64,000 nt of DNA from contig CAWCYI010000004.1 of NCBI GenBank assembly GCA_963799845.1, positions 1,792,001 through 1,856,000 on the forward strand, read 5' to 3'. The position numbers and the translations under genes were made by a program. Every line of letters starts with the position of its first letter. Position 1 is the stretch's first letter. Below the pieces are notes generated by a model. It worked only from the letters and a program-made list of their open reading frames with translations. It was not told the DNA's origin and made no database searches. Positions 1 through 64,000 of this stretch are shown in pieces. The DNA comes from an uncultured Nitrososphaerota archaeon. GTDB taxonomy: Archaea; Thermoproteota; Nitrososphaeria; Nitrososphaerales; CADDZS01.

Positions 1-204
1 GTGGACAGGATCTATGAGTTGGACAAGATGACTCGGGAGCAGGCCTTAGAGAAAGCAAAGCAGGAGGCGATCCAGGATTCGATTAATGCAGGAGCGGAAC
101 CCTCGACCGTGAGCATTGTCGAGGCTGAAGAGTTGCCCTTATCATACTTGCCGGGGCTGGCGCTCAGAATTAGGGCAAAGGCGGTTGGGAAACTCAGGAT
201 CTAA
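1..204 (+). CDS. hydantoinase/oxoprolinase family protein, C-terminal end (partial)
   Basis: C-terminal signature A-x-x-A-GA-x-P...EELPLSYLPG...RIRAKAVG typical of this family; truncated by the window edge. Confidence 0.65.
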   Translation: MDRIYELDKMTREQALEKAKQEAIQDSINAGAEPSTVSIVEAEELPLSYLPGLALRIRAKAVGKLRI

Positions 205-381
205 TTATGACATGCTTGCTGATGATAAGTAAATCAGCAGTTAGACATGCTTCTTTTCAACGTACATCTCATACATACACCTCGAAAAATTGGGAGCTTC
301 AGAATTTCTCTAAATAACTGGAGAATTGGGCTGAGAAATATCCAGCAATCTTAAATGTCTATTACGTCTATTATGCCTATT

Positions 382-610
382 ATGCCTACTAGTAAGGTCA
401 ACAGGAACTACCAAGTCACGATTCCGAAGGATGTACGGCGAAAGGCAAAGATAGACATCGGCGACACCGTTTTGGTAGAGTACGATCAAAATGAGAATAC
501 AGTAAAACTGACCCCGCCGAAACGAGGAAGTAGAAAGTCATGGAAGTCTTGGTACGAAGCTTACCGTTGAAGATATCGAGTCCGGCATCGAAAGGGGGCA
601 GTCAGACTGA
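382..610 (+). CDS. AbrB/MazE-family antitoxin (+1 frameshift near 550)
   Basis: SKVNRNYQVTIPKDVR motif; removing one base near 550 extends the frame to LGTKLTVEDIESGIERGQSD* just before the PIN gene. Confidence 0.8.
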
Positions 611-615
611 CAGAA

Positions 616-1011
616 GTGGTTGTTGACACAAATGTCCTGATCTTCGACACGTTTGAGGACAGCGACTTTCATGAAGAGGCTTCTAATGGATTAGATTCGC
701 TATCAAAGTGGAATCTCCCTTCAATCGTGTTCCATGAACTCGTATGGTTTTTCAAATCCCGTGAAATTGATCGTAGCAGAGCAAAATTGAAGATTGAAGA
801 GTTTCTGACTAACGAGAAGACAATATTCTTTCAATGCACTGCAGATGATGTGAGATTTTCGATCGCGCGAATGAACAACTATAGGAATTACAATGATTAC
901 CTAATTCTTTCAGTGGCAAGAAGGCTCGAACTACCCCTGTACACCTTCGACCGCGAGCTCAAGAAAGTAGCTGCAAAGTCTGGCGTGAAGATTTACAAAG
1001 GTCTTGAATAG
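616..1011 (+). CDS. vapC: PIN-domain (VapC-type) toxin
   Basis: VVDTNVL, conserved E, D-Y-LIL and YTFD PIN motifs; directly downstream of AbrB gene. Confidence 0.85.
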   Translation: MVVDTNVLIFDTFEDSDFHEEASNGLDSLSKWNLPSIVFHELVWFFKSREIDRSRAKLKIEEFLTNEKTIFFQCTADDVRFSIARMNNYRNYNDYLILSVARRLELPLYTFDRELKKVAAKSGVKIYKGLE

Positions 1012-1023
1012 ATCGAAGGAGAT

Positions 1024-1236
1024 TTGGAAGATTTAGCTTCACTCAAGTATGATACCCAGGCCAAAGCTTTCTACGTGAAAATCAGAAAAGGGAAAGTAGC
1101 TCAAACCGAGCCACTTAGCGATTGCATCTTTCTAGACCTGGACGCCAAAGGAAAGCTCGTTGGCATGGAAGTTATTCTCCACAAAGATTTACCGGAAGAT
1201 ATGACTAGAAAAATAAGCGCGGCTGCTGCCCTTTAG
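1024..1236 (+). CDS. DUF2283-family small protein
   Basis: YD...AFYVKI...T..LSD.IFLDLD..GKLVGMEV pattern. Confidence 0.75.
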   Translation: MEDLASLKYDTQAKAFYVKIRKGKVAQTEPLSDCIFLDLDAKGKLVGMEVILHKDLPEDMTRKISAAAAL

Positions 1237-1331
1237 AGCTTTTAACAGGTTTCCACACTTATTATCCAACATGCAGACCCGGGACGGCTAAATCTTTATG
1301 TTCAGATTTTTTTCGACCTTTGCTGCAATAA

Positions 1332-1910
1332 ATGAAAATAGACAATAATCAAGACGACCCTGACCTTACGAAGAAACTAGATTTCTTCTTCGAGGTAGTC
1401 AGGAAAAGAAGGGCGTGCAGGCACTTTGATTCTACTCCGATTCCACGGGAGATTCTTGACAAGATATTGTATGCGGCCCACAGGGCACCGACGGGAGGAA
1501 ACATACCATACAGGTTTGTAATTCTGGTAGATGACCCTGTTCAACTGAAGTTGCTGAAGATGGTCTCGCCTGGACTCCTGGGTAACGCGATGGCTGCACT
1601 CGTCATATGCACGAACGCTAGGATAGCCGAAGAGAGCGGAAACCTGGCTATCGAAATGTCGCGCGTTGATGCGGGAGCAGCAGCTGAAAATGCCGTGCTT
1701 GCGACTTACGCATTGGGGCTCGGGGCGTCTTTTATCAAGTCTTACTCGGAAGCGGCTGTCCGTAGAGTTCTGGAGATTCCCGATCATTGTAGGACGGAAA
1801 TCGTTGTGTCGCTTGGTTTTCCATCAAAGGACGAGCCTCCGCCGATCAAGAAGGGAAAGGCGGGGAAGATTACATACCTGAATTTCTACGGGAATGAAAA
1901 GGGGAGTTAG
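1332..1910 (+). CDS. nitroreductase family protein
   Basis: RRACRHF, APTGGN, DAGAAAEN..LA..ALGLG, SLGFP motifs. Confidence 0.9.
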   Translation: MKIDNNQDDPDLTKKLDFFFEVVRKRRACRHFDSTPIPREILDKILYAAHRAPTGGNIPYRFVILVDDPVQLKLLKMVSPGLLGNAMAALVICTNARIAEESGNLAIEMSRVDAGAAAENAVLATYALGLGASFIKSYSEAAVRRVLEIPDHCRTEIVVSLGFPSKDEPPPIKKGKAGKITYLNFYGNEKGS

Positions 1911-1911
1911 A

Positions 1912-2244
1912 ATGCCGGACAAAATTTCAAAGAGTACTGATAGACTTGAAGATGGTCTGTTTGAGCTGGCGTTATTTCTTCTAATTTCGGCTAGAGGTTG
2001 CGTGGATGAGCCACGCATCTATGGATCGTTTCGGCTCATGGATGCGCTCAGCAGGCTTTGTGAAGTTTATTCGAAGTCTGACAAGCTTGAGCCAGACGAG
2101 TTTCTTTCCAAATTAAAAGAACAGGTGGACAGGGACAAGTACAAGAGCATTCAATCCGAAGAGGCGTTCATCAAGAGCATGGATGATCTGGTGGTAAAGT
2201 TCACGGATGAGCTCAAGAGGAGATACGGCTCTTCTTCGAAATAG
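1912..2244 (+). CDS. DUF6092-like helical protein
   Basis: LFELALFLLISARGCVDEPRIYGSFRLMDALSRL resembles DUF6092; starts 1 nt after the nitroreductase stop. Confidence 0.6.
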   Translation: MPDKISKSTDRLEDGLFELALFLLISARGCVDEPRIYGSFRLMDALSRLCEVYSKSDKLEPDEFLSKLKEQVDRDKYKSIQSEEAFIKSMDDLVVKFTDELKRRYGSSSK

Positions 2245-2387
2245 GTCGTTGAAAAAGAAATGATTAATCCCCGATTCATTTTGTCCTTGTCCGACTTCAC
2301 CTCGCTTATATCATCAGTTTGAGTTATTCAGAAAGACCAATGCTGATTTAGGTCCATTTGACAAGGATTTGGGAACGTCGCGCGTAA

Positions 2388-2705
2388 ATGATTTCTGGAA
2401 ATTTTTTGAAATTCACGGGATTGCTCGAGCCCGCAGTAGAGGGTGGATTTATCTTAAAGTGCTTCGAACTCCCTGTCGCTACTGAAGGGGAAACAAAAGA
2501 AGAAGCTCTTGCGAATCTGAAAGAGGCAATCGAGGGATATATCGAAGTAAGGGCTGAGTTGCTGGGTAAATCCAAAACAAAGATGAAGAGAGAATTGGTG
2601 GAAATTACAGATGATTTAATCTTACATGCAGTCGGAGCGGGCAAGTCCGGAGAACGAAAAAATGCCCTTAAGGATTTGGAAAGATTGGAATCGATCGACT
2701 TTTGA
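2388..2705 (+). CDS. hicB: HicB-family antitoxin (no adjacent hicA)
   Basis: EGGF...ELP.ATEGETKEEALANLKEAIEGY motif. Confidence 0.75.
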   Translation: MISGNFLKFTGLLEPAVEGGFILKCFELPVATEGETKEEALANLKEAIEGYIEVRAELLGKSKTKMKRELVEITDDLILHAVGAGKSGERKNALKDLERLESIDF

Positions 2706-2761
2706 ATAATTAGGAGGATGAAAAACTAATCTGGAGAGCCCTTGTGAAAATCTGTACCAAA

Positions 2762-3214
2762 CTAGCAACTGTTCAGATATATGTGCAAAAACTCTCTGCT
2801 CGAGCATGCTTTGGTATTTCTTGCGATCTCGGTGGAGACTATCAGATCGAGCCTCAATTTCTGATCGCCCGTTACAACATAGTTCGACTTCGCGATTGCT
2901 GTCGCACTGAAGATAGGAGTGTCTTTTTGATCGTGTACTTTTCCCATATCTGTCTCAATTCTTGATAGTATATCATGCAACCGAACAAGTTGGTAATCTA
3001 TCTTATCGAGGTACAAACCAAGCAGGCTCTCCAATCCCTCGAATTTCTCCTTGAGCACTTCTCTTGACTCAATTAATACTGTCTCGGGCAGGACGAGGTC
3101 AATAGTGCCCTCTTCGATCAACTGCAAAATCCGGTGCTCATTACCCTTTGCGAATACGAGTCCAGATATCAATATGTTAGTGTCTAGGAGTACGCTTACT
3201 CTTTCTTTTTGCAT
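2762..3214 (-). CDS. PIN-domain toxin
   Basis: VLLDTNILISGL, D.KD.PI, VVTGDQKL motifs. Confidence 0.85.
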   Translation of the reverse strand: MQKERVSVLLDTNILISGLVFAKGNEHRILQLIEEGTIDLVLPETVLIESREVLKEKFEGLESLLGLYLDKIDYQLVRLHDILSRIETDMGKVHDQKDTPIFSATAIAKSNYVVTGDQKLRLDLIVSTEIARNTKACSSREFLHIYLNSC

Positions 3215-3479
3215 AGGTGTCCTTCCAGAGCTCACCCCTGATGCGTTCGACATCTTTACCGAGAAGACGTTTCGTCAATCCTTTCTCCGCTGCCACTTTC
3301 TCAAGAATTTCGGAGATTTCATTTATCCCAAGATCGTCAACTCTCTTCATGAAAACAATGTTCCCGATAGGTTTCATGTAGATGTAGCTGCCTTTCTTCA
3401 GACCCGTGCTGGACCGCAGTCTCGAAGGCAATGTCACCTGACCCTTCGAAGTGACCTTGACGATCTCTTCTTGGCTCAT
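3177..3479 (-). CDS. AbrB/MazE-family antitoxin
   Basis: VKVTSKGQVTLPSRLR motif; overlaps the PIN gene start. Confidence 0.85.
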   Translation of the reverse strand: MSQEEIVKVTSKGQVTLPSRLRSSTGLKKGSYIYMKPIGNIVFMKRVDDLGINEISEILEKVAAEKGLTKRLLGKDVERIRGELWKDTYAKRKSKRTPRH

Positions 3480-3490
3480 CTTATTATACA

Positions 3491-3505
3491 GTAAGGAATC
3501 CTTAC
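3491..3505. promoter_or_regulatory. perfect palindrome, putative autoregulatory operator of the AbrB-PIN operon
   Basis: GTAAGGA-A-TCCTTAC, 11 nt upstream of the antitoxin ATG and next to a TTTAA TATA-like box. Confidence 0.55.
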
Positions 3506-3587
3506 CCTTTAAGGATAGCGACAATCTTTCTGATAACATACTGGAAAATTCTAAATTATTCCTATGGATGAAATAATTTCCTGAAAA

Positions 3588-4389
3588 TCAAGTTTCGAAT
3601 TTTACCCATTCGCTGGGTGGGATTGGTTGCTCCAGTCCATCTACAGGAATGTTTCGTCCATTGATCCAGTTGGCGCGGGGAGAGGAGAGAAAAACGATAA
3701 CGTCTGCAACTTCCTCTGGAGTACCCAGACGACCCATGGGGAATCCATCTATAACGTAGTCCGCAAAACTTTCCGGGTATTTTTTGCTGAAATTATCCCA
3801 GCCAGAACCGGACCAGAGGATAGAACCAGGGGAGACCGTGTTTACGCGGATTTTAGAACCTCTGAGTTCCAGAGCGAGACGCTCGGCCAGAAAGATCATC
3901 GCCGCCTTTGACGAGCCATACTGGCCGGTGAAAGCTAGTTGAGGCTCCCACCCGGAGATCGATGCCACGTTCACGATCGAGCCGCCGCCTCGCGCCTTCA
4001 TGTGCGGCGCGACCAGCCGCGTCATCCGGATCAGCTGGAAGAGATTCATTTCAAAAGTCTTTTTCCAATCTTCATCACTGCTTTTCATCAGATTTCCCCC
4101 GGAGTTGGAACCTACGTTGTTCACAAGTATGTCTATACCGCCCAATTCCTCCAAGATTCGAGCTACGAATTTCGAGGCATCCTCTGGCTCGCACACATCG
4201 CCCTGAAACGCTAGCACTCGACGACCCATTGCTCTAAATTCCTTCTCAGCTTCTTGAAGAGCTTCTTTATTTCGCGCGCAAAAACCCACGTTGCAACCTT
4301 CCATAGCAAATGATCTCGCAGTGCGGAGACCTATTCCCCTGCTTCCGCCAGTAATCAGAGCTGACTTTGTCTTTTAGACCTAGATCCAT
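3588..4389 (-). CDS. short-chain dehydrogenase/reductase (+1 frameshift near 4365)
   Basis: MDLGLKDK/SALITGGSRGIG after removing one base; ILVNN, YGSSKAA, VNTVSPG motifs. Confidence 0.9.
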
Positions 4390-4563
4390 GATCGCAAATG
4401 TCGGCGACGGATTCGATATATCTTCTTTGTTTTTGTTAAATCTAGCGACTAGTGTGAAACCCCGAAAAGAGATCAGGATCCGATCTAGACTACAGTTAGC
4501 GAATAAATAATCCTTTCAATGCTTTTAGACCAAGTATCGAAGTAAAATCTGGTCAGATCTGGG

Positions 4564-6243
4564 TTGAAAATAGTTGTAGAAGCCGATCGCATTTACACGA
4601 TGAATCCTGCCTCGGCAAAGGTTCGATTCATAATCGCAGAAGCTGGTTTTATCACCTACACAGGCAATAACCCGATTCCTTCTGAATTGGAAGGCGCTAC
4701 CTATTATGATTTCAAAGATCACATCGTCACGCCCGGATTGATAGACTCGCATAACCATTTTCTTCACACCGGTCTGGGATCTCTTTTCACAGCTAATCTC
4801 GCCGCTTTTGAAGAAACAAATCTTGACGCCATAATAGATAAGATACAAGAATTCGCGAGGAAATCGGAATTCCCATGGACCTTAGGTAGCGGTCTAAATG
4901 AAAAAAGGATCAAAGAAGGCCGACTGCCGACTGCGCTAGATCTTGATAGGATCAATACGAACAAACCCATTTTCATAACGCACAACACGGTACATTACGG
5001 TGTGTGCAACAGCGCTGCTCTAAAGATAGCTCAAGTTAGTAGGGAAACCTGTGATCCAGTCGGGGCAAAGATTGGAAGATTTCCCGATGGTGAACCGAAC
5101 GGTATTCTCTTTGAACCAGCGGCAATGGATCTTGTCCGCAAACACATACCATCATTCTCCAAGGAACAATACAAGAGAGCGATGTCGGAAGCATCCGGAC
5201 GTTATTTGGCTGAGGGTCTGGTCTGCGTGAAGGACACTGGAGGAACCGGAGCAGATCTTGACGAGGTGCAAAGAGTGGAAATACTAAATGAGCTGAACGA
5301 AGCTCACGAGCTCCAGATAAGACAGAGTATCTGCCTTCCCGTATTTTCTCTTGAGGACGTATGGAAAAAAGTGGATCTCTCAAAAAGAATTGGGGACAGC
5401 GAATTTCTCAGGTTTGTCGGATACAAGCTCTTTCTTGATGGAAGCGGTTACGGAAGAACCGCGTGGATGAAAGAGGAGTGGAATAGAAATTTCGAAGTTA
5501 TAGAAAAAGGAAATTTCGGATTTCCGCTCTGGAAAATTGAAGATTTTCGTGCGGTGCTCGATTACTTTGCCGACAATCTAACGGATGAGATGATCGATAT
5601 TCACACGATAGGAGATATGGCGATTGAGACCGCTCTAATTGAAATAAGGAGAATAAAGGCTAGAAATCCAAGATTGAGATTTTCTCTAATCCATGTCTAT
5701 GCTCCTGAGGAGAGACAACTCGAGTTGATGAAGGAGCTCGATGTCTTTGTGGAATTTCAATCAGCCTTCCTGTATTTTTACGGCGACCTCATGGCTGACA
5801 ATCTCGGAGAAAACAGGCTCAAGAGATTCATGCCGGCGAAATCATTCCTCGAGAAAGGATTGACCGCTGCAAATAGCTCTGACTCTCCAGTAGTTCCGTT
5901 TGCTCCGGTTTACGGGATATTTGCATCGATGTACAGGGAGACGAAGAGCGGGGTTCCAAGCCGTAAAGTATTCAATCCGAACGAAAGGGTAGAGTTCGAG
6001 GAAGCTCTTCCTCTCTACACGCGTAATGCCGCAAAGTGTGTAGGAAGACGAGATTTAGGCGTTCTTGAAAACGGGAGGCGCGCAGATTTTGTCGTTTGGA
6101 AAAAGGAAATTCAAGATCTGAAAGAGAATGAGAAACTCGAAGGGAACGTCCTTGCTACATTTGTAGGCGGAAGGCAAGTATACGTCAATCCTGATCTCGA
6201 TTCCAAGTCTCAGCTAGTCTTTGCCTCGGTTGCATCCCAATGA
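4564..6243 (+). CDS. amidohydrolase 3 family (YtcJ-like)
   Basis: PGLIDSHNH, KLFLDGS, IHTIGD, SSDSP, G.LE.G..ADFVV motifs. Confidence 0.9.
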   Translation: MKIVVEADRIYTMNPASAKVRFIIAEAGFITYTGNNPIPSELEGATYYDFKDHIVTPGLIDSHNHFLHTGLGSLFTANLAAFEETNLDAIIDKIQEFARKSEFPWTLGSGLNEKRIKEGRLPTALDLDRINTNKPIFITHNTVHYGVCNSAALKIAQVSRETCDPVGAKIGRFPDGEPNGILFEPAAMDLVRKHIPSFSKEQYKRAMSEASGRYLAEGLVCVKDTGGTGADLDEVQRVEILNELNEAHELQIRQSICLPVFSLEDVWKKVDLSKRIGDSEFLRFVGYKLFLDGSGYGRTAWMKEEWNRNFEVIEKGNFGFPLWKIEDFRAVLDYFADNLTDEMIDIHTIGDMAIETALIEIRRIKARNPRLRFSLIHVYAPEERQLELMKELDVFVEFQSAFLYFYGDLMADNLGENRLKRFMPAKSFLEKGLTAANSSDSPVVPFAPVYGIFASMYRETKSGVPSRKVFNPNERVEFEEALPLYTRNAAKCVGRRDLGVLENGRRADFVVWKKEIQDLKENEKLEGNVLATFVGGRQVYVNPDLDSKSQLVFASVASQ

Positions 6244-6258
6244 AAAGCCTACTCGCCA

Positions 6259-7539
6259 TTAGGACTGAATGTCGCTCATCGCTTTCAGGAATTCGGCTAT
6301 CTCATCCAAGGTATTATAGTGAACCAAGCTGGGTCTAAGAAAGCCTGTTTGTTTGTACAGCTCGGTGGCTTTTGAATAATAGTTCTCAGTCCTAATCGCG
6401 ATGCTGTATTTTTCCCAAATCTTTCTGACTACCGAATCATCCGACATGTCTTTGACCTTGAATGCAAAAGTAGGGTACCTCTCTTCGAGTTTCTTGAGAT
6501 CTTTTTTTCCGAAAAACTGTATGTGTGGCATGTCTAGCAGACCCGGGTATCCTCCGTATCCGCCTAACATCGCCTTTGATTGTTCCCTCCCGTATTGCTC
6601 GATTGCTTCCATTGCGTCGTGAACGGCCTTTGCGCGGTTTGAAGATTGTAACCCCTGTCGAGAAGTTCCCAATCGTTGCGACAGCCAGACCAGATGATCG
6701 ATTACGGCGCTGATCGCGGCAAAGATCGTGTGATCTCTGTTCCCCCATTCCCATTTCGAGGGAGGAGTCAGGGGCGCAGGCGCTACCTTGTAATTCTGCA
6801 GGCGTTTCAAATGCTCATGTTTGCCGTACATGAAGGCGCCGTGGGCGGAAAATAGCTTGTACCCTGAAAAAATCAAGAAATCACAATCAATCGATTGCAC
6901 GTCGACCGGACCGTGCGGAACTGAATGAACGGCGTCAACGATGAATAGTGCCCCAACTTCCCGCGCCGCCTTTCCAATTTCATACAAGTTCGTTTTGTTG
7001 CCGAGGAGGTTTGCGGCAGCCGAAACTGACACGATTTTGGTTTTCTTGTCCACAAGCGTATGAAATTGGGCGAGGTCGAGAGAACCGTCTTCCAACAGGT
7101 GAATTAATCTGACTTCGGAAATCTTTCCCTGAGTTTTTAGTTCCAGCCAGGGACTGAGGTTTGCATAATGCTCGTAACCGGTAGTAATAGCGTTTTCACT
7201 GCCAGTCATTTCCTTTCCCAGCGCGTAGCTTAATCGAAAAAACAGGCTGGTCGATGATTCACCAGATACGATGTTTCCGGCTGACGGAGCGTTGAGAAGA
7301 TCTGCGACCGCCTGCCTTCCTTCGGAAATCAGATCGGCTTGATTTACCGATTCCTCGAAGATCGATCCTTCTTCGGCTGCGCAATCAATTCGTGCGCGCG
7401 CCTGGGCCTCGGCTGCCTTTGCGAGTACCAGTGTGCCGCCACCGTTGTCAAAGAAAATCCTCTTCCGTCCGCTGGAGGTGTAACCGGCTCGAGGAAATCT
7501 GTCCCTTATCTCTTGCACAATTTCGTTCCCAAAATTCAT
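6259..7539 (-). CDS. class-V PLP aminotransferase / cysteine desulfurase-like protein
   Basis: FFDNGGG, VDAVH, FSGYKLF (PLP lysine), LRPSLVHYNT motifs. Confidence 0.85.
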   Translation of the reverse strand: MNFGNEIVQEIRDRFPRAGYTSSGRKRIFFDNGGGTLVLAKAAEAQARARIDCAAEEGSIFEESVNQADLISEGRQAVADLLNAPSAGNIVSGESSTSLFFRLSYALGKEMTGSENAITTGYEHYANLSPWLELKTQGKISEVRLIHLLEDGSLDLAQFHTLVDKKTKIVSVSAAANLLGNKTNLYEIGKAAREVGALFIVDAVHSVPHGPVDVQSIDCDFLIFSGYKLFSAHGAFMYGKHEHLKRLQNYKVAPAPLTPPSKWEWGNRDHTIFAAISAVIDHLVWLSQRLGTSRQGLQSSNRAKAVHDAMEAIEQYGREQSKAMLGGYGGYPGLLDMPHIQFFGKKDLKKLEERYPTFAFKVKDMSDDSVVRKIWEKYSIAIRTENYYSKATELYKQTGFLRPSLVHYNTLDEIAEFLKAMSDIQS

Positions 7540-7703
7540 TCGAATGATCTCTACTGAGATTTCAGGCTGAAGAGGCCAGCGTTAATTAAGTTTCGTAGTA
7601 GGCTGAGAAAGAAGGAGAAGTTTTGCTTCCTTGATTTTTAGAGCACCGACACACAGGCATCCTCAGTTAACCTCACTGGGCCATTTTTAATCCTTAAGTG
7701 CTT

Positions 7704-7719
7704 GAGTACCGCAGTACTC
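7704..7719. promoter_or_regulatory. inverted repeat, putative operator of the RHH-PIN operon
   Basis: GAGTAC-CGCA-GTACTC, 11 nt upstream of ATG 7731. Confidence 0.45.
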
Positions 7720-7730
7720 TTAGAAAATAA

Positions 7731-7977
7731 ATGGCTCAGTTAAAGTTCATCGTTAGCGATGATCTCGCGAAGAAGTTTAGGCATACTGTGTTGGCCAAGC
7801 GAAGGAAAATTAGAAGTTTCACATGAGGGCGAAGAAGCTTTGAAACTCTATCTGAAAAAAAACAAGAAGAAAATTATCGATTCCTCAGAGGATTCCTCCC
7901 GAGTTGACACAATCTTACGTGTAATAGGCGCGATCAAGTCCAGTAAAAGGCAAAACGCCCTTGACGACTTAATTTGA
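7731..7977 (+). CDS. ribbon-helix-helix antitoxin (+1 frameshift near 7803)
   Basis: MAQLKFIVSDDLAKKFRHTV..KR/GKLEVSHEGEEALKLYL; overlaps the following PIN gene. Confidence 0.6.
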
Positions 7978-8413
7978 ATCGATTGGTTCTTGATATTCAT
8001 AGCTCAACGATATTAGTATCCGCGGCTGATGAATCCGATGCGTTGCATGATGACGGCGCTGCTGTGTTGAAGGCTCTCTATGATAGAACTCTGCCGACAG
8101 CTATGACGACTGATTATGTTATTGATGAGACCCTTCTCTTCTTCGGAAGAGGCATGTGAAGTCGGGCTCGTATCCGAGATTGCAGACAACATATTATCTT
8201 CGACATTAATCCGGAGAGCCTAATGTCGACGAGATCCTTTTCAAAGAATCTCTCCCGAATTTTCGAAAATACTCGGAGTTGAGTTTCACTGATGCGGGCA
8301 GTCTGACGCTCATGAGGAAGCAAAGAATACGAGAAATATATTCCCATGACACGGATTATGACATAAAGGGCACCGTCCAAAAGGAAAGGCCCTGTACCGT
8401 GATTTCATGCTAA
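7974..8413 (+). pseudogene. PIN-domain toxin, disrupted
   Basis: TTDYVIDETL, ELSFTDA and YSHDTDYD PIN motifs distributed over several frames. Confidence 0.6.
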
Positions 8414-8467
8414 TCTGGAGACTCGTGGAGGATGTCGTAATGAATCGAAATTCGTTGGGAATTCCCC

Positions 8468-9563
8468 TCACTCCAGGGTCCTTGGAAATGTGCTAAGCTG
8501 CAAAGCTCCCTCTTCAGTAATCAAAACGTCTTCTTCGATCCTGATTCCTCCATAACCTGGAATATATATCCCCGGCTCGATAGTAACGGTCTGATCTTTT
8601 TCAAGTAGATGATCACTCGAGGGATCAAGCATTGGATATCCAGAGTTGATTCCGATTCCGTGTCCCACACCATGGGTGAAATACTGTGAATATCCCCGTT
8701 GCTTCATTACTCGCCTCGCGGCTGCATCGACTTGTCTAGCTTTTACGCTGGGTTTGATTATGTTCATTGCTGCTTCTGTCGCTTCGTTTATCACATTGTA
8801 GAGCTCGAGTTCTTTTTTGCCCGTTCGCTCTACGGTATGGGTTCTTGTGATATCTGACCAGTAACCGTTCACGCGGGCCCCCAGATCTACGAAGATAAGC
8901 TCACCGTTTCGGAGGCGTTTTTGTGTCGGGCTACCGTGAGGGTACGCGGATCTCTTGCCGGAGGCAACGAGAGGCGAGAAGGCAAACCAGTCAGCACCGT
9001 TTTTGAGCATCTCGGCGACAGCGCAGGTCGAGATTTCACTTTCTGTAACTCCTTCAGATATCATCTCTTTTGCGCGGGCGTGCGCCGTTTCCGTGATCCC
9101 GATTGCCTTTGTGATATTCCGGAGTCTCCATGGCGTCCTTCCTCGCCCTGAGTCTATCCAGATCACCGCTTATGTCCCTGAGCGGACCAGCGCTATCAGC
9201 CAACTTTTTAGCTAGCGCATACGACATCTTGCCGTAGTCGACGCCCAATTTTTTTACTCCGAGCAATGCCATATTTTCCATTATGAAGGTCTCGAGCCCT
9301 GAGGGATCCGCGGGACCTTCGACGACCTCGCCGAACAGGATCTCATCCTTTGCTTCTTCGGCACCCAGTTTTAGACTGAACACGAGAACCTTTCCCTGCT
9401 GAGTTACAAGTGTGGGCACCGATACGCCTAAGTAAGTTAAGGGCAAGCCCGTGAAATATTGGACGGCACCCGGCTCGGAAATAAGTGCGGATTCTATCGA
9501 GAGTTCGGACATCATCTTCAGAATTTTTTCCATGCGCTTTTTGTAGTAGATCTTGCCAACCAT
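8468..9563 (-). CDS. Xaa-Pro peptidase, M24B family (+1 frameshift near 9125)
   Basis: creatinase-type N-domain plus DLGA..GY.SDITRT, HGVGHGIG, TIEPGIY, GIRIEED; the two ORFs join on removing one base. Confidence 0.9.
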
Positions 9564-9607
9564 GATGTTGCCGGGTTTTAGAGAGCAGCATTTAGAATTA
9601 CCGAAGG

Positions 9608-10396
9608 GTGCTTGGCCGAATGTCCACTAGAACGAAGAGACACAACCTTCCAAGAGAAGTTCCAGTCAGGTTTCGCAGCAAGGGGAAAACTGTCTTTGGA
9701 GTACTCCATCTCCCTCCAAAGAAAACCGAGTCCGTCTTGATTTTCGCGAACGGTTTCCCCGACAACATGCTAGAGATTCACATAATCATCGCAAGCGCCC
9801 GATATTTTTCCGAAAGAGGGTTTGCGTTTTTGAGATTCAATCCGAGAGGCCGGTGGCCGAGCAAAGGAACCTTCACGAAGATGGACGTGAGCGATACGGT
9901 CGAAGATCTGCGTAATGCCATCTTGTTCGCGAGACGGAAGGGATTCGAAAAGATAGGACTGATCGGACACAGCCTCGGCGGTGTAGCGTCGATACTGGTA
10001 CCCAAGAATTATGTTAGGGCGGTGGCGCTGTGGGAGGCGTCTTCCCCCAAATACGTACACAAGAGGTGGACTACAAGGAAGATGAAAAAGCAGATGGAAG
10101 AGCTCGGATATGCGGTTCATGCCGATTATGGAATTGTTGTGGGCAGTCGCATGTATGGTGAGTTTGGGAGGTTGGGCGATATCTCAGAATCTGTTCGCAA
10201 AATTGGGGTGCCGGTACTCATCGTCGCAGGAACCCGAGCAAAATTCATGACAAACCTATCAAAAACATACTTCAAAGTGGCCCCTGAACCGAAGGAACTC
10301 AGGATTATTCTAGGGGCGAGTCACACATTCGATAATTTGAAGCATGAACAGAAGCTCTTTGGTTACACATTCGACTGGTTTAACAAGTGGTTATAG
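9608..10396 (+). CDS. alpha/beta hydrolase
   Basis: GHSLGG nucleophile elbow, GASHTF. Confidence 0.85.
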   Translation: MLGRMSTRTKRHNLPREVPVRFRSKGKTVFGVLHLPPKKTESVLIFANGFPDNMLEIHIIIASARYFSERGFAFLRFNPRGRWPSKGTFTKMDVSDTVEDLRNAILFARRKGFEKIGLIGHSLGGVASILVPKNYVRAVALWEASSPKYVHKRWTTRKMKKQMEELGYAVHADYGIVVGSRMYGEFGRLGDISESVRKIGVPVLIVAGTRAKFMTNLSKTYFKVAPEPKELRIILGASHTFDNLKHEQKLFGYTFDWFNKWL

Positions 10397-10526
10397 AAGT
10401 CCAATTGGACGCCCTAAAGAATCTTGATTGAAATCTGAAAGGACAATCGAGAACAGATCGGGTCTTTTATTCTACTCTTAGTATTTTTTGAATCCTTAAA
10501 TAAGAAAATTAGTAGGCTTTTCGCTA

Positions 10527-12786
10527 ATGTTTAGATTTTTGGCGCGAACTGAAAGAGCGATTAGCACTGCCGCAGTCATAGTAATTATCGTCATCCTGGT
10601 CATCGCCGCCATAGGGTGGAATTTACTATTTCAGCTCTACTCGAACATCTTCGAGCACATCTACCTCTACTCAAAGCACGACGCAATCGACCAGCTCGTC
10701 TTCTTCGAGTAGTTCTTCAACTCAGGCAACTTCATCTCAGACCTCTTCATCTTCGTCGAGTTCGACAACTGCGATTTCTTCATCTTCAAGTTCGAGCTCC
10801 AGCAGTACGTCGAGCAGTACGTCCACCGTACCATCATCATTTACCTATGAGACTTCTCTGACTTATCAGTACCTCGATCCTGCGATAAGCTACGGGGGAC
10901 TTGACTGGTCTACCGATCCGAATGTCTATGAATCTCTACTGGGCTACAACGGCTCCTGTGGCAGTTGTGTGATACCTCTTCTCGCGCAGAGCTATACCGC
11001 GTCTCCCAACCTTATGACTTACAACTTTACTCTCAGATCAGGAATCACTTTTGCCGACGGAGAGTCGCTGAACTCTACTGATGTCTATTTCTCGCTTGAC
11101 CGATTGCTGATAATGGACGGAAGCACCTCGATAACTCACGGATCGCAGGCAGCTTGGCTCATTCAACAGATGCTGAATACAAGCTTGAGCTCCAACTTGT
11201 GCTGCTCGCAGACTTACAATTCCACTTATGTCTCCGATGTTCTGGCCGAAAATTTTGTTCAGGTGACCGGAGGATTAACATTCCAGATTCACGTGATGAC
11301 TCCGACTGCCGCGTTTCCATACCTGCTCTCGATCGTGAATGTCGAAATACTCGCGCCGAGTTATGTAATGCAGCACGATCTCGCACTCTGGAACCAGTCC
11401 AGCCTTGGGTACACGCTGCCCTATCCAACTCTCACCGGCAACCTTAGCTCTCAGATCCAGCAATACTTCCTTGATGAAGTGGCGACGTGCAACTCTGGCG
11501 CGACGCCGAAGGGTTGTGCGACTACCTACCTAGACAATTCTCAAGACGGCTCGCTCGCGGGCACCGGTCCCTACACTATCAAGAGCGTTAGTCCGACGAC
11601 CGATGATATTGTTCTTCAGGCGAATTCCGGGTACTGGGGCGGTCCTTCGGGAAGTACTCACGCGCAGATAAAAACTATCAACGTCAACTACGTGCCGCAG
11701 GTCACGACAAGGGAACTCGACCTCCGCTCTCTGGCAACCTCAGGACAGGCGATCTCGATCGATCTACCAAACACTAACTTTTACGACGTTGTGAATAGGA
11801 GCCAGTGGTTGAATAATGGCACGCTTTCGTCGGTAATACCCGGGGTCACAATCTACGGACCCTCCTTCCAATATGGGACGGGGTTTGATGCATTTGGAAC
11901 TAACGTGACGAATTCCATTACGGGACAGTATCTCAGCTTCCAACCGTTCGCGGATCGAAGAATCCGCCTTGCCTTCGCAGACTCGATCAACGTCAGCCAG
12001 ATAGTTGATCAGGTAGGCAACGGGTTGTGGAAGACTGGATTCAATGTCGTTCCTCCTGATTTACCACCGATTGGTTCTTACAATACGTCGATCGCACCCG
12101 TCTATACGTTCAATCCCGATCAATCTGCCCAGCTCCTGCTGCAGGCTATGCAGAGTCCGCTTACCTCTTTCAACTTCGTGAATGGGACTGTAGCGCCGCC
12201 CGGCGTCTTCAACGACACGTTCGGGTGCCCGTCTCTTGATTCATCCGGAGTATGTGCTCATCCCGTACCGCAATCGATCACCCTTACATACGACCAAGGC
12301 TTCCAAGAAGCTGACGCTACGATAATGGAGGAGATAGCCTCGGCGATCAACAACATTAGCTCGACTTACAACATGGGGCTGACTGTCTCGGTTGCACCTG
12401 CGGCGCTCGGATTTTTCTACACTCAACTTGCGGAGGGTCATCTCTACATGTTCAATGATGCCTGGGGAGCGGACTATCCGTGGGTGACGGACTTTCTCAA
12501 TCCGTTCTTCACGCCCAGCGGATTCTATGCTTCGGGGGCTGGTTGGAACATTCCATACCTCACAGGGCTTTACAAGCAGGCAGTGGCGGCCACTGCGGAT
12601 GGGAACCTCAGCGGTGTGATCAAGGCAAGCAACTTGATGAACATCTATGCAAACCAAAACGTCATGTACATCTGGTCGGAGAATTCGGCGGACTATTACG
12701 TGATGACCTCGAACGTCCACGGATACTTCTTCAATCCATCCAATTACTTCGGGCTGTACGAGCCGTACTGGGCAGATCTGTACTAG
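10527..12786 (+). CDS. ABC transporter substrate-binding protein, family 5 (+1 frameshift near 10613)
   Basis: N-terminal TM anchor, Ser/Thr linker, LDPA, FTLRSGITFADG, GTGPY motifs. Confidence 0.85.
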
Positions 12787-13042
12787 AACGGAATTACTCG
12801 AACGAGGGCTGGAAGTCTAAAGACCTCCGCAAGCATCATCTCGATCCTGTCTGGATCATACGTTTCTGACGCTTGGAAAGATTACGAGTGAGTTTTCGCG
12901 CGTCTGCCTTTGATTTTTTGCTCAGTTCTCTGAATCGAGGCGATGCACTTCTGTTCATCTTCCTCCAGTGTATAGAAGAAATCTGAACGTTTGTTGGTTA
13001 TCAGATGCCATACTTCCCTGCAGGGTTATCCAAATATATTTT

Positions 13043-13078
13043 AAAAAAAAGACGGGCGGGCTGAAATTAGATCAGCCC
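13043..13078 (-). terminator. hairpin plus T-tract terminator
   Basis: minus strand GGGCTGA-TCTAATT-TCAGCCC followed by T8, just after the stop of 13088..13510. Confidence 0.55.
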
Positions 13079-13087
13079 TCGTTGTAT

Positions 13088-13510
13088 TTAGCGCGTGTAG
13101 AGTTTGTACGAGAATTCGCCAGTTGCGTTGTTGGCCGTGACTTCTACTCGGCCCTTGGTCTTGTTCAACCAGTCGAGTTTCGGCGATCGCGTCATGAATT
13201 CGATTTCACCCTCAGCCCAAACGGTTGTTGGACCGGTAGCTTTCCCATTTCCTCTACCATGAATTGCGACGACGTCTCTCTCTGGAGTAGTCTGCAATGA
13301 TTTCGACTCCCAATCAGCCGTGCCGTCGTTCTTTTGGAAAACATTCACAGTTTCAATGTGAGAAGCGGTGTATTTGCCCCCCGCAAACTGTCCTTGGTTG
13401 TTCAGTTCCAGCGCTGCGCCCCATGGTGACAAGTGCTTAATCGTCGTCGAAACTGTCTTACCACGTATTTCTCCTAAAAGTTCGCCTGTTTTTTGTGTTT
13501 GTGTTTGCAT
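13088..13510 (-). CDS. hypothetical beta-rich protein
   Basis: 140 aa ORF with alternating strand pattern and F.T.S.KL.WLN motif; has its own terminator. Confidence 0.65.
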   Translation of the reverse strand: MQTQTQKTGELLGEIRGKTVSTTIKHLSPWGAALELNNQGQFAGGKYTASHIETVNVFQKNDGTADWESKSLQTTPERDVVAIHGRGNGKATGPTTVWAEGEIEFMTRSPKLDWLNKTKGRVEVTANNATGEFSYKLYTR

Positions 13511-13707
13511 TTTTTCTCAGCTGCTACAGTGGTCAAGTTGCTTATACGCCTATGTCGAGACGGCACCAAGTCTCCGTCGGATGTGGATTCACTTCTCAGC
13601 TGTCCGCAGAGCTGGTTTGGCAGTTCAAGGAGACTTTTCTAAGCATTATTTACTGAAATCTCGCGAGTATTGAAGGTTCTGGGTATTCGTGCTCGAAGTT
13701 TCATGCA

Positions 13708-14037
13708 TTAAGAAAGCAATGATCCAGCAGTGAAAACTTTCGCTTTCGTAGCAATCTCGGTCAGGTCAGATCCGAGTGGAGCAGCCAAAACTAATGCGCC
13801 CTTGCCGGGATGAAGCGGCAACACCATTACCGTAAGCTCTTCATAAAATCCTATGAGATTCTTGGTCGCCTCACCCAGTACCGAGCCCGCGGAGTCCAAA
13901 TAACTTGAATAGAGTATTTTTGAATCCAGAGTTAGAAGCTTTTCACATATCCATTGAGGGTCGAATTCCCTCACGATTTGCAACGCGGCTCTTCGATGCG
14001 AGCTACGTCCTGCCATACATCCACTTTGGAATTTCAC
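13708..14037 (-). CDS. hypothetical protein (possible profilin/roadblock-like fold)
   Basis: ICEKLLTLDSKILYSSYLDSAG pattern; start uncertain. Confidence 0.4.
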   Translation of the reverse strand: MKFQSGCMAGRSSHRRAALQIVREFDPQWICEKLLTLDSKILYSSYLDSAGSVLGEATKNLIGFYEELTVMVLPLHPGKGALVLAAPLGSDLTEIATKAKVFTAGSLLS

Positions 14038-14279
14038 TTTGCTCTTGCTCCTATTATTTGGATTGTCAAAGGTCTTCGTGTTTAGTCGTGAACGATATTT
14101 AAGACTGGGAGACGATCATCAAAATTGATAATACCCTATCTCATGAAAACAGGTCTACATTCGTCCTATAAACAAGAGAAACTAAATTTCGAAAATGCTC
14201 AAGCAGTTGTTTTCAGTGACTTCGGAAAATCGATGAGAGTGATTCTTGCGGCCGATGAAAAAAGATCGGGATTTCGCGA

Positions 14280-16532
14280 TCACGTATGGAGTGACGCGAA
14301 ATAGAATGTGAGCGTTGAAGGGTTGTAGAAGAAGCCCTTGACATTTGAAGTGAATATGTTCAACGATTCTGGGTAGAACGTCCACAAGTAAAGTACGTCA
14401 TAGTTTGCGATCGTATTCATCACGTTGCTTACTTGGATTACGCCCGTAATGTTCCCCACAGAGGTCGCGGTTATAGCTTGATTGTAAAGCGAGGCAAGTA
14501 TTGTCAGATTCAATCCCACTGCGGTGTCAATCAGGGCTGAGGAATACAAGATGGCGAGAAAGTCGTTCACCCAAGGATAATCGGCGGTTGTCTGCAGCGC
14601 GAACATGAACAAGTTATCAGACAGGGCGAGGGTGATCATCTGGCCGATTGGTACAGGAACTACACTCACGGTCAATCCCATGTTGTATGTGGAACTCACA
14701 TTGTTTACCGCTGTCGCGATCTGGATCAATACTGCTTGGTCGACTGTGTCCCCAGTATAGTAGGTCAGTTGGATATTCTGAGAAACCGGACTGCTACATT
14801 GGCCAGCCTTATTCAGAGTGGAGCAGCCGAAAGTATTGTTGAAGTAACCTTGTGGCGCAGCCGTCCCGTTAAAGAAATTGAAGTTAGTTAATGGATGCTC
14901 CATCGCAGCCAAGAGAAGATCCTGAACGGCTGTCAAGTTGAAGCTGTACCTCGGTGTGATCGATGAATTATGAGCGTCGATAGGTGGAAGTCCAGGGGGA
15001 ATTCCGTTGATAGCTACCGCCCCCAAGTTGTTGTTTTCGTTGATGTTGATATTGGAGATGTTTACTGCATCTGAAAATGCGAGTCTCAATCTAACGTCGG
15101 AAAATGGTTGGAACTTGTAATATGAACCAGTATTCGGATTTGTAACATTCTGGGAGAACAGCACCCAATTTGTTGTGTAACTCGTGTAGGGGCCGTATAG
15201 CGAAACGCCGGGGACTACCGAAGAGAGAGTGCCCTGATTCAGCCAAGATGTCCGATTGGCGAAATCGTAGAGATTGGAATTGGGGAGATCTATTGTAAAT
15301 GCCTGTCCGGATCTTGCCGCATTCTCCAGGTCCACTTCCCTTGTTACCAAGCTGGGGACGTAATTGATATTGACAGTCGTAAACTGGGGCTGTATTTTTT
15401 GAGAATAGGGTCCTCCCCAGTAGTTCGCATTTGATTTCAAAACAAAGTCGTTTGTACTGGAGGAGAAGTTTGCAATAGTATATGGACCGGTGGATGCAAG
15501 TGAGCCGTGAGCGTCTGAATCGATGTAGGTCGCGCCGCATCCTTTCGGCGTCGCACCCGAGTTGCACGTCGCTACTTCATCCATAAAGTACTCGTTAATC
15601 GCCTGAGTCGCGTTACCACTAGGGGCGGCGAACGGGAGTGAATAACCATTGGACGACGCGCTCCACAACGAAAGATCAGTTTGCATAACATAATCTGGCG
15701 CCACAATGTTCGCCCACGTCCCTGCCAACAAGAAGGGAAGAGCAGTGTTGGGGTGGAGCATATGGAGCGTGAAAGTCAGAGGCCCCGTTATCTGGACAAA
15801 ATCCTGATCGAGAACTTGATTTGCCCAGGCAGAAGTGTAATTCTGGGCAGTACTCAGCGAAGAGCTGAGACTGGTATTCAGTAACTGCTGCATAATGAAC
15901 GCGCCCTGAGTACCGTGAGTTGTCGGTGTGCTGCCATCTATGATGAGCAATCTATTCAGCGAGAAGTAGACTGCGGTGGAATTCAGCTGTTCACCATCTG
16001 CAAATTTGATCCCACTCCTCAGAGTGAAATTGGCAGTAGTGCCGTCCGCTGAGACTGTGTAGTTTGAGGCAAGCCACGGGACTACATAGGTAGAGTTAGC
16101 ACCAGGATATTGCAAGAGTGGTTCGTAGATGTTTTCAATCAGGAATTGATCGTACGTGAAATAGGAAACATCCGGATCCAAATTCTCTGGAGTGTTCAAA
16201 GTTTCATAAGTGAAAGTCGTAGGTCCTGAGGTAGATGATGAAGACACCGAGGTGGAAGACGACGTTGTCAGAGAAACAGAGCTCGAACTCGAAGTTGAAC
16301 TTGACGACGTAGTTCCCGTGGTTGAACTTGTAGAACTGGTCGGAGTTGAAGAACTGGAACTCGAAGAAGTACTAGAAGACGTTTGAGTGGTACTGGTCGT
16401 GGTAGTTTGACTCGTCTTGACGCTTAGAGCTGCGTAAGCACCGACCAGTAAAATGACTATCACGACTACAACTATAACGATTGTAGATGTTCTAGAAAGA
16501 GCTCCGTAATTTTTGTTGAAATTGTTACGCAT
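14280..16532 (-). CDS. ABC transporter substrate-binding protein, family 5
   Basis: TM anchor, Ser/Thr linker, NLDP, FTLRSGIKFADG, STGPY; paralog of 10527..12786. Confidence 0.9.
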   Translation of the reverse strand: MRNNFNKNYGALSRTSTIVIVVVVIVILLVGAYAALSVKTSQTTTTSTTQTSSSTSSSSSSSTPTSSTSSTTGTTSSSSTSSSSSVSLTTSSSTSVSSSSTSGPTTFTYETLNTPENLDPDVSYFTYDQFLIENIYEPLLQYPGANSTYVVPWLASNYTVSADGTTANFTLRSGIKFADGEQLNSTAVYFSLNRLLIIDGSTPTTHGTQGAFIMQQLLNTSLSSSLSTAQNYTSAWANQVLDQDFVQITGPLTFTLHMLHPNTALPFLLAGTWANIVAPDYVMQTDLSLWSASSNGYSLPFAAPSGNATQAINEYFMDEVATCNSGATPKGCGATYIDSDAHGSLASTGPYTIANFSSSTNDFVLKSNANYWGGPYSQKIQPQFTTVNINYVPSLVTREVDLENAARSGQAFTIDLPNSNLYDFANRTSWLNQGTLSSVVPGVSLYGPYTSYTTNWVLFSQNVTNPNTGSYYKFQPFSDVRLRLAFSDAVNISNININENNNLGAVAINGIPPGLPPIDAHNSSITPRYSFNLTAVQDLLLAAMEHPLTNFNFFNGTAAPQGYFNNTFGCSTLNKAGQCSSPVSQNIQLTYYTGDTVDQAVLIQIATAVNNVSSTYNMGLTVSVVPVPIGQMITLALSDNLFMFALQTTADYPWVNDFLAILYSSALIDTAVGLNLTILASLYNQAITATSVGNITGVIQVSNVMNTIANYDVLYLWTFYPESLNIFTSNVKGFFYNPSTLTFYFASLHT

Positions 16533-16629
16533 TATTTTGTTGTAACTTCGAGTGAACTATTTATCAGTTCTTACCATGAATTGCATGTACCTTGATCTGA
16601 CTTGAAAAAAGCTGAAAACCATCGTCTAG

Positions 16630-17950
16630 TTATTCAGATGAAGCACGGATTTGATTATTGACTGGAAGATCTAATTTTGTTTTATCGATAATCTCTCCAT
16701 TCTTCACAACAGTCGACACGCTCTTGATATTTCTGACATCCCTCGTCGGATCTTCATCAAGCAGAACCATATCAGCTCAGCTTTCCCCGTGCTATCGATC
16801 CCATTTCACTTTCTTTGGACAGGAATAGAGCTCCGTTGTAAGTCGCAGCCACGATGACATCAAACGGGGATATTCCCGATTCCTGCAATAACTCCAGTTC
16901 GCGCTGATAATCGGGCCCCGAAGTGAGGTCAGTTCCCGTGGAAATAATTCCTCCTTCTGCTTGCAAGCGCTTCAGATTTTCTTGAGCGACCGGTGTCATC
17001 ACTTTCATCCACATTGCCCACCGGTTTTTCTTCTGTTTCTCGCTCTCTTCGTTCTTCAGATAGACGAGCTCGGGTTCTGAAAAGCAATCGCGATACGATT
17101 TTTCGTCGAGGTGCTCGGGATGATCTGCGATCCGAGAATATCGATCTCCAATTGTAAGCGTACTGACTACTGGAATTCTCTTGTGAGATAGTAGCCAGAG
17201 GAATTCGTCGGTTACCGGAGATTGGATGACCGGGTGCGCAAGAGAGTCGATGCCGCAAGCGATGGCTTCGCGACTCCTGAGCTCATTTGAAGTGTGAATC
17301 GTCACTAGGAATTTTTTCGAGTGGCAATAATCTACGATCTTTCTCAGTGTATCGATTTGCAGAATGGGAATTAGCGGCCTCGTGCCCCAGTTGTGTTCGT
17401 CGAATGTCACTTTGACGACGTCAGGACCTTTTGACAGATTATCCTGAATTTTCTGTTCGTCTTCCGGCAGTGAGGAGATGTAAGTCGTGTGTGAAAAACC
17501 GTTGTGACCACCTCTGCAGGTAATCAAGCTTCCAGTACAATAAATTCGAGGGCTGGTAATTTTTCCATCCCTTTCCAACTTTCTGAGGGGGAAGATGATA
17601 TCCGGATCATTACCTGCATCATAGACCGAAGTAACGCCGCAGTACAAATAACTGTGGAGCCTCGAAATTAGTTTAGACCTTACGTCCTCTTTGGAATCTT
17701 CCGAAGTTCTTTCGGGATCGGATGGATGGAAATAGTCAAGATGTATGTGCGAATCTACCATGCCTGGAATTAGGAATCTATTTTCACAATCGATAACTTC
17801 TGATCGTGAATCTGCCGCAAGTGTAGAATCAGAGATCCGTTCTATTTTGTTATCTCGTACGAATACCGTCGTCTTTTCTCTTAATTTCTTCGAGACAACA
17901 TCGACAAGCGTCACATTCTTGAAAACAACGGCCATGTGGTATGCCTTCAA
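16630..17950 (-). CDS. amidohydrolase 1 family (+1 frameshift near 16777)
   Basis: PGMVDSHIH, GTD, GSIARGKL/ADMVLLDEDP continuing in another frame to a stop at 16630. Confidence 0.9.
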
Positions 17951-18036
17951 ACCGTATTGTTATGACTAAAAAAGAAAGTCCCCAGTAGCCAACAAGTTAC
18001 ATAATGCTTAACTTTTCTTTGATATTTGTATGAAGC

Positions 18037-18961
18037 ATGTCAGAATCGGCCGTCGGCGTTGCGGTCGCGTGCATGCCGATAACATACAACAAGCAGCAGA
18101 ATCTTAGTGCGATAATGAGCATCGTTGAAGAATCTGGTTCGAAAAATGTGGATCTTCTGATTCTGCCCGAAACTTGCCTTCAAGGGTATTGTTGGGATGC
18201 TGAATCATTCTATGATTTTGAACAGCGCAAGTACTACCTTGAAACAGCTGAATCGATATCAGGTCCGTCTACAGAAATCATTGCGAACCACGCGAAAAAG
18301 AATAACATGTATGTCCAGATGGGCATGGCGGAAAGAGCCCCCGTCGGCGGTGGAGTTGTTATTTACAATTCAGTAGTGTTGATAGGACCGAAAGGAGTTG
18401 TCGGGGTCTCCAGAAAAATTCACAACAAATCTGAGAACGCCATTTTCAACGATGGAAATGAAATTGTGGTTTGGGACACGCCCTTTGCAAAGCTGGGCCC
18501 TGTCATCTGTTATGACCTGTGTTTTCCGGAAGTGACCAGGGTACAGGCTTTGAAGGGTGCTGACATGATCACAATGTCCAGGGCATGGGCGAAGGGCGGA
18601 AACGATCATGATCCGGAGTTTGGTAGCAGGTCATACAATGCGATTTCGAAGTCGGTTGCGATCACGAACCAGGTCTGGCTTGCGCAGTCAAATGCAGTGG
18701 GCATTCCGGAAGGCGGAAAATCAAGGACAGACTATTTTGGCCACAGCAGAATCCTGTCCCCACTCGGGGAAGTCGTCGCAGAATCCAAGGGAGAAGGACT
18801 CGCGTTCGCGAAGCTGAAGCTGAAGGAAGGGATTCTGGACGCTAGGACAAAGGACATGTTTGGGATGAATATGATCAAAGACAGAAAACCCGTTCTATAC
18901 GGTGCGCTGAGTGATTTATCACTCTATGAAAAATCACTGTTCATCTGGATGCACAAGATAA
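18037..18961 (+). CDS. carbon-nitrogen hydrolase (nitrilase/amidase family)
   Basis: E-K-C triad motifs LPET, RKIH, ICYD; the ORF-track tail to 19023 overlaps the next gene and is probably a frameshift read-through. Confidence 0.9.
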
Positions 18962-18971
18962 ATACAATTTT

Positions 18972-19805
18972 TCAGTGTCTATTTACGAAGTCAAGAACAA
19001 ATTTGTTGAAGATTTCCGCTTGATCGAGGTAGCAGAAATGTCCACTCTGAGGAATTGAAAGATACTCCGATTTTGGAAGGAGCTCGTGTTGCTTCTTGCA
19101 CACCGGAGCAGTATCGTCGTCTCCGCCGTGGATTATCGCACTTGGGACAGTAGATTGAATCAGGTCTTCGACCATTGATTCCTGACCATACGCCGCTTTT
19201 AGCAGCTCGATTGCCCCGTAAGCGTCGCCGTTCATCCTTGCATATCTCTCCTCAAACAAATAACGCACAAGATAACCTCCAAACTGGCTCTTTGAAAACT
19301 TCTCGTGGAACTGATAGTGCGCTGTTGGCTTCCAAACGGTGTTCCAAAAGTTCAGATAACCTTTCGCCAGAGCTTCGAGATAGACATCGGATGTCGGTTG
19401 ATTACTATTGCCAACTCCTTCGACAACCATATCCTCTACCGGATACGAGGGCGCTCCGATCCAAATAGTTGCCCGAACTCTGTCCGGATGATCAATTGTA
19501 AATTTTTGACATATCGCTCCACCCAGTGAACTTCCAACCAAATACGATTTTTTGATTCCAAGGCTTTCACAAATCGCGAGAAGGTCCTTCGAGAGTCTTG
19601 ATAATTGATATCCCTTGCTTGGCCTCGCCGACTTTCCAAGACCGCGAATATCCGGGGTAATAACTCGAAAATACTCTGAGAACACGGGAGTTTGAAGCAA
19701 CCACATTGCATGATCAGCGGGCCAAGGATGGACTAAAATCATAGGAAAACCATCCCCGTACTCTTCATAGTACAGCTTGGTTCCGTCTGCTTCAACGGTT
19801 GGCAA
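18972..19805 (-). CDS. alpha/beta hydrolase
   Basis: DIRGLGKS, GSSLGG, SGHF motifs. Confidence 0.9.
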   Translation of the reverse strand: MPTVEADGTKLYYEEYGDGFPMILVHPWPADHAMWLLQTPVFSEYFRVITPDIRGLGKSARPSKGYQLSRLSKDLLAICESLGIKKSYLVGSSLGGAICQKFTIDHPDRVRATIWIGAPSYPVEDMVVEGVGNSNQPTSDVYLEALAKGYLNFWNTVWKPTAHYQFHEKFSKSQFGGYLVRYLFEERYARMNGDAYGAIELLKAAYGQESMVEDLIQSTVPSAIIHGGDDDTAPVCKKQHELLPKSEYLSIPQSGHFCYLDQAEIFNKFVLDFVNRH

Positions 19806-19892
19806 GTTCTACCTTACTGCGCTTTTTTTCTATTCTTTGAAGTCTAAAGTTGGCGACACAACCACCCAGGTTTAATCTGCACGTTCAGAATT

Positions 19893-20879
19893 TTAATCAA
19901 GTTGACCCCACATCATGATCTTCTCCCCGGGTACCACGACCGGATTGTGTATCATCAGCATGGCTACTCCGTTCGATGGAGCACGAATTTCTTCTAGAAC
20001 TTCTCCTTCCAGATTCTTTACGATCCCGATGATTCCACCTTTAGGTAGCTTTTCGCCGGGATTCACGTTGCTGAAAAACAATCCTGAGTGGGATATACCG
20101 ATGTTGGCAACGCTTCTCACGATCTTCTGATCTCGTGCGGGTTGCACCCCGCCATCGAGCATCTGCAAATAACGCATAACATTGACCAGTCCATCGAATA
20201 TCTTGTTCACTTCTTTTTCGAGGATAACGTCTCCCTGACCCAATTCGCAGAGGGCACTCGATATTCCCCGCGTCGGCATAACCCGGAACGAGGTACCCGA
20301 CGTGGGAAGAGGAGCTCCTACTTGGTCTTCGATGAGACTGATGTACTCAAATCCCAGGGCTCTCGCCATCCCTTCAGATTTTTCATCGACCTCCGGTTTC
20401 CCGCTCTTGTAGAACAGGGAATACCCTATCTCTGATTCATTTGAATCACCACCGTGGAGATCAATGAAATAGTTCGCCTTAGAAATCAGATTGTTGAAGA
20501 CATTGAATGTGATCATGTGGCTCAGAGATCCATCCTGCCTCCCGGGCCATGTTCCCTGTATGTTCATTCCGTCAACAGGGCACAGGTAGGTTCTTTCCCA
20601 GAACCCAAGGATATTTAGAGCGCGTACGATGATCAAAGTCCCATGCAGGGATTCTGGCATTATCTCCCTAGAAAGCCGGATAGCCGCACCGATTCCGGCA
20701 TATTCAGTGCCGTGGGTACCGGCTACGATGCATAATGTAGGTCCATTGCGGCTCCCCTTGATTACCGTGTACGGAATGCGAGCGTAAGCTCTGGTATTAG
20801 CTCGCGCGTCAGCAAAGTATGGTCCAACTTCCAAGAATGCATTTGATCCAGATCCATTTTCAAGGTTCGTAATATTCAA
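19893..20879 (-). CDS. succinylglutamate desuccinylase/aspartoacylase family
   Basis: AGTHGTE, IDLHGG, CELG motifs; C-terminal hybrid domain. Confidence 0.85.
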   Translation of the reverse strand: MNITNLENGSGSNAFLEVGPYFADARANTRAYARIPYTVIKGSRNGPTLCIVAGTHGTEYAGIGAAIRLSREIMPESLHGTLIIVRALNILGFWERTYLCPVDGMNIQGTWPGRQDGSLSHMITFNVFNNLISKANYFIDLHGGDSNESEIGYSLFYKSGKPEVDEKSEGMARALGFEYISLIEDQVGAPLPTSGTSFRVMPTRGISSALCELGQGDVILEKEVNKIFDGLVNVMRYLQMLDGGVQPARDQKIVRSVANIGISHSGLFFSNVNPGEKLPKGGIIGIVKNLEGEVLEEIRAPSNGVAMLMIHNPVVVPGEKIMMWGQLD

Positions 20880-21067
20880 AAAAATCTCCGAGCGGGAAGT
20901 GTGTTGAAATCAGTTTATGTCTTTCGAGTCCTACAGAGAGTTGGAAAGGAAGATAATTATTGAGAGCCCAACGGCTTTCAATCCCTACTCCAGATTCTCG
21001 GAAAGGGTGATGTGGGCGTGGCTTTTTGCGAGTCCAGATGAGCTATGTTTCTGGTCTCCATAATTTG

Positions 21068-22612
21068 TTAACCGAACTTGATCCCTTGAGCTAGAGGGAG
21101 CTCGTCGCTCCAGTTGATAGTTGTAGTCTGCCGCCGCATGTACTGCTTCCAGGCATCAGAGCCGGCCTCTCTCCCGCCACCGGTTTCCTTTTCGCCTCCG
21201 AAAGCTCCGCCGATTTCAGCTCCCGACGTGCCGATGTTTACGTTAGCAATTCCACAATCACTCCCAATGACGGATAGAAATCTCTCGGCTTTCTGGAGCG
21301 ATTCGGTAAAAATCGCAGAAGATAGTCCTTGGGGAACTTCGTTATGCAATCGTATTGCGTCATCCAGAGTGTCGTAAGGCATGATGTACAGAATAGGAGC
21401 GAATGTTTCTTCGCAGACTAGCATCGTATTGCCGGGAACCGAGACGATCGCAGGTGTTGCGTAAAAGCCAGGTCTGTCCAGCCGCTCGCCACCCGTGACG
21501 ATCTTCCCACCTTGTGCCGGCAAGATAGAGAGCGCCTTCATCATGGTGTTAACTGCATCCTCATCAATCAAAGGACCCATCAGCGTCTGCGAATCAAGCG
21601 GGTTGCCAATTCTAACCTGCCTGTATGATTTCACAAGTCTTTGGGTGAGGTCATCAATGATTGATTTCTGAGCGATTATCCTTCTCGTCGTGGTGCAGCG
21701 CTGGCCCGCAGTTCCAACAGCACCGAAAAGAATAGCCCTTACTGCAAGGTCAAGGTTTGAGTCCTCCGCGACTATTATTGAGTTGTTGCCGCCTAGTTCC
21801 AAAATCCTTCCCGCAAGACGCTTCGAGGTAGCCTCCGCAACGCGCCTCCCCATGCGAGTTGACCCTGTTGCTGAAATTAGAGCAACTCGCTTATCATTGA
21901 GGAGTCTTTCTCCGATCGTCGAGCCGTTTCCCACAACGAGCGTGAAAATCCCTTTCTGATCATGGGCTTTCATTACTCTATTGACGACATGTTGAATAGC
22001 AATCGCGCTCAAGGGAGTTTTTGATGATGGTTTCCAAACCATAGTGTCGCCGCACACTGCCGCGACCATGGAATTCCACGACCAAGGTGCCACTGGAAAA
22101 TTGAATGCCGTTATTATGCCAACGACACCGAGGGGGTGCCATTGTTCGTACATTCTGTGAAATGGTCGCTCTGATTGCATCGTCAGTCCGTAAAGCTGAC
22201 GCGAAAGGCCAACTGCGAAATCAGCAATGTCGATAGCCTCCTGCACCTCTCCCAAGCCCTCCGGCACGATCTTTCCCATCTCGAGAGTTATCAGCTTCCC
22301 AAGAGGTTCCTTTAGTCTTCGAAGTTCATTTGCAATTTCCTGAACAATCGTTCCCCGTTTGGGGGCTGGCATTAGACGCCATTTTGAGAAACTTTCCTGC
22401 GCGACTGAAATGACATGATCGTAATCATCGTTCGACGCTGGCGCGACCTTTGCAATAGCTGATCCATCGATCGGTGAAATGACATCAATTAGATCTTTTC
22501 CTTCAATGCTGCTCCAGTCGTCGGGTCCAGCACAAGCTCCCGAGTTAATTTCTGTTATTCCAAGAGCTTTGACGAAAGTGTCGTCCCTTTGCGAAGTCAA
22601 ACTGAATGCCAT
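21068..22612 (-). CDS. aldehyde dehydrogenase family 7 (antiquitin/piperideine-6-carboxylate dehydrogenase-like)
   Basis: ITAFNFP, LELGGNN, GTAGQRCTT, SGAEIGGAFGGEKETGGGRE, LPLAQGIKF. Confidence 0.92.
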   Translation of the reverse strand: MAFSLTSQRDDTFVKALGITEINSGACAGPDDWSSIEGKDLIDVISPIDGSAIAKVAPASNDDYDHVISVAQESFSKWRLMPAPKRGTIVQEIANELRRLKEPLGKLITLEMGKIVPEGLGEVQEAIDIADFAVGLSRQLYGLTMQSERPFHRMYEQWHPLGVVGIITAFNFPVAPWSWNSMVAAVCGDTMVWKPSSKTPLSAIAIQHVVNRVMKAHDQKGIFTLVVGNGSTIGERLLNDKRVALISATGSTRMGRRVAEATSKRLAGRILELGGNNSIIVAEDSNLDLAVRAILFGAVGTAGQRCTTTRRIIAQKSIIDDLTQRLVKSYRQVRIGNPLDSQTLMGPLIDEDAVNTMMKALSILPAQGGKIVTGGERLDRPGFYATPAIVSVPGNTMLVCEETFAPILYIMPYDTLDDAIRLHNEVPQGLSSAIFTESLQKAERFLSVIGSDCGIANVNIGTSGAEIGGAFGGEKETGGGREAGSDAWKQYMRRQTTTINWSDELPLAQGIKFG

Positions 22613-22834
22613 ATTGCTTTGACTCTGGAAGCAAATTTGCATAAATATCTTAGGCCCTCAATCTTCCGTCGAGCTTTTGAAACTGCAATATTGGTTTGAA
22701 ATTGATTTTCTCTTGTATCGGAGATAAATTCCGTCGGCCTCTTGGAGTAGACCAGAAAAGCGTACTGAGTCTTCATATTCGATAAATCTCTTGCGAGGAT
22801 AACAAAATCGTTTTGAGATTAAGGAAGAAACGAC

Positions 22835-23347
22835 ATGGGAATTATTAGCTCCATCATGTTCGGAAACGACAAAAAGAGAAGGAAGCACAATTTCAAGAAG
22901 AAAAAGCAGTATTACAAAAAACAGTACTCCGGCGGGCAAAGGCATGCCCAATCTTCCTACGGACAACGATACCCACAAACCCAAACTAACTTTGCCAATC
23001 CTACACCTCGATTCCCGACACTCAAGGGTGAACTCGTCAGGAGTTTATCTGAGAAATACATTGCAGACTTTCTTTTCATGCATCATGTCGCATACGAGTA
23101 CGAGAGACCTCTTTCGCTGGAAGCTAAGACAGTTCATCCGGATTTCTACCTGCCTACTTACGGCATCTACGTTGAATTTTGGGGATTGCTTGACCGAAAT
23201 CATCCTGACTACTGGGAGAGTTTCAAATGGAAGGTCGACCAGTACGAAAAACACAGGGTGAAGTTTATTCCATTGTTGAATGAGGATCTTCCGAAGCTTG
23301 ACACAGTTTTCGGGGTTAAGTTGCGCCAAGCAATTCAAGCGAGGTAG
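22835..23347 (+). CDS. stand-alone PD-(D/E)XK nuclease-like protein
   Basis: GELVRSLSEK.IADFL...YEYE...PDFYLP...YVEFWG motif; basic/Gln-rich N-terminus. Confidence 0.7.
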   Translation: MGIISSIMFGNDKKRRKHNFKKKKQYYKKQYSGGQRHAQSSYGQRYPQTQTNFANPTPRFPTLKGELVRSLSEKYIADFLFMHHVAYEYERPLSLEAKTVHPDFYLPTYGIYVEFWGLLDRNHPDYWESFKWKVDQYEKHRVKFIPLLNEDLPKLDTVFGVKLRQAIQAR

Positions 23348-23355
23348 ATTCTACC

Positions 23356-23646
23356 ATGAAATACATGACGGATGCTCATCTTGCCAACGTTTCTCAATTT
23401 CTGAAAAGTAACCGAGTTAATTGTGAAACTGTTCATCAGTACATGAAAGGAAATGAGGATAGCCAAGTCCAAATTTATGATCCAGAAATTGTTCAATTTC
23501 TCATGAAGAAAAGATCAGAAGGAGTGGACATTACTTTGATTTGTAATGATAAAGATCTGGCGGGGCATTGTAGAGTACAGAATCTGCCGGTTATCTTTCT
23601 ACCGTATGCGGTACTTACTCTCATCAAAGAGTTGGAAAGTAAATAA
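23356..23646 (+). CDS. Mut7-C/DUF5615 PIN-like protein
   Basis: KYMTDAHL, D.EI, LICNDKDL motifs. Confidence 0.65.
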   Translation: MKYMTDAHLANVSQFLKSNRVNCETVHQYMKGNEDSQVQIYDPEIVQFLMKKRSEGVDITLICNDKDLAGHCRVQNLPVIFLPYAVLTLIKELESK

Positions 23647-23817
23647 TTGTCCTTCGATCAAAAGAATTAGTATTCTACTCAAGAGTTCTTGGAACGAGTG
23701 CTACTGTTTTTCCAAATTCGGAATGTAGATCGCTGACTCGATTGTAACGGTCTGATTTTTTTCAAGGAGATTATCCCTCTTGACTGAGTTCATGCATCAT
23801 TTCGAAAGGTGAGGGAT

Positions 23818-24294
23818 CTATACTTTTTTTCTCAATTGAACCTCAAATATCGAATCGAGTTGATTCTTATGCAAATCAATCGGATAATCTCGCAATTGCT
23901 CGCGGGTGAGTATTGTGCAATCATATTTTCGAGCTGTAGTTAACAAAAGGTCCATGTATGAGGGATCACTGTCAGCCTTTCTCAACATGCCATCGATTGT
24001 CTCAATATCCTGCATGATCATGTAGTTGCGAACTCTCGCGGATGCAATAACATCATTCAGCATTCTTGAATTAGACTGAACAGCTCTCCTCTTTTCCGCT
24101 GCGGCGATTTCTACCTTCAAATCGTGAATTGCTTCTCGAATCTTCGAAATCGTCGAAAATGGATACCAACTGATATCGTTGCATAGTCGCTCCAAATTGG
24201 ATCGATGGTACTGGAATCTATCCGCGCTCAGCAAAGAGCTAGATTCGCTAACCAATTTTTCATAACCCTCCAGTAGCGCGCGCGCGTTTCGCAA
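23818..24294 (-). CDS. hypothetical helical protein
   Basis: 158 aa ORF; frame stays open upstream through the AGCT repeat; start uncertain. Confidence 0.5.
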   Translation of the reverse strand: MRNARALLEGYEKLVSESSSLLSADRFQYHRSNLERLCNDISWYPFSTISKIREAIHDLKVEIAAAEKRRAVQSNSRMLNDVIASARVRNYMIMQDIETIDGMLRKADSDPSYMDLLLTTARKYDCTILTREQLRDYPIDLHKNQLDSIFEVQLRKKV

Positions 24295-24317
24295 CCGTGC
24301 GAGTCTGTTCTCCGCAC

Positions 24318-24397
24318 AGCTTGAAACAAGCTCTGTTAGCTCAGAAGAGCTTGAAACGAGCTGAACGGAGCTCAGAGAGCTCGAATCTCATTGAACG
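24318..24397 (-). repeat. phased AGCT array, copy 1
   Basis: AGCT at 24318, 24329, 24338, 24348, 24359, 24369, 24378; 24329-24397 matches the reverse complement of 39246-39314 at 64/69 nt. Confidence 0.9.
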
Positions 24398-24514
24398 AAG
24401 CGCAACTTGGATTCAATTGAACGGATTCCTATCTCACTGAATTACGGGTGATTAGGAGAATCAAGTTCGTTTGAAAACCCACTTTCTCTTAGTAAATGTC
24501 AGATATTACGGTCC

Positions 24515-25033
24515 TTAATCAATCCCCAGTATGATATCCTTTATCGCAACATAGTCTTTGGTACCCAGCCGGTACCCCACTCGAACCAGATCATCGAGCA
24601 TCTCCAGCACCTTTGACGCTTTCACGTCTCCCTTCTTTGCCCAATAAATCGGAAGGTAAGAAGTGGAACGAACGGGGAGCCCCATGGATCGAGCGGTCTT
24701 TGCTGCTATTTCGTCATCCATGAGCAGCCAATCGATTTTTCTGCCAGCTTCCTGCATGGCAAGCGAGATGCACTCTTTTTCTCCCTCGCCGAGATTGTCG
24801 GAAAGGGGCGGATTTCTAATGACTTTTTTCGACTTTACTACTTTGATCCAGCCGTCGTCGATCGCTTTCTCTATCTCGGGAACATCCGGGCTGCCGAGGT
24901 GCTTGCCCTTCAAAATCTCGTCCAGGACTGCTTGAGGGATAATTATCTGCTCAAAGGTTTCCCTCATCGCCTTCCAGAACAGTGGCACTTTAGCCGGATG
25001 GATGAGGCTGGACGTGTCGGCGACAGCTTTCAA
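24515..25033 (-). CDS. DUF3368-type PIN-domain toxin
   Basis: VADTSSLI, IPQAV.DE, LGEGE.E.I.LA, LLMDD motifs. Confidence 0.85.
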   Translation of the reverse strand: MKAVADTSSLIHPAKVPLFWKAMRETFEQIIIPQAVLDEILKGKHLGSPDVPEIEKAIDDGWIKVVKSKKVIRNPPLSDNLGEGEKECISLAMQEAGRKIDWLLMDDEIAAKTARSMGLPVRSTSYLPIYWAKKGDVKASKVLEMLDDLVRVGYRLGTKDYVAIKDIILGID

Positions 25034-25047
25034 GAAAAATGTTCTCG

Positions 25048-25386
25048 CTATCTTTTGCCGAAATCCGATTCCAGGGATAGTCTAATGCCCCTGATATCGA
25101 TCCTTATTGGGATATCCTCATTTTCCAAGATTTTGTATAATTCTGCGATGGAGATCCCCGCCAGCTCGGAGGCCTTCCCGACCGACAGCTTGCCTCTCCT
25201 GTATTCATCGACAGCTTTCCTCCTGTTATATTCATCCAACCCGATGTCCAGAACCTTCCGAAGTACCGACGAGCGGTCTATCTTTTCCTCCTTTGATATT
25301 CTTTCCAGCTTATCAATCTGGCTTTTGCTCACTCTTCCCGTGAGGTGCCTATTATCGGAATGCATTATTGTGCCACAAAGGGTCAA
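25048..25386 (-). CDS. UPF0175-family antitoxin
   Basis: IDRSSVLRK, Y..GKLSVGKASELAGIS motifs; upstream of DUF3368 gene. Confidence 0.85.
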   Translation of the reverse strand: MTLCGTIMHSDNRHLTGRVSKSQIDKLERISKEEKIDRSSVLRKVLDIGLDEYNRRKAVDEYRRGKLSVGKASELAGISIAELYKILENEDIPIRIDIRGIRLSLESDFGKR

Positions 25387-25512
25387 AGTGTGTTATAAAC
25401 TATTATGTCTGAAATCCGTTGTATAACTAGGGAGTTCTCGTAGCCGCGTATTCCGTAAAGGTATACTCGGTTAGCTTTATCTTAATCGAATATCATTTTT
25501 AGGTTGAAACTC

Positions 25513-25741
25513 TTGGCAGTCAGTGAACAAGTCTTCAACATTCTCGTCGAGAAAGACGAGGATGGTTTCTACGTAGCCTCCGTCGTAGAGCTTCCCGGCT
25601 GCCACACGCAGACCAAAACTCTCGACCAGCTGAAGCGAGAGGATCAGGGAAGCAGTTGAAGGATATTTGGAAACTTCTAAACCCGAACGAGGACCAGAAT
25701 TTGTCGGCCTTCAGCAACTCAGACTGCAAATATCCAAGTGA
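25513..25741 (+). CDS. hicB: HicB-family antitoxin (+1 frameshift near 25633)
   Basis: EKDEDGFYVASVVELPGCHTQ...ERIREAVEGYL read from the sequence; absent from the ORF track. Confidence 0.8.
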
Positions 25742-25980
25742 AACTGACTTTGCCGATAAAGGCGACTAAAGTTCGGAGAGTCGTTAAGGCACCCAACAAA
25801 CTGGGATTCAGATTGGAGCGAACTCATGGGAGTTATCTAATTTTCAAGCATCCTGATGGAAGGATAACCGTCGTGCCGCGACATAGCAATGAAGAGATTG
25901 GTCGTGGTCTATTGAGAAAAATTGCTATTGATCTGCGATTGTCGGCGGATGATTTTGCCAAAATTCTCGAAGAAAGCTAG
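25738..25980 (+). CDS. hicA: HicA-family toxin
   Basis: LGF...RTHGSY.IFKHPDGR.TVVPRH..EEIGRGLL; the usual GSH histidine reads as Y. Confidence 0.8.
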   Translation: MKLTLPIKATKVRRVVKAPNKLGFRLERTHGSYLIFKHPDGRITVVPRHSNEEIGRGLLRKIAIDLRLSADDFAKILEES

Positions 25981-26007
25981 CCAAAAACATCAGCTAGGTA
26001 TCTAGTA

Positions 26008-26289
26008 TCATTTAGAACCTGTGTGTCTAGAAAGATTTTCAATTAAAGCAGACTCTGATAGCTTTACATTTTTCTTAATCCTGGGAATATCTTCGCAATA
26101 TCTCTCGATCGCTCTTCGGATGTCGTCGAAATCTGATTTCTTCTTATTTGGTTCGAAGGATCTCTTCAAGGCTTTAGCATCTCCTGATTCCTCGAAGACG
26201 ACACTATCTCCTGCTTTTATTCCTCTTCTTTCGGCGAGCTTCTCTGGCGGCATAACTTGACGCTTTCTCGTAACCTGATGCCTTTTCAA
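26008..26289 (-). CDS. AbrB-family antitoxin-like protein, orphan/degenerate
   Basis: QVTRKRQV.PP...GIKAGDSVVF motif. Confidence 0.6.
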   Translation of the reverse strand: MKRHQVTRKRQVMPPEKLAERRGIKAGDSVVFEESGDAKALKRSFEPNKKKSDFDDIRRAIERYCEDIPRIKKNVKLSESALIENLSRHTGSK

Positions 26290-26401
26290 AATAGACTACG
26301 TTTCAATGTAGGACAATCTTTCTATTTTGATAATTCTTTTGATACAACGGCAACTCGATTAAATACACGATTAGAAAATACCCCTGATTTGAAGTAATTA
26401 C

Positions 26402-27256
26402 ATGGTACTGAAAGGATTTGCGATCAGCTGCTGGATCTGGTCGTCAGATTTCAGTTCGAACGATTTTGAGGCATTCAGAAATGCCAGTGAATTTGGTTTT
26501 ACAGGCATAGAAATTCCGACTCTTGATGGCGTCCTAGATAGCGTCCAGATCAAGAATGTTCTCAATTCGACGTCTCCTCGCCTAACGCCGATCATTATTG
26601 GAGGAGGCTTACCCCAGACTGATATGGCTTCAGACAGTGTTTCGATTGCTGAAAACGGATCAGACTATGTTAAGAGATGTATCAAGGCATGCGCAGACAT
26701 TGGCGGATCTCAGGTATGCGGCCCTCTGTACACCGCAGTCGGAAGTCTCCGATATTTATCAGAGGCCGAAAGGAACAATGTCCTGCAACGAGTAATCCGG
26801 TCTTTCAAAGATATTGGCAGGTACGCCCAGGATTTTGGCGTTTCCATCGCGCTGGAGCCACTCTGCCGCTACGATACTCACCTGATCAACACCTCAGCGC
26901 AGGCAAGGGATCTTGTCGATAAAATTGACCGGGAAAATATTGGAATATTGCTGGATACATTTCACCTGAACATCGAGGAAAAATCATTCAAGGATGCTAT
27001 CTCAACCGCTGGAGAAAAGCTCATCCACTTCCACGCATGCGAAAATGACAGGGGTACTCCCGGAACGGGGCACATCAACTGGAACGAGGTGTCAGATACT
27101 CTTCGCCTAACTGGATATGATGGCTGGATCTCGATAGAGTCGTTTACTCCATTTGATCCGAATTTTTCATCTGCAATGCGAGTCTGGAGAAAACTCGAAA
27201 GTACGCAGGACGAGATTGCTGCGAAAGGACTTGCCTTTCTGAAGACCAAATTCTAG
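26402..27256 (+). CDS. sugar phosphate isomerase/epimerase (D-tagatose/psicose 3-epimerase-like)
   Basis: ALEPL.RY, LDTFH.NIEE, HFHACENDRG.PGTGH, SIESF. Confidence 0.9.
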   Translation: MVLKGFAISCWIWSSDFSSNDFEAFRNASEFGFTGIEIPTLDGVLDSVQIKNVLNSTSPRLTPIIIGGGLPQTDMASDSVSIAENGSDYVKRCIKACADIGGSQVCGPLYTAVGSLRYLSEAERNNVLQRVIRSFKDIGRYAQDFGVSIALEPLCRYDTHLINTSAQARDLVDKIDRENIGILLDTFHLNIEEKSFKDAISTAGEKLIHFHACENDRGTPGTGHINWNEVSDTLRLTGYDGWISIESFTPFDPNFSSAMRVWRKLESTQDEIAAKGLAFLKTKF

Positions 27257-28810
27257 TCAGATTTCATGTCCTCCATTGCAATCATTGCCGTGTTATGCCC
27301 AGGTAATCCGGATACTCCACCGCCCGGATGGTTTGCCGGACTGCACATGTACAAACCCTTGATTGGAGTCCTGTACTCCGACCAGTTCGGGAAAGGCTTC
27401 AATGCGAGAGATTGATCTAAAGTAGCCTTGCCCACTCCTGGATCGCCGTATACAAGGCTGGGATTCAATCCCTCAATATCCTGCGGTGACAGTACAACTT
27501 TTTTCAGGATGATCTTCTTGACATTCGGAGCATAGTTGGACAATCGCTCAATGCACGCATCGGCAAAGCGCTCCTTCTGATCAACAGTCCAGGGCCTTCC
27601 ATTCACGAACACTGGAGCCCTGACAAAATTCCACATTATGTGTTTTCCAAGGGGAGCTCTCGTAGAATCATAGCAGGTCGTGTTATCGATCGTCATGAAA
27701 GGCTCTTTCGGTGGCTGACCAATTACGCAATCATTGTACGCCCGCGATATCTGGTTGAGCGAGTCGCCAATCTGCACCAGACCCGCTTTCTGGACCTCCT
27801 TCGGTCTGTAGTCGAGCCAATCATCCAGAGCTGCATGGATCATGACTTCGCTCACTTTCGAGTAGCGGAAACTCCTCACCTTCTTCTTGAAAGACTCATC
27901 AAGAGCAGAATCGGGGACAAGCTTGAGGAACAACGATTTCGGTTCCACACTAGCAACCACTCCCTTCTTTGCTTCGATCGTTGTCCCCTTTGCCGTCTTC
28001 ACGCCGTAAGCAGCGCCATGCCTGACGAGGATTTCAGTTACCTCCTGCCCCGTGATAATACTACCATTATGCGATTCCACGCACTTCCGCAGCGCTTCCA
28101 CAAGCGTGGTCATTCCGCCTAATGGAACGCCAGCTCCCCTGGTACTGCAGCAGTCCAAAGAAGACCATGACAAGAATCGCGCTCCCTGCGTCCTCCGGAG
28201 ACAGTGGAATGTGATTACTTCCCCACAGCGCAAGAAACGCCCTCATCTCCTCGGACTCGAAATTCTCCTCAAGCCAGTCCCTCGCCGACATGTAGGAAAA
28301 TTGTAGAAAGTCAAGCCCAGTGTCAGATCCCTCCAGCGCGCTCATCATTGATGAAAATAGAACCGGGGCCGAAGCAAGACTCCCGAGCAAGATGTCCTTT
28401 GATTCTATGAAAAATTCATAGAATTCTTTGAATTTGTCGGCGTCTTTTTTGGAGAATCTGGAGATCGATTTCAGAGTCAGGTTAAGATCCCGGTAGATCG
28501 AAATTGCTTCGCCGTTACGAAATGGCGTCGAAGCAACCGGATCGGGATCAACATCCCTGTAGCCATACTTCTTGAGTTCCAGTTCATCCTGAATTGAACT
28601 TGCCCTCCAGATGTTTATCGATGTAGCGAACATATCGTGCTTGAACCCTGGTAATGTTATCTCTTTTGTTACCGCTCCTCCACCAAGATAATTCTGACGC
28701 TCGATAGTTAGTGTGGAATATCCTGCCTTACCCAGGTAGGCGGCAGCGGAAAGGCCATTCGTTCCACCTCCCACGATAATGAAATCTGGCGAATCCAAAA
28801 GGTTGCTCAT
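27253..28810 (-). CDS. phytoene dehydrogenase-like FAD oxidoreductase (+1 frameshift near 28141)
   Basis: IVGGGTNGL, GGAVT.E.TLPGF.HD, YRTPIKGLY, HPGGGVSGLPG. Confidence 0.88.
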
Positions 28811-28965
28811 TCGGAGCTTACCAGCGTTCCGTATTTTAGGATTCAAACAGATTTTCGATACGAGGCTATTACAGATCCGAAAAAAAGAGGAAGGGTCCTC
28901 GCTCCGCTCGACAGTCTTCCCAAGAATTCAATTGCACGTATTCCCATGCCATTCTTAGACAACTG

Positions 28966-29395
28966 CTATCCAATCCGCGCCACCAGTCCGTCGAAACCTC
29001 GATCAAGAGAAATGAGATAATCCAGATTGTACTCCTTGATCTGCGTCAATATCGTATGGTCTGTGAAGCTCAACTCTTTGAGTTTCCCGCTCCGGAATAC
29101 TCTCCAGCTTTCGGCGAATGTCTTCTCGTCAACCCGGATGAGCCTTGCGAGTGTCAGTATTCTTTCCTCTTTTGATCCCAGGATGATCTTCCCGACCTTT
29201 ACCGCGTTCTCCACCCTCCCAGTACGAATCAGAGTCACGGTGAGCGCCTCATCAAACACGTAATCTGAGGTATAGGGCTGACCAAACTCACCTTTGCGAA
29301 TTCTTTCGAAGAGAAGAACAGCTGACTTTGTGATCTCGATTTTTCTTGTTCGCCAATGAAACGAACATGTTCGTGTCGATGAAAGAGCTGGTCAT
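28966..29395 (-). CDS. PIN-domain toxin (+1 frameshift near 29328)
   Basis: FIDTNMF, TSDYVFDE, LSFTD, SLDRGFD. Confidence 0.8.
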
Positions 29396-29405
29396 AAGAT
29401 TCAAT

Positions 29406-29705
29406 CTACCTTTTTATGATCCTTGTCTTTCTCCCGTAAAGTGTCTCGTCGATGTCTTGCCATCTCGACTTGAAACCCCAATCTTCGCTCAAAGCTAGAA
29501 TCCTCTGGAAATCCTCGCTGGACATCGGAACCGTTTCTTTGAGAACTCGATCTACAAAATCATCGCTTCTCTCGATTGCATCGCTGATGAGCGCTGAAAG
29601 CAACTCTTGCTGTGTGACCTTTTTCCCCCTGAGAGTGATGAGTGCTTGGAGCTTTTCCAGGTTTTGCTTATCAGCTTCGTCGACCTTTACTGTTGTGGTA
29701 GGCAT
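29406..29705 (-). CDS. RHH-type antitoxin
   Basis: TTVKVDE..K..LEKLQA...KVTQQELL, DIDETLYG; upstream of PIN gene. Confidence 0.75.
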   Translation of the reverse strand: MPTTTVKVDEADKQNLEKLQALITLRGKKVTQQELLSALISDAIERSDDFVDRVLKETVPMSSEDFQRILALSEDWGFKSRWQDIDETLYGRKTRIIKR

Positions 29706-29808
29706 TCAATTCATGGTATACAAGTATTCCAGATATACTTTGCTACCGACAGCAAAGCACATGAGCAAGATGATTGAGAGTTTCTTTGATGTAATCATTG
29801 AATTCCTT

Positions 29809-30660
29809 TCAAACATTCAGTACAATGACAACGCCCACAAACAAGACGACAATCCCGATTATCTGGATCTTTGTCAACCTGTCCTTGTAAAATGCAGTCG
29901 CGAGAATAGTGGTAACAACGCCGAGCAGGCTGGAAAGGGTCGTCACCAGAGCTGGACTGTTCCCGGAGTAAATGTACCCGAGGGTAAGAGCGGTAAACCC
30001 TGCCGAGTCAAGAACGGCCATAACGATTAACCACTTCCACGCACCGTCTTTCGGGAGCACGAGCTTTTTCATCGTTAAAAGGAGGAACGGGAACGAAAAC
30101 AAAACTGCGCCGACCCTCACGAACCAGACACTCAGCACCGATCCAAAATAGCCCGCGCCGTAATTCAGGCCGAGATAAGCTGCCCCGAAGAAAATGCTCG
30201 CGAGTAAAGCCGATACCACGCCGGTTGAATTTCGTTTCTTTGGGACCTGCCCCGATGAACCATCTGGACCGGGAGTGACACCGGACAAGATAACACCAGA
30301 AATCACTATCGCGATGGCGATTCCCTTTTCGAGTCCTATCCCCTGACCCAGCAGGACAAATCCAAAAAGGATCGTGAATATCGGAAAAGAGCCAGCGATC
30401 GGAGCCGTCAGCGACATGTTTCCAATCGAAAAAGCCCGGTAGAGGAGCATCAGTCCAAGGACATTCAGCGCGCCAACGAAGATGTCGAGCAGCATATAGT
30501 TCGCTCCCTTCGAAATGAATCCCATGCTCGGCAGCCCAGTGATCAGGATGAACGCGGAGAAACCTGCGAGGCTGAACAGCTGCATGTAAGCCGTAGAGTA
30601 GCCGTATCCGATCTTTCTCGACGCAAACCGTGAAAGGAAATCCGTCGTACCCCAGAACAA
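29809..30660 (-). CDS. EamA/DMT-family transporter (true start probably slightly upstream)
   Basis: about 10 hydrophobic helices in two EamA-like halves. Confidence 0.85.
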   Translation of the reverse strand: MFWGTTDFLSRFASRKIGYGYSTAYMQLFSLAGFSAFILITGLPSMGFISKGANYMLLDIFVGALNVLGLMLLYRAFSIGNMSLTAPIAGSFPIFTILFGFVLLGQGIGLEKGIAIAIVISGVILSGVTPGPDGSSGQVPKKRNSTGVVSALLASIFFGAAYLGLNYGAGYFGSVLSVWFVRVGAVLFSFPFLLLTMKKLVLPKDGAWKWLIVMAVLDSAGFTALTLGYIYSGNSPALVTTLSSLLGVVTTILATAFYKDRLTKIQIIGIVVLFVGVVIVLNV

Positions 30661-30807
30661 CGCAGCGAGCAGCCCAAAGATGGCCGGCGGGATCAGATCG
30701 TACTCTTGCCTCCAGAAGTAGCATGAGGCTAAATTTTCCGGGGAGAATCAACTTTGCGTTCAATCACGGGAAATTGATTTTAGAGGGCTTTCGAAAGAGA
30801 ACGTGGC

Positions 30808-31725
30808 TTGCCGAAGATCCAGTTTGGGTTCCAGTTCCCCAACGTGATGGGCTACAGTTCCTTTGATCGCTTGAGAAAAATTGCAGAAACGGTGGAGGAC
30901 CTTGGTTTCAACTCCATCTGGACTTCTGATCACGTCCTTCCAGTAGCGGCTTTCCAAAAAACAGCAGAACCTGGGATATACGAATCAGTAACGACTCTCG
31001 CTTATCTCGCGGCCGTTACCAAAGAGGTCACGATTGGATCGTCCGTCCTGCTCCCGCTGAGACACCCATTGTTACTTGCGACGATGTTCAACACGATAGA
31101 CCACGCCTCTTCAGGGAGACTACGAATTGGTCACGGCGTCGGCTGGTACAGATCCGAGTTTGAGAACATGGGAATCCCATTTGCAAAACGAGGTCTCGTG
31201 GCCACAGAGCAGCTGATGATCATGAAATTGCTCTGGACAAAACCATCCGTGAGCTACAAGGGAGAGTTCTACACTCTCAGGGGTGCAAAGGTTGTGCCGA
31301 AACCGGTGCAGAAACCTCATCCTCCAATCTTGATCGGCGGATCTTCGAATCAGGCACTAGAGCGCGCGCTCGAGCTTGGAAACGGTTGGATGCCGTTTGC
31401 TGCTTCCGTGGAGGATGTCAGAAAAGGAATGGAGGAAATTAAGCGAATCGCTTCCTCGAAGAAGAGGAATCTGAAAGATTTCCTTCTCTACGTGGATTTA
31501 CCCACTACGTTGAAGCCGAAAGGCGAGTCGGAAATAACTTTCAAGAAACTAAAAATTGATGACGACAGGGAAGAAAGTCTTACAGGAGATTTTTCCATTA
31601 TCACAAACAGAATCGAACGGTACATATCCCTTGGAGTGCAACAAATAATTCTTGAATTCGAGGAACACGAGAAAGAAATTGAAAACCTCAAGCTTTTCAA
31701 AAGTGAAATTGCGTCAAGGTTCTAG
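30808..31725 (+). CDS. LLM-class (probably F420-dependent) oxidoreductase
   Basis: GFNSIWTSDH, GRLRIG.GVGW..EF, PKPVQKPHPPILIGG. Confidence 0.9.
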   Translation: MPKIQFGFQFPNVMGYSSFDRLRKIAETVEDLGFNSIWTSDHVLPVAAFQKTAEPGIYESVTTLAYLAAVTKEVTIGSSVLLPLRHPLLLATMFNTIDHASSGRLRIGHGVGWYRSEFENMGIPFAKRGLVATEQLMIMKLLWTKPSVSYKGEFYTLRGAKVVPKPVQKPHPPILIGGSSNQALERALELGNGWMPFAASVEDVRKGMEEIKRIASSKKRNLKDFLLYVDLPTTLKPKGESEITFKKLKIDDDREESLTGDFSIITNRIERYISLGVQQIILEFEEHEKEIENLKLFKSEIASRF

Positions 31726-31855
31726 CAAGATCTCCCTAGGATTAGATCTTTTCTTCCACGTTCCTGCAGGAGGCTTTAACCGGAACGAAAAGAATATCCA
31801 ATTCATAGCAGTCTCGATTACAATTTAAGGAAAGTACCAAGACCTGTTTCCGAAT

Positions 31856-33017
31856 TTGAAAAATGAACAAGTGAAGGCAGCCGGTACTCACGGCTCCAAA
31901 AAAGATCGAGACCAGAACCTTTCCGACGCCGGAAATCACGAAAGAGACCGGGCTGGTCAGGATGCTCGGTTCCGGCATCTGCGGCACGGACAAGCACGTC
32001 TACACGATGGGCGAAGTGAAGCTCGGCCTACCGGGCGACATCGTAAAGCTCCCGATAATAATGGGCCACGAAAACCTCGGCGTAATCGAGGCGATCGGAT
32101 CCGAAGCCGCGAAGAAGATGCTCATGGAAGGCCCTCCGCTCGAAGTCGGCGAACGGGTCTATATCGCAGCCGACATCCGATGTGGTCAGTGCTACAACTG
32201 CAAGAACATCTACGGCTTCCCCTGGTGCTTGAATCACACGAGCTATGGTGACGTGATCAGCTGCACAAAGCCGCCACATCTATTCGGCGGCTACTCGGAA
32301 AAAATGTTCATCCTCGAGCACAGCGACCTCTTCAGAGTCCCCAAGAACCTACCTAACGAAATTGCGCTTTTGGCGGAACAGATGGCGGTTGCATACGGGG
32401 CATTCGGACGAGGATTCCAAAGTCCAATAACAAAAGAAGGGTACTCACCCGGCGATACTGTAGTGGTGCAGGGCGTCGGCTCGCTTGGGTTGTGCAACGC
32501 TCTGATGGCAAGGATGCTCGGCGCCGGAAAAATAATCGCAATCGACAAGTCTGAATACAGGTTGCGGCTAGCGGGGCAGTTGTGCTCAACCGAAGGAATA
32601 AGCCTGAACGAATTCCCAAAGCAGTCAGACAGGATCTCGAGGGTCAATGCGCTGACCGATGGGATTGGAGCAGACACGGTCGTCGAATGCACGGGAGATC
32701 CCGGAGTTATCTCCGAGGGTCTTGACATGCTACGCATAGGCGGGACGTACCTAGTAGAAGGAGCGTTTGTCGAAGATGCCGACACGCGAATCTCTCCGTC
32801 ACGTCAGGTTCTTGCGAAGAACGCGAGGATCATCGGAGTTTCAGGAATGCCGCACCAGGCATACGGGCGGGTGCTAAAGATGATGGACAGCTATCGCAAC
32901 ATCATCCCGTTTGAAAAGATGATAACTCACAGGTTCGACGTCGAAGACGCGAATGAGGCGATCGAAGTCTCAATGTCGCCGGACTCTGGCAAGGTCGCTC
33001 TCGGTTCAATGCGTTGA
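31856..33017 (+). CDS. zinc-dependent alcohol/polyol dehydrogenase (+1 frameshift near 31883)
   Basis: GICGTD, GHE, C..C..C structural Zn site, GVGSLG. Confidence 0.9.
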
Positions 33018-33083
33018 ATCACTGATCTTTCTAGAATCACTTGAGATTTCCTTAATAGCGAAAATCCGTTTCGGACTAGTCTA

Positions 33084-33564
33084 TTGTCAACTCAAAGCAA
33101 AATCTGGTATTTCGCATACGGCTCGAACTTGAACGTTGACCAGATGAAATCCCGCATAGGCGCGTGGCAGCTATCGAGAAGAGCCATCGTCAGAATCTAC
33201 AAACTCGTGTTCAACGTCTTCTCTAAACAACGAGGCGGCTACTCTGCCAACCTGCAGGAGACGAGCAACTTCGAGGACACAGTTTCTGGCGTGGTCTACC
33301 ACATTACGCAGGATCAACTAAACAAGTTGCAAAAATCCGAGGGAGTAGCACCGGTCGAGATCAGAGTCGAGCTGAGAAGACGGGAACGAAATTTCGCACG
33401 CGAAAGTCTTCATCTGGAAGACGACGGAAAAAGAGCACGAGCCCCATAAAGACTACAGACGCATCATCGAACAGGGCTTTTTGCAGCACGGATACCCGGA
33501 TTCCTCGGCGAAGAAAATTTTCGAGCGGTTCAGTAATCCCAAAGCTGAAATCCTGAGCGAGTAA
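33084..33564 (+). CDS. gamma-glutamylcyclotransferase family (+1 frameshift near 33376)
   Basis: YFAYGSNL motif; repaired C-terminus EPHKDYRRIIEQG..QHG. Confidence 0.8.
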
Positions 33565-35097
33565 TTATTCTGGTGGTATCTCGCGAAAAGCGAAAGAAAT
33601 ATCGATTCCTCTTGCCTTCTGCCTGGATTTAGAAATTACATAGATCACTACGCCCGCGAGAAAAGTCGCTGCAATGTATCCGTAGGCAAGAGTGTTCCCT
33701 CCCCAGACCGATCCGTACGCGAAGAACTCGTAAGTGAGGTAGGAAAAAACCAGGATCTGTAGAAGACCTGCAATAAAGAGGACAATTTTTTCACGGCCAC
33801 TGTGCAACTGCCTGAAAGCATAGACCACGGCAGCAAGCCCGACGAATGCAAAATAAATCATTGCAGCCACTACCGCCCCGTATAGAGAAGATATCGTCCC
33901 ATAAAGAAACGAAGCAAGCCCGATCAAGATCACCGTAATGACAAGATCAAGTAAATGCGCAACAACGGGCGACCCGTACTTCGGGCTGACGTAAGCCAGC
34001 CGCTCCGGGAGGAAGCGGTCAAACGCCTGAGCGAGCAGGTATCTCGAGATCGTAATTATTCCAAAGGCAAGGACTGCGACAGTGAAAAGTATCCAGCCCA
34101 GTCCGATGATCAACTTTACCAGATAGCTCCCGGATACCCCCATGGCAAGCGTCCAGAAATTGAACGAGTAGTTGTACACCAGATTGGAATTAGAAAGCGC
34201 TGAATTCGTGAATGCGAATCCTCCCACATAATACATCACCGCAAAGGGAACCGTGAGGAGGATGAAGGCGACGAGAAGCGAAACGGGCGTGCTCCACCTG
34301 ATGGTCTTGCCGCCCTTCAGTTCTGATCCGACCGAGGGTGCCGCATTGAACCACGGATAGCTGAACAGCGCGAAAAATGGCATGATCAAAAGGGTGTTTC
34401 CAAGATTGAAGCCCGTCGATCCCTGGTAGGAATTTGCAATCGAATTGTATGTGGTATTTGTTATGTTAAGTGAAGAAACATAGTTTACAACTCCCTCTCT
34501 CCCCGCGAAGAGAAGCGACGCAACGGATACGACGATAGAAATTATTCCGATAGCCCAGAATATCGAAATAATTCTGAAACCGGAGTTGGGTCTGAAAATG
34601 TTGAGAAGGACTAACAGCGCTACAATGAGCGAACCTATGAGAAACTGGTAGACGGGTGTGGCTCCAGAAGTTGCGAGCTGAACCATGCTTGAATAACCGA
34701 GATTTACACCCACCGAACCAATCGCGAACACGGCGGACAGTGCGATGAGTGCGAGGTACGGCATGGTCTCGAGTGTGATTCCCATAAAGGTCAGAGTGCT
34801 CCCGGCAAAACCTCCGAGGGACCTCGAAACCCAGACGTAATCCCCGCCCGTCCTTGAAATATGCCTCTGCATAATCGTGTAGACGATCATCTGCGGCACG
34901 GCGAACATTGCCGCAATTGCAGATCCGTAAACCAAGTTGACGCCGGTTACAGTTGGGAGGGCCAGCATGGTAAATCCAATCAGAGCGAGAGCCGCACCGA
35001 TCGACATGTAGCTGATGTTTATCGCGATCGAATCCAGAAAGGAAACACTCCTGACAAGACCGGTCGCCTGTCTGACGAAGACCTTGCTTTCTCCCAC
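33565..35097 (-). CDS. APC-family amino acid permease
   Basis: FVRQATGLVR, RTGGDYVW.SR, AFDRFLP; about 12 TM helices. Confidence 0.9.
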   Translation of the reverse strand: MGESKVFVRQATGLVRSVSFLDSIAINISYMSIGAALALIGFTMLALPTVTGVNLVYGSAIAAMFAVPQMIVYTIMQRHISRTGGDYVWVSRSLGGFAGSTLTFMGITLETMPYLALIALSAVFAIGSVGVNLGYSSMVQLATSGATPVYQFLIGSLIVALLVLLNIFRPNSGFRIISIFWAIGIISIVVSVASLLFAGREGVVNYVSSLNITNTTYNSIANSYQGSTGFNLGNTLLIMPFFALFSYPWFNAAPSVGSELKGGKTIRWSTPVSLLVAFILLTVPFAVMYYVGGFAFTNSALSNSNLVYNYSFNFWTLAMGVSGSYLVKLIIGLGWILFTVAVLAFGIITISRYLLAQAFDRFLPERLAYVSPKYGSPVVAHLLDLVITVILIGLASFLYGTISSLYGAVVAAMIYFAFVGLAAVVYAFRQLHSGREKIVLFIAGLLQILVFSYLTYEFFAYGSVWGGNTLAYGYIAATFLAGVVIYVISKSRQKARGIDISFAFREIPPE

Positions 35098-35105
35098 GTT
35101 GAAAA

Positions 35106-35123
35106 TCCGAACACATGTTCGGA
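35106..35123. promoter_or_regulatory. perfect 8-2-8 palindrome, putative operator
   Basis: TCCGAACA-CA-TGTTCGGA between the permease start and an AT-rich TATA-like box in the divergent promoter. Confidence 0.65.
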
Positions 35124-35188
35124 AATCTTACATATTTATGATTGCCCACATGTTGTTGGACTCTCGCAAACCTGATGGGATAATATCA

Positions 35189-36247
35189 ATGGGAAAAGTT
35201 GAGCGCGTTCTTCTGGATCTCATAGAGCGAACCGGAAACGAAGTTTACCAGTCCGACCTCGTGAGGCAGAGCGGTTTTTCGAAAAGCCGCGTTTCCGAAG
35301 TTCTCTCGGCACTTGAAGGAAAGGGACTTGTGTCCAGAGTCCCCCTGGGGAAAAATTTCAGGGTGATCGCTTCCGGCAAAACTAAAATCGGGAGATCAGA
35401 AATTCGTAAAGACAAAAGGAATAGCAAGATTCTGAGACTCGGAATTATACGTGCATCTGAATATCCATTCGTCCTGCCGTTTGAAAGACTGCTCCGAGAA
35501 AAGCTCGACATCAACCTCAGCCTGGTCACTTACAACAACGGAATCGATCTCTCGCGGGATCTGTCACTCCTTCGACTAGATCTTGGTATCGCGCCGGTGC
35601 TGACGCACTTTATGTTTTATTCGATCGGCTCTCCGATCAGGATGATTGCCCCGGCGGGCTCAGGCGGAGCGACAATTCTCGTGAACAATTCTACTAAGAG
35701 AAAAACTAAAGATCAATCTTACGAAGTGGCATCGACGAAACTGTCAACGATGGAGCTGATGCTTCGAGCTTCGATCAGCGACGGGGACTTACCTTCGTCC
35801 TCCAAGATTCAATACTGCAACAGTCCGAAACAGTTGATGAACGCGGCAGTATCCGGAAATGTTGACGCGGCGTGCATCTGGGAGCCCTACTCCACGATTC
35901 TCCTCAAGGACAAGCACCGAAGTTTCAAGAGACTTATCAGGCGTGACGATTCCGAGGAGTACATCTGCTGTGCGCTTGCCGCGGGAAATCACCTCGACAT
36001 CAACACGCTCCGTCGCATAGCCAAAATTTACGATGAATCCATGGATGAATACAGAAAGAGCCCCGAGAAGTTCTTTGCCCCGTACTCGGCGTTCATGGGA
36101 TTCGATGAAAAACTGATGAGGACAGTTGCGAAGGAATACACTTATCCCGCGGAGCTGGATTATCGCAAACTTTCAAAACAGTTTGAACATGCCGGGATCA
36201 AGATACCATTACCATCCAGCGTGAAAGAAGCCGTGCTGTCCGCATAG
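35189..36247 (+). CDS. wHTH transcription regulator fused to a NitT/TauT-type binding-protein domain
   Basis: N-terminal YQSDLVRQSGFSKSRVSEVLSALEGKGLV HTH; C-terminal GNVDAACIWEPY and CC motifs; no signal peptide or TM. Confidence 0.75.
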   Translation: MGKVERVLLDLIERTGNEVYQSDLVRQSGFSKSRVSEVLSALEGKGLVSRVPLGKNFRVIASGKTKIGRSEIRKDKRNSKILRLGIIRASEYPFVLPFERLLREKLDINLSLVTYNNGIDLSRDLSLLRLDLGIAPVLTHFMFYSIGSPIRMIAPAGSGGATILVNNSTKRKTKDQSYEVASTKLSTMELMLRASISDGDLPSSSKIQYCNSPKQLMNAAVSGNVDAACIWEPYSTILLKDKHRSFKRLIRRDDSEEYICCALAAGNHLDINTLRRIAKIYDESMDEYRKSPEKFFAPYSAFMGFDEKLMRTVAKEYTYPAELDYRKLSKQFEHAGIKIPLPSSVKEAVLSA

Positions 36248-36366
36248 TAAAGGAAAAAACACCTGCCTTTACTCAGTGGAAAAAGCCGCAAAGTTGCTCG
36301 ACAACTAAAACGAGCAACGCTTAATTCTAATCCGGACTCGCAACTCATTTTCAGGACGAAAAAGAA

Positions 36367-38118
36367 ATGTCATCCGAGTTTACCGGCGTCAAGTTCATCG
36401 CAGAGTACTTCAAAAAATCAGGCATTAAGCACGTCTTTGGCATTCCTGGTCACGGGAATGCTGCGATCGTTGACGAGCTCATCGATTACTCCTCTGACAT
36501 ACAGTTTGTCCCGATAAAACACGAGCAGTGGGGCGGCCACATGGCCGACGGGTACTTTAGAGCAAACAGGAAAGTGCCGGCAGTTGTAACGACTTCCGTC
36601 GGACCAGGAGCTACAAACCTCGCGACCGCGCTTGCAACAGCTTACGTTGATTCTTCGACCTTCATCGCCCTGACCGGGGAGATTCAGACCTATTTCTTCG
36701 GCATGGGCATCTTTCAGGAGATCGAGCGGCAGAATTCCATTGATTACATCAACGCGATGCGCCACCTCGCAAAGCGAACCTGGCTCGTCTCAAGCATCAA
36801 GCAACTCCCGAGAGTTTTGCAGAACGCGCACAGGGAAGCCCTGAGTGGCAGGCCCGGCCCGGTTTTGATCGACCTACCCATGGAGCTGCAGGTGGAGAAA
36901 ACTAGTGCGAAAGTCCCGGATCCCCCGGTGATTCTTGGACGGCTGTACCCCGACCCGGCAAGCGTCGAGAAAGCTGCGGAACTCTTGCTCTCGGCAGAGC
37001 GACCATTCATCCTCATCGGAGGGGGCGTGGTCATGTCCGACGCGCAGGGCGAGCTCGTGAGGGTCGCCGAATTTCTGGGAGCCCCGGTGGCCGCGACGTT
37101 CAGGGGCGACGCGAAGGGCGGTTTTCCCGAAGACAACGATCTCTACGTGTTCTCCCCGGGAAATGTGGGGAGTCTGGTTGCAAACAGACTTGCAACGGAA
37201 GCGGACGTGATACTCGCGGTCGGGACGACGTTCAGCGACGAGACCACAAGTTCGTACTCTCCGGGCGTGACCTTCAACATCCCTCCAACGAAATTGATTC
37301 ACATGGACATCGATCCGCGAGAGATCGGGAAAAACTACCCGACGGAAGTCGGCATCAATTCCGATGCAAAGGCGGGTCTCTCTTCCCTGTACGACGTTCT
37401 GTCGCAGATGGGAAAGAAAGCAGATTATCACAGGTCCGCCCACTACCAGCGGATAAAGCAGCTAAAGGATCAGTGGTTCCAGGAGATCGATGCCCTGAGG
37501 ACGCAAACTCCCATGGGAATCCCGAACGCGGTCAAGATCTTGCGCGCCGTGCTCCCGAAGAGCGCGATCGTTTCCGTGAGCGCGGGCCTGCCTCAGGAGA
37601 TTATGGCGCAGTTGTGGACGACTTCAGAGCCGAGGACGTTTTTGAGTTCGGGCGGATATTCGACGATGGGGTTTGCCTTCCCGGCGGCGATGGGCGCCAA
37701 GCTCGCCCGACCGGACAGAGTGGCCGTTGCGGTGGAAGGGGACGGCTCGTTCATGATGAACAATGTCGAGCTCCTTACCGCAGTCCAGTTGAAGCTCCCC
37801 GTCGTTGTCGTGATCCTGAACAATTTTGGCTGGATCTCGATCAGAGACCTGCAGATTAGAAATTTTCAGGGCAGAATTGTAGGGACGGATTTCAAGGATC
37901 GAACTGGAAAAGTCAGGACACCGGATTTTGAAATGATCTCGAAAGGGTACGGAGCAGAATATTTCCGCGCGGAGAACCCCGCGGAACTTTCAAAATCGGT
38001 TTCGAGCGCGATTCTATCGGAGGGACCGGCGGTCGTGGAGGCCATCATCGAGAACAAGTTCCCGTACAGCGGATCAAAGTCCTACGGATTCTGGGACCTG
38101 CCGTCGAGAGCCAACTAG
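36367..38118 (+). CDS. thiamine pyrophosphate-dependent enzyme (acetolactate synthase/IolD-like)
   Basis: FGIPGHGN, HEQ, SVGPGATN, GDGSF..N...NN TPP motif. Confidence 0.9.
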   Translation: MSSEFTGVKFIAEYFKKSGIKHVFGIPGHGNAAIVDELIDYSSDIQFVPIKHEQWGGHMADGYFRANRKVPAVVTTSVGPGATNLATALATAYVDSSTFIALTGEIQTYFFGMGIFQEIERQNSIDYINAMRHLAKRTWLVSSIKQLPRVLQNAHREALSGRPGPVLIDLPMELQVEKTSAKVPDPPVILGRLYPDPASVEKAAELLLSAERPFILIGGGVVMSDAQGELVRVAEFLGAPVAATFRGDAKGGFPEDNDLYVFSPGNVGSLVANRLATEADVILAVGTTFSDETTSSYSPGVTFNIPPTKLIHMDIDPREIGKNYPTEVGINSDAKAGLSSLYDVLSQMGKKADYHRSAHYQRIKQLKDQWFQEIDALRTQTPMGIPNAVKILRAVLPKSAIVSVSAGLPQEIMAQLWTTSEPRTFLSSGGYSTMGFAFPAAMGAKLARPDRVAVAVEGDGSFMMNNVELLTAVQLKLPVVVVILNNFGWISIRDLQIRNFQGRIVGTDFKDRTGKVRTPDFEMISKGYGAEYFRAENPAELSKSVSSAILSEGPAVVEAIIENKFPYSGSKSYGFWDLPSRAN

Positions 38119-38157
38119 AGATTTTACAATGTACGACGTAGGGATGGGCTGTTTCAG

Positions 38158-39255
38158 ATGACGAGTAAAGTTGGCACGGCCGTAGTGGGGTTGGGCACGA
38201 TCGGGTCAGTGCACGCCGAGTGGTACGCTCAGATTCCGGAATCTACTCTCGTAGCGGTCTGCGATGCACGTGAAGACGTGTCAAGAAAGATCGCAGCAAA
38301 ACACGGCGTGAAAGGATACACGGATTTTCACGAGCTCATCGAAGACAAGAATGTCGAGGCTCTTACGGTCGCGGTTCCAAACTATCTCCACCATGACGTC
38401 GCGGTCGCTGCTCTAAAAGCTGGAAAGCACGTCGCGGTTGAAAAACCTCTCTGCCTGACACTCGCCGAAGCCGATGAGATGATCAGGGAGGCAAAGAAAG
38501 CAGGAGCCGTGGACATGTATACCGAAAACCTCTGCTTTGCTCCGTCGTACCGCGCGGCAAAGGACATCGTCGACAAGGGAGGGCTCGGAAACCTGTACCT
38601 CTGCAAGGCGTTCGAGTCAGACGACATCGTCCTCGGATCGGAGGCGGAGAAGAACGTTCTCAAGACGAGCTGGTACCTTGACCCGAAGCAGTCTGGAGGA
38701 GGGAAGTTGATCAGCACTGGGGTGCACGCCGTTGAATACGTGAGGTTCATGTTCAATCATCCGCGGGCGTTGAGGGTGCATGCCGAAATCATCGACAGCA
38801 TCGGGGTGCAGAAACCGGAGCGGATGGAGGACATGGCGCTCGTCACGATCAGGTTTGAGGGAAACCGCGTCGGAGAAGTTCACACCGGCGGCTACATGAC
38901 GGGCGGGACGGATGACCGCGCCGAGATTTACGGCGACCAGGGGACCATATTCTTGGACCTCTACAGGCGCAATGAGATAAAGGTGCACAGCCACGTCGGT
39001 TACGGCAGCGTGGGGCAATCGATGTTTCAGCCCTCGGAGGGAGCTGACATTGGTTGGTCGTTTCCGATTCCAGACGAAAAGTACGACCTCGGGTACTACC
39101 ACGAGCAGCGGCACTTTTTGCAGTGCGTGATCGCCGGGAAGAGGCCGAAGGTCAACTTCGACGACGGCCGCGCCACTTTAGAGATAGTGCTCGCGGCTTA
39201 CGCGTCTCATGACCGCGGAGAATCGATAAATCTGCCGCTGCAATCCGTTCAATGA
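38158..39255 (+). CDS. Gfo/Idh/MocA oxidoreductase
   Basis: VGLGTIG, GKHVAVEKP, SGGG.L...GVH motifs. Confidence 0.9.
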   Translation: MTSKVGTAVVGLGTIGSVHAEWYAQIPESTLVAVCDAREDVSRKIAAKHGVKGYTDFHELIEDKNVEALTVAVPNYLHHDVAVAALKAGKHVAVEKPLCLTLAEADEMIREAKKAGAVDMYTENLCFAPSYRAAKDIVDKGGLGNLYLCKAFESDDIVLGSEAEKNVLKTSWYLDPKQSGGGKLISTGVHAVEYVRFMFNHPRALRVHAEIIDSIGVQKPERMEDMALVTIRFEGNRVGEVHTGGYMTGGTDDRAEIYGDQGTIFLDLYRRNEIKVHSHVGYGSVGQSMFQPSEGADIGWSFPIPDEKYDLGYYHEQRHFLQCVIAGKRPKVNFDDGRATLEIVLAAYASHDRGESINLPLQSVQ

Positions 39256-39326
39256 GAAACAAGCTCTCTAAGCTCCGTTCAGCTCGTTTCAAGCTCTTCT
39301 GAGCTTACAGAGCTCGAACGTCAGCT
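39246..39326 (+). repeat. phased AGCT array, copy 2
   Basis: AGCT at 39262, 39271, 39281, 39292, 39302, 39311, 39323; inverted copy of 24329-24397. Confidence 0.9.
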
Positions 39327-39464
39327 CTTCGCTCAAAAAGTGCTCGTGTGTAGAAACGCAGAAAAAAAATTCTATATAAGAATCAATGGAAACTAGTAAT
39401 TAAAGAAAGACTAGAAACACGTCTTTCTTGGCTTCAGGGTATGGAACAAGACCTGACGAATGCT

Positions 39465-41363
39465 TTAGGGCGAAGAGCTTTCGGTCTCCGTAGTAGTCAT
39501 GATTTGTGTAATAGTGGTCCCGCATGCTCCAATGATCGGATTTCCCAAATAGGTTCCGCCGCTCGCACCCAGGAAATTGCTGCCGCAGAAATTGACGACG
39601 GTTCCATTGTTTACAAAATCGCCCGCGTTGATGATGGTGCCGTTGTTGTTTACGATGTCGCGATTCTGGAACTCAGAGCCTGGGAGGTTTTGGAGCGTTC
39701 CATAGTTGTTGATCGTGCTGTTAAAATTCGCGCCGATTACAAAATTCTGGATTACTCCGGAGTTGTTCAAAGAACCGTAATTGTTGAAAATCGCGCCGTT
39801 GCCGAAATTCCCTCCGGCCAGGTAAGCCGTTTGATTGGGATCGCTGGAGTTGGCGGGATAATTTGCATAGTACCCGATGATCTCGAACGCTCCGTAGTTG
39901 TTTACGGTTCCTCCGCTCGGCATGAAGTTAGTGTTGTTATCACTTACAAAAGTAGCGTTTGCCGATATCAGGCCATAATTATCGATGATTCCCTCTTGAC
40001 CAAATGTATTCTTGAGATCAATTGTGCCGTTGTTTATTATCGTGCCATAATTTTCAAACCCGAATCCCGGATTGTCTAGAACGAGCGTGATCCCGGGGAA
40101 TATGTCCAGGATCGTGTTAGGACTCACCAGAAAAGAAGGCGATGTGGTCTCGGACCCCGTGAGCATGCATGTGTTTGCTTCCCACTTTGCCGTGCCGCTG
40201 CCCGGCATGAGGCTCTCGCACGCTGCCGATCCGTTTGAATTGTCAAGTATAATGGAATTTGAAATAGAATTCGAGATGGTCGTTGTCGTGGAAGTAGTTT
40301 GGATATTGTCCCATTCTTGGAACGATAAGTAGAAACCTGTCGTGTTAGTGTACCACAGTATCAGCAGGTTTGCATCCAGATAATTTACGGTGGCGTTTTC
40401 AGGATCGGGAAGAACCCAGCTGTTGTCCGACTCGCACCGGAAGCCGAGGTTCAATGAGCATGGAGGTGTCCACACGAAGGGGACGCTTCCAGAAACGCCA
40501 TCGGGCGTAGTAATGTTGAAGATGAACATGTATTGGCTGCCATTCCCAGACATGATGTGTCCGTTCGGATTGGAAAACTGGATCGTGAAATTCCCGACTA
40601 TTGTTCGCGATGGAATCTTATCGTAAGAAAAAGCTTCGTTGGAGGTTAGAACTGGATTTTGGCTGGAGCTCGTCGTAGAAGTTCCGGAAGTCGTAGTAAT
40701 CCAGCTGGTCGTCCCCGTATGGGAGCTGAAGATCGTCATGTTCACTTCCAGTAATTGCCCGAGAGAAGTACCGTTTATTGAATTCAGCAGCGGCAAGATC
40801 GTGATAATGTAAGACCCGGGGGCTTCCATTACGCTAGTGGGGATCTGGTTAAAATCGATGAATTCTTCGCCTTCAGTTACGTTGACAAGGGCCAGTGCTC
40901 CCGGCACAGCCCAACTCCATACGCCAGTCCCATTCTGGTTCACTACCAGAATCGTGTTAATCGGATGCTGAATCTCAAACTCCTCAGTCCGGTTTGATAG
41001 GTAGGTCAAGGTGGAGTTCAGGTCAACCGTGTTCTGATTCACATATGCGAAAACGGAAAACTCCCAGGTTTTATTCAAAGCATACTCGGAGAGTTGTGAA
41101 TAGGGAATCGACAGAGAAAAATTTTGGGCACTCGGTACGGTCGTTGTGATGGTCGTGTTTTGAGTAAGGTTGGTTGTCGCCGAAGTACTAGACTGGCTGG
41201 AGGTTGAAGATGAGTTCAGACTGGTGATGGTCGAAGAAACTGTGTAGCTTCCCGAATTGGAGGGTATCGAGCTGAGATATATGCCGAGAACTACGGAAAT
41301 AGCTATGATTGGAATCACTCCAATTGCGACCACCTTGCTTGTAATTTTGGCCAAGTGATTCAC
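39465..41363 (-). CDS. membrane-anchored surface protein with Ser/Thr linkers and Asn-Gly (beta-helix-like) repeats
   Basis: N-terminal TM, three S/T tracts, repeated N(Y/N)G.(I/L).N units, many NxS/T sequons. Confidence 0.75.
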   Translation of the reverse strand: MNHLAKITSKVVAIGVIPIIAISVVLGIYLSSIPSNSGSYTVSSTITSLNSSSTSSQSSTSATTNLTQNTTITTTVPSAQNFSLSIPYSQLSEYALNKTWEFSVFAYVNQNTVDLNSTLTYLSNRTEEFEIQHPINTILVVNQNGTGVWSWAVPGALALVNVTEGEEFIDFNQIPTSVMEAPGSYIITILPLLNSINGTSLGQLLEVNMTIFSSHTGTTSWITTTSGTSTTSSSQNPVLTSNEAFSYDKIPSRTIVGNFTIQFSNPNGHIMSGNGSQYMFIFNITTPDGVSGSVPFVWTPPCSLNLGFRCESDNSWVLPDPENATVNYLDANLLILWYTNTTGFYLSFQEWDNIQTTSTTTTISNSISNSIILDNSNGSAACESLMPGSGTAKWEANTCMLTGSETTSPSFLVSPNTILDIFPGITLVLDNPGFGFENYGTIINNGTIDLKNTFGQEGIIDNYGLISANATFVSDNNTNFMPSGGTVNNYGAFEIIGYYANYPANSSDPNQTAYLAGGNFGNGAIFNNYGSLNNSGVIQNFVIGANFNSTINNYGTLQNLPGSEFQNRDIVNNNGTIINAGDFVNNGTVVNFCGSNFLGASGGTYLGNPIIGACGTTITQIMTTTETESSSP

Positions 41364-41520
41364 CAGCGCTTCTTTGAATGGAGAGTAGGGACTGGCGCTA
41401 TTTCATTCTTGAGTGTTCCCCGTCTGTTCTATCGGGCAGAACAACCCGATGAAAATCCTGTTGCCGGCCAACAGCACGACGTCGAAATCAAACGAGAAAA
41501 ACTAGGTGTGTGCGATTTCA

Positions 41521-42015
41521 CTATCGCAGTCCCAGAGCGTCTTTAAGATCTATTTCGTGATCCTGTTCTTGCGCAATGACCTTGCGCAAAGCCTCGGAAA
41601 GCGCAAATTCTCCCGCTGCTTCCGCCTCGCGAATCCTCTCTCTGTAGTTCTTGATTGTGTTCTGCTCGTCTTTCAGATCGATCTCCAGCATCCTCTTTGA
41701 TTCATTTGAAAACTCCGCCTGTTTTGGCGTCACAGTCGGATTTCCTCCAAGGTAGTCGATCTGTCTTGCGACTTCCAGTGCATGTGCCAGTTCTTGGGAA
41801 GCGTGCTGCTTCAACTGGTCCGCGATGTCGTTGTACTCGGCGCCCTTTAGCGCGGAGCTGAAAACCACGTACTGAATTATCGCTTTGTATTCTCTAGCAA
41901 GATCCTCGTTCAATCCCTTGATTATCTGCTGCCGGGCAGCGGAAGAAGTACCTTCGGCGTCTGCTGCGATTGAAGTCTTGTCGCTCACTATTCTTACACG
42001 TTGTCCAATTGGCAT
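41521..42015 (-). CDS. ferritin-like / bacterioferritin family protein
   Basis: LNEDLAREY.AIIQY, E..HA, IDYLGG.P, EQDH diiron motifs. Confidence 0.85.
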   Translation of the reverse strand: MPIGQRVRIVSDKTSIAADAEGTSSAARQQIIKGLNEDLAREYKAIIQYVVFSSALKGAEYNDIADQLKQHASQELAHALEVARQIDYLGGNPTVTPKQAEFSNESKRMLEIDLKDEQNTIKNYRERIREAEAAGEFALSEALRKVIAQEQDHEIDLKDALGLR

Positions 42016-42135
42016 GACACACTAATAAAATTTGAATCGTGGATCTCTCACATTATTGAAATGCCTGCAAGTATATTCGACATACAGTATCCGAAATTGC
42101 TACATTATCGGCATTTTATCTTTTGAGAATACACT

Positions 42136-42519
42136 ATGAAACTCACCGAAAAGGCCGCTGCCATGATCGATAACAAGAATTTTGGAAATCTCGCTTTTGT
42201 TACTCCGAAGGGAAACCCGCACGTCAGCCCGGTCTGGGTAGACCGCGAAGGAGACACGATTTTGATCAACGCCGCGGAGTTCCGCGCCAAGATAAAACTA
42301 TTGAAGGAGAACCAGAAAGTGATGCTGAGCATTACTGAACGCGAAAATCCGTACAGCAAAGTTCTGATCCGAGGTCACGTCGTGAAGATAACAAAGAACG
42401 GAGCTCTCGAGCAAAACGACAGGATGTCGATGAAATATCTCGGAACTCTTGATGACCCTGATCGGCCCGTGGGCGACCGCGTTTTGATCAAGATCCAGCC
42501 GGACTGGATTGGGAACTAG
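42136..42519 (+). CDS. PPOX-class (pyridoxamine 5'-phosphate oxidase-like) oxidoreductase
   Basis: G.PHVSPVWVD, R.K, ENPY..V.IRG, RV.IKI.P. Confidence 0.85.
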   Translation: MKLTEKAAAMIDNKNFGNLAFVTPKGNPHVSPVWVDREGDTILINAAEFRAKIKLLKENQKVMLSITERENPYSKVLIRGHVVKITKNGALEQNDRMSMKYLGTLDDPDRPVGDRVLIKIQPDWIGN

Positions 42520-42825
42520 GATTCTTTACGTCTCCATAGGATTTCAGGTGCAGTGTAGGGTAAATTGTCACCCAGAACAGTAATTCAGAAAGATCGATTC
42601 GCTTCGATTCTGATCTATGAACACTTTCGGAATTATTTGCTATCGACGCTGGATAGTTACACTAGCCAGCTGACAATTTTAGAACTTGATTTTGCAGAAC
42701 TGGAAAACGAAATGAGCTGAGGAATGAACTCGGCTATGCCTCCAATCGCAGACTAGTAGTCTATCATTCCAGACGTCAGGACTTATGTAAGCCCTCAGTC
42801 CAGCCGCGTGTCTTGAAATTAAGAC

Positions 42826-43293
42826 ATGAAGGAACTTCAGTCGGATAAAAGGATCCAAGGCAACGAAAACAAAAAGTCGCCGAAACTCAGGAAAACAAGA
42901 CCAATCAAAGTAATCACGCGAGTAACGACGAAGGCCCCCACTTCCAGCGCATGCGAAATGCCAATCTTGTCTGTGTTATCGAAGGCGCAAGAGGCAGGGA
43001 TGCCAACAAGGTCGGTAATTCAAGAAGTGAGGAACGGAAAATGGTTCAAGCTCAGCTACGATGACCTCAGAGGGCGCTACCCAGGATCAAAAAAGAAAAT
43101 TGTTGACAGCGTAGTCAAGTTCGCGCGAAAAAATCTCGTGATGAAAGGCGAAGTCTTTCCGGTTGGGGAAGGAAACCCCATTGGAATATGGAAAATAACT
43201 GCAAAGGGAGCGGATATGGCACAAATTCGAAGTGCCTTCTGGAAGCCTAGATATTCGACTCACGACGCCCTCGTGATAGAGGAGGAGAAATGA
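42826..43293 (+). CDS. stand-alone Mrr N-terminal (winged helix)-like protein
   Basis: PIL..L...G..., LS.DDL, V.FAR..L..KG, GIWKIT.KG resemble Mrr_N; no nuclease domain. Confidence 0.6.
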   Translation: MKELQSDKRIQGNENKKSPKLRKTRPIKVITRVTTKAPTSSACEMPILSVLSKAQEAGMPTRSVIQEVRNGKWFKLSYDDLRGRYPGSKKKIVDSVVKFARKNLVMKGEVFPVGEGNPIGIWKITAKGADMAQIRSAFWKPRYSTHDALVIEEEK

Positions 43294-43314
43294 CCGGGAG
43301 GTCACAAGCTCTCA

Positions 43315-43710
43315 GTGCAGTGCATGCGCGCAATGCGTGATCTCTTGGGGTATAGCATAGTGGTCAGACCTCGCTGGACAGTTCCGATCAATATGAGGCT
43401 CGAGGATAAGCCTGTCTTGGACGCAGCCCTTATAATTGCGAAGGAGGAGGGAACTGATATTACCAAAATTTTTCGGATGGCATTGTTGGAGTTCGTAAGA
43501 ACCAGGGCTGGGTCTGCAGAGGTGCGAAAAATAGACGAGTTCCTAGACAAATCAGCGATGTCAAGTACTTTGTACAATCGAATATTGACCCCTGCGGAGT
43601 TGAATAACTGGTCTGACGATAGTTTACTCGAGACTGCAAAGCTTGTGAGATCAAGAAAAGATGAACTCGATCCGGAACTTCGCCGCCGCGGCTCTTACGT
43701 CAAATGGTAA
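43315..43710 (+). CDS. ribbon-helix-helix (CopG-like) protein
   Basis: TVPINMRL...LDAA..IAKEEGTDITKIFRMALLEFV. Confidence 0.55.
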   Translation: MQCMRAMRDLLGYSIVVRPRWTVPINMRLEDKPVLDAALIIAKEEGTDITKIFRMALLEFVRTRAGSAEVRKIDEFLDKSAMSSTLYNRILTPAELNNWSDDSLLETAKLVRSRKDELDPELRRRGSYVKW

Positions 43711-43821
43711 GATCCCTGTAAATGTTTGGATGTCCCGGAGTAAGCTGTGAAGTTGTCAAAGTAGTAACCGAAGAGATTAGTTTCGGTAGGAAGAAATCTA
43801 AGCTTTAGAGATTGTTTATAC

Positions 43822-44232
43822 TCAGGGCCTGGCGAATTCAGCTTCATCCGTAAGATTAGACTTCAGGGAATCCAGGGAATCAGCAAGTTGCTGAGTGGAA
43901 AACGGCTTTAGAAGAAAGGAGAATCCTGCGTCAAATGCCTGCTGTTTTGCAAAATCATAGGCTGAGACTATCAATATCTTGGTGTGAATTCGGTAACGAT
44001 GAATTATCTTAGCGGCTTCGACTCCATTCATTTCGGGCATCCGGTAGTCCATGATGATCAAATCGAAAGATAAGTGATCTCTGGACATCGCTTTGACGAT
44101 AGAAGTTCCGTTATTGAAAATTGATGGAGACGGATATCCCAATTTTCCGATGACCTGAGAATAGAGAACAGGTAGGTCCGGATCGTCATCAACGATGGCA
44201 ACCTTCAAATCGTTTCTTGTTTGCATATACAT
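43822..44232 (-). CDS. single-domain response regulator (REC), copy A
   Basis: AIVDDD, MDYRMPEMNG, SA, KPF. Confidence 0.9.
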   Translation of the reverse strand: MYMQTRNDLKVAIVDDDPDLPVLYSQVIGKLGYPSPSIFNNGTSIVKAMSRDHLSFDLIIMDYRMPEMNGVEAAKIIHRYRIHTKILIVSAYDFAKQQAFDAGFSFLLKPFSTQQLADSLDSLKSNLTDEAEFARP

Positions 44233-44530
44233 TCACAATTTTCGAAAGCGAAAATTTGATGCGTGGAAAATACTAGAAGGAGACTCAGCACCAGTCAAGG
44301 CCGCTTTTGGATGAATGCAATAACCCGATTCCGGGCTGACAACAGTTGTTAAGATAGAGGATTCCTTTTCAACCTGAACCATCGCATACATCGAATTGTC
44401 GGCTTTCATTGTCAAAGTGATTATTCTTGAGAGGAAGCGACCTGAACAAACTATTAGAAATTGACGTTTAGAAATAAGCTAAATGCAATAATATGCAAAC
44501 ATTTGTCTCGTTTCGCTCAGAATGAAATTC

Positions 44531-45148
44531 CTATCTCTTAAGAGGCATGCTGAGGTACACAAAGCAACTCTTAGTGGAAACCTCGTAGTTTGTTTCAATT
44601 GCGGGGATTGAAGATTTGAAAAGATTCGTAATATACATTCCCAAGAATGTAGACCAGCGTTTGCCCAGATGGTGGCGAACAGCGATCTCATATTTTTCGT
44701 AACCATTGTTCGGGCCATCGTTGTCAGCATGATTCAGGTTTGTCCCACTACCTAGGCGGCCGTTACCATTAATCGGATCGATGACGATTTTTCCGATGTT
44801 GGCATAAGAAGAAAGTAACTCCAAGTATCGGACCGTGTTTTGAAAATTCACTTTCTTCCATCTGAATTTTATGAAGTCGATAGCTGTTTCGTTTGAGATC
44901 TCTTTCACGATTTTTTCCAGTTTTTCATCGTCAACAGATTCTATTAGAGTAAGTAGAGTTCCGCTATCTAATGTTATGAAAGGACTTTCGTGGTTTATGA
45001 TGAATTGTGCCCAATTCAGATACTGCTTCAATATTTCATTCATGAGGTTTGTTTGCGAGGTGCCCTGTTCCGCAACGAGCTTCTCGAAGGAAGTGTTCAA
45101 TTCCTCAAACAGCCTGAAGGTTCGAGTTATTGTTTTTCTCTGAGATTC
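44531..45148 (-). CDS. RHH domain plus uncharacterised C-terminal domain (start uncertain)
   Basis: frame extends upstream of the ORF track: RKTITRTFRL...S.TNLMNEILKQYLNW; C-terminal HHLGKRWS motif. Confidence 0.6.
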   Translation of the reverse strand, partial: ESQRKTITRTFRLFEELNTSFEKLVAEQGTSQTNLMNEILKQYLNWAQFIINHESPFITLDSGTLLTLIESVDDEKLEKIVKEISNETAIDFIKFRWKKVNFQNTVRYLELLSSYANIGKIVIDPINGNGRLGSGTNLNHADNDGPNNGYEKYEIAVRHHLGKRWSTFLGMYITNLFKSSIPAIETNYEVSTKSCFVYLSMPLKR

Positions 45149-45510
45149 AATTTCGTCTCTAGATCTGATTACGTTATCTCTCGGGTCGACCTCATTTCCG
45201 TCATTGCCAAAAACTTTCTCTTCCCCACTGTTCTTTGATGGTATTTTGTTTCACTTTTTGCATTTGGTAAATCAAAACACAGATCATTTGCGTGTGTTCG
45301 GCAGCGGATCGGACTGACCAAAATATTGGAGGAGTAGGATTGTGGAGAACTAACCCATTAGGTGCAAAAGAAATTCGAGGTGCGATCTAACTTATCACTT
45401 AAGAAAGGGGCGTTGCTACGCTAAAAGGTTTGTCGAGAGAAAGCTGGTTTATAGTAATTGTAGGAGAAACTTTGGTCTTTTTCCTATGCCTAAATGTTGA
45501 AGGGAAGTAA

Positions 45511-45729
45511 TTAAGACGACATATTGCAGCTAGCCCCATGCGGGTTACTGCATCGCGACAAGTTCGAATGTTTAAATTCAAAATTGGACACAGATCCATT
45601 ACTTTGGTCTCGGGCATTATCTTTACATGAACAGTTCTCAACTTTTTGATTACATCCACTACAGCGAAGACTATCGTTGTCGTTAAACGTGAATGTAGAC
45701 CACTTTTTACAAGTTTCACACAGTGGCAC
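45511..45729 (-). CDS. small Cys-rich putative metal-binding protein
   Basis: CxxC-x15-CxxC-x6-CxC pattern. Confidence 0.45.
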   Translation of the reverse strand: MPLCETCKKWSTFTFNDNDSLRCSGCNQKVENCSCKDNARDQSNGSVSNFEFKHSNLSRCSNPHGASCNMSS

Positions 45730-45872
45730 TGTGATTCAAGTCGTTATTAGATATTTCAACCTCTTAGAACAGGTACTAGATTTGTATCTAAGAAAATCCT
45801 ATTCGATTTCCACGATTCAAGTTACCTGATTAATATTAGAGCAGTTTGAAAAGTAAGAGCGTAAACAGTAGG

Positions 45873-46934
45873 CCTGCGAGATTATCCTTCCAAGTTTCTT
45901 AGCCCGATCGATCAGCTCGCTCGAGCCATCTGTTGCTCTCAATATGGAATCAATGAGAGAAAGCCTTTGCGTGCTTTGAAAATCCTCCTTCAACAATTCA
46001 GCGCCGGTTTTGGAAAACTGATTGTAGTTCCTGATGTCGTGCGCCATGATGTCCTGTAAAAGTTCCGCCGCTTTTCTGCTCCGTTTCTCCCTTTCCAGGA
46101 GAGCTTCTTCCTTCTCTCTGAGTTCTACCTCCTCCCACATTCTTTCGAAGAACCGAACGTCTGCGAGTACCATGGAATTCCTTGTCAAAATCTGGTTGCG
46201 AGTCGTCCTTCTGCTCAATGACGAGGAGGCATTCCTATCGACTACGAGGACAGTAACAGTGTTCGGAGTAGTGGCTTCAAGTATGCGCCTGTGATTGAAT
46301 AGTTTTCTACCGACCTTTGCCTCTGTCTTTCTATTCAAAGCTTGAAGAGTCTCCTGAATGAGGGAATCTGGAGTGATTATGCTGACCTTCACTCCTAGCA
46401 TCGATGCGACGGACTACAGAGTCTTCGATCACCCCGATTCTCTCGTCGCGATGGAATGCGCTGGAAGTTGGCAATATATCCAGAATATCTTCTTTGGCTT
46501 GATTGATCAGGTCGATATAACGCCTTTGAATCAGATAGGGATCGCGTATTATCTCAATTTTGGGCTGAACAATCCCCTCCTCAATTTCTTTGATCCGATC
46601 TTCTGCAGGAGTTGCCATATTCCAGAACATATCGAACACAATTCTGTTTTGCTCGATGAAAGGTCTGGCATTGCTATAGATGACCGTGACCATGACATTT
46701 GGCTGAAAGGTTGTGCTCGTCGGGGAGGACATGTACTCGTTGTCGCTGATGGCAAAGTTTCCCCTTACGCCTTCAAGATGACAAAGTTCTATGTTTTTCA
46801 TTCAGCTCCTTAGAGTACGCAATATTCTTCTCGTCAATCTTAGTGAGTATCCTGAGATGTCCTCCCCTCTTCTTTATGTCGAAGTATGCTTTGGCCGCGT
46901 TCAGAGCCTCTTGAGATTGTTCTGATTCGAGGGG
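45873..46934 (-). pseudogene. truncated, frameshifted paralog of histidine kinase 57646..59346
   Basis: near-identical peptides (DIMAHDIRNYNQ, ILEATTPNTVTVLVVDRN); lacks the N-terminus and HATPase domain; internal deletion. Confidence 0.85.
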
Positions 46935-47280
46935 ACGAACTTTTTTTAGCAATTATCGGAGAATTTATTTTGAGAATTGAAGTATCAGTGCCTTTCTTGC
47001 GGAAGAATCGTTTCAACTCATTTCCTCATCTCCGCAAAAAAAGACAGATAGGCCATTGCGAGAACTTGAACTAGCCGAATTATTCTCCGCTTTTCTGACG
47101 GGTTTTTGGTAGACTATATTCCAAATCCTAAGATTGGTTCTAGATTGTGGAAAATCTCTAATTATTAGCGAACAATTCTCCACAATACTTATCCACTTTG
47201 TCCTTTGGCTGTGGGAAGATGTCGTGGGCGAGTATTTCTGGGCTTTTTTGAAATTGATGTCCACCAGGGTGTGGGTGAAT

Positions 47281-47457
47281 ATGGACAAAGATAAAATCGA
47301 AGCAATTGAAAACTTGATTCGCGTTTTTTCGTGCGAGTTCCCTCGGAGGAATCATATTATTCTAGTTGACATGACTACTGGACGCTATCGCGTAGATGAG
47401 ATGCTTTCTCAAGAAATAAGGGAAGGAAATTCTGAGAAGCTAGTTATGCAGCACTAG
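47281..47457 (+). CDS. MDKDK microprotein, copy A (58 aa)
   Basis: GGTGA Shine-Dalgarno-like motif before ATG; paralog at 52511..52648. Confidence 0.7.
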   Translation: MDKDKIEAIENLIRVFSCEFPRRNHIILVDMTTGRYRVDEMLSQEIREGNSEKLVMQH

Positions 47458-47480
47458 GCTGACGGGCTTGAGTAAAGGCT

Positions 47481-48047
47481 GTGAAAATGAATCGGAAACC
47501 AAAAACGAACAATACCATAAACAAAAAGATCCCGGAAAATTTAGTTGGTAAGTTCCTCCCTTCCCAAGGGGTGCAGGGGGACGTCACGCATTCCGAGCTT
47601 ACAGATATAGACAGAAAAATATTGCGACTACTTCTCGAAACTGAGGGAGCTGTGCCGACACATGAAATCTCTCAGCAGCTTGGGCTTCCTCTGAGTACCG
47701 TGCAGAGAAGAAGGAAGAGACTGGAAGCAAATTATCTCCTCAAGCACTATTCGTTAGACCAGTTGAAATTCGGATTTAGGCTGATAGACCTTCTCATTTA
47801 CGCCGAAGGAGGTGAGACGATGAACGTCGGCAAGGAGCTGTTGAAACGCGAAGAGGTGACATATGCTGCAAGAACAATCGGAGAACATACTATCGATTTA
47901 CGCGTTGAAGTATCCGTGAAAGACAACGGAATCTTGCTAAATCTCCTTGAGGATGTAAAGGCAATGAAAGGCGTGAGAGACGTAATCTGGACCGAAGCAG
48001 TGGAGACGATTGGAAGGAAGAATCCTCCGAATCACTTTGTAATTTAG
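47481..48047 (+). CDS. Lrp/AsnC-family transcription regulator
   Basis: DIDRKILRLL...EISQQLGLPLSTVQRRRKRLE; RAM-like C-domain. Confidence 0.85.
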   Translation: MKMNRKPKTNNTINKKIPENLVGKFLPSQGVQGDVTHSELTDIDRKILRLLLETEGAVPTHEISQQLGLPLSTVQRRRKRLEANYLLKHYSLDQLKFGFRLIDLLIYAEGGETMNVGKELLKREEVTYAARTIGEHTIDLRVEVSVKDNGILLNLLEDVKAMKGVRDVIWTEAVETIGRKNPPNHFVI

Positions 48048-48064
48048 AGCTGTCTCTAGATCAA

Positions 48065-48391
48065 TTAGTAGCTGAAAGACTCAACTGCTTTGGAAGAGAG
48101 AAACGGAGTCATATTTCCTCTCTCGAATAGAGAATTTCGTACTTCAGTGCTTGGGACAAGTTCACTAATCTTGTCGTAAGCATTCATAAAACGGAGGCCC
48201 TTCTCGGTGATCGTATAGACTCGTGAACCTTCTTCGTATTTTATCAACTCCCTTTCTTGAAGGAGTTTTAGATATTCCTTCAATTGCACGTAGGACAAGT
48301 ATGCCTTGTACATTATGTGGGTCTTTGTAGCTCCCGATTTTATTGATCGAAGCATCGAGTCAATTATCTCGGTGCTGCCTCGGTATTTCAC
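48065..48391 (-). CDS. winged-helix regulator (COG3432-like)
   Basis: KYRGSTEII..ML, GATKTHIMYKAYLSY.QLKEYL, Y.ITEKG. Confidence 0.85.
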   Translation of the reverse strand: MKYRGSTEIIDSMLRSIKSGATKTHIMYKAYLSYVQLKEYLKLLQERELIKYEEGSRVYTITEKGLRFMNAYDKISELVPSTEVRNSLFERGNMTPFLSSKAVESFSY

Positions 48392-48743
48392 GATTCTTGA
48401 CCTTAGGCACTTCGATAAAGAGTCATAATAAAACAGGATGGTCAGCTTAAGATGACAAAATGTGAATGTTTTGTTCAAAAATCAGATGAAAATTGAACAT
48501 TTTACCTTCACAGAACCCTCTAATGCACAGCACGCTCGATTTCCAAAAAACCTACGCTAGCGGACGAGGAACTGTTCAAAATGAGGCCAAAAAATATGAA
48601 TGATCAAATATTTGAACGAACTGGGTCATAGCCAATTCTTGATCTTCGGATGAAAAAGCGATACTCCGGTTAAAGGGTTTCGTTAGATCCTGGAGGTAAA
48701 GCGATTCTTACGGTGAAAATTTCCATCAAACATATGAGGAAGA

Positions 48744-49052
48744 GTGTCGTTGGGGAGTATCATGGGCCTAGGAAAATGGATCGCGATATTTGTAGTGATA
48801 ATCATACTCTTTAGTTTCTTTGTGCCGGTTTTTCATTCGACGTCCGATTCTGGAAGATTCTTTGGGGCAACCTACCAGGTTGATGCCGACGAGTCTCTCG
48901 CGTTTCTTCTCGCTCACTGTGGTTCATACATGAATGCTCATTCAACTGCTACTTTGGGTGGAATCACAATAACGCATCAAATTTCAAGTGGTTACAATTT
49001 CAGCTGTAACTTCTCGACCTCGAACGAAAGTTCGTCTGTCAAGATTCGATAG
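48744..49052 (+). CDS. small membrane-anchored/exported protein, copy A
   Basis: N-terminal TM, two Cys; degenerate paralog at ~60040-60310. Confidence 0.65.
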   Translation: MSLGSIMGLGKWIAIFVVIIILFSFFVPVFHSTSDSGRFFGATYQVDADESLAFLLAHCGSYMNAHSTATLGGITITHQISSGYNFSCNFSTSNESSSVKIR

Positions 49053-49603
49053 AGCAATATCCGGTATCTGAATAATTCAAACCTATTTCATATTCAAATA
49101 AACAGGTTTAGCATTGTTCAAGAGATTTTTCGAATTAGGTGCTCATGCGCAGTGAATTCTTCGAAAAGCAAATTTGCTGCCCTTTCGACAGAACCCCTGA
49201 TAAAGGCCTGAGCACCTTCCGTTACTTCACACATTGGAATGTAAAGAGACTTCATGAGCGGGAGCCTGATTAAGTCATCAAAATTTTTCTGGCCTGACTC
49301 ATCAGACATTGAAAAGAATCCTCCAAATTGTGCTCCAGTACGGAAACCTATGTTTGACGTTCCAACCTTCTTTCTCTGATGGAAATTTGTACGGCCTCAA
49401 TTAACTATGGAACAGTTTAAACTACACCATTGTACAAATTGCCACCGGTGGTTTTTGCCGAAGTCTAGGAAGCTGCAACCAAGAGCACAACACGAGCAAG
49501 TCGCTTCTCGTATTTTTTCCTCGTCAACGGATTCCTGATGGCGTCAAAGAATTCCTGTAAACGGTCAAGCTCTACGCCGACTTCCATCGCCCTGATATAA
49601 ATG

Positions 49604-49683
49604 AGGAATCCTATTTAAGAACCTGAATCAAGAGCGGGCCTCTGGGGATTAACCTGTGCTACGGGTTCAAAAATAGGATTCCT
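49604..49683. mobile_element. 80-bp MITE-like element
   Basis: 20-bp terminal inverted repeats matching at 18/20 (AGGAATCCTATTTAAGAACC / GGTTCAAAAATAGGATTCCT), no ORF. Confidence 0.5.
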
Positions 49684-49720
49684 ACGAAAATGGCTGTAGC
49701 GTAGTTACATCATCTGCCAA

Positions 49721-49738
49721 TGCCCCGGCCGAGATTTG
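49721..49738 (-). other. tRNA 3'-end fragment, putative att site
   Basis: minus strand CAAATCTCGGCCGGGGCA = T-loop end, T-stem, acceptor stem and discriminator of an archaeal tRNA beginning GCCCCGG; rest of the tRNA absent. Confidence 0.55.
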
Positions 49739-49740
49739 TA

Positions 49741-50224
49741 TAAGGCTAATGTGGTTACATATCTCGCGTTAAATCACTAGTGGATAGGGTAGATGCAAAC
49801 GCCTGATGAGCTATGAACTTCATTACTCGAAACAGAGCACACAAGCAAGTTTCGCAAGATCGCCCGCTCGATTGAAGTACACTCCGTGGCAGTTAAAGAT
49901 CGGCTCTAGTCTAAAAAAACAAGAAAAACCTAAACTAGGCTTTTCCCCTTTTGAGTTACGGGTGTTTCTGGGCAAAGAGCGCATCTCTACTTGCCAATAC
50001 AGTAGAGGCCTCGGTGGTCGCAAACCAACTTTGAGAACACATCTCGCGATCGGCCATCTTCTTTGTTCTCTCGTTCCTAACAATCTCTGGTCAATTAAAT
50101 CAACTTCTTTCATCTCCTCCTGTGTGAATATCTCAGTAGCAAGAGAGTCTATCTCAGGCAGAACATAGAGTGCATCCAGCCGATTAGCCATGTCCTAACT
50201 ATCCTTGATTTCTTTCAATTTCAT
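49741..50224 (-). pseudogene. tyrosine recombinase/integrase remnant
   Basis: IFTQEEM...IARCVLKVGLRP/TEA resembles box I; VI*REICNHIS resembles the box II LGH region; stops and frameshifts. Confidence 0.45.
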
Positions 50225-50299
50225 CTTGAGTAGCGCGCGCGCGGACTAAGACAATGGGAGGAATTGTTCGGGTCAAAACAGCGTACCCAAGGATCTGAC

Positions 50300-50813
50300 G
50301 ATGATCCAAGTTATCCTTCGACAGCTCCAAGACAGGGCTCGTAGAAGATCCTCTTCTTGGCATACGCACTCTGGTAGTAGACGCACCTGAATTCTATAAG
50401 GCACTTAGGGACAACCTCTATACGCACTTTCCACGCGGCGCATCCATAATCCTCTACGAAATGGGTGCAGGCTATGGGGAGCAGATGGCAAAGAGCATCA
50501 AGGACATGGGCGCTGGCAAGATGGAGTTTTACAAGCGTTTTCTTGAGCGTAGCAAGCGCCATGGGTACGGCGAATTCAAGGTGCCCATACTTCAGGCAAT
50601 AATTTCTGGTCTCAAAGGAGAGGCAGGAGTCCACTTCAAGGACAGCTTCTTTGCTGCTCCCGCCGGGAATACGGGAAAGGTAGAGTGCTGGGATTGTCAC
50701 GGGAATGATAGCGGGAGCGGCAAGAAAAATTCTCGCCAAAGAGGTGGTCTTGCATCGAGGAACTTTGTATGTCCAAGGGCGACGATCATTGCGAGTTCAA
50801 ACTGATGGACTGA
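50300..50813 (+). pseudogene. V4R-domain protein with several frameshifts
   Basis: ILYEMG.GYG, GYGEF, DSFFA, C...GMIAG, EE.C.SKGDDHCEFKL across frames. Confidence 0.7.
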
Positions 50814-51321
50814 GAATGTCGAACCTTTTGTTATCTTAGACTGTCGATACCAGATTGCTTCCCTGGATAAGCCTCGTCACGATCGTGGAGTGCAGTCTGT
50901 CCAACATCATAGGAGACACTTGTCTTCCTCCCTTTTTCTTTTTGAGATGATTGCGAGTATGAAAGAATTAACGACGGATGAGAAACAGTATGTCATTACA
51001 CAGTGTACGCACCTGATCAACATGTGTGCGAAGACACCCTCCAAAGCAACATAAGTCGGAAGAGATTTCTCTTAACACTCGCCGCCCTTATTATCGGATT
51101 CATCATTCTGGGAGCACCGGACAATGCGTCGGGACTTGCAGAGTTGTCTGATCCTGCTCGTGATTTTTTCATCTGTAATAGTTGACCCTAAATCTTTACA
51201 GGGTTTCAATAAACAGGTAAAATGTTCGAGCATAACAACAATAAATCGCTGTTTAGAGAGTATCAATCCCTCAAGCAGAAGTTCGGCGTTTGAGTCGCAC
51301 ATCAGAGAAAAGCAAAAATTG

Positions 51322-51344
51322 GGGGCGCCTGTGGAGGACGCCCC
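51322..51344 (-). terminator. GC-rich hairpin downstream of 51390..51587
   Basis: GGGGCG...CGCCCC stem followed on the minus strand by T-rich sequence. Confidence 0.45.
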
Positions 51345-51389
51345 TTTACTGACCTAGAATCTGTCGAACATTCGTTCAGATGCTAGAGA

Positions 51390-51587
51390 TTACGCTTTAC
51401 TTAGGAGCGCATTCACAACATCCGCGGGGGCTCTGTATGTCTGGTCGGGCAGGCTCTTTGATACCCACTCCTTGTCACCAGAGGGCACGTCAGACATGTT
51501 ATTGCATGCCGCAACGACCTGCTCCTTTGATGCCGGATAGGATATGTGATTCTTGATGTGTCCAAGTTCTTCTTGTAGATTGCTCAT
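51390..51587 (-). CDS. DUF2795-like small protein
   Basis: ISYPASKEQVV...LPDQTY..PADVV pattern. Confidence 0.6.
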   Translation of the reverse strand: MSNLQEELGHIKNHISYPASKEQVVAACNNMSDVPSGDKEWVSKSLPDQTYRAPADVVNALLSKA

Positions 51588-52084
51588 CTTTTGATTTTCC
51601 TCTCCATTGTGAAATGTATCACCATTGTTATAAGCCGATCTCAAGATTCTTCGGTATTACTCCCTAGCATTTGCCGGCTTCTTCCCGGGAGCTTCAGCGA
51701 ATCGAGGGCTCATTCTCGGGTTGGAAAATTCCAAACGAAAGTACCTAACAAAGTTCAAAAATCTTAATGAGTGACCCGCTGCAATCAGTACGTCATGCCT
51801 AGAATGAAGAAGTGCGATAGTTGTGGGCATGAGGAATTTCTTCATTTGTACACGACCCAGATTTGCACTGCGAAAAGATGCAGATGCAACTGCTGGAAGG
51901 AACCTAATTCGCATCGCATGACAGAATCAATCGATTTGTATTAGTGCGGAGGAAAGCACGAAGTAGCGGTTCCTAGTGAATGAGTCGTCTATCAGAAAAT
52001 TCTCGAAGTTCAGGACTTTTCAAAGGAATACATTCGTGTCTTATCCCATAACGGCTTAATATCGGATATAGCCTTGAGACACTT

Positions 52085-52414
52085 ATGAAGAAATTTATCG
52101 TGTTATACAAGTCAGAGCAACCAGCGGAAGAAATGATCAGGAACACGACCGAAGAGCAAAGGAAACAAGGAATTGACTTGTGGATGCAGTGGGCAAGCAG
52201 AGCTGGAGATACGCTTGTTGATTTGGGCACGCCCCTCGGAAATGGGCGCAGCATCGCCAAAACCGGCACTGAAAACCTGCGTGCCGGAGTGAGTGGCTAT
52301 TCAATTATGCAGGGGGAAAGCATGGAGACGATTAGAAAACTCTTGGAGGAACATCCACATTTCATGACCCCTGGTAAGGTCTCGATCGAAGTTTACGAGA
52401 CCCTACTAATGTAG
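52085..52414 (+). CDS. YciI-like ferredoxin-fold protein
   Basis: MKKFIVLY, W.QW, LVDLG.PL, SGYSIMQ, HPH, IEVYE. Confidence 0.7.
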   Translation: MKKFIVLYKSEQPAEEMIRNTTEEQRKQGIDLWMQWASRAGDTLVDLGTPLGNGRSIAKTGTENLRAGVSGYSIMQGESMETIRKLLEEHPHFMTPGKVSIEVYETLLM

Positions 52415-52510
52415 CCAAGCCCCCCGAAGGCTGACGGTATGTTTCCCCTGACTCCGCTTCGAAAGAAAGTCTGAATGCTGACTTCACTCGCAAATCGGAC
52501 ACTTCCATTA

Positions 52511-52648
52511 CTATATCTGCGAGCTTGCGGCGGGCGAATCGATCCTTCGTTCTTCGAGATCGACTACAATAATATGATTCCGTCTAGGGAACTCGTGAGC
52601 AAAGACGTGAATCAAGTTTTCAATAGCTTTCATCTTATCTTTGTCCAT
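52511..52648 (-). CDS. MDKDK microprotein, copy B (45 aa; below ORF-track cutoff)
   Basis: MDKDKMKAIENLIHVFAHEFPRRNHIIVVD..., GGTGA motif upstream. Confidence 0.7.
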   Translation of the reverse strand: MDKDKMKAIENLIHVFAHEFPRRNHIIVVDLEERRIDSPAASSQI

Positions 52649-52843
52649 ATTCACCTACCCTTTCTGGATCTTCGGAAATTATTTTTGAAAGCATGGCAAC
52701 CACGGATGTATTTTTTCCCAGAACTAGGACTTTTCCAATTAGAGAATCTGAACTTGTTGAATTGGCGAGCTCAATCAGGTTCGACATCGTATCGGTAAGC
52801 ATACTGCTATGGATTGAAAAACTGGGAAATACCTAGACTTGGG

Positions 52844-53104
52844 TTATTCTTCCAAGAGGTATTCTCCCATTTCTCTAATGAGATTCCTCGCTTCCCGAAC
52901 TTTTTTGGAATTATCCTCTGCGTAAGATTTTATCTTAAGGAGAGCGAGTTCGATCGCTTGACTATTTCCCTTGCCTTGCTCAATAGAATCTTCGATTACT
53001 TCGGCTTCGAAAACTATCATTTGGTCAATGTCGATGCTCGAATGCATCAACAAATTCACTCTTTGTATTTCACCCGGTTCTTCTTGATCGATTTCTTTTA
53101 GCAA
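52844..53104 (-). CDS. hypothetical helical protein
   Basis: 86 aa charged ORF. Confidence 0.4.
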   Translation of the reverse strand: MLKEIDQEEPGEIQRVNLLMHSSIDIDQMIVFEAEVIEDSIEQGKGNSQAIELALLKIKSYAEDNSKKVREARNLIREMGEYLLEE

Positions 53105-53323
53105 GAACTGGTCCCTTCAAACATCAACTATTGTAAATGCTTTCAGGTTATTATCTTTGCAGTAACAATGATCCCAATAATAGTGATCCGGTTCCTCAGG
53201 CAGCCTTAGCTGCTGCCTGTGTGAAGAGCCGGATTGCATCCAAACGAAGGTAACTCGCAGATTCTCAAAAATAGTAATATCGACGTTCTATACATCGATG
53301 CTTAGCATCTGTGAAATATAATC

Positions 53324-53551
53324 TCAGCTTTTCTTAGCGCCTTTTAGAGTCGCCCTAAAAGCAACATCCACCACTATGCCGGCCTGAATTTTTTCAACCG
53401 AGAATTTGTAAGTCTCGATATTCGCGTCTACTTTGCCCAAATATTGGTGAATCTGATTTCCGAATGAGACAAGCTGGGTCTTTGCATCTTCGAGAGAGAT
53501 TGATTTCTTGTCGTCTTCTTTCATTTTTCGATCGGGTGTGAGTAGGTGCAT
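53324..53551 (-). CDS. small hypothetical protein
   Basis: ANIETYKFSVEK...GIVVDVAFRATL, protein-like composition. Confidence 0.55.
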   Translation of the reverse strand: MHLLTPDRKMKEDDKKSISLEDAKTQLVSFGNQIHQYLGKVDANIETYKFSVEKIQAGIVVDVAFRATLKGAKKS

Positions 53552-53841
53552 ATGCTATAAGAACTTGAGGTAAGATTGTACTAAATTCTCTATCCTTTTC
53601 ATAGATAGGAGTTTCATTCTCCATTTTACCTTGAAGAAAGATATACCATCCGTTCTTCTCGGGTTGTGCTGGACTATCCTTCGGGAAGGTCGGCCACAGG
53701 TCTTACCTGGTCCCGAGAGGACTTTTCTAATTCTGTCTTTAGGTTATTGATGGGTCTGGGCATGATTCGGAAGTCCCAGATCATCTTTGCCGGAAAACTA
53801 ACAGGTTAGTTACGACGGGCAAGTCTACATTAGGAGACGCG

Positions 53842-54111
53842 ATGGCTGCAATTCTTAGAGGCGGGTTGATCTATTTTCTAGTATTTTATGGCGTGCATTT
53901 CTTTTTGGCAGCACTACAAGGTTCGCCGGCCATATTTCTTGCACTCATTCTCGCCTTGCTCGCTTGGTTGGCCGTCTATCGTGCTTCATTTGATAAGAGC
54001 TGGTTTGGCGCGTTAGGCATAGTTGTAGTCGCATGGCTAGTTTTGGTCGTTTTAGACGCGATTCTGATTGCAACACCAGGCGTGAGTCTTCCCAAATTTT
54101 ATCCCTTCTGA
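53842..54111 (+). CDS. small membrane protein (possibly 5'-truncated)
   Basis: three hydrophobic helices, F..SW.GA motif. Confidence 0.55.
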   Translation: MAAILRGGLIYFLVFYGVHFFLAALQGSPAIFLALILALLAWLAVYRASFDKSWFGALGIVVVAWLVLVVLDAILIATPGVSLPKFYPF

Positions 54112-54490
54112 ATTTGGGGATCCCCAGATCTCAATTTTCGAAGTTGGCGGTTATCTGCCGAGCATGTGTATGAGCGATTCAGCCAAACCCAAAAGAATCG
54201 GAAATGTGAAGTTCCGTCCAAATGTGTTTGATTTCGAGCACAATTCCTGCTTATTTCCTTAGCAGCATCCCAAATTCTTGTTTACGAAAAACTAGTCCAT
54301 TTGAAAGCATTTCGTTCTACCAAACTTACCAGCCCAGGGGTTTGGTTTGATTCATGTGCATTTGAGGCGAATTTCTGCTTGTGCAGATACGTAGAAAGCG
54401 CAGATCCCGTGCGTACTCCGACAAGTCTGAATTCGCTTCGAAGCTCAAACAGGAATGGATACTTTGGAAAAAAGCATGCCAGTTCTTGTC

Positions 54491-55426
54491 TTAGCTTTTG
54501 TTGGCATCACGTACTTTGATCTTGAGCTGGGTTCTTATTTCCAGTTTTTCATTTTCGTCTTTTTCTGATCTCACTTCCCTTGCATGGGAACCGTGGGTTT
54601 CCGCGTAAACTTTAGAAAACTGGGCGCCGAACAGGATAAACAGGTTCATTATGTATATCCACAAGAACAGGACCATGAGAGCGCCGGCGGTTCCTGCAAG
54701 AGTCGTGACTTGAAAGACGCTCAGGTATACGCCGAATAGATAGTTGAGAATCGTGAAGACGAAGGCGGTTATCGCCGCCGCTAACCACACATCTCCCCAT
54801 CTGACGAGTGTTTCAGGTAGCAATTTGAAGATGATGGCGAATAGAAGGGTTCCTAATCCCAGAGATAGAACGACCTGAAGGGATCTCAAGAACAGAGGAG
54901 CCATGCTGCCTATCAATGGAACGAGGATGAATACCATTGCGTTGAAGAGCACGGTCGAGAAGGTGGTCCAGGCCACCACAATGAGTGAAAGCCCCACAAT
55001 CAACAAGAACGGAACCGCTTTTTTTCTTACGCTCGCTAGCCTCCCTTGTTTGGTTGGTTCTACCTCCCAAATTGCATCCATAGATTTTTGTAAGACCGAA
55101 AACGCGCCGACCGCCCCGGAAATCGCGAAGGTGACGCTTATCAGAGAGCCAAAATAAGATGTTAACGGACTCGCCGCGTTCCTTAGAAGTTGAGCAAGAA
55201 GGGCCCCGACGGAGGAACCAGCAAACGAGCTTACTTGGTTAACGAGTTGTTGGAGGGCTTGTTGTTGCCCGTATACCTGTGCGAGTATCGCCACGGCAAT
55301 GAGCGCGAGAGAGGGTAGGGGCATTATCGTAAAGAACGTGAGCGCGCCCGCAGTCAGCGTGGCGTCATGTTTTTGCCACTTCGTGAAGGTAACTTTGATC
55401 AAGTCTGTGAATTCTTGCCTGTTCAA
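54491..55426 (-). CDS. YihY/virulence factor BrkB-family membrane protein
   Basis: AGAL.FFT..P, F..LQ.SM..IW, FKLLP, LWIY...ILFGA.F. Confidence 0.9.
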   Translation of the reverse strand: MNRQEFTDLIKVTFTKWQKHDATLTAGALTFFTIMPLPSLALIAVAILAQVYGQQQALQQLVNQVSSFAGSSVGALLAQLLRNAASPLTSYFGSLISVTFAISGAVGAFSVLQKSMDAIWEVEPTKQGRLASVRKKAVPFLLIVGLSLIVVAWTTFSTVLFNAMVFILVPLIGSMAPLFLRSLQVVLSLGLGTLLFAIIFKLLPETLVRWGDVWLAAAITAFVFTILNYLFGVYLSVFQVTTLAGTAGALMVLFLWIYIMNLFILFGAQFSKVYAETHGSHAREVRSEKDENEKLEIRTQLKIKVRDANKS

Positions 55427-55471
55427 GGACTTGCCCCTCGCTTCACCATCTAAAAAATAGCGACGACCAGC

Positions 55472-56128
55472 TCAGATCATCATTTCTATCGCGGTATACA
55501 CGCTGTTGATGGCCAGAGCTCTTGTCTTTGTCACGAGCTGCAAAAGCGTGGGTTTCGCATCTGCGCCCAAGGTTGCAATTCGGCGACCCTTGTAGGAGAC
55601 CGTCAGGGTAATTCCTAATTTCTTGGAAGTCTCAGCAATCGTCCTCATCATGGCAAGGGGATTGGATTTTTTCTCATTCACTTTCTTTTCTCGCGCCTCT
55701 GGATTCTTGGGAGTAAGCTCGTTGCGGAACTTCATCACCCTTTTCATGAACTGTTTATCCTCCACATCAAGGTCTAATTGTCTGCCCGCTACCTTGACTC
55801 TAAGCACCTCTAAATCTCCCGTGGAAATGAGAACCCTCCCCGATTCGAATGCAGTCGCCCTATTGTCGCGCTGTTCTTGCGACATCTTCACCGCCCCGTA
55901 ACTCGCGTTTCCGTTCTTCTTGTGTATAACATTGAAGTCGAGCTCGCCGGCGACTTCGTATAGTTTGTCGTCGATGGTGAGTCTTATGTCCTGAACGTCC
56001 ACCCGGAGGCTAGATTTTCCTCCCACGAGCTTGTCGATTATTTCGGCTATGCGATCGGGCTTCCATTTTGAAAATTCTTGTTTCAGTTCTGACTGGTTAA
56101 AGACCGTCACGACGAAGCACCCTAGCAA
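55472..56128 (-). CDS. hypothetical protein
   Basis: 218 aa ORF co-oriented with the YihY gene; GITLTVSYKG...TLG motif. Confidence 0.6.
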   Translation of the reverse strand: MLGCFVVTVFNQSELKQEFSKWKPDRIAEIIDKLVGGKSSLRVDVQDIRLTIDDKLYEVAGELDFNVIHKKNGNASYGAVKMSQEQRDNRATAFESGRVLISTGDLEVLRVKVAGRQLDLDVEDKQFMKRVMKFRNELTPKNPEAREKKVNEKKSNPLAMMRTIAETSKKLGITLTVSYKGRRIATLGADAKPTLLQLVTKTRALAINSVYTAIEMMI

Positions 56129-56563
56129 ACATCACGAGGGTCCAGGTGGCGACAGGTTTCGCTACTCACAACGCTTCTCCTTCGCCTTCTGGGGCTTTCT
56201 GCTTTAACTTCGATTCGTTACAATCTTCCTAACAAGATCTCTGTAACTATCTGCTCTGGATAGTGTGGTTCCAGCGCCCTCTACCTGTCAAAGAGGGATC
56301 CCAAGATCGAACAAAAGAAATCTACTGAAGGACGAGTAATTTGTACTGGACACCAGTAATGATTACAAGAATATGAATGTCTTACGGAGACTCAAATCAA
56401 TTAGTGATCACCAGATCATCAAAGAGGACGTGACTAACGATAGGTCATCGCTAGATGTTTTTCAAAGGAACGCTGATGCCTCATTCACGGCATTTTGAAT
56501 GGCAGTTTTTTCATTTATTTGTTGTTTGATAAATGAAGAATCCAGATTAGATAATGATTGAAA

Positions 56564-56953
56564 TTAATTCTTCACCATTTCTAGGCATTCACCGAGTTGT
56601 TCAATTGAAAATGGTTTCAAAAGGAAAGGAAATCCTGCTTCAGCCGCTTTCTGTTTCACGAAATCATAAGCCGACACGAGAATTATTTTTGTGTTCTTTT
56701 TGTATCTAACTATGATGTTGGCTGCTTCGATACCGTTCATCTCGGGCATTCGATAATCCATGATGATGATGTCAAAAGACTGGCGATCTTTAGAAAGGGC
56801 TTTGACTATCGACGTTCCATCATTGAATAGAGACGGAGATGGATATCCTAATTTTTCGATGACTTGTGAACAGAGACCGGGCAGGTCCGGCTCATCATCG
56901 ACGACTGCAATTCTCAGATCAGCAATTCTTGGACTGTTGTTCGTTGCGACCAT
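56564..56953 (-). CDS. single-domain response regulator (REC), copy B
   Basis: AVVDDEPD, MDYRMPEMNG, KPF; close paralog of 43822..44232. Confidence 0.9.
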   Translation of the reverse strand: MVATNNSPRIADLRIAVVDDEPDLPGLCSQVIEKLGYPSPSLFNDGTSIVKALSKDRQSFDIIIMDYRMPEMNGIEAANIIVRYKKNTKIILVSAYDFVKQKAAEAGFPFLLKPFSIEQLGECLEMVKN

Positions 56954-57193
56954 TATCCCAAATTTGATTGGTACAGAACTAAATTTTCATAAAAGCGAAG
57001 CGCTCTCTTGCAATTTTCGCTACTGGGGAATTCTCCATTTTAGGAGAAAAAGCTCTTCGGGTATCGAGATTCGACATCCATTCTTAATACAGACTGCACC
57101 CCGATTTTCCAAAAATCACTTAAGTGAAACATGAATGACCCAAATCATTCAACCATTAACTCTAACTGCACTCCAATATCTTCCATGCTATGA

Positions 57194-57580
57194 ATGCGAA
57201 AGACATCCCATCTATCCAAAGAAACCTCCCATGACGTTACATCTAGGCGAAGTATGCCTAATCTGCAAGGACAAGGAATCTTTTTGAGTTTCGTCATTCT
57301 TGGAACACAGGCTGGAATCATCGGAATTCTACTCCTCCTTGCCGATGGATTAGTAATTGGAATAGCTGGAAAGAAAGCTCTGGCTTCAGTTCTCCTCATA
57401 ATTGTTTGCTTGGTTCTCGCTAGTTTCATCGGGCTCGTAATTCCTTTCTTAACAGTGAGCGACGTTTGGACTCAAGTAGTTAGTATTCTGAGTTCCCAAG
57501 CATCTCGCACCGGACCAATAATCTACTCATTTCCAGTGTTCTGGATTCTCGGTTTTGGCATCGGTGTGTGGAAAGGCTAG
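57194..57580 (+). CDS. small membrane protein
   Basis: three to four hydrophobic helices; start uncertain. Confidence 0.6.
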   Translation: MRKTSHLSKETSHDVTSRRSMPNLQGQGIFLSFVILGTQAGIIGILLLLADGLVIGIAGKKALASVLLIIVCLVLASFIGLVIPFLTVSDVWTQVVSILSSQASRTGPIIYSFPVFWILGFGIGVWKG

Positions 57581-57645
57581 TTAGAATCCGCTGTATTTTA
57601 ATTGAAGTCTAATCATATCACTTTTCTGGAGATGCCAGTGAGGAT

Positions 57646-59346
57646 TTGACGAGTGCTGTCGAACGCACAGAAGTTCTGACAGATCAGAAGTTAGTTATGG
57701 ACAGGGCTCTCGCCATTTTCTCCAACGCGAAGAATGGGGTTGACATACTCGCGGAAGCGATGGCTCTCCCGGAATCAGAGCAATCTCAAGAGGCCAAGAA
57801 CGCGGCGGAAGCATACTTCGACATAAAGAAGAGGGGAGGACGCCTGAGGATACTCACTAAGATTGACGTGAAGAATGTTTCGTACAGTAAGGAGCTAATG
57901 AAAAACGTAGAACTTCGTCATCTTGACGACGTAAAGGGGAACTTTGCGATAAGCGACAGCGAGTACATTTCTTCTCCGACGGGCACAACTTTTCGCCCTA
58001 ATATCATGGTCCCCGTCATCTATAGTAATGCCAGACCTTTCATTGAGCAAAACAGAAATGCGTTCGAGAGATTCTGGTATATGGCCACGCCTGCAGAGGA
58101 ACGAATCAAAGAAATTGAGGAAGGGATTGTTCAACCCCGGATTGAAATAATAAACAACCCGGACCAGATTCTAAAGCTGCATTTCGATCTAGTTATCCAA
58201 GCCAAAGAAGAAATTCTGGTCATTTTGCCAACTGCTAACGCGTTCCATCGCGAAGAGAGAATCGGGGTAATTGAAGCTCTGAAGATCGCCGCCTCAGAAC
58301 GAGCAGTGAAGGTCAGCATAATCGCTCCAGATTCCCTCATTCAGGAGACTCTCGGATCTTTGAACAGAGAGACACAGGCACACGCCGGGAGAGAACTGAT
58401 TAACCACAGGCGTATTCTTGAAGCCACTACTCCTAACACCGTAACTGTTCTCGTGGTCGATAGAAATTCCTCACTCGTCATCGAAGAGAAGGATGACTCG
58501 CAAGCCGATTTTGGCAAAGCAATCGGCGTGGCCACCTATTCGACTAGGAATTCCATGGTGCTCGCAAACGTTCGGTTCTTTGAGAGAATGTGGGAAGAGG
58601 TTGAACTCAGGGAGAGGGAAAAGGTTCTCCTGGAAAGGGAGAAACGAAGCAGAAAAGCTGCAGAACTTTTGCAGGACATCATGGCGCACGACATCAGGAA
58701 CTACAATCAGATTTCCAAGACCAGTGCCGAAATGTTGAAGGCTGACTTGCAGAGCACACAAAGGCTATCTCTTATTGATTCGATACTGAAAGCAACAGAC
58801 GGTTCAAGCGAGCTGATCGATAGGGCTAAGAAACTGGGAAGGATAATCTCGCAGGTGGAAATAGAGCTCCATCCTGTCGATCTCAAAGATTCGCTGGAAA
58901 CATCGGTAGCCTTGATAATAAAGTCCCATCCTCAAAGGTCAATCAATCTTTCATCCTCTGTAGAATCGGGAGTACGAGTGTTCGCGGATAATCTGTTGGA
59001 GGAAGCGTTCACTAACATAATGTCTAACTCGGTCAACTACACTGAAACAGATGAAGTTCCTGTTGAAATTCAAGTGGAAGAGACCGAAGAAGAGACTCTT
59101 GAAAGAAAAAGGATGCCGTACTGGAAGATAACTTTCACTGATCATGGAGAGGGCATACCGGACAAGATGAAGGACAAAATATTCACGCGTTATCTGAACA
59201 CATCAACTGGAGCGGGCCTTGGACTCTCAATAGTCTATGCGCTGGTGGTGGAGAGGTATTCGGGAAAAGTGAAAATCACAGATAGGGTGAAAGGAGACTA
59301 CGCAAAGGGGACAAAGGTGGAAGTATGGTTACCAAAAGCATCTTGA
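57646..59346 (+). CDS. cytoplasmic sensor histidine kinase
   Basis: H-box AHDIRN, N-box NIMSNSV, DHGEGIP, F-box, GAGLGL; no TM segments. Confidence 0.92.
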   Translation: MTSAVERTEVLTDQKLVMDRALAIFSNAKNGVDILAEAMALPESEQSQEAKNAAEAYFDIKKRGGRLRILTKIDVKNVSYSKELMKNVELRHLDDVKGNFAISDSEYISSPTGTTFRPNIMVPVIYSNARPFIEQNRNAFERFWYMATPAEERIKEIEEGIVQPRIEIINNPDQILKLHFDLVIQAKEEILVILPTANAFHREERIGVIEALKIAASERAVKVSIIAPDSLIQETLGSLNRETQAHAGRELINHRRILEATTPNTVTVLVVDRNSSLVIEEKDDSQADFGKAIGVATYSTRNSMVLANVRFFERMWEEVELREREKVLLEREKRSRKAAELLQDIMAHDIRNYNQISKTSAEMLKADLQSTQRLSLIDSILKATDGSSELIDRAKKLGRIISQVEIELHPVDLKDSLETSVALIIKSHPQRSINLSSSVESGVRVFADNLLEEAFTNIMSNSVNYTETDEVPVEIQVEETEEETLERKRMPYWKITFTDHGEGIPDKMKDKIFTRYLNTSTGAGLGLSIVYALVVERYSGKVKITDRVKGDYAKGTKVEVWLPKAS

Positions 59347-59840
59347 TCGTTCGACAGGTCTATCCGCCCAGTTTCGCCACTTTGATAAGCTCGACCACAG
59401 ATTATTCAGGAAAATCGAATCGGATCGGACAGAACACTCATTTTTCAAACGATCAAGGCGAGACTGGAAGGCATAGCAGCAAGAGCATCGCGATAGTGGA
59501 TGATGAGGAAGACTTGTGCTCGTTGTTTTCAATGTTGATCAAGAATTTAGGATATCACGCGGCGTGTGTTGCCCATGACGGAGATGAAATTGTTCAACTT
59601 GTGTTGGAGGATAGCATCCACCCGGATCTGATATTGATGGACTACCGCATGCCTACGATGAATGGCATGCAGGCAGCCGAGAAGATTCTGCACGTCAGGC
59701 CGGAGACAAAGATAATCATCGCCACTGCCGACGACTCGGTGAGGCGAGATGCGATTTCTGAGGGGTTTTTCTTCATACAGAAACCTTTCTCCATATCGGC
59801 ACTCGCCAAGAAAATAGAAGAGGCATTAGGACAGCGATAG
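59325..59840 (+). CDS. response regulator (REC) coupled to the kinase
   Basis: AIVDDEED, MDYRMP.MNG, TAD, QKPF; overlaps the kinase stop. Confidence 0.9.
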   Translation: MVTKSILIVRQVYPPSFATLISSTTDYSGKSNRIGQNTHFSNDQGETGRHSSKSIAIVDDEEDLCSLFSMLIKNLGYHAACVAHDGDEIVQLVLEDSIHPDLILMDYRMPTMNGMQAAEKILHVRPETKIIIATADDSVRRDAISEGFFFIQKPFSISALAKKIEEALGQR

Positions 59841-60039
59841 TGAGTCGACCTAGAACATCCGAAGCGATATGCCATGATCATGTATCGAAGTTCCATATGG
59901 AGGAGTCATCCTCTCATCATCTGATTTATGAACTACGAGATATTTCAAGGTTGGTCCTATTTCTCTCGCCTATTGATTATACACAGGTCTTCTAGTCTGC
60001 AGTTTCCAAGATGTTATCAGCAGCAAACTCTATTACACG

Positions 60040-60310
60040 CAAACGTGGGTTTAGGGCGATAGATAATCATTCTGCTCTTGATTGTTGTACTTTATAGCTT
60101 TTTGGTTCCTGTTTTTCCTGTGACATCGTAATCCCGCTCAATTTTTGGGCAACCTTTCAAATTGGTGCCAATATCTCCTTGACATTTCTTATCTTCCACT
60201 GCGGCTACTATTCGAATGCCCATTCATCTACCAACATAGATGGATCACATTTACGCATCCAATTTCGAACTGATACAATTTTCAGTGTAACTTTTCGAGC
60301 TCATCTGAAT
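60040..60310 (+). pseudogene. degenerate paralog of 48744..49052
   Basis: YSFLVPVF, LTFLIFHCGYYSNAHS, YNFQCNFS align to copy A; in-frame stops and frameshifts. Confidence 0.7.
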
Positions 60311-60706
60311 AACAGAGTTTGTTCAGGAGAAAACAGGGGACTCCAAAGCTGCCAAATCAAAGCGTACGAACTAACCTACGTCTTCATTAGAATCATCTTT
60401 TTTTGCTTTCCCTAACTCCTGAGGGAGATCTGGCTTGCCTTCGATTTTTTCTTCGAATTTATCCTCGGCTTTTTCTTTTTCGTTCTTATGCATGTTTGAT
60501 TCCGATTTTCTCTATGAAGTCAGATATTTAGAAGGGATGGGATTTGTTTCTAGACAAATGATCAGCTCGTCCTTTTGGTTCGTAGAAATGTGAGGGCCCG
60601 TGGAACTGTCAGCTCGACTATATCCCGATAGTTAGCTAGGAATCGAACTGTTCATTTTTATAATGGCATAGGCTTCCACTAAGATCAGGACTAAGGTTCT
60701 CTTTCA

Positions 60707-60994
60707 GTGATTATTCTCGATGTTTTTCTATTCAGCTTGATCCATGCGCTCCCAAATGCATCCCTATTCTTGGGTGAAAGGATCCTGAATGGCTTAGCCG
60801 ACTTATTTGGTGGCATAATTCTTCTCGTGATAGGAATATTAATCATAGTGTTGCTTGTGGCTGCTGCCATAGTCTTATTGCCGGCGATCATTGTCGGAGT
60901 TCTCGTGTGGTTTTTGACGGGCAGTTTCTTCTACGCAGGAATCTCGTTTCTTATCGTCGCCCTGATTAGCCTGGTGGCAATGTCTGACGATTAA
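60707..60994 (+). CDS. small membrane protein
   Basis: very hydrophobic ORF, LPAIIVG.LVWFLTGS. Confidence 0.6.
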   Translation: MIILDVFLFSLIHALPNASLFLGERILNGLADLFGGIILLVIGILIIVLLVAAAIVLLPAIIVGVLVWFLTGSFFYAGISFLIVALISLVAMSDD

Positions 60995-61103
60995 GTCTGT
61001 CGGATCGAGGGCACTGATGATTTGGGAAATTTGTAGCCCGTTAGATGAAAATCGATGGAATGAATCCTAGACTACATATTATGGATTTTCCATCTTAAGA
61101 TAA

Positions 61104-62143
61104 TTTCTCTTATCAAACAATTATTTCGCTCCATAGTCAACAAGGTTAGGCTGGGGGACTATTGGAGGAGCATCTGGAAGAAGCATGGCTATGGGTCAAG
61201 AAAGCTTTCAGAGGAAAAGGTGGTGTGGGTGGTCAAGGCTAGAGAGAGCGGCCTTGCAGCCAGGGATATCGCATCAACCCAGAACATCACCGTGAGAAGA
61301 GTGGAGCAGCTTTATGCCCAATACAGGGAATCCGGAGAGATACCATCTCTCAAGAAGGCAGGCAGAAAAAGAATCGAGATCCCAATTGAGGAGAGGAATG
61401 CGATCATCGAAGCTTCAAGGAAGTTTGGCGTCGGAGCCTGCTACCTCGTTTCAATCCTCAAGAGAGATTACGGCATCGATGAAACAAACCACATGCGAGT
61501 CTATAGCGTATTGAAGGAGGAAGGATTGTTGTACAATACAGCAAGGACGCGCTTCAAGCGCAAGTGGATCAGATATGAAAGGGAGCATTCCAATTCGTTG
61601 TGGCACGTCGATTGGCACGAGATGAAATCGTCAGTATACAGGGGCAAGTGGCTGGTAATCTACGAGGATGACGCATCGAGGTACATCCTGGGTTATGGCG
61701 TGTTTGACTCTCCGTCGTCTGAAAATGCAGTGAGCGTCCTGAAGGAAGCGATCAGGGAACATGGCAGACCAGCATCAATCCTCTCAGACAGAGGTACATC
61801 CTTCTATGCGGTCGAAGCTGAAACAAAAACGAAAGGTCTCACTGAATTCGAGCTCTATCTGATGAGGAATCACATCAAACATATTCTTTCAAGAGTGAGA
61901 CATCCCCAAACCAATGGAAAATTGGAGAAGCTCTTTGATACGGTTGAAAGAGGACTCGCGAAGGGATTCTCTCCGATTGAGGAGTGCGTACGCTGGTACA
62001 ACTGCATCAAGCCCCACGGAGCCCTTGATCTGGAGAGAGCTGAAACTCCACTGGAAGCCTACTACAGGAAGATGGAAATAAAAGAGGAACTCATAGATCC
62101 TTCAATCATGTGGGAGAGCGAAATGATTCTTTGATAGAACACA
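61104..62143 (+). mobile_element. IS481-family insertion sequence
   Basis: imperfect 28-bp inverted ends (inner 21 bp match 19/21), right end ...ACA, flanked by direct repeat TCTTAAGATAA. Confidence 0.8.
61220..62134 (+). CDS. DDE transposase, IS481 family (rve integrase core)
   Basis: LWHVD, DDASRY, SDRGTSF, HPQTNGKLE, YN..KPH; N-terminal HTH. Confidence 0.92.
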   Translation: MVWVVKARESGLAARDIASTQNITVRRVEQLYAQYRESGEIPSLKKAGRKRIEIPIEERNAIIEASRKFGVGACYLVSILKRDYGIDETNHMRVYSVLKEEGLLYNTARTRFKRKWIRYEREHSNSLWHVDWHEMKSSVYRGKWLVIYEDDASRYILGYGVFDSPSSENAVSVLKEAIREHGRPASILSDRGTSFYAVEAETKTKGLTEFELYLMRNHIKHILSRVRHPQTNGKLEKLFDTVERGLAKGFSPIEECVRWYNCIKPHGALDLERAETPLEAYYRKMEIKEELIDPSIMWESEMIL

Positions 62144-62296
62144 TCTTAAGATAATTCTATAGAAATTAATGTTTTTGACATGACTTCAATCCCTGCCCAC
62201 AAACTTCTCAAGATGTTTAGGTAATTCTTATAGTGATCGCTCTGAATTGCACTACTTTCAAATTTTCCAATAGAAGATTCGTAACCAAAGTCTAAA

Positions 62297-62593
62297 TTGA
62301 AATCATGCATTTCTATCATTTTGATATTAATGCAAAATAATAGACTGAGATTTCCAGAGAAGAGTCTCAGGTTGTATCTTGCCGCGGCCTTTTTCTTTTT
62401 GGTTGTGACCGTGATTGAAATGGCTGTTTACATAACGCATTCTTTCGGAAATTCGGTAGAGAATGTTGCTTCCAGTTTCTGGTTATCTGGTAGCCTATGC
62501 TTGGGAAATGTTGGATTGTATCTCTTTGCAAAGCACAAGAATAATGTTCAGAGACGGGCCCTGTTCGATAATGAAGAACCGAAAAATAATTGA
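62297..62593 (+). CDS. small membrane protein
   Basis: two hydrophobic helices. Confidence 0.4.
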   Translation: MKSCISIILILMQNNRLRFPEKSLRLYLAAAFFFLVVTVIEMAVYITHSFGNSVENVASSFWLSGSLCLGNVGLYLFAKHKNNVQRRALFDNEEPKNN

Positions 62594-62896
62594 GCTTTTC
62601 TTAAGTCTTCAATTTGTTACATATCCTGTAAGGGAATGAAGAAAATAGTTCGACTTTGCAGTATTTTAGCAATCCTAAGTCTGATTTCTGCAATCATTTG
62701 ATGCTAGTGTTGGTATCAACGCCAGCGTTACGGCTGGGTCGAATTCCCGGATAGCTCGCAAAAGCAATACGAATGATATGGTGTCGGGGAATCCGTCTTA
62801 TTCGTTTGGCGGAAAGGGTAACAATCACTCAAATTCCAAAACAACCACTAACCTCAACAACTAGCACTTCTACAATTTATAATCCAAGTGCGAACA

Positions 62897-63304
62897 TCAA
62901 CTCCAGTCCTCAAACCAAACATCGAGACAAGACAACTCATCCGACTGGCGTCGTGCGCTCGCGCCCGATGCTACGAGAAGCTCAGCCAGTCGCGTGATAC
63001 GTTTCCTTGTCTCGACTTTCGGGACCCGTCTATGCACGTCACCATTGATCCGTACAAGCTCTTCAGCAGCTAAGTGTGAAACTCCCATCTTCTTCGCAAG
63101 GCCCTCAACATCGTAGAACTTGACCTTCAGCTCTTCTCCTCCTACTCCTTCACGATGGTTGCCCAAAAGAATCTTGTGCGGGTGTTGTTGACATTTCATA
63201 ATATCCTGGAGCTGGCCAGTAGTTTTCATGCTTGAACGCAGAACTTCGAGTATCCTCTGATCTAATCTGGGAGTCGTCTCTGCCCTATTGACTTCGGGAG
63301 GCAT
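62897..63304 (-). CDS. hypothetical protein
   Basis: 135 aa ORF, possible HTH-like segment. Confidence 0.35.
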   Translation of the reverse strand: MPPEVNRAETTPRLDQRILEVLRSSMKTTGQLQDIMKCQQHPHKILLGNHREGVGGEELKVKFYDVEGLAKKMGVSHLAAEELVRINGDVHRRVPKVETRKRITRLAELLVASGASARRQSDELSCLDVWFEDWS

Positions 63305-64000
63305 GGATACTGTATGGTCGAGAGAGGCTTATAACTCCTTTCCCATGACAAATCCTAGTCTAGGACAAATACGGCCATGCTAAATCACAATCAGATACAA
63401 AGAGACCAAACACGACTAAGGCTGCTCGCCCTTCTGGCCAAAAATGGGAAGCTATCGTGGTCCCAGTTGCTCATGAGTACTAAGCTAAACAAGAACACCA
63501 TATCAAACCAGTTGGCAGAATTGAGGAGAGGTGGCTGGATTGAAGAATCAATCGGCAGAACAGGTAACAGAGGGCGCCCGCAGCTTTTTTATTCAATATG
63601 CAGTGACAAGCGAGAAAAAGTTCGTCATTTGCTCAAGCCCGTTAAGGGGGTTCTTGAAATCGAAGATGAGTACGAGTCTTTCTTCTCGAATTATACAAGA
63701 GGAGTTGATCCTAATTCCAGTAAGCCGATCCAATCAGATATTCTAGATGCGTTGACAAAGGCAGCACTTGCGATGCTTCAGACAGTCATCCTTCAACGCG
63801 AGGCTTATCCGGGCAAGAGTACGATCACTGAATTTGAAGCAGTTTCTGCGGTCGGAAGGATCCTTGAATTGGCATTGTCCTTCCGAAAACTTCCCCTCGG
63901 CGAAAAAAACAAGGTAAGAAGGGATTTAGAAAACAATCGAAAGCAGATGGCAAATTTAGCTGCAAAATATATTTACGTTCCTGTGGAATCAAGAAAAGGA

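Follow-up and report, generated by a model that had tools for sequence, protein, structure and literature searches.

A dispersed family of modular intergenic repeats built from AGCT-bounded cassettes in a Nitrososphaerales archaeon

Two AGCT-rich stretches in the genome of an uncultured Nitrososphaerota archaeon belong to a dispersed family of non-coding, modular intergenic repeats in which short AGCT-bounded cassettes occur in both orientations. On balance, we think that both stretches probably represent an old, lineage-restricted family of mosaic repeats resembling REP/BIME or BOX elements, or a MITE-like family without terminal inverted repeats (TIRs). The stretches were found in a window of 64,000 nucleotides (C4:1792001-1856000), which is the whole piece of DNA analyzed and comes from a 4.6-Mb genome in nine contigs (G000). 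A preliminary description of the window had recorded two copies. This count was far too low. With the 110-nt copy 1 as query there were 53 matches in G000, and blastn returned 69 HSPs corresponding to 50 loci. A profile of the roughly 163-nt core (nhmmer) gave 106 matches at E ≤ 1e-3, which merged into 83 loci, and 65 loci at E ≤ 1e-5. The accompanying suggestion of a new small repeat family has held up: the family is dispersed and multicopy, has no TIRs, and is not a CRISPR. Its loci are spread over both large contigs of G000, and because their density is roughly one per 70 kb, two copies within 15 kb are unremarkable. Runs of at least four AGCT sites at 8- to 13-bp spacing numbered 38 in G000, with seven sites in 13 runs and eight sites in one. 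Those cross-checked by position coincided with family loci; the one exception noticed (C6:1683693) lies within an ORF and has no family match. Genome-wide avoidance or enrichment of AGCT was considered and rejected, the observed/expected ratio in the whole of G000 being an ordinary 1.10, with roughly 20,800 AGCT sites besides those in the arrays.

The family has a narrow distribution. We found matches in 6 of 41 genomes of the order (G000 included) and none in the other 35. Full-length copies were confined to G000 and its congener G003, which had 24 matches in an assembly that is 61% complete; there were none in the 39 other genomes of the order searched, with the negative result for G001 resting on a genome flagged as unpublished. 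Matches in G002, G004, G005, and G026 were only 21 to 35 nt long, and the congeners G005 and G006 held short array-like fragments. A triple-site pattern (AGCT-N5-8-AGCT-N5-8-AGCT) was more frequent than in reversed controls in G000 (150 versus 46) and G003 (68 versus 16), and near or below the reversed controls in the remaining genomes of the same taxonomic family. We rejected a separate AGCT-phased family in G016, where the 39 triple-site matches (0 in the control) were all unrelated single sites. Among 185,579 species genomes, an exact 28-nt pattern occurred in one other MAG (seven stretches, in a record set titled "Nitrososphaerales archaeon"); it was also found in 15 stretches on soil-type metagenome contigs, with 0 matches in viral contigs. 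In bacteria, repeats dispersed between genes have been studied in depth. The literature that we searched, which leaves many subscription papers outside, contained no description of such repeats in Nitrososphaerales or Thaumarchaeota, and the AGCT family has apparently gone undescribed so far.

Most of what had been noticed at the two copies in the window proved accurate. Copy 1 contains seven AGCT sites (24318, 24329, 24338, 24348, 24359, 24369, and 24378) with spacings of 11, 9, 10, 11, 10, and 9, and the array of copy 2 (39262-39326) contains another seven, inverted relative to copy 1 and spaced 9 to 12 bp apart. As reported, a 69-mer of copy 1 differs from inverted copy 2 at five positions, none of them within AGCT; TTGAACG is present twice in copy 1; and positions 24417-24427 (ttgaacggatt) are the exact reverse complement of 39242-39252. 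The triple-site pattern occurs 10 times in the window, always within copy 1 or copy 2, compared to 0.04 expected from dinucleotide-preserving shuffles, none of which (0/100) reached 10. The flanks had also been called unrelated, and this holds only in part: in both copies, similarity continues beyond the 5′ edge of the array into another module, and in the alignment copy 2 has about 80 additional conserved bases, as far as about position 39405.

A typical copy is about 160 bp long and consists of five parts. In alignments that include the flanks, the first part is an AT-rich, TATA-like octamer (ttYWWaWW) followed at a fixed distance by the conserved AGTTCCCATTGATTC; the sequence of the octamer varies while its AT-richness is kept. 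The second part is an A/T tract (A8T4 or T8), and the third, the A module, comprises ctgcgtttc, a GC-rich segment that varies, a T4-5 run, and gaag; it occurs in three or more sequence types. Next come the AGCT array and, last, a tail that closes with TTGAACGG. Copy 2 has all five parts on the minus strand (39242-39405; nhmmer match C4:1831245-1831405, which is 39245-39405 in the window and 3-163 in the model). They are a 5′ module (39362-39405) with the TATA-like AT-rich box, AGTTTCCATTGATTC, and the A/T tract (tatagaatttttttt); an A module (39327-39361; ctgcgtttctacacacgagcactttttgagcgaag) with a GC-rich segment and then a T5 run; the array, with minus-strand cassettes gacgttcg, ctgta, cagaag, tgaaacg, gaacgg, and tagag; and the tail (39242-39261; tgtttctcaTTGAACGGATT). 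Copy 1 lies on the plus strand (24284-24427; nhmmer match C4:1816284-1816397, or 24284-24397 in the window and 48-162 in the model) and lacks the first two parts, the alignment showing no AT-rich/AGTTCCCATTGATTC module upstream. It has a diverged A module (24284-24317; gcgcgtttcgcaaccgtgcgagtctgttctccgcac), the array (24318-24381; cassettes tgaaaca, ctgtt, cagaag, tgaaacg, gaacgg, and cagag), and a doubled tail (24382-24427), in which cgaatctcaTTGAACGa is followed by a second TTGAACGGATT. About eleven copies extend into composites of roughly 560 bp, which add a CTCGACAATCGTCGAG hairpin module (at about 13 loci) and a second A-like module with a GGGGCCCC palindrome (at about 18 loci). We rejected a conserved hairpin in the A module itself, where the folds were weak (−1 to −7 kcal/mol) and inconsistent.

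Family loci lie mostly between genes, as do both copies in the window. Copy 1 is flanked by two minus-strand ORFs without Pfam matches, one of 158 amino acids (23818-24294) whose predicted start adjoins the copy and one of 172 amino acids (24515-25033) on the other side. A plus-strand gene for a GFO/IDH/MocA-family oxidoreductase (38158-39255; PF01408, PF22725, and PF02894) converges on copy 2, and its stop codon is contained in the copy's tail. A 632-amino-acid Ser/Thr/Asn-rich ORF without a Pfam match (39465-41363, minus strand) shares the strand of copy 2 and stops 60 nt short of the 5′ end of that copy. We scored overlap across G000 against a crude ORF call (longest ORFs of at least 80 amino acids, resolved greedily) that covers 71 to 84% of each contig and 82 to 83% of the two large ones. 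Overlap was at most 11 nt at 39 of the 47 loci with a score of at least 55 and 22 to 160 nt at the remaining eight, where at least two of the ORFs lie inside the long repeat itself. The element has no orientation bias relative to genes: against its two neighbors it was opposite to both in 15 cases, in the same direction as both in 14, between convergent genes in 10, between divergent genes in 7, and at a contig end in 1. The same protein family was never found next to more than 4 of 52 loci.

When each AGCT is taken together with its spacer, the 90 arrays compared (from G000, G003, and metagenome contigs) resolve into a small vocabulary of cassettes, usually in the order acgttca, ctgtW, cagaag, tgaaacg, gaacgg, Yagag; about 20 copies in G000 have the 5′ modules but a different cassette order. 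These cassettes differ in sequence and length, and TRF reported nothing at either copy at a minimum score of 30, in keeping with the earlier view that the array is not a tandem repeat. Distances between successive AGCT sites were mostly 9 (97 cases), 10 (113), 11 (126), or 12 bp (21), with a mean of 10.2, and a second group fell at 19 (39), 20 (22), and 21 bp (7). Beyond the proposed phasing of about 10 bp, the lattice also has steps of 19 to 20 bp. Among 42 distinct full-length copies, 2.3% of positions were non-consensus in the 28 AGCT columns and 9.8% in the 36 spacer columns (8.5% without the flipping cassette), a difference (Mann-Whitney P = 0.0035; P = 0.015 without that cassette) to be read with the caution that columns and copies are not independent and that the copies were picked with a model that includes the array. 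Each AGCT site was intact in 36 to 41 of the 42 copies. The expectation that AGCT is kept while spacers vary is thus weakly borne out as a contrast between column classes, but it fails for the spacers cagaag and gaacgg, and because these two are as invariant as AGCT, the constraint is not limited to AGCT. The central array (2.3 to 9.8% non-consensus) is also far better conserved than the 5′ modules (27%) and the tail (22%).

Several of the cassettes occur flipped in place, as exact reverse complements. Between the same AGCT sites, we found TGAAACG 40 times and CGTTTCA 22 times, with the further variants CGAAACG (4) and CGTTTCG (6) at the same position. Other cassettes also occurred in both orientations (CAGAAG 52 and CTTCTG 4; CTGTA 27 and TACAG 5). 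One G003 copy (G003:C124) carries an entire two-cassette block, ctgta-AGCT-cagaag, in inverted form; the sequences on its two sides, acgttcaAGCT and AGCTtgaaacg, form an inverted-repeat pair. The most frequently flipped cassette sits between 23-nt arms that are 74 to 78% complementary. In copy 1, arms at 24329-24351 and 24359-24381 (74%) make an imperfect foldback around tgaaacg; in copy 2 the arms lie at 39262-39284 and 39292-39314 (78%). The CGTTCAA of the first cassette is also complementary to the TTGAACG of the tail. Because AGCT is self-complementary, and often part of GAGCTC, every AGCT site can pair with every other. Folded as a single strand, copy 2 gives one long hairpin (z = −3.3, whether modeled as DNA or RNA), and copy 1 takes another shape. 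A consensus RNA structure contained only AGCT-AGCT pairs, and since different copies have different best folds, there is no single conserved hairpin. The spacers cagaag and gaacgg are nearly invariant though they add little to pairing.

The family appears to be old. Mean identity among copies within G000 was 0.688 (0.883 for the best pair), compared to 0.687 between G000 copies and those from other genomes and metagenome contigs. Copies within G000 are thus no closer to one another than to copies from elsewhere, which means that no burst occurred recently and that the family is older than the species split. At all five loci with usable synteny, the element is present in both genomes, with array identities of 0.92, 0.94, 0.86, 0.67, and 0.49; the 150-nt flanks of these pairs are 0.57 to 0.81 identical, compared with a baseline of 0.58 for unrelated DNA. 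The array is therefore well kept in three of the five pairs and truncated or rearranged in two, including copy 2 of the window. Downstream of the oxidoreductase gene, whose orthologues are 93% (G003) and 78% (G004) identical, the G003 element begins straight after a TAA stop, and in G004 there is a TGA stop, no element, and a different neighboring gene. In G000 the stop has been lost, and the frame continues three codons into the tail. At another locus (C6:715302), the two orthologous copies have A modules of different types between neighboring modules that are nearly identical; this one case suggests that segmental gene conversion may have occurred there.

The absence of TIRs, which had led the preliminary description to set the element apart from typical insertion sequences and MITEs, was confirmed: the best match by eye between the 5′ end (ttctttatat...AGTTCCCATTGATTC) and the 3′ end (...aaTTGAACGG) was 7 of 11 positions, there is no transposase alongside, and the inverted repeats that we found lie inside the array. 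Inspected by eye, neither 41 copies at their 5′ junctions nor two orthologous alignments showed shared flanking words that would mark a target-site duplication, the element ends being fuzzy by several bases. Nor was there a clean empty site, synteny being lost at the junction at the four candidate empty sites from alignments of G003 or metagenome flanks with G000 (L072, L059/L051, L032, and L038). Contigs from four soil-metagenome DNA runs of a single study had loose ends and raised depth at both copies of the window and no joints. With TIRs, evident target-site duplications, and a clean empty site all not found, mobility is putative at most. A link to RAYT or IS200 was also rejected. The two Y1 transposase genes (PF01797) of G000 lie inside a 2.8-kb IS200/IS605-type element, present in two copies that are 93 to 98% identical and in six solo end copies, with an ORF beside tnpA that is TnpB-like judging from gene order alone. 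The family model did not match this element in nhmmer, no family repeats border it, and we found no autonomous partner for the AGCT family.

Under the reading that we favor, an old family of mosaic intergenic repeats, the family would have spread before the split of the two carrier species. Later change would have come from point changes, segmental gene conversion between copies, and the inversion, duplication, or loss of AGCT-bounded cassettes. The array would be an imperfect foldback whose loops and inner blocks may invert by hairpin-loop flips or by template switching at palindromic (G)AGCT(C) junctions. The 9- to 11-bp lattice would then reflect the cassette length of the foldback, and designed helical phasing would not be required. 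Hosts may have put the element to use, for example, as a hairpin or as terminator-like punctuation. A purely selfish or neutral reading does not account for how much more strongly the central array is conserved than the other parts, or for the near invariance of the spacers cagaag and gaacgg. These features point to a sequence-specific constraint by protein or RNA, possibly through a protein on methylated DNA or through an RNA role.

Among known systems, the family is most like REP/BIME or BOX elements and does not qualify as a MITE, a REP/RAYT system, an iteron, a tandem repeat, or a known RNA. REP/BIME elements of enterobacteria are repetitive extragenic palindromes arranged in mosaics, with single palindromes of 20 to 40 nt, a conserved tetranucleotide, and a link to RAYT, a single-copy Y1 transposase with the repeats on both sides. 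Like them, the AGCT family is high-copy, intergenic, non-coding, and hairpin-forming, and it is a mosaic of short modules without TIRs or evident target-site duplications. Its palindromic units lie between genes in mosaics, as seen from the 65 loci, the 39 of 47 that are clear of ORFs, the swapped modules, and the long composites. Unlike REP/BIME, its palindromic part is a 65- to 90-nt lattice of AGCT-bounded cassettes, it has no associated RAYT-like gene, and it is carried by an archaeon. In Streptococcus pneumoniae, BOX elements consist of boxA, a variable number of boxB, and boxC, in units of about 45 bp. They share with the AGCT family a modular build with conserved end modules and a variable middle, dispersal between genes, and stable hairpins, whereas the units of the AGCT family are about 10 bp long, bounded by a 4-bp palindrome, and found in both orientations. 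MITEs and PATEs are non-autonomous derivatives of insertion sequences and include the IS200/IS605-derived palindrome-associated elements of haloarchaea. The AGCT family is likewise small, non-coding, multicopy, and structured, but it lacks TIRs, evident target-site duplications, a parent insertion sequence with matching ends, and demonstrated insertion polymorphism. A MITE with an internal minisatellite has been reported from Porphyromonas gingivalis (PMC4596501).

Arrays with short sites about once per helical turn are also found in iterons, centromeres, and SeqA-bound GATC clusters, and in the phylum of our host AGCT is itself a methylation target. We consider it unlikely, however, that the family is a methylation-readable protein platform, in which phased AGCT sites are N4-methylated by a host orphan methyltransferase and load a protein on one face of the helix. 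Candidates for the loaded protein would include chromatin proteins, for instance an archaeal histone, and SeqA-like readers of hemimethylated DNA. Several observations are consistent with this idea. AGCT columns vary less than spacers (0.023 versus 0.098, P = 0.0035), spacings of up to 30 bp cluster at 9 to 11 bp (336/451) and 19 to 21 bp (68/451), AA/TT-type dinucleotides peak 5 bp from AGCT centers (0.89 at −5 and 0.31 at +5), and independence of orientation fits a function in double-stranded DNA. The statement that AGCT is methylated in thaumarchaea also has a basis in print: AGCT carries m4C at 96% of sites (5974/6224) in a Nitrosoarchaeum bin whose orphan methyltransferase is 45.9% identical to M.Mma5219II (PMC6329791) and at 82 to 91% in two marine Thaumarchaeota bins (bioRxiv 10.1101/2021.05.08.442635), and an AGCT specificity is listed from REBASE for three thaumarchaeal enzymes (PMC11033074). 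G000 itself has 12 Pfam matches to PF01555, 0 to PF00145, and 2 to PF02086, together with one histone-fold gene. Its best match to a PF01555 protein of 258 to 265 amino acids common to three complete genomes of the order lies at C4:1427655-1428321 (42 to 43% identity). This counterpart of the small methyltransferase is a candidate AGCT enzyme.

Against such a platform, the candidate methyltransferase is split over two frames in the assembly, its DPPF part and the remainder lying in different frames; the frameshift may be an assembly error because eight single-base gaps in 18 kb separate the G000 assembly from short-read contigs. AGCT is ordinary in frequency genome-wide, strict phasing is broken by 19-bp steps, and the array is truncated or rearranged in two of five orthologous pairs. 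Moreover, the phasing counts as one evolutionary event and not 65 independent ones. A general chromatin or segregation role is unlikely because full-length copies are restricted to two species, with none in the other 39 genomes searched. Iterons and centromeres are single arrays beside rep or par genes, whereas the AGCT family has about 65 dispersed copies and no associated gene. We are more doubtful still of a stronger version, in which selection keeps the array as a double-stranded lattice of N4-methylatable AGCT at one-helical-turn spacing that loads a protein at some 65 sites. Its core could be AGCT-ctgtW-AGCT-cagaag-AGCT-[tgaaacg in either orientation]-AGCT-gaacgg-AGCT, and the loaded protein an archaeal histone or a reader of hemimethylated AGCT. 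If so, the element would be a mobile "chromatin landmark," indifferent to orientation and tolerant of cassette flips, and AGCT would be both the binding or methylation unit and the recombination junction for cassettes.

It is quite unlikely that the repeats encode a family of small structured non-coding RNAs, every gene being driven by a promoter of its own within the 5′ module. Such genes would account for the TATA-like octamer that stays AT-rich at a fixed distance from AGTTCCCATTGATTC, for an array region more stable than shuffles (z of −3.0 to −3.6 as RNA), and for how strongly the middle 50 nt or so are conserved. Yet copy 1 of the window has no promoter-like module, and the putative start is separated from the array by T4-T8 runs, at which archaeal RNA polymerase would be expected to terminate. 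Flipped cassettes would swap stretches of the RNA for their complement, and no fold is common to the copies; the pairing blocks, being the invariant AGCT sites, offer no covariation. In the window, a tRNA scan found none and Rfam 15 gave 0 matches at the gathering score; at an E-value threshold there were only chance-level matches (E of 0.026 to 0.65) with bit scores far below the gathering scores.

We likewise give little credence to host-recruited transcription punctuation, in which the hairpin-rich array and the A/T tracts form a bidirectional terminator or, possibly, a terminator-promoter cassette with the TATA-like box facing outward at the 5′ edge. The A8T4 or T8 tract does give one strand or both a T-run, the A module finishes with T4-T5, 17 of the 24 copies preceded by a co-oriented gene are within 140 nt of its stop, and copy 2 sits between convergent genes. 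But the balanced gene orientations described above, the scattered distances to downstream starts (43 to 685 nt), and the weakness of the A-module hairpins all argue against this role, which also leaves the conserved cassette sequences unexplained. Lastly, a 47-amino-acid ORF (24297-24440) spans copy 1, but a duplicated Ser/Leu/Glu-rich coding fragment is scarcely credible: 39 of 47 loci fall into gaps between ORFs, frames through the array stay open for 16 to 51 codons with no common frame or shared start in 25 copies, no conserved frame with synonymous-biased substitutions was seen across copies, and the array is not coding because copies differ by 1-nt indels (acgttca 25, gacgttca 11), as well as by flipped cassettes, and carry stops. 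The two outcomes that the preliminary description had named as fatal to its proposal, only two copies or a coding fragment, are thus both contradicted, by the many copies and by the indels and stops in the array.

As a genomic repeat, then, the family is of a fairly ordinary kind, with a putative function at most. It is nonetheless a compact natural example of cassettes that flip in place between 4-bp palindromes, and these flips are relevant to the ways in which prokaryotic DNA is remodeled by hairpins and template switching. Because the bounding site is the motif modified by thaumarchaeal orphan methyltransferases, the arrays are also ready-made probes for a possible reader of AGCT methylation. 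Finally, short-read assemblies of this lineage are interrupted by the repeats, with contigs ending at both copies in the window.

In the archaeal genome G000, the approximately 65 non-coding, mosaic intergenic repeats of the AGCT family include a long composite version of about 560 bp, which was found at C1:1870-2450 and at some 10 further loci. Part of the added length is a CTCGACAATCGTCGAG hairpin module, present at approximately 13 loci in the genome. The composite also carries a second module that resembles the A module (the GC-rich segment and T-run located 5' of the AGCT array) and contains a GAGGGGCCCCCT palindrome; this was found at about 18 loci. Genome-wide, GGGGCCCC occurs 28 times.

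Copy 2 of the repeat lies at the end of a GFO/IDH/MocA oxidoreductase gene. Orthologues in the related genomes G003 and G004 have a C-terminus that reads ...LPLK* (L043, ~2290-2330; L044, ~2570-2590). The G000 gene has lost this stop, and its product has the extended end ...LPLQSVQ* (window 39230-39261), with the new stop being a TGA within the tail of the repeat. Also beside copy 2, on the minus strand, is a 632-amino-acid open reading frame (39465-41363) that is rich in Ser, Thr, and Asn and has a hydrophobic N-terminal stretch. No Pfam family was found for this product, which is probably secreted or located at the cell surface. Copy 1 neighbors a UPF0175-family small protein (25048-25386, minus strand; PF03683, E = 2.9e-9) and an adjoining 172-amino-acid reading frame with no Pfam match (24515-25033, minus strand), which together are possibly a toxin-antitoxin-like pair.

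We compared positions 23000 to 41000 of the window with short-read contigs from four soil-metagenome runs (X1-X4) and identified eight single-base "left out" differences in 18 kb, including two within copy 2 (39322 and 39362). Such gaps suggest that the assembly contains homopolymer-type errors or that reads came from other copies of the repeat.

A small N4/N6 methyltransferase is common to three complete genomes of the order. In its G000 counterpart (C4:1427655-1428321, minus strand), the DPPF motif and the FxGxG part fall in two different reading frames; the gene is a pseudogene, or the assembly contains an indel here.

G000 also harbors two copies of a 2.8-kb IS200/IS605-type element (C4:749685-752504 and C6:~728085-729889; 93-98% mutual identity). 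The element encodes a Y1 transposase of 141 amino acids and a second, putative product that we take to be TnpB-like. One of its ends recurs elsewhere in the genome as six solo copies of 210-225 bp that look PATE-like. Kinship of this element with the AGCT family was rejected; the two are unrelated.

Last, the congener G006 contains three occurrences of a different short AGCT-punctuated repeat, AGCTTTGAAACAGCTTGTGTTTCAGCTATCTGTTCAGCT (C78:2570-2608, C134:18284-18322, and C153:143-181), which shares TGAAAC/GTTTCA-type cassettes with the AGCT family.
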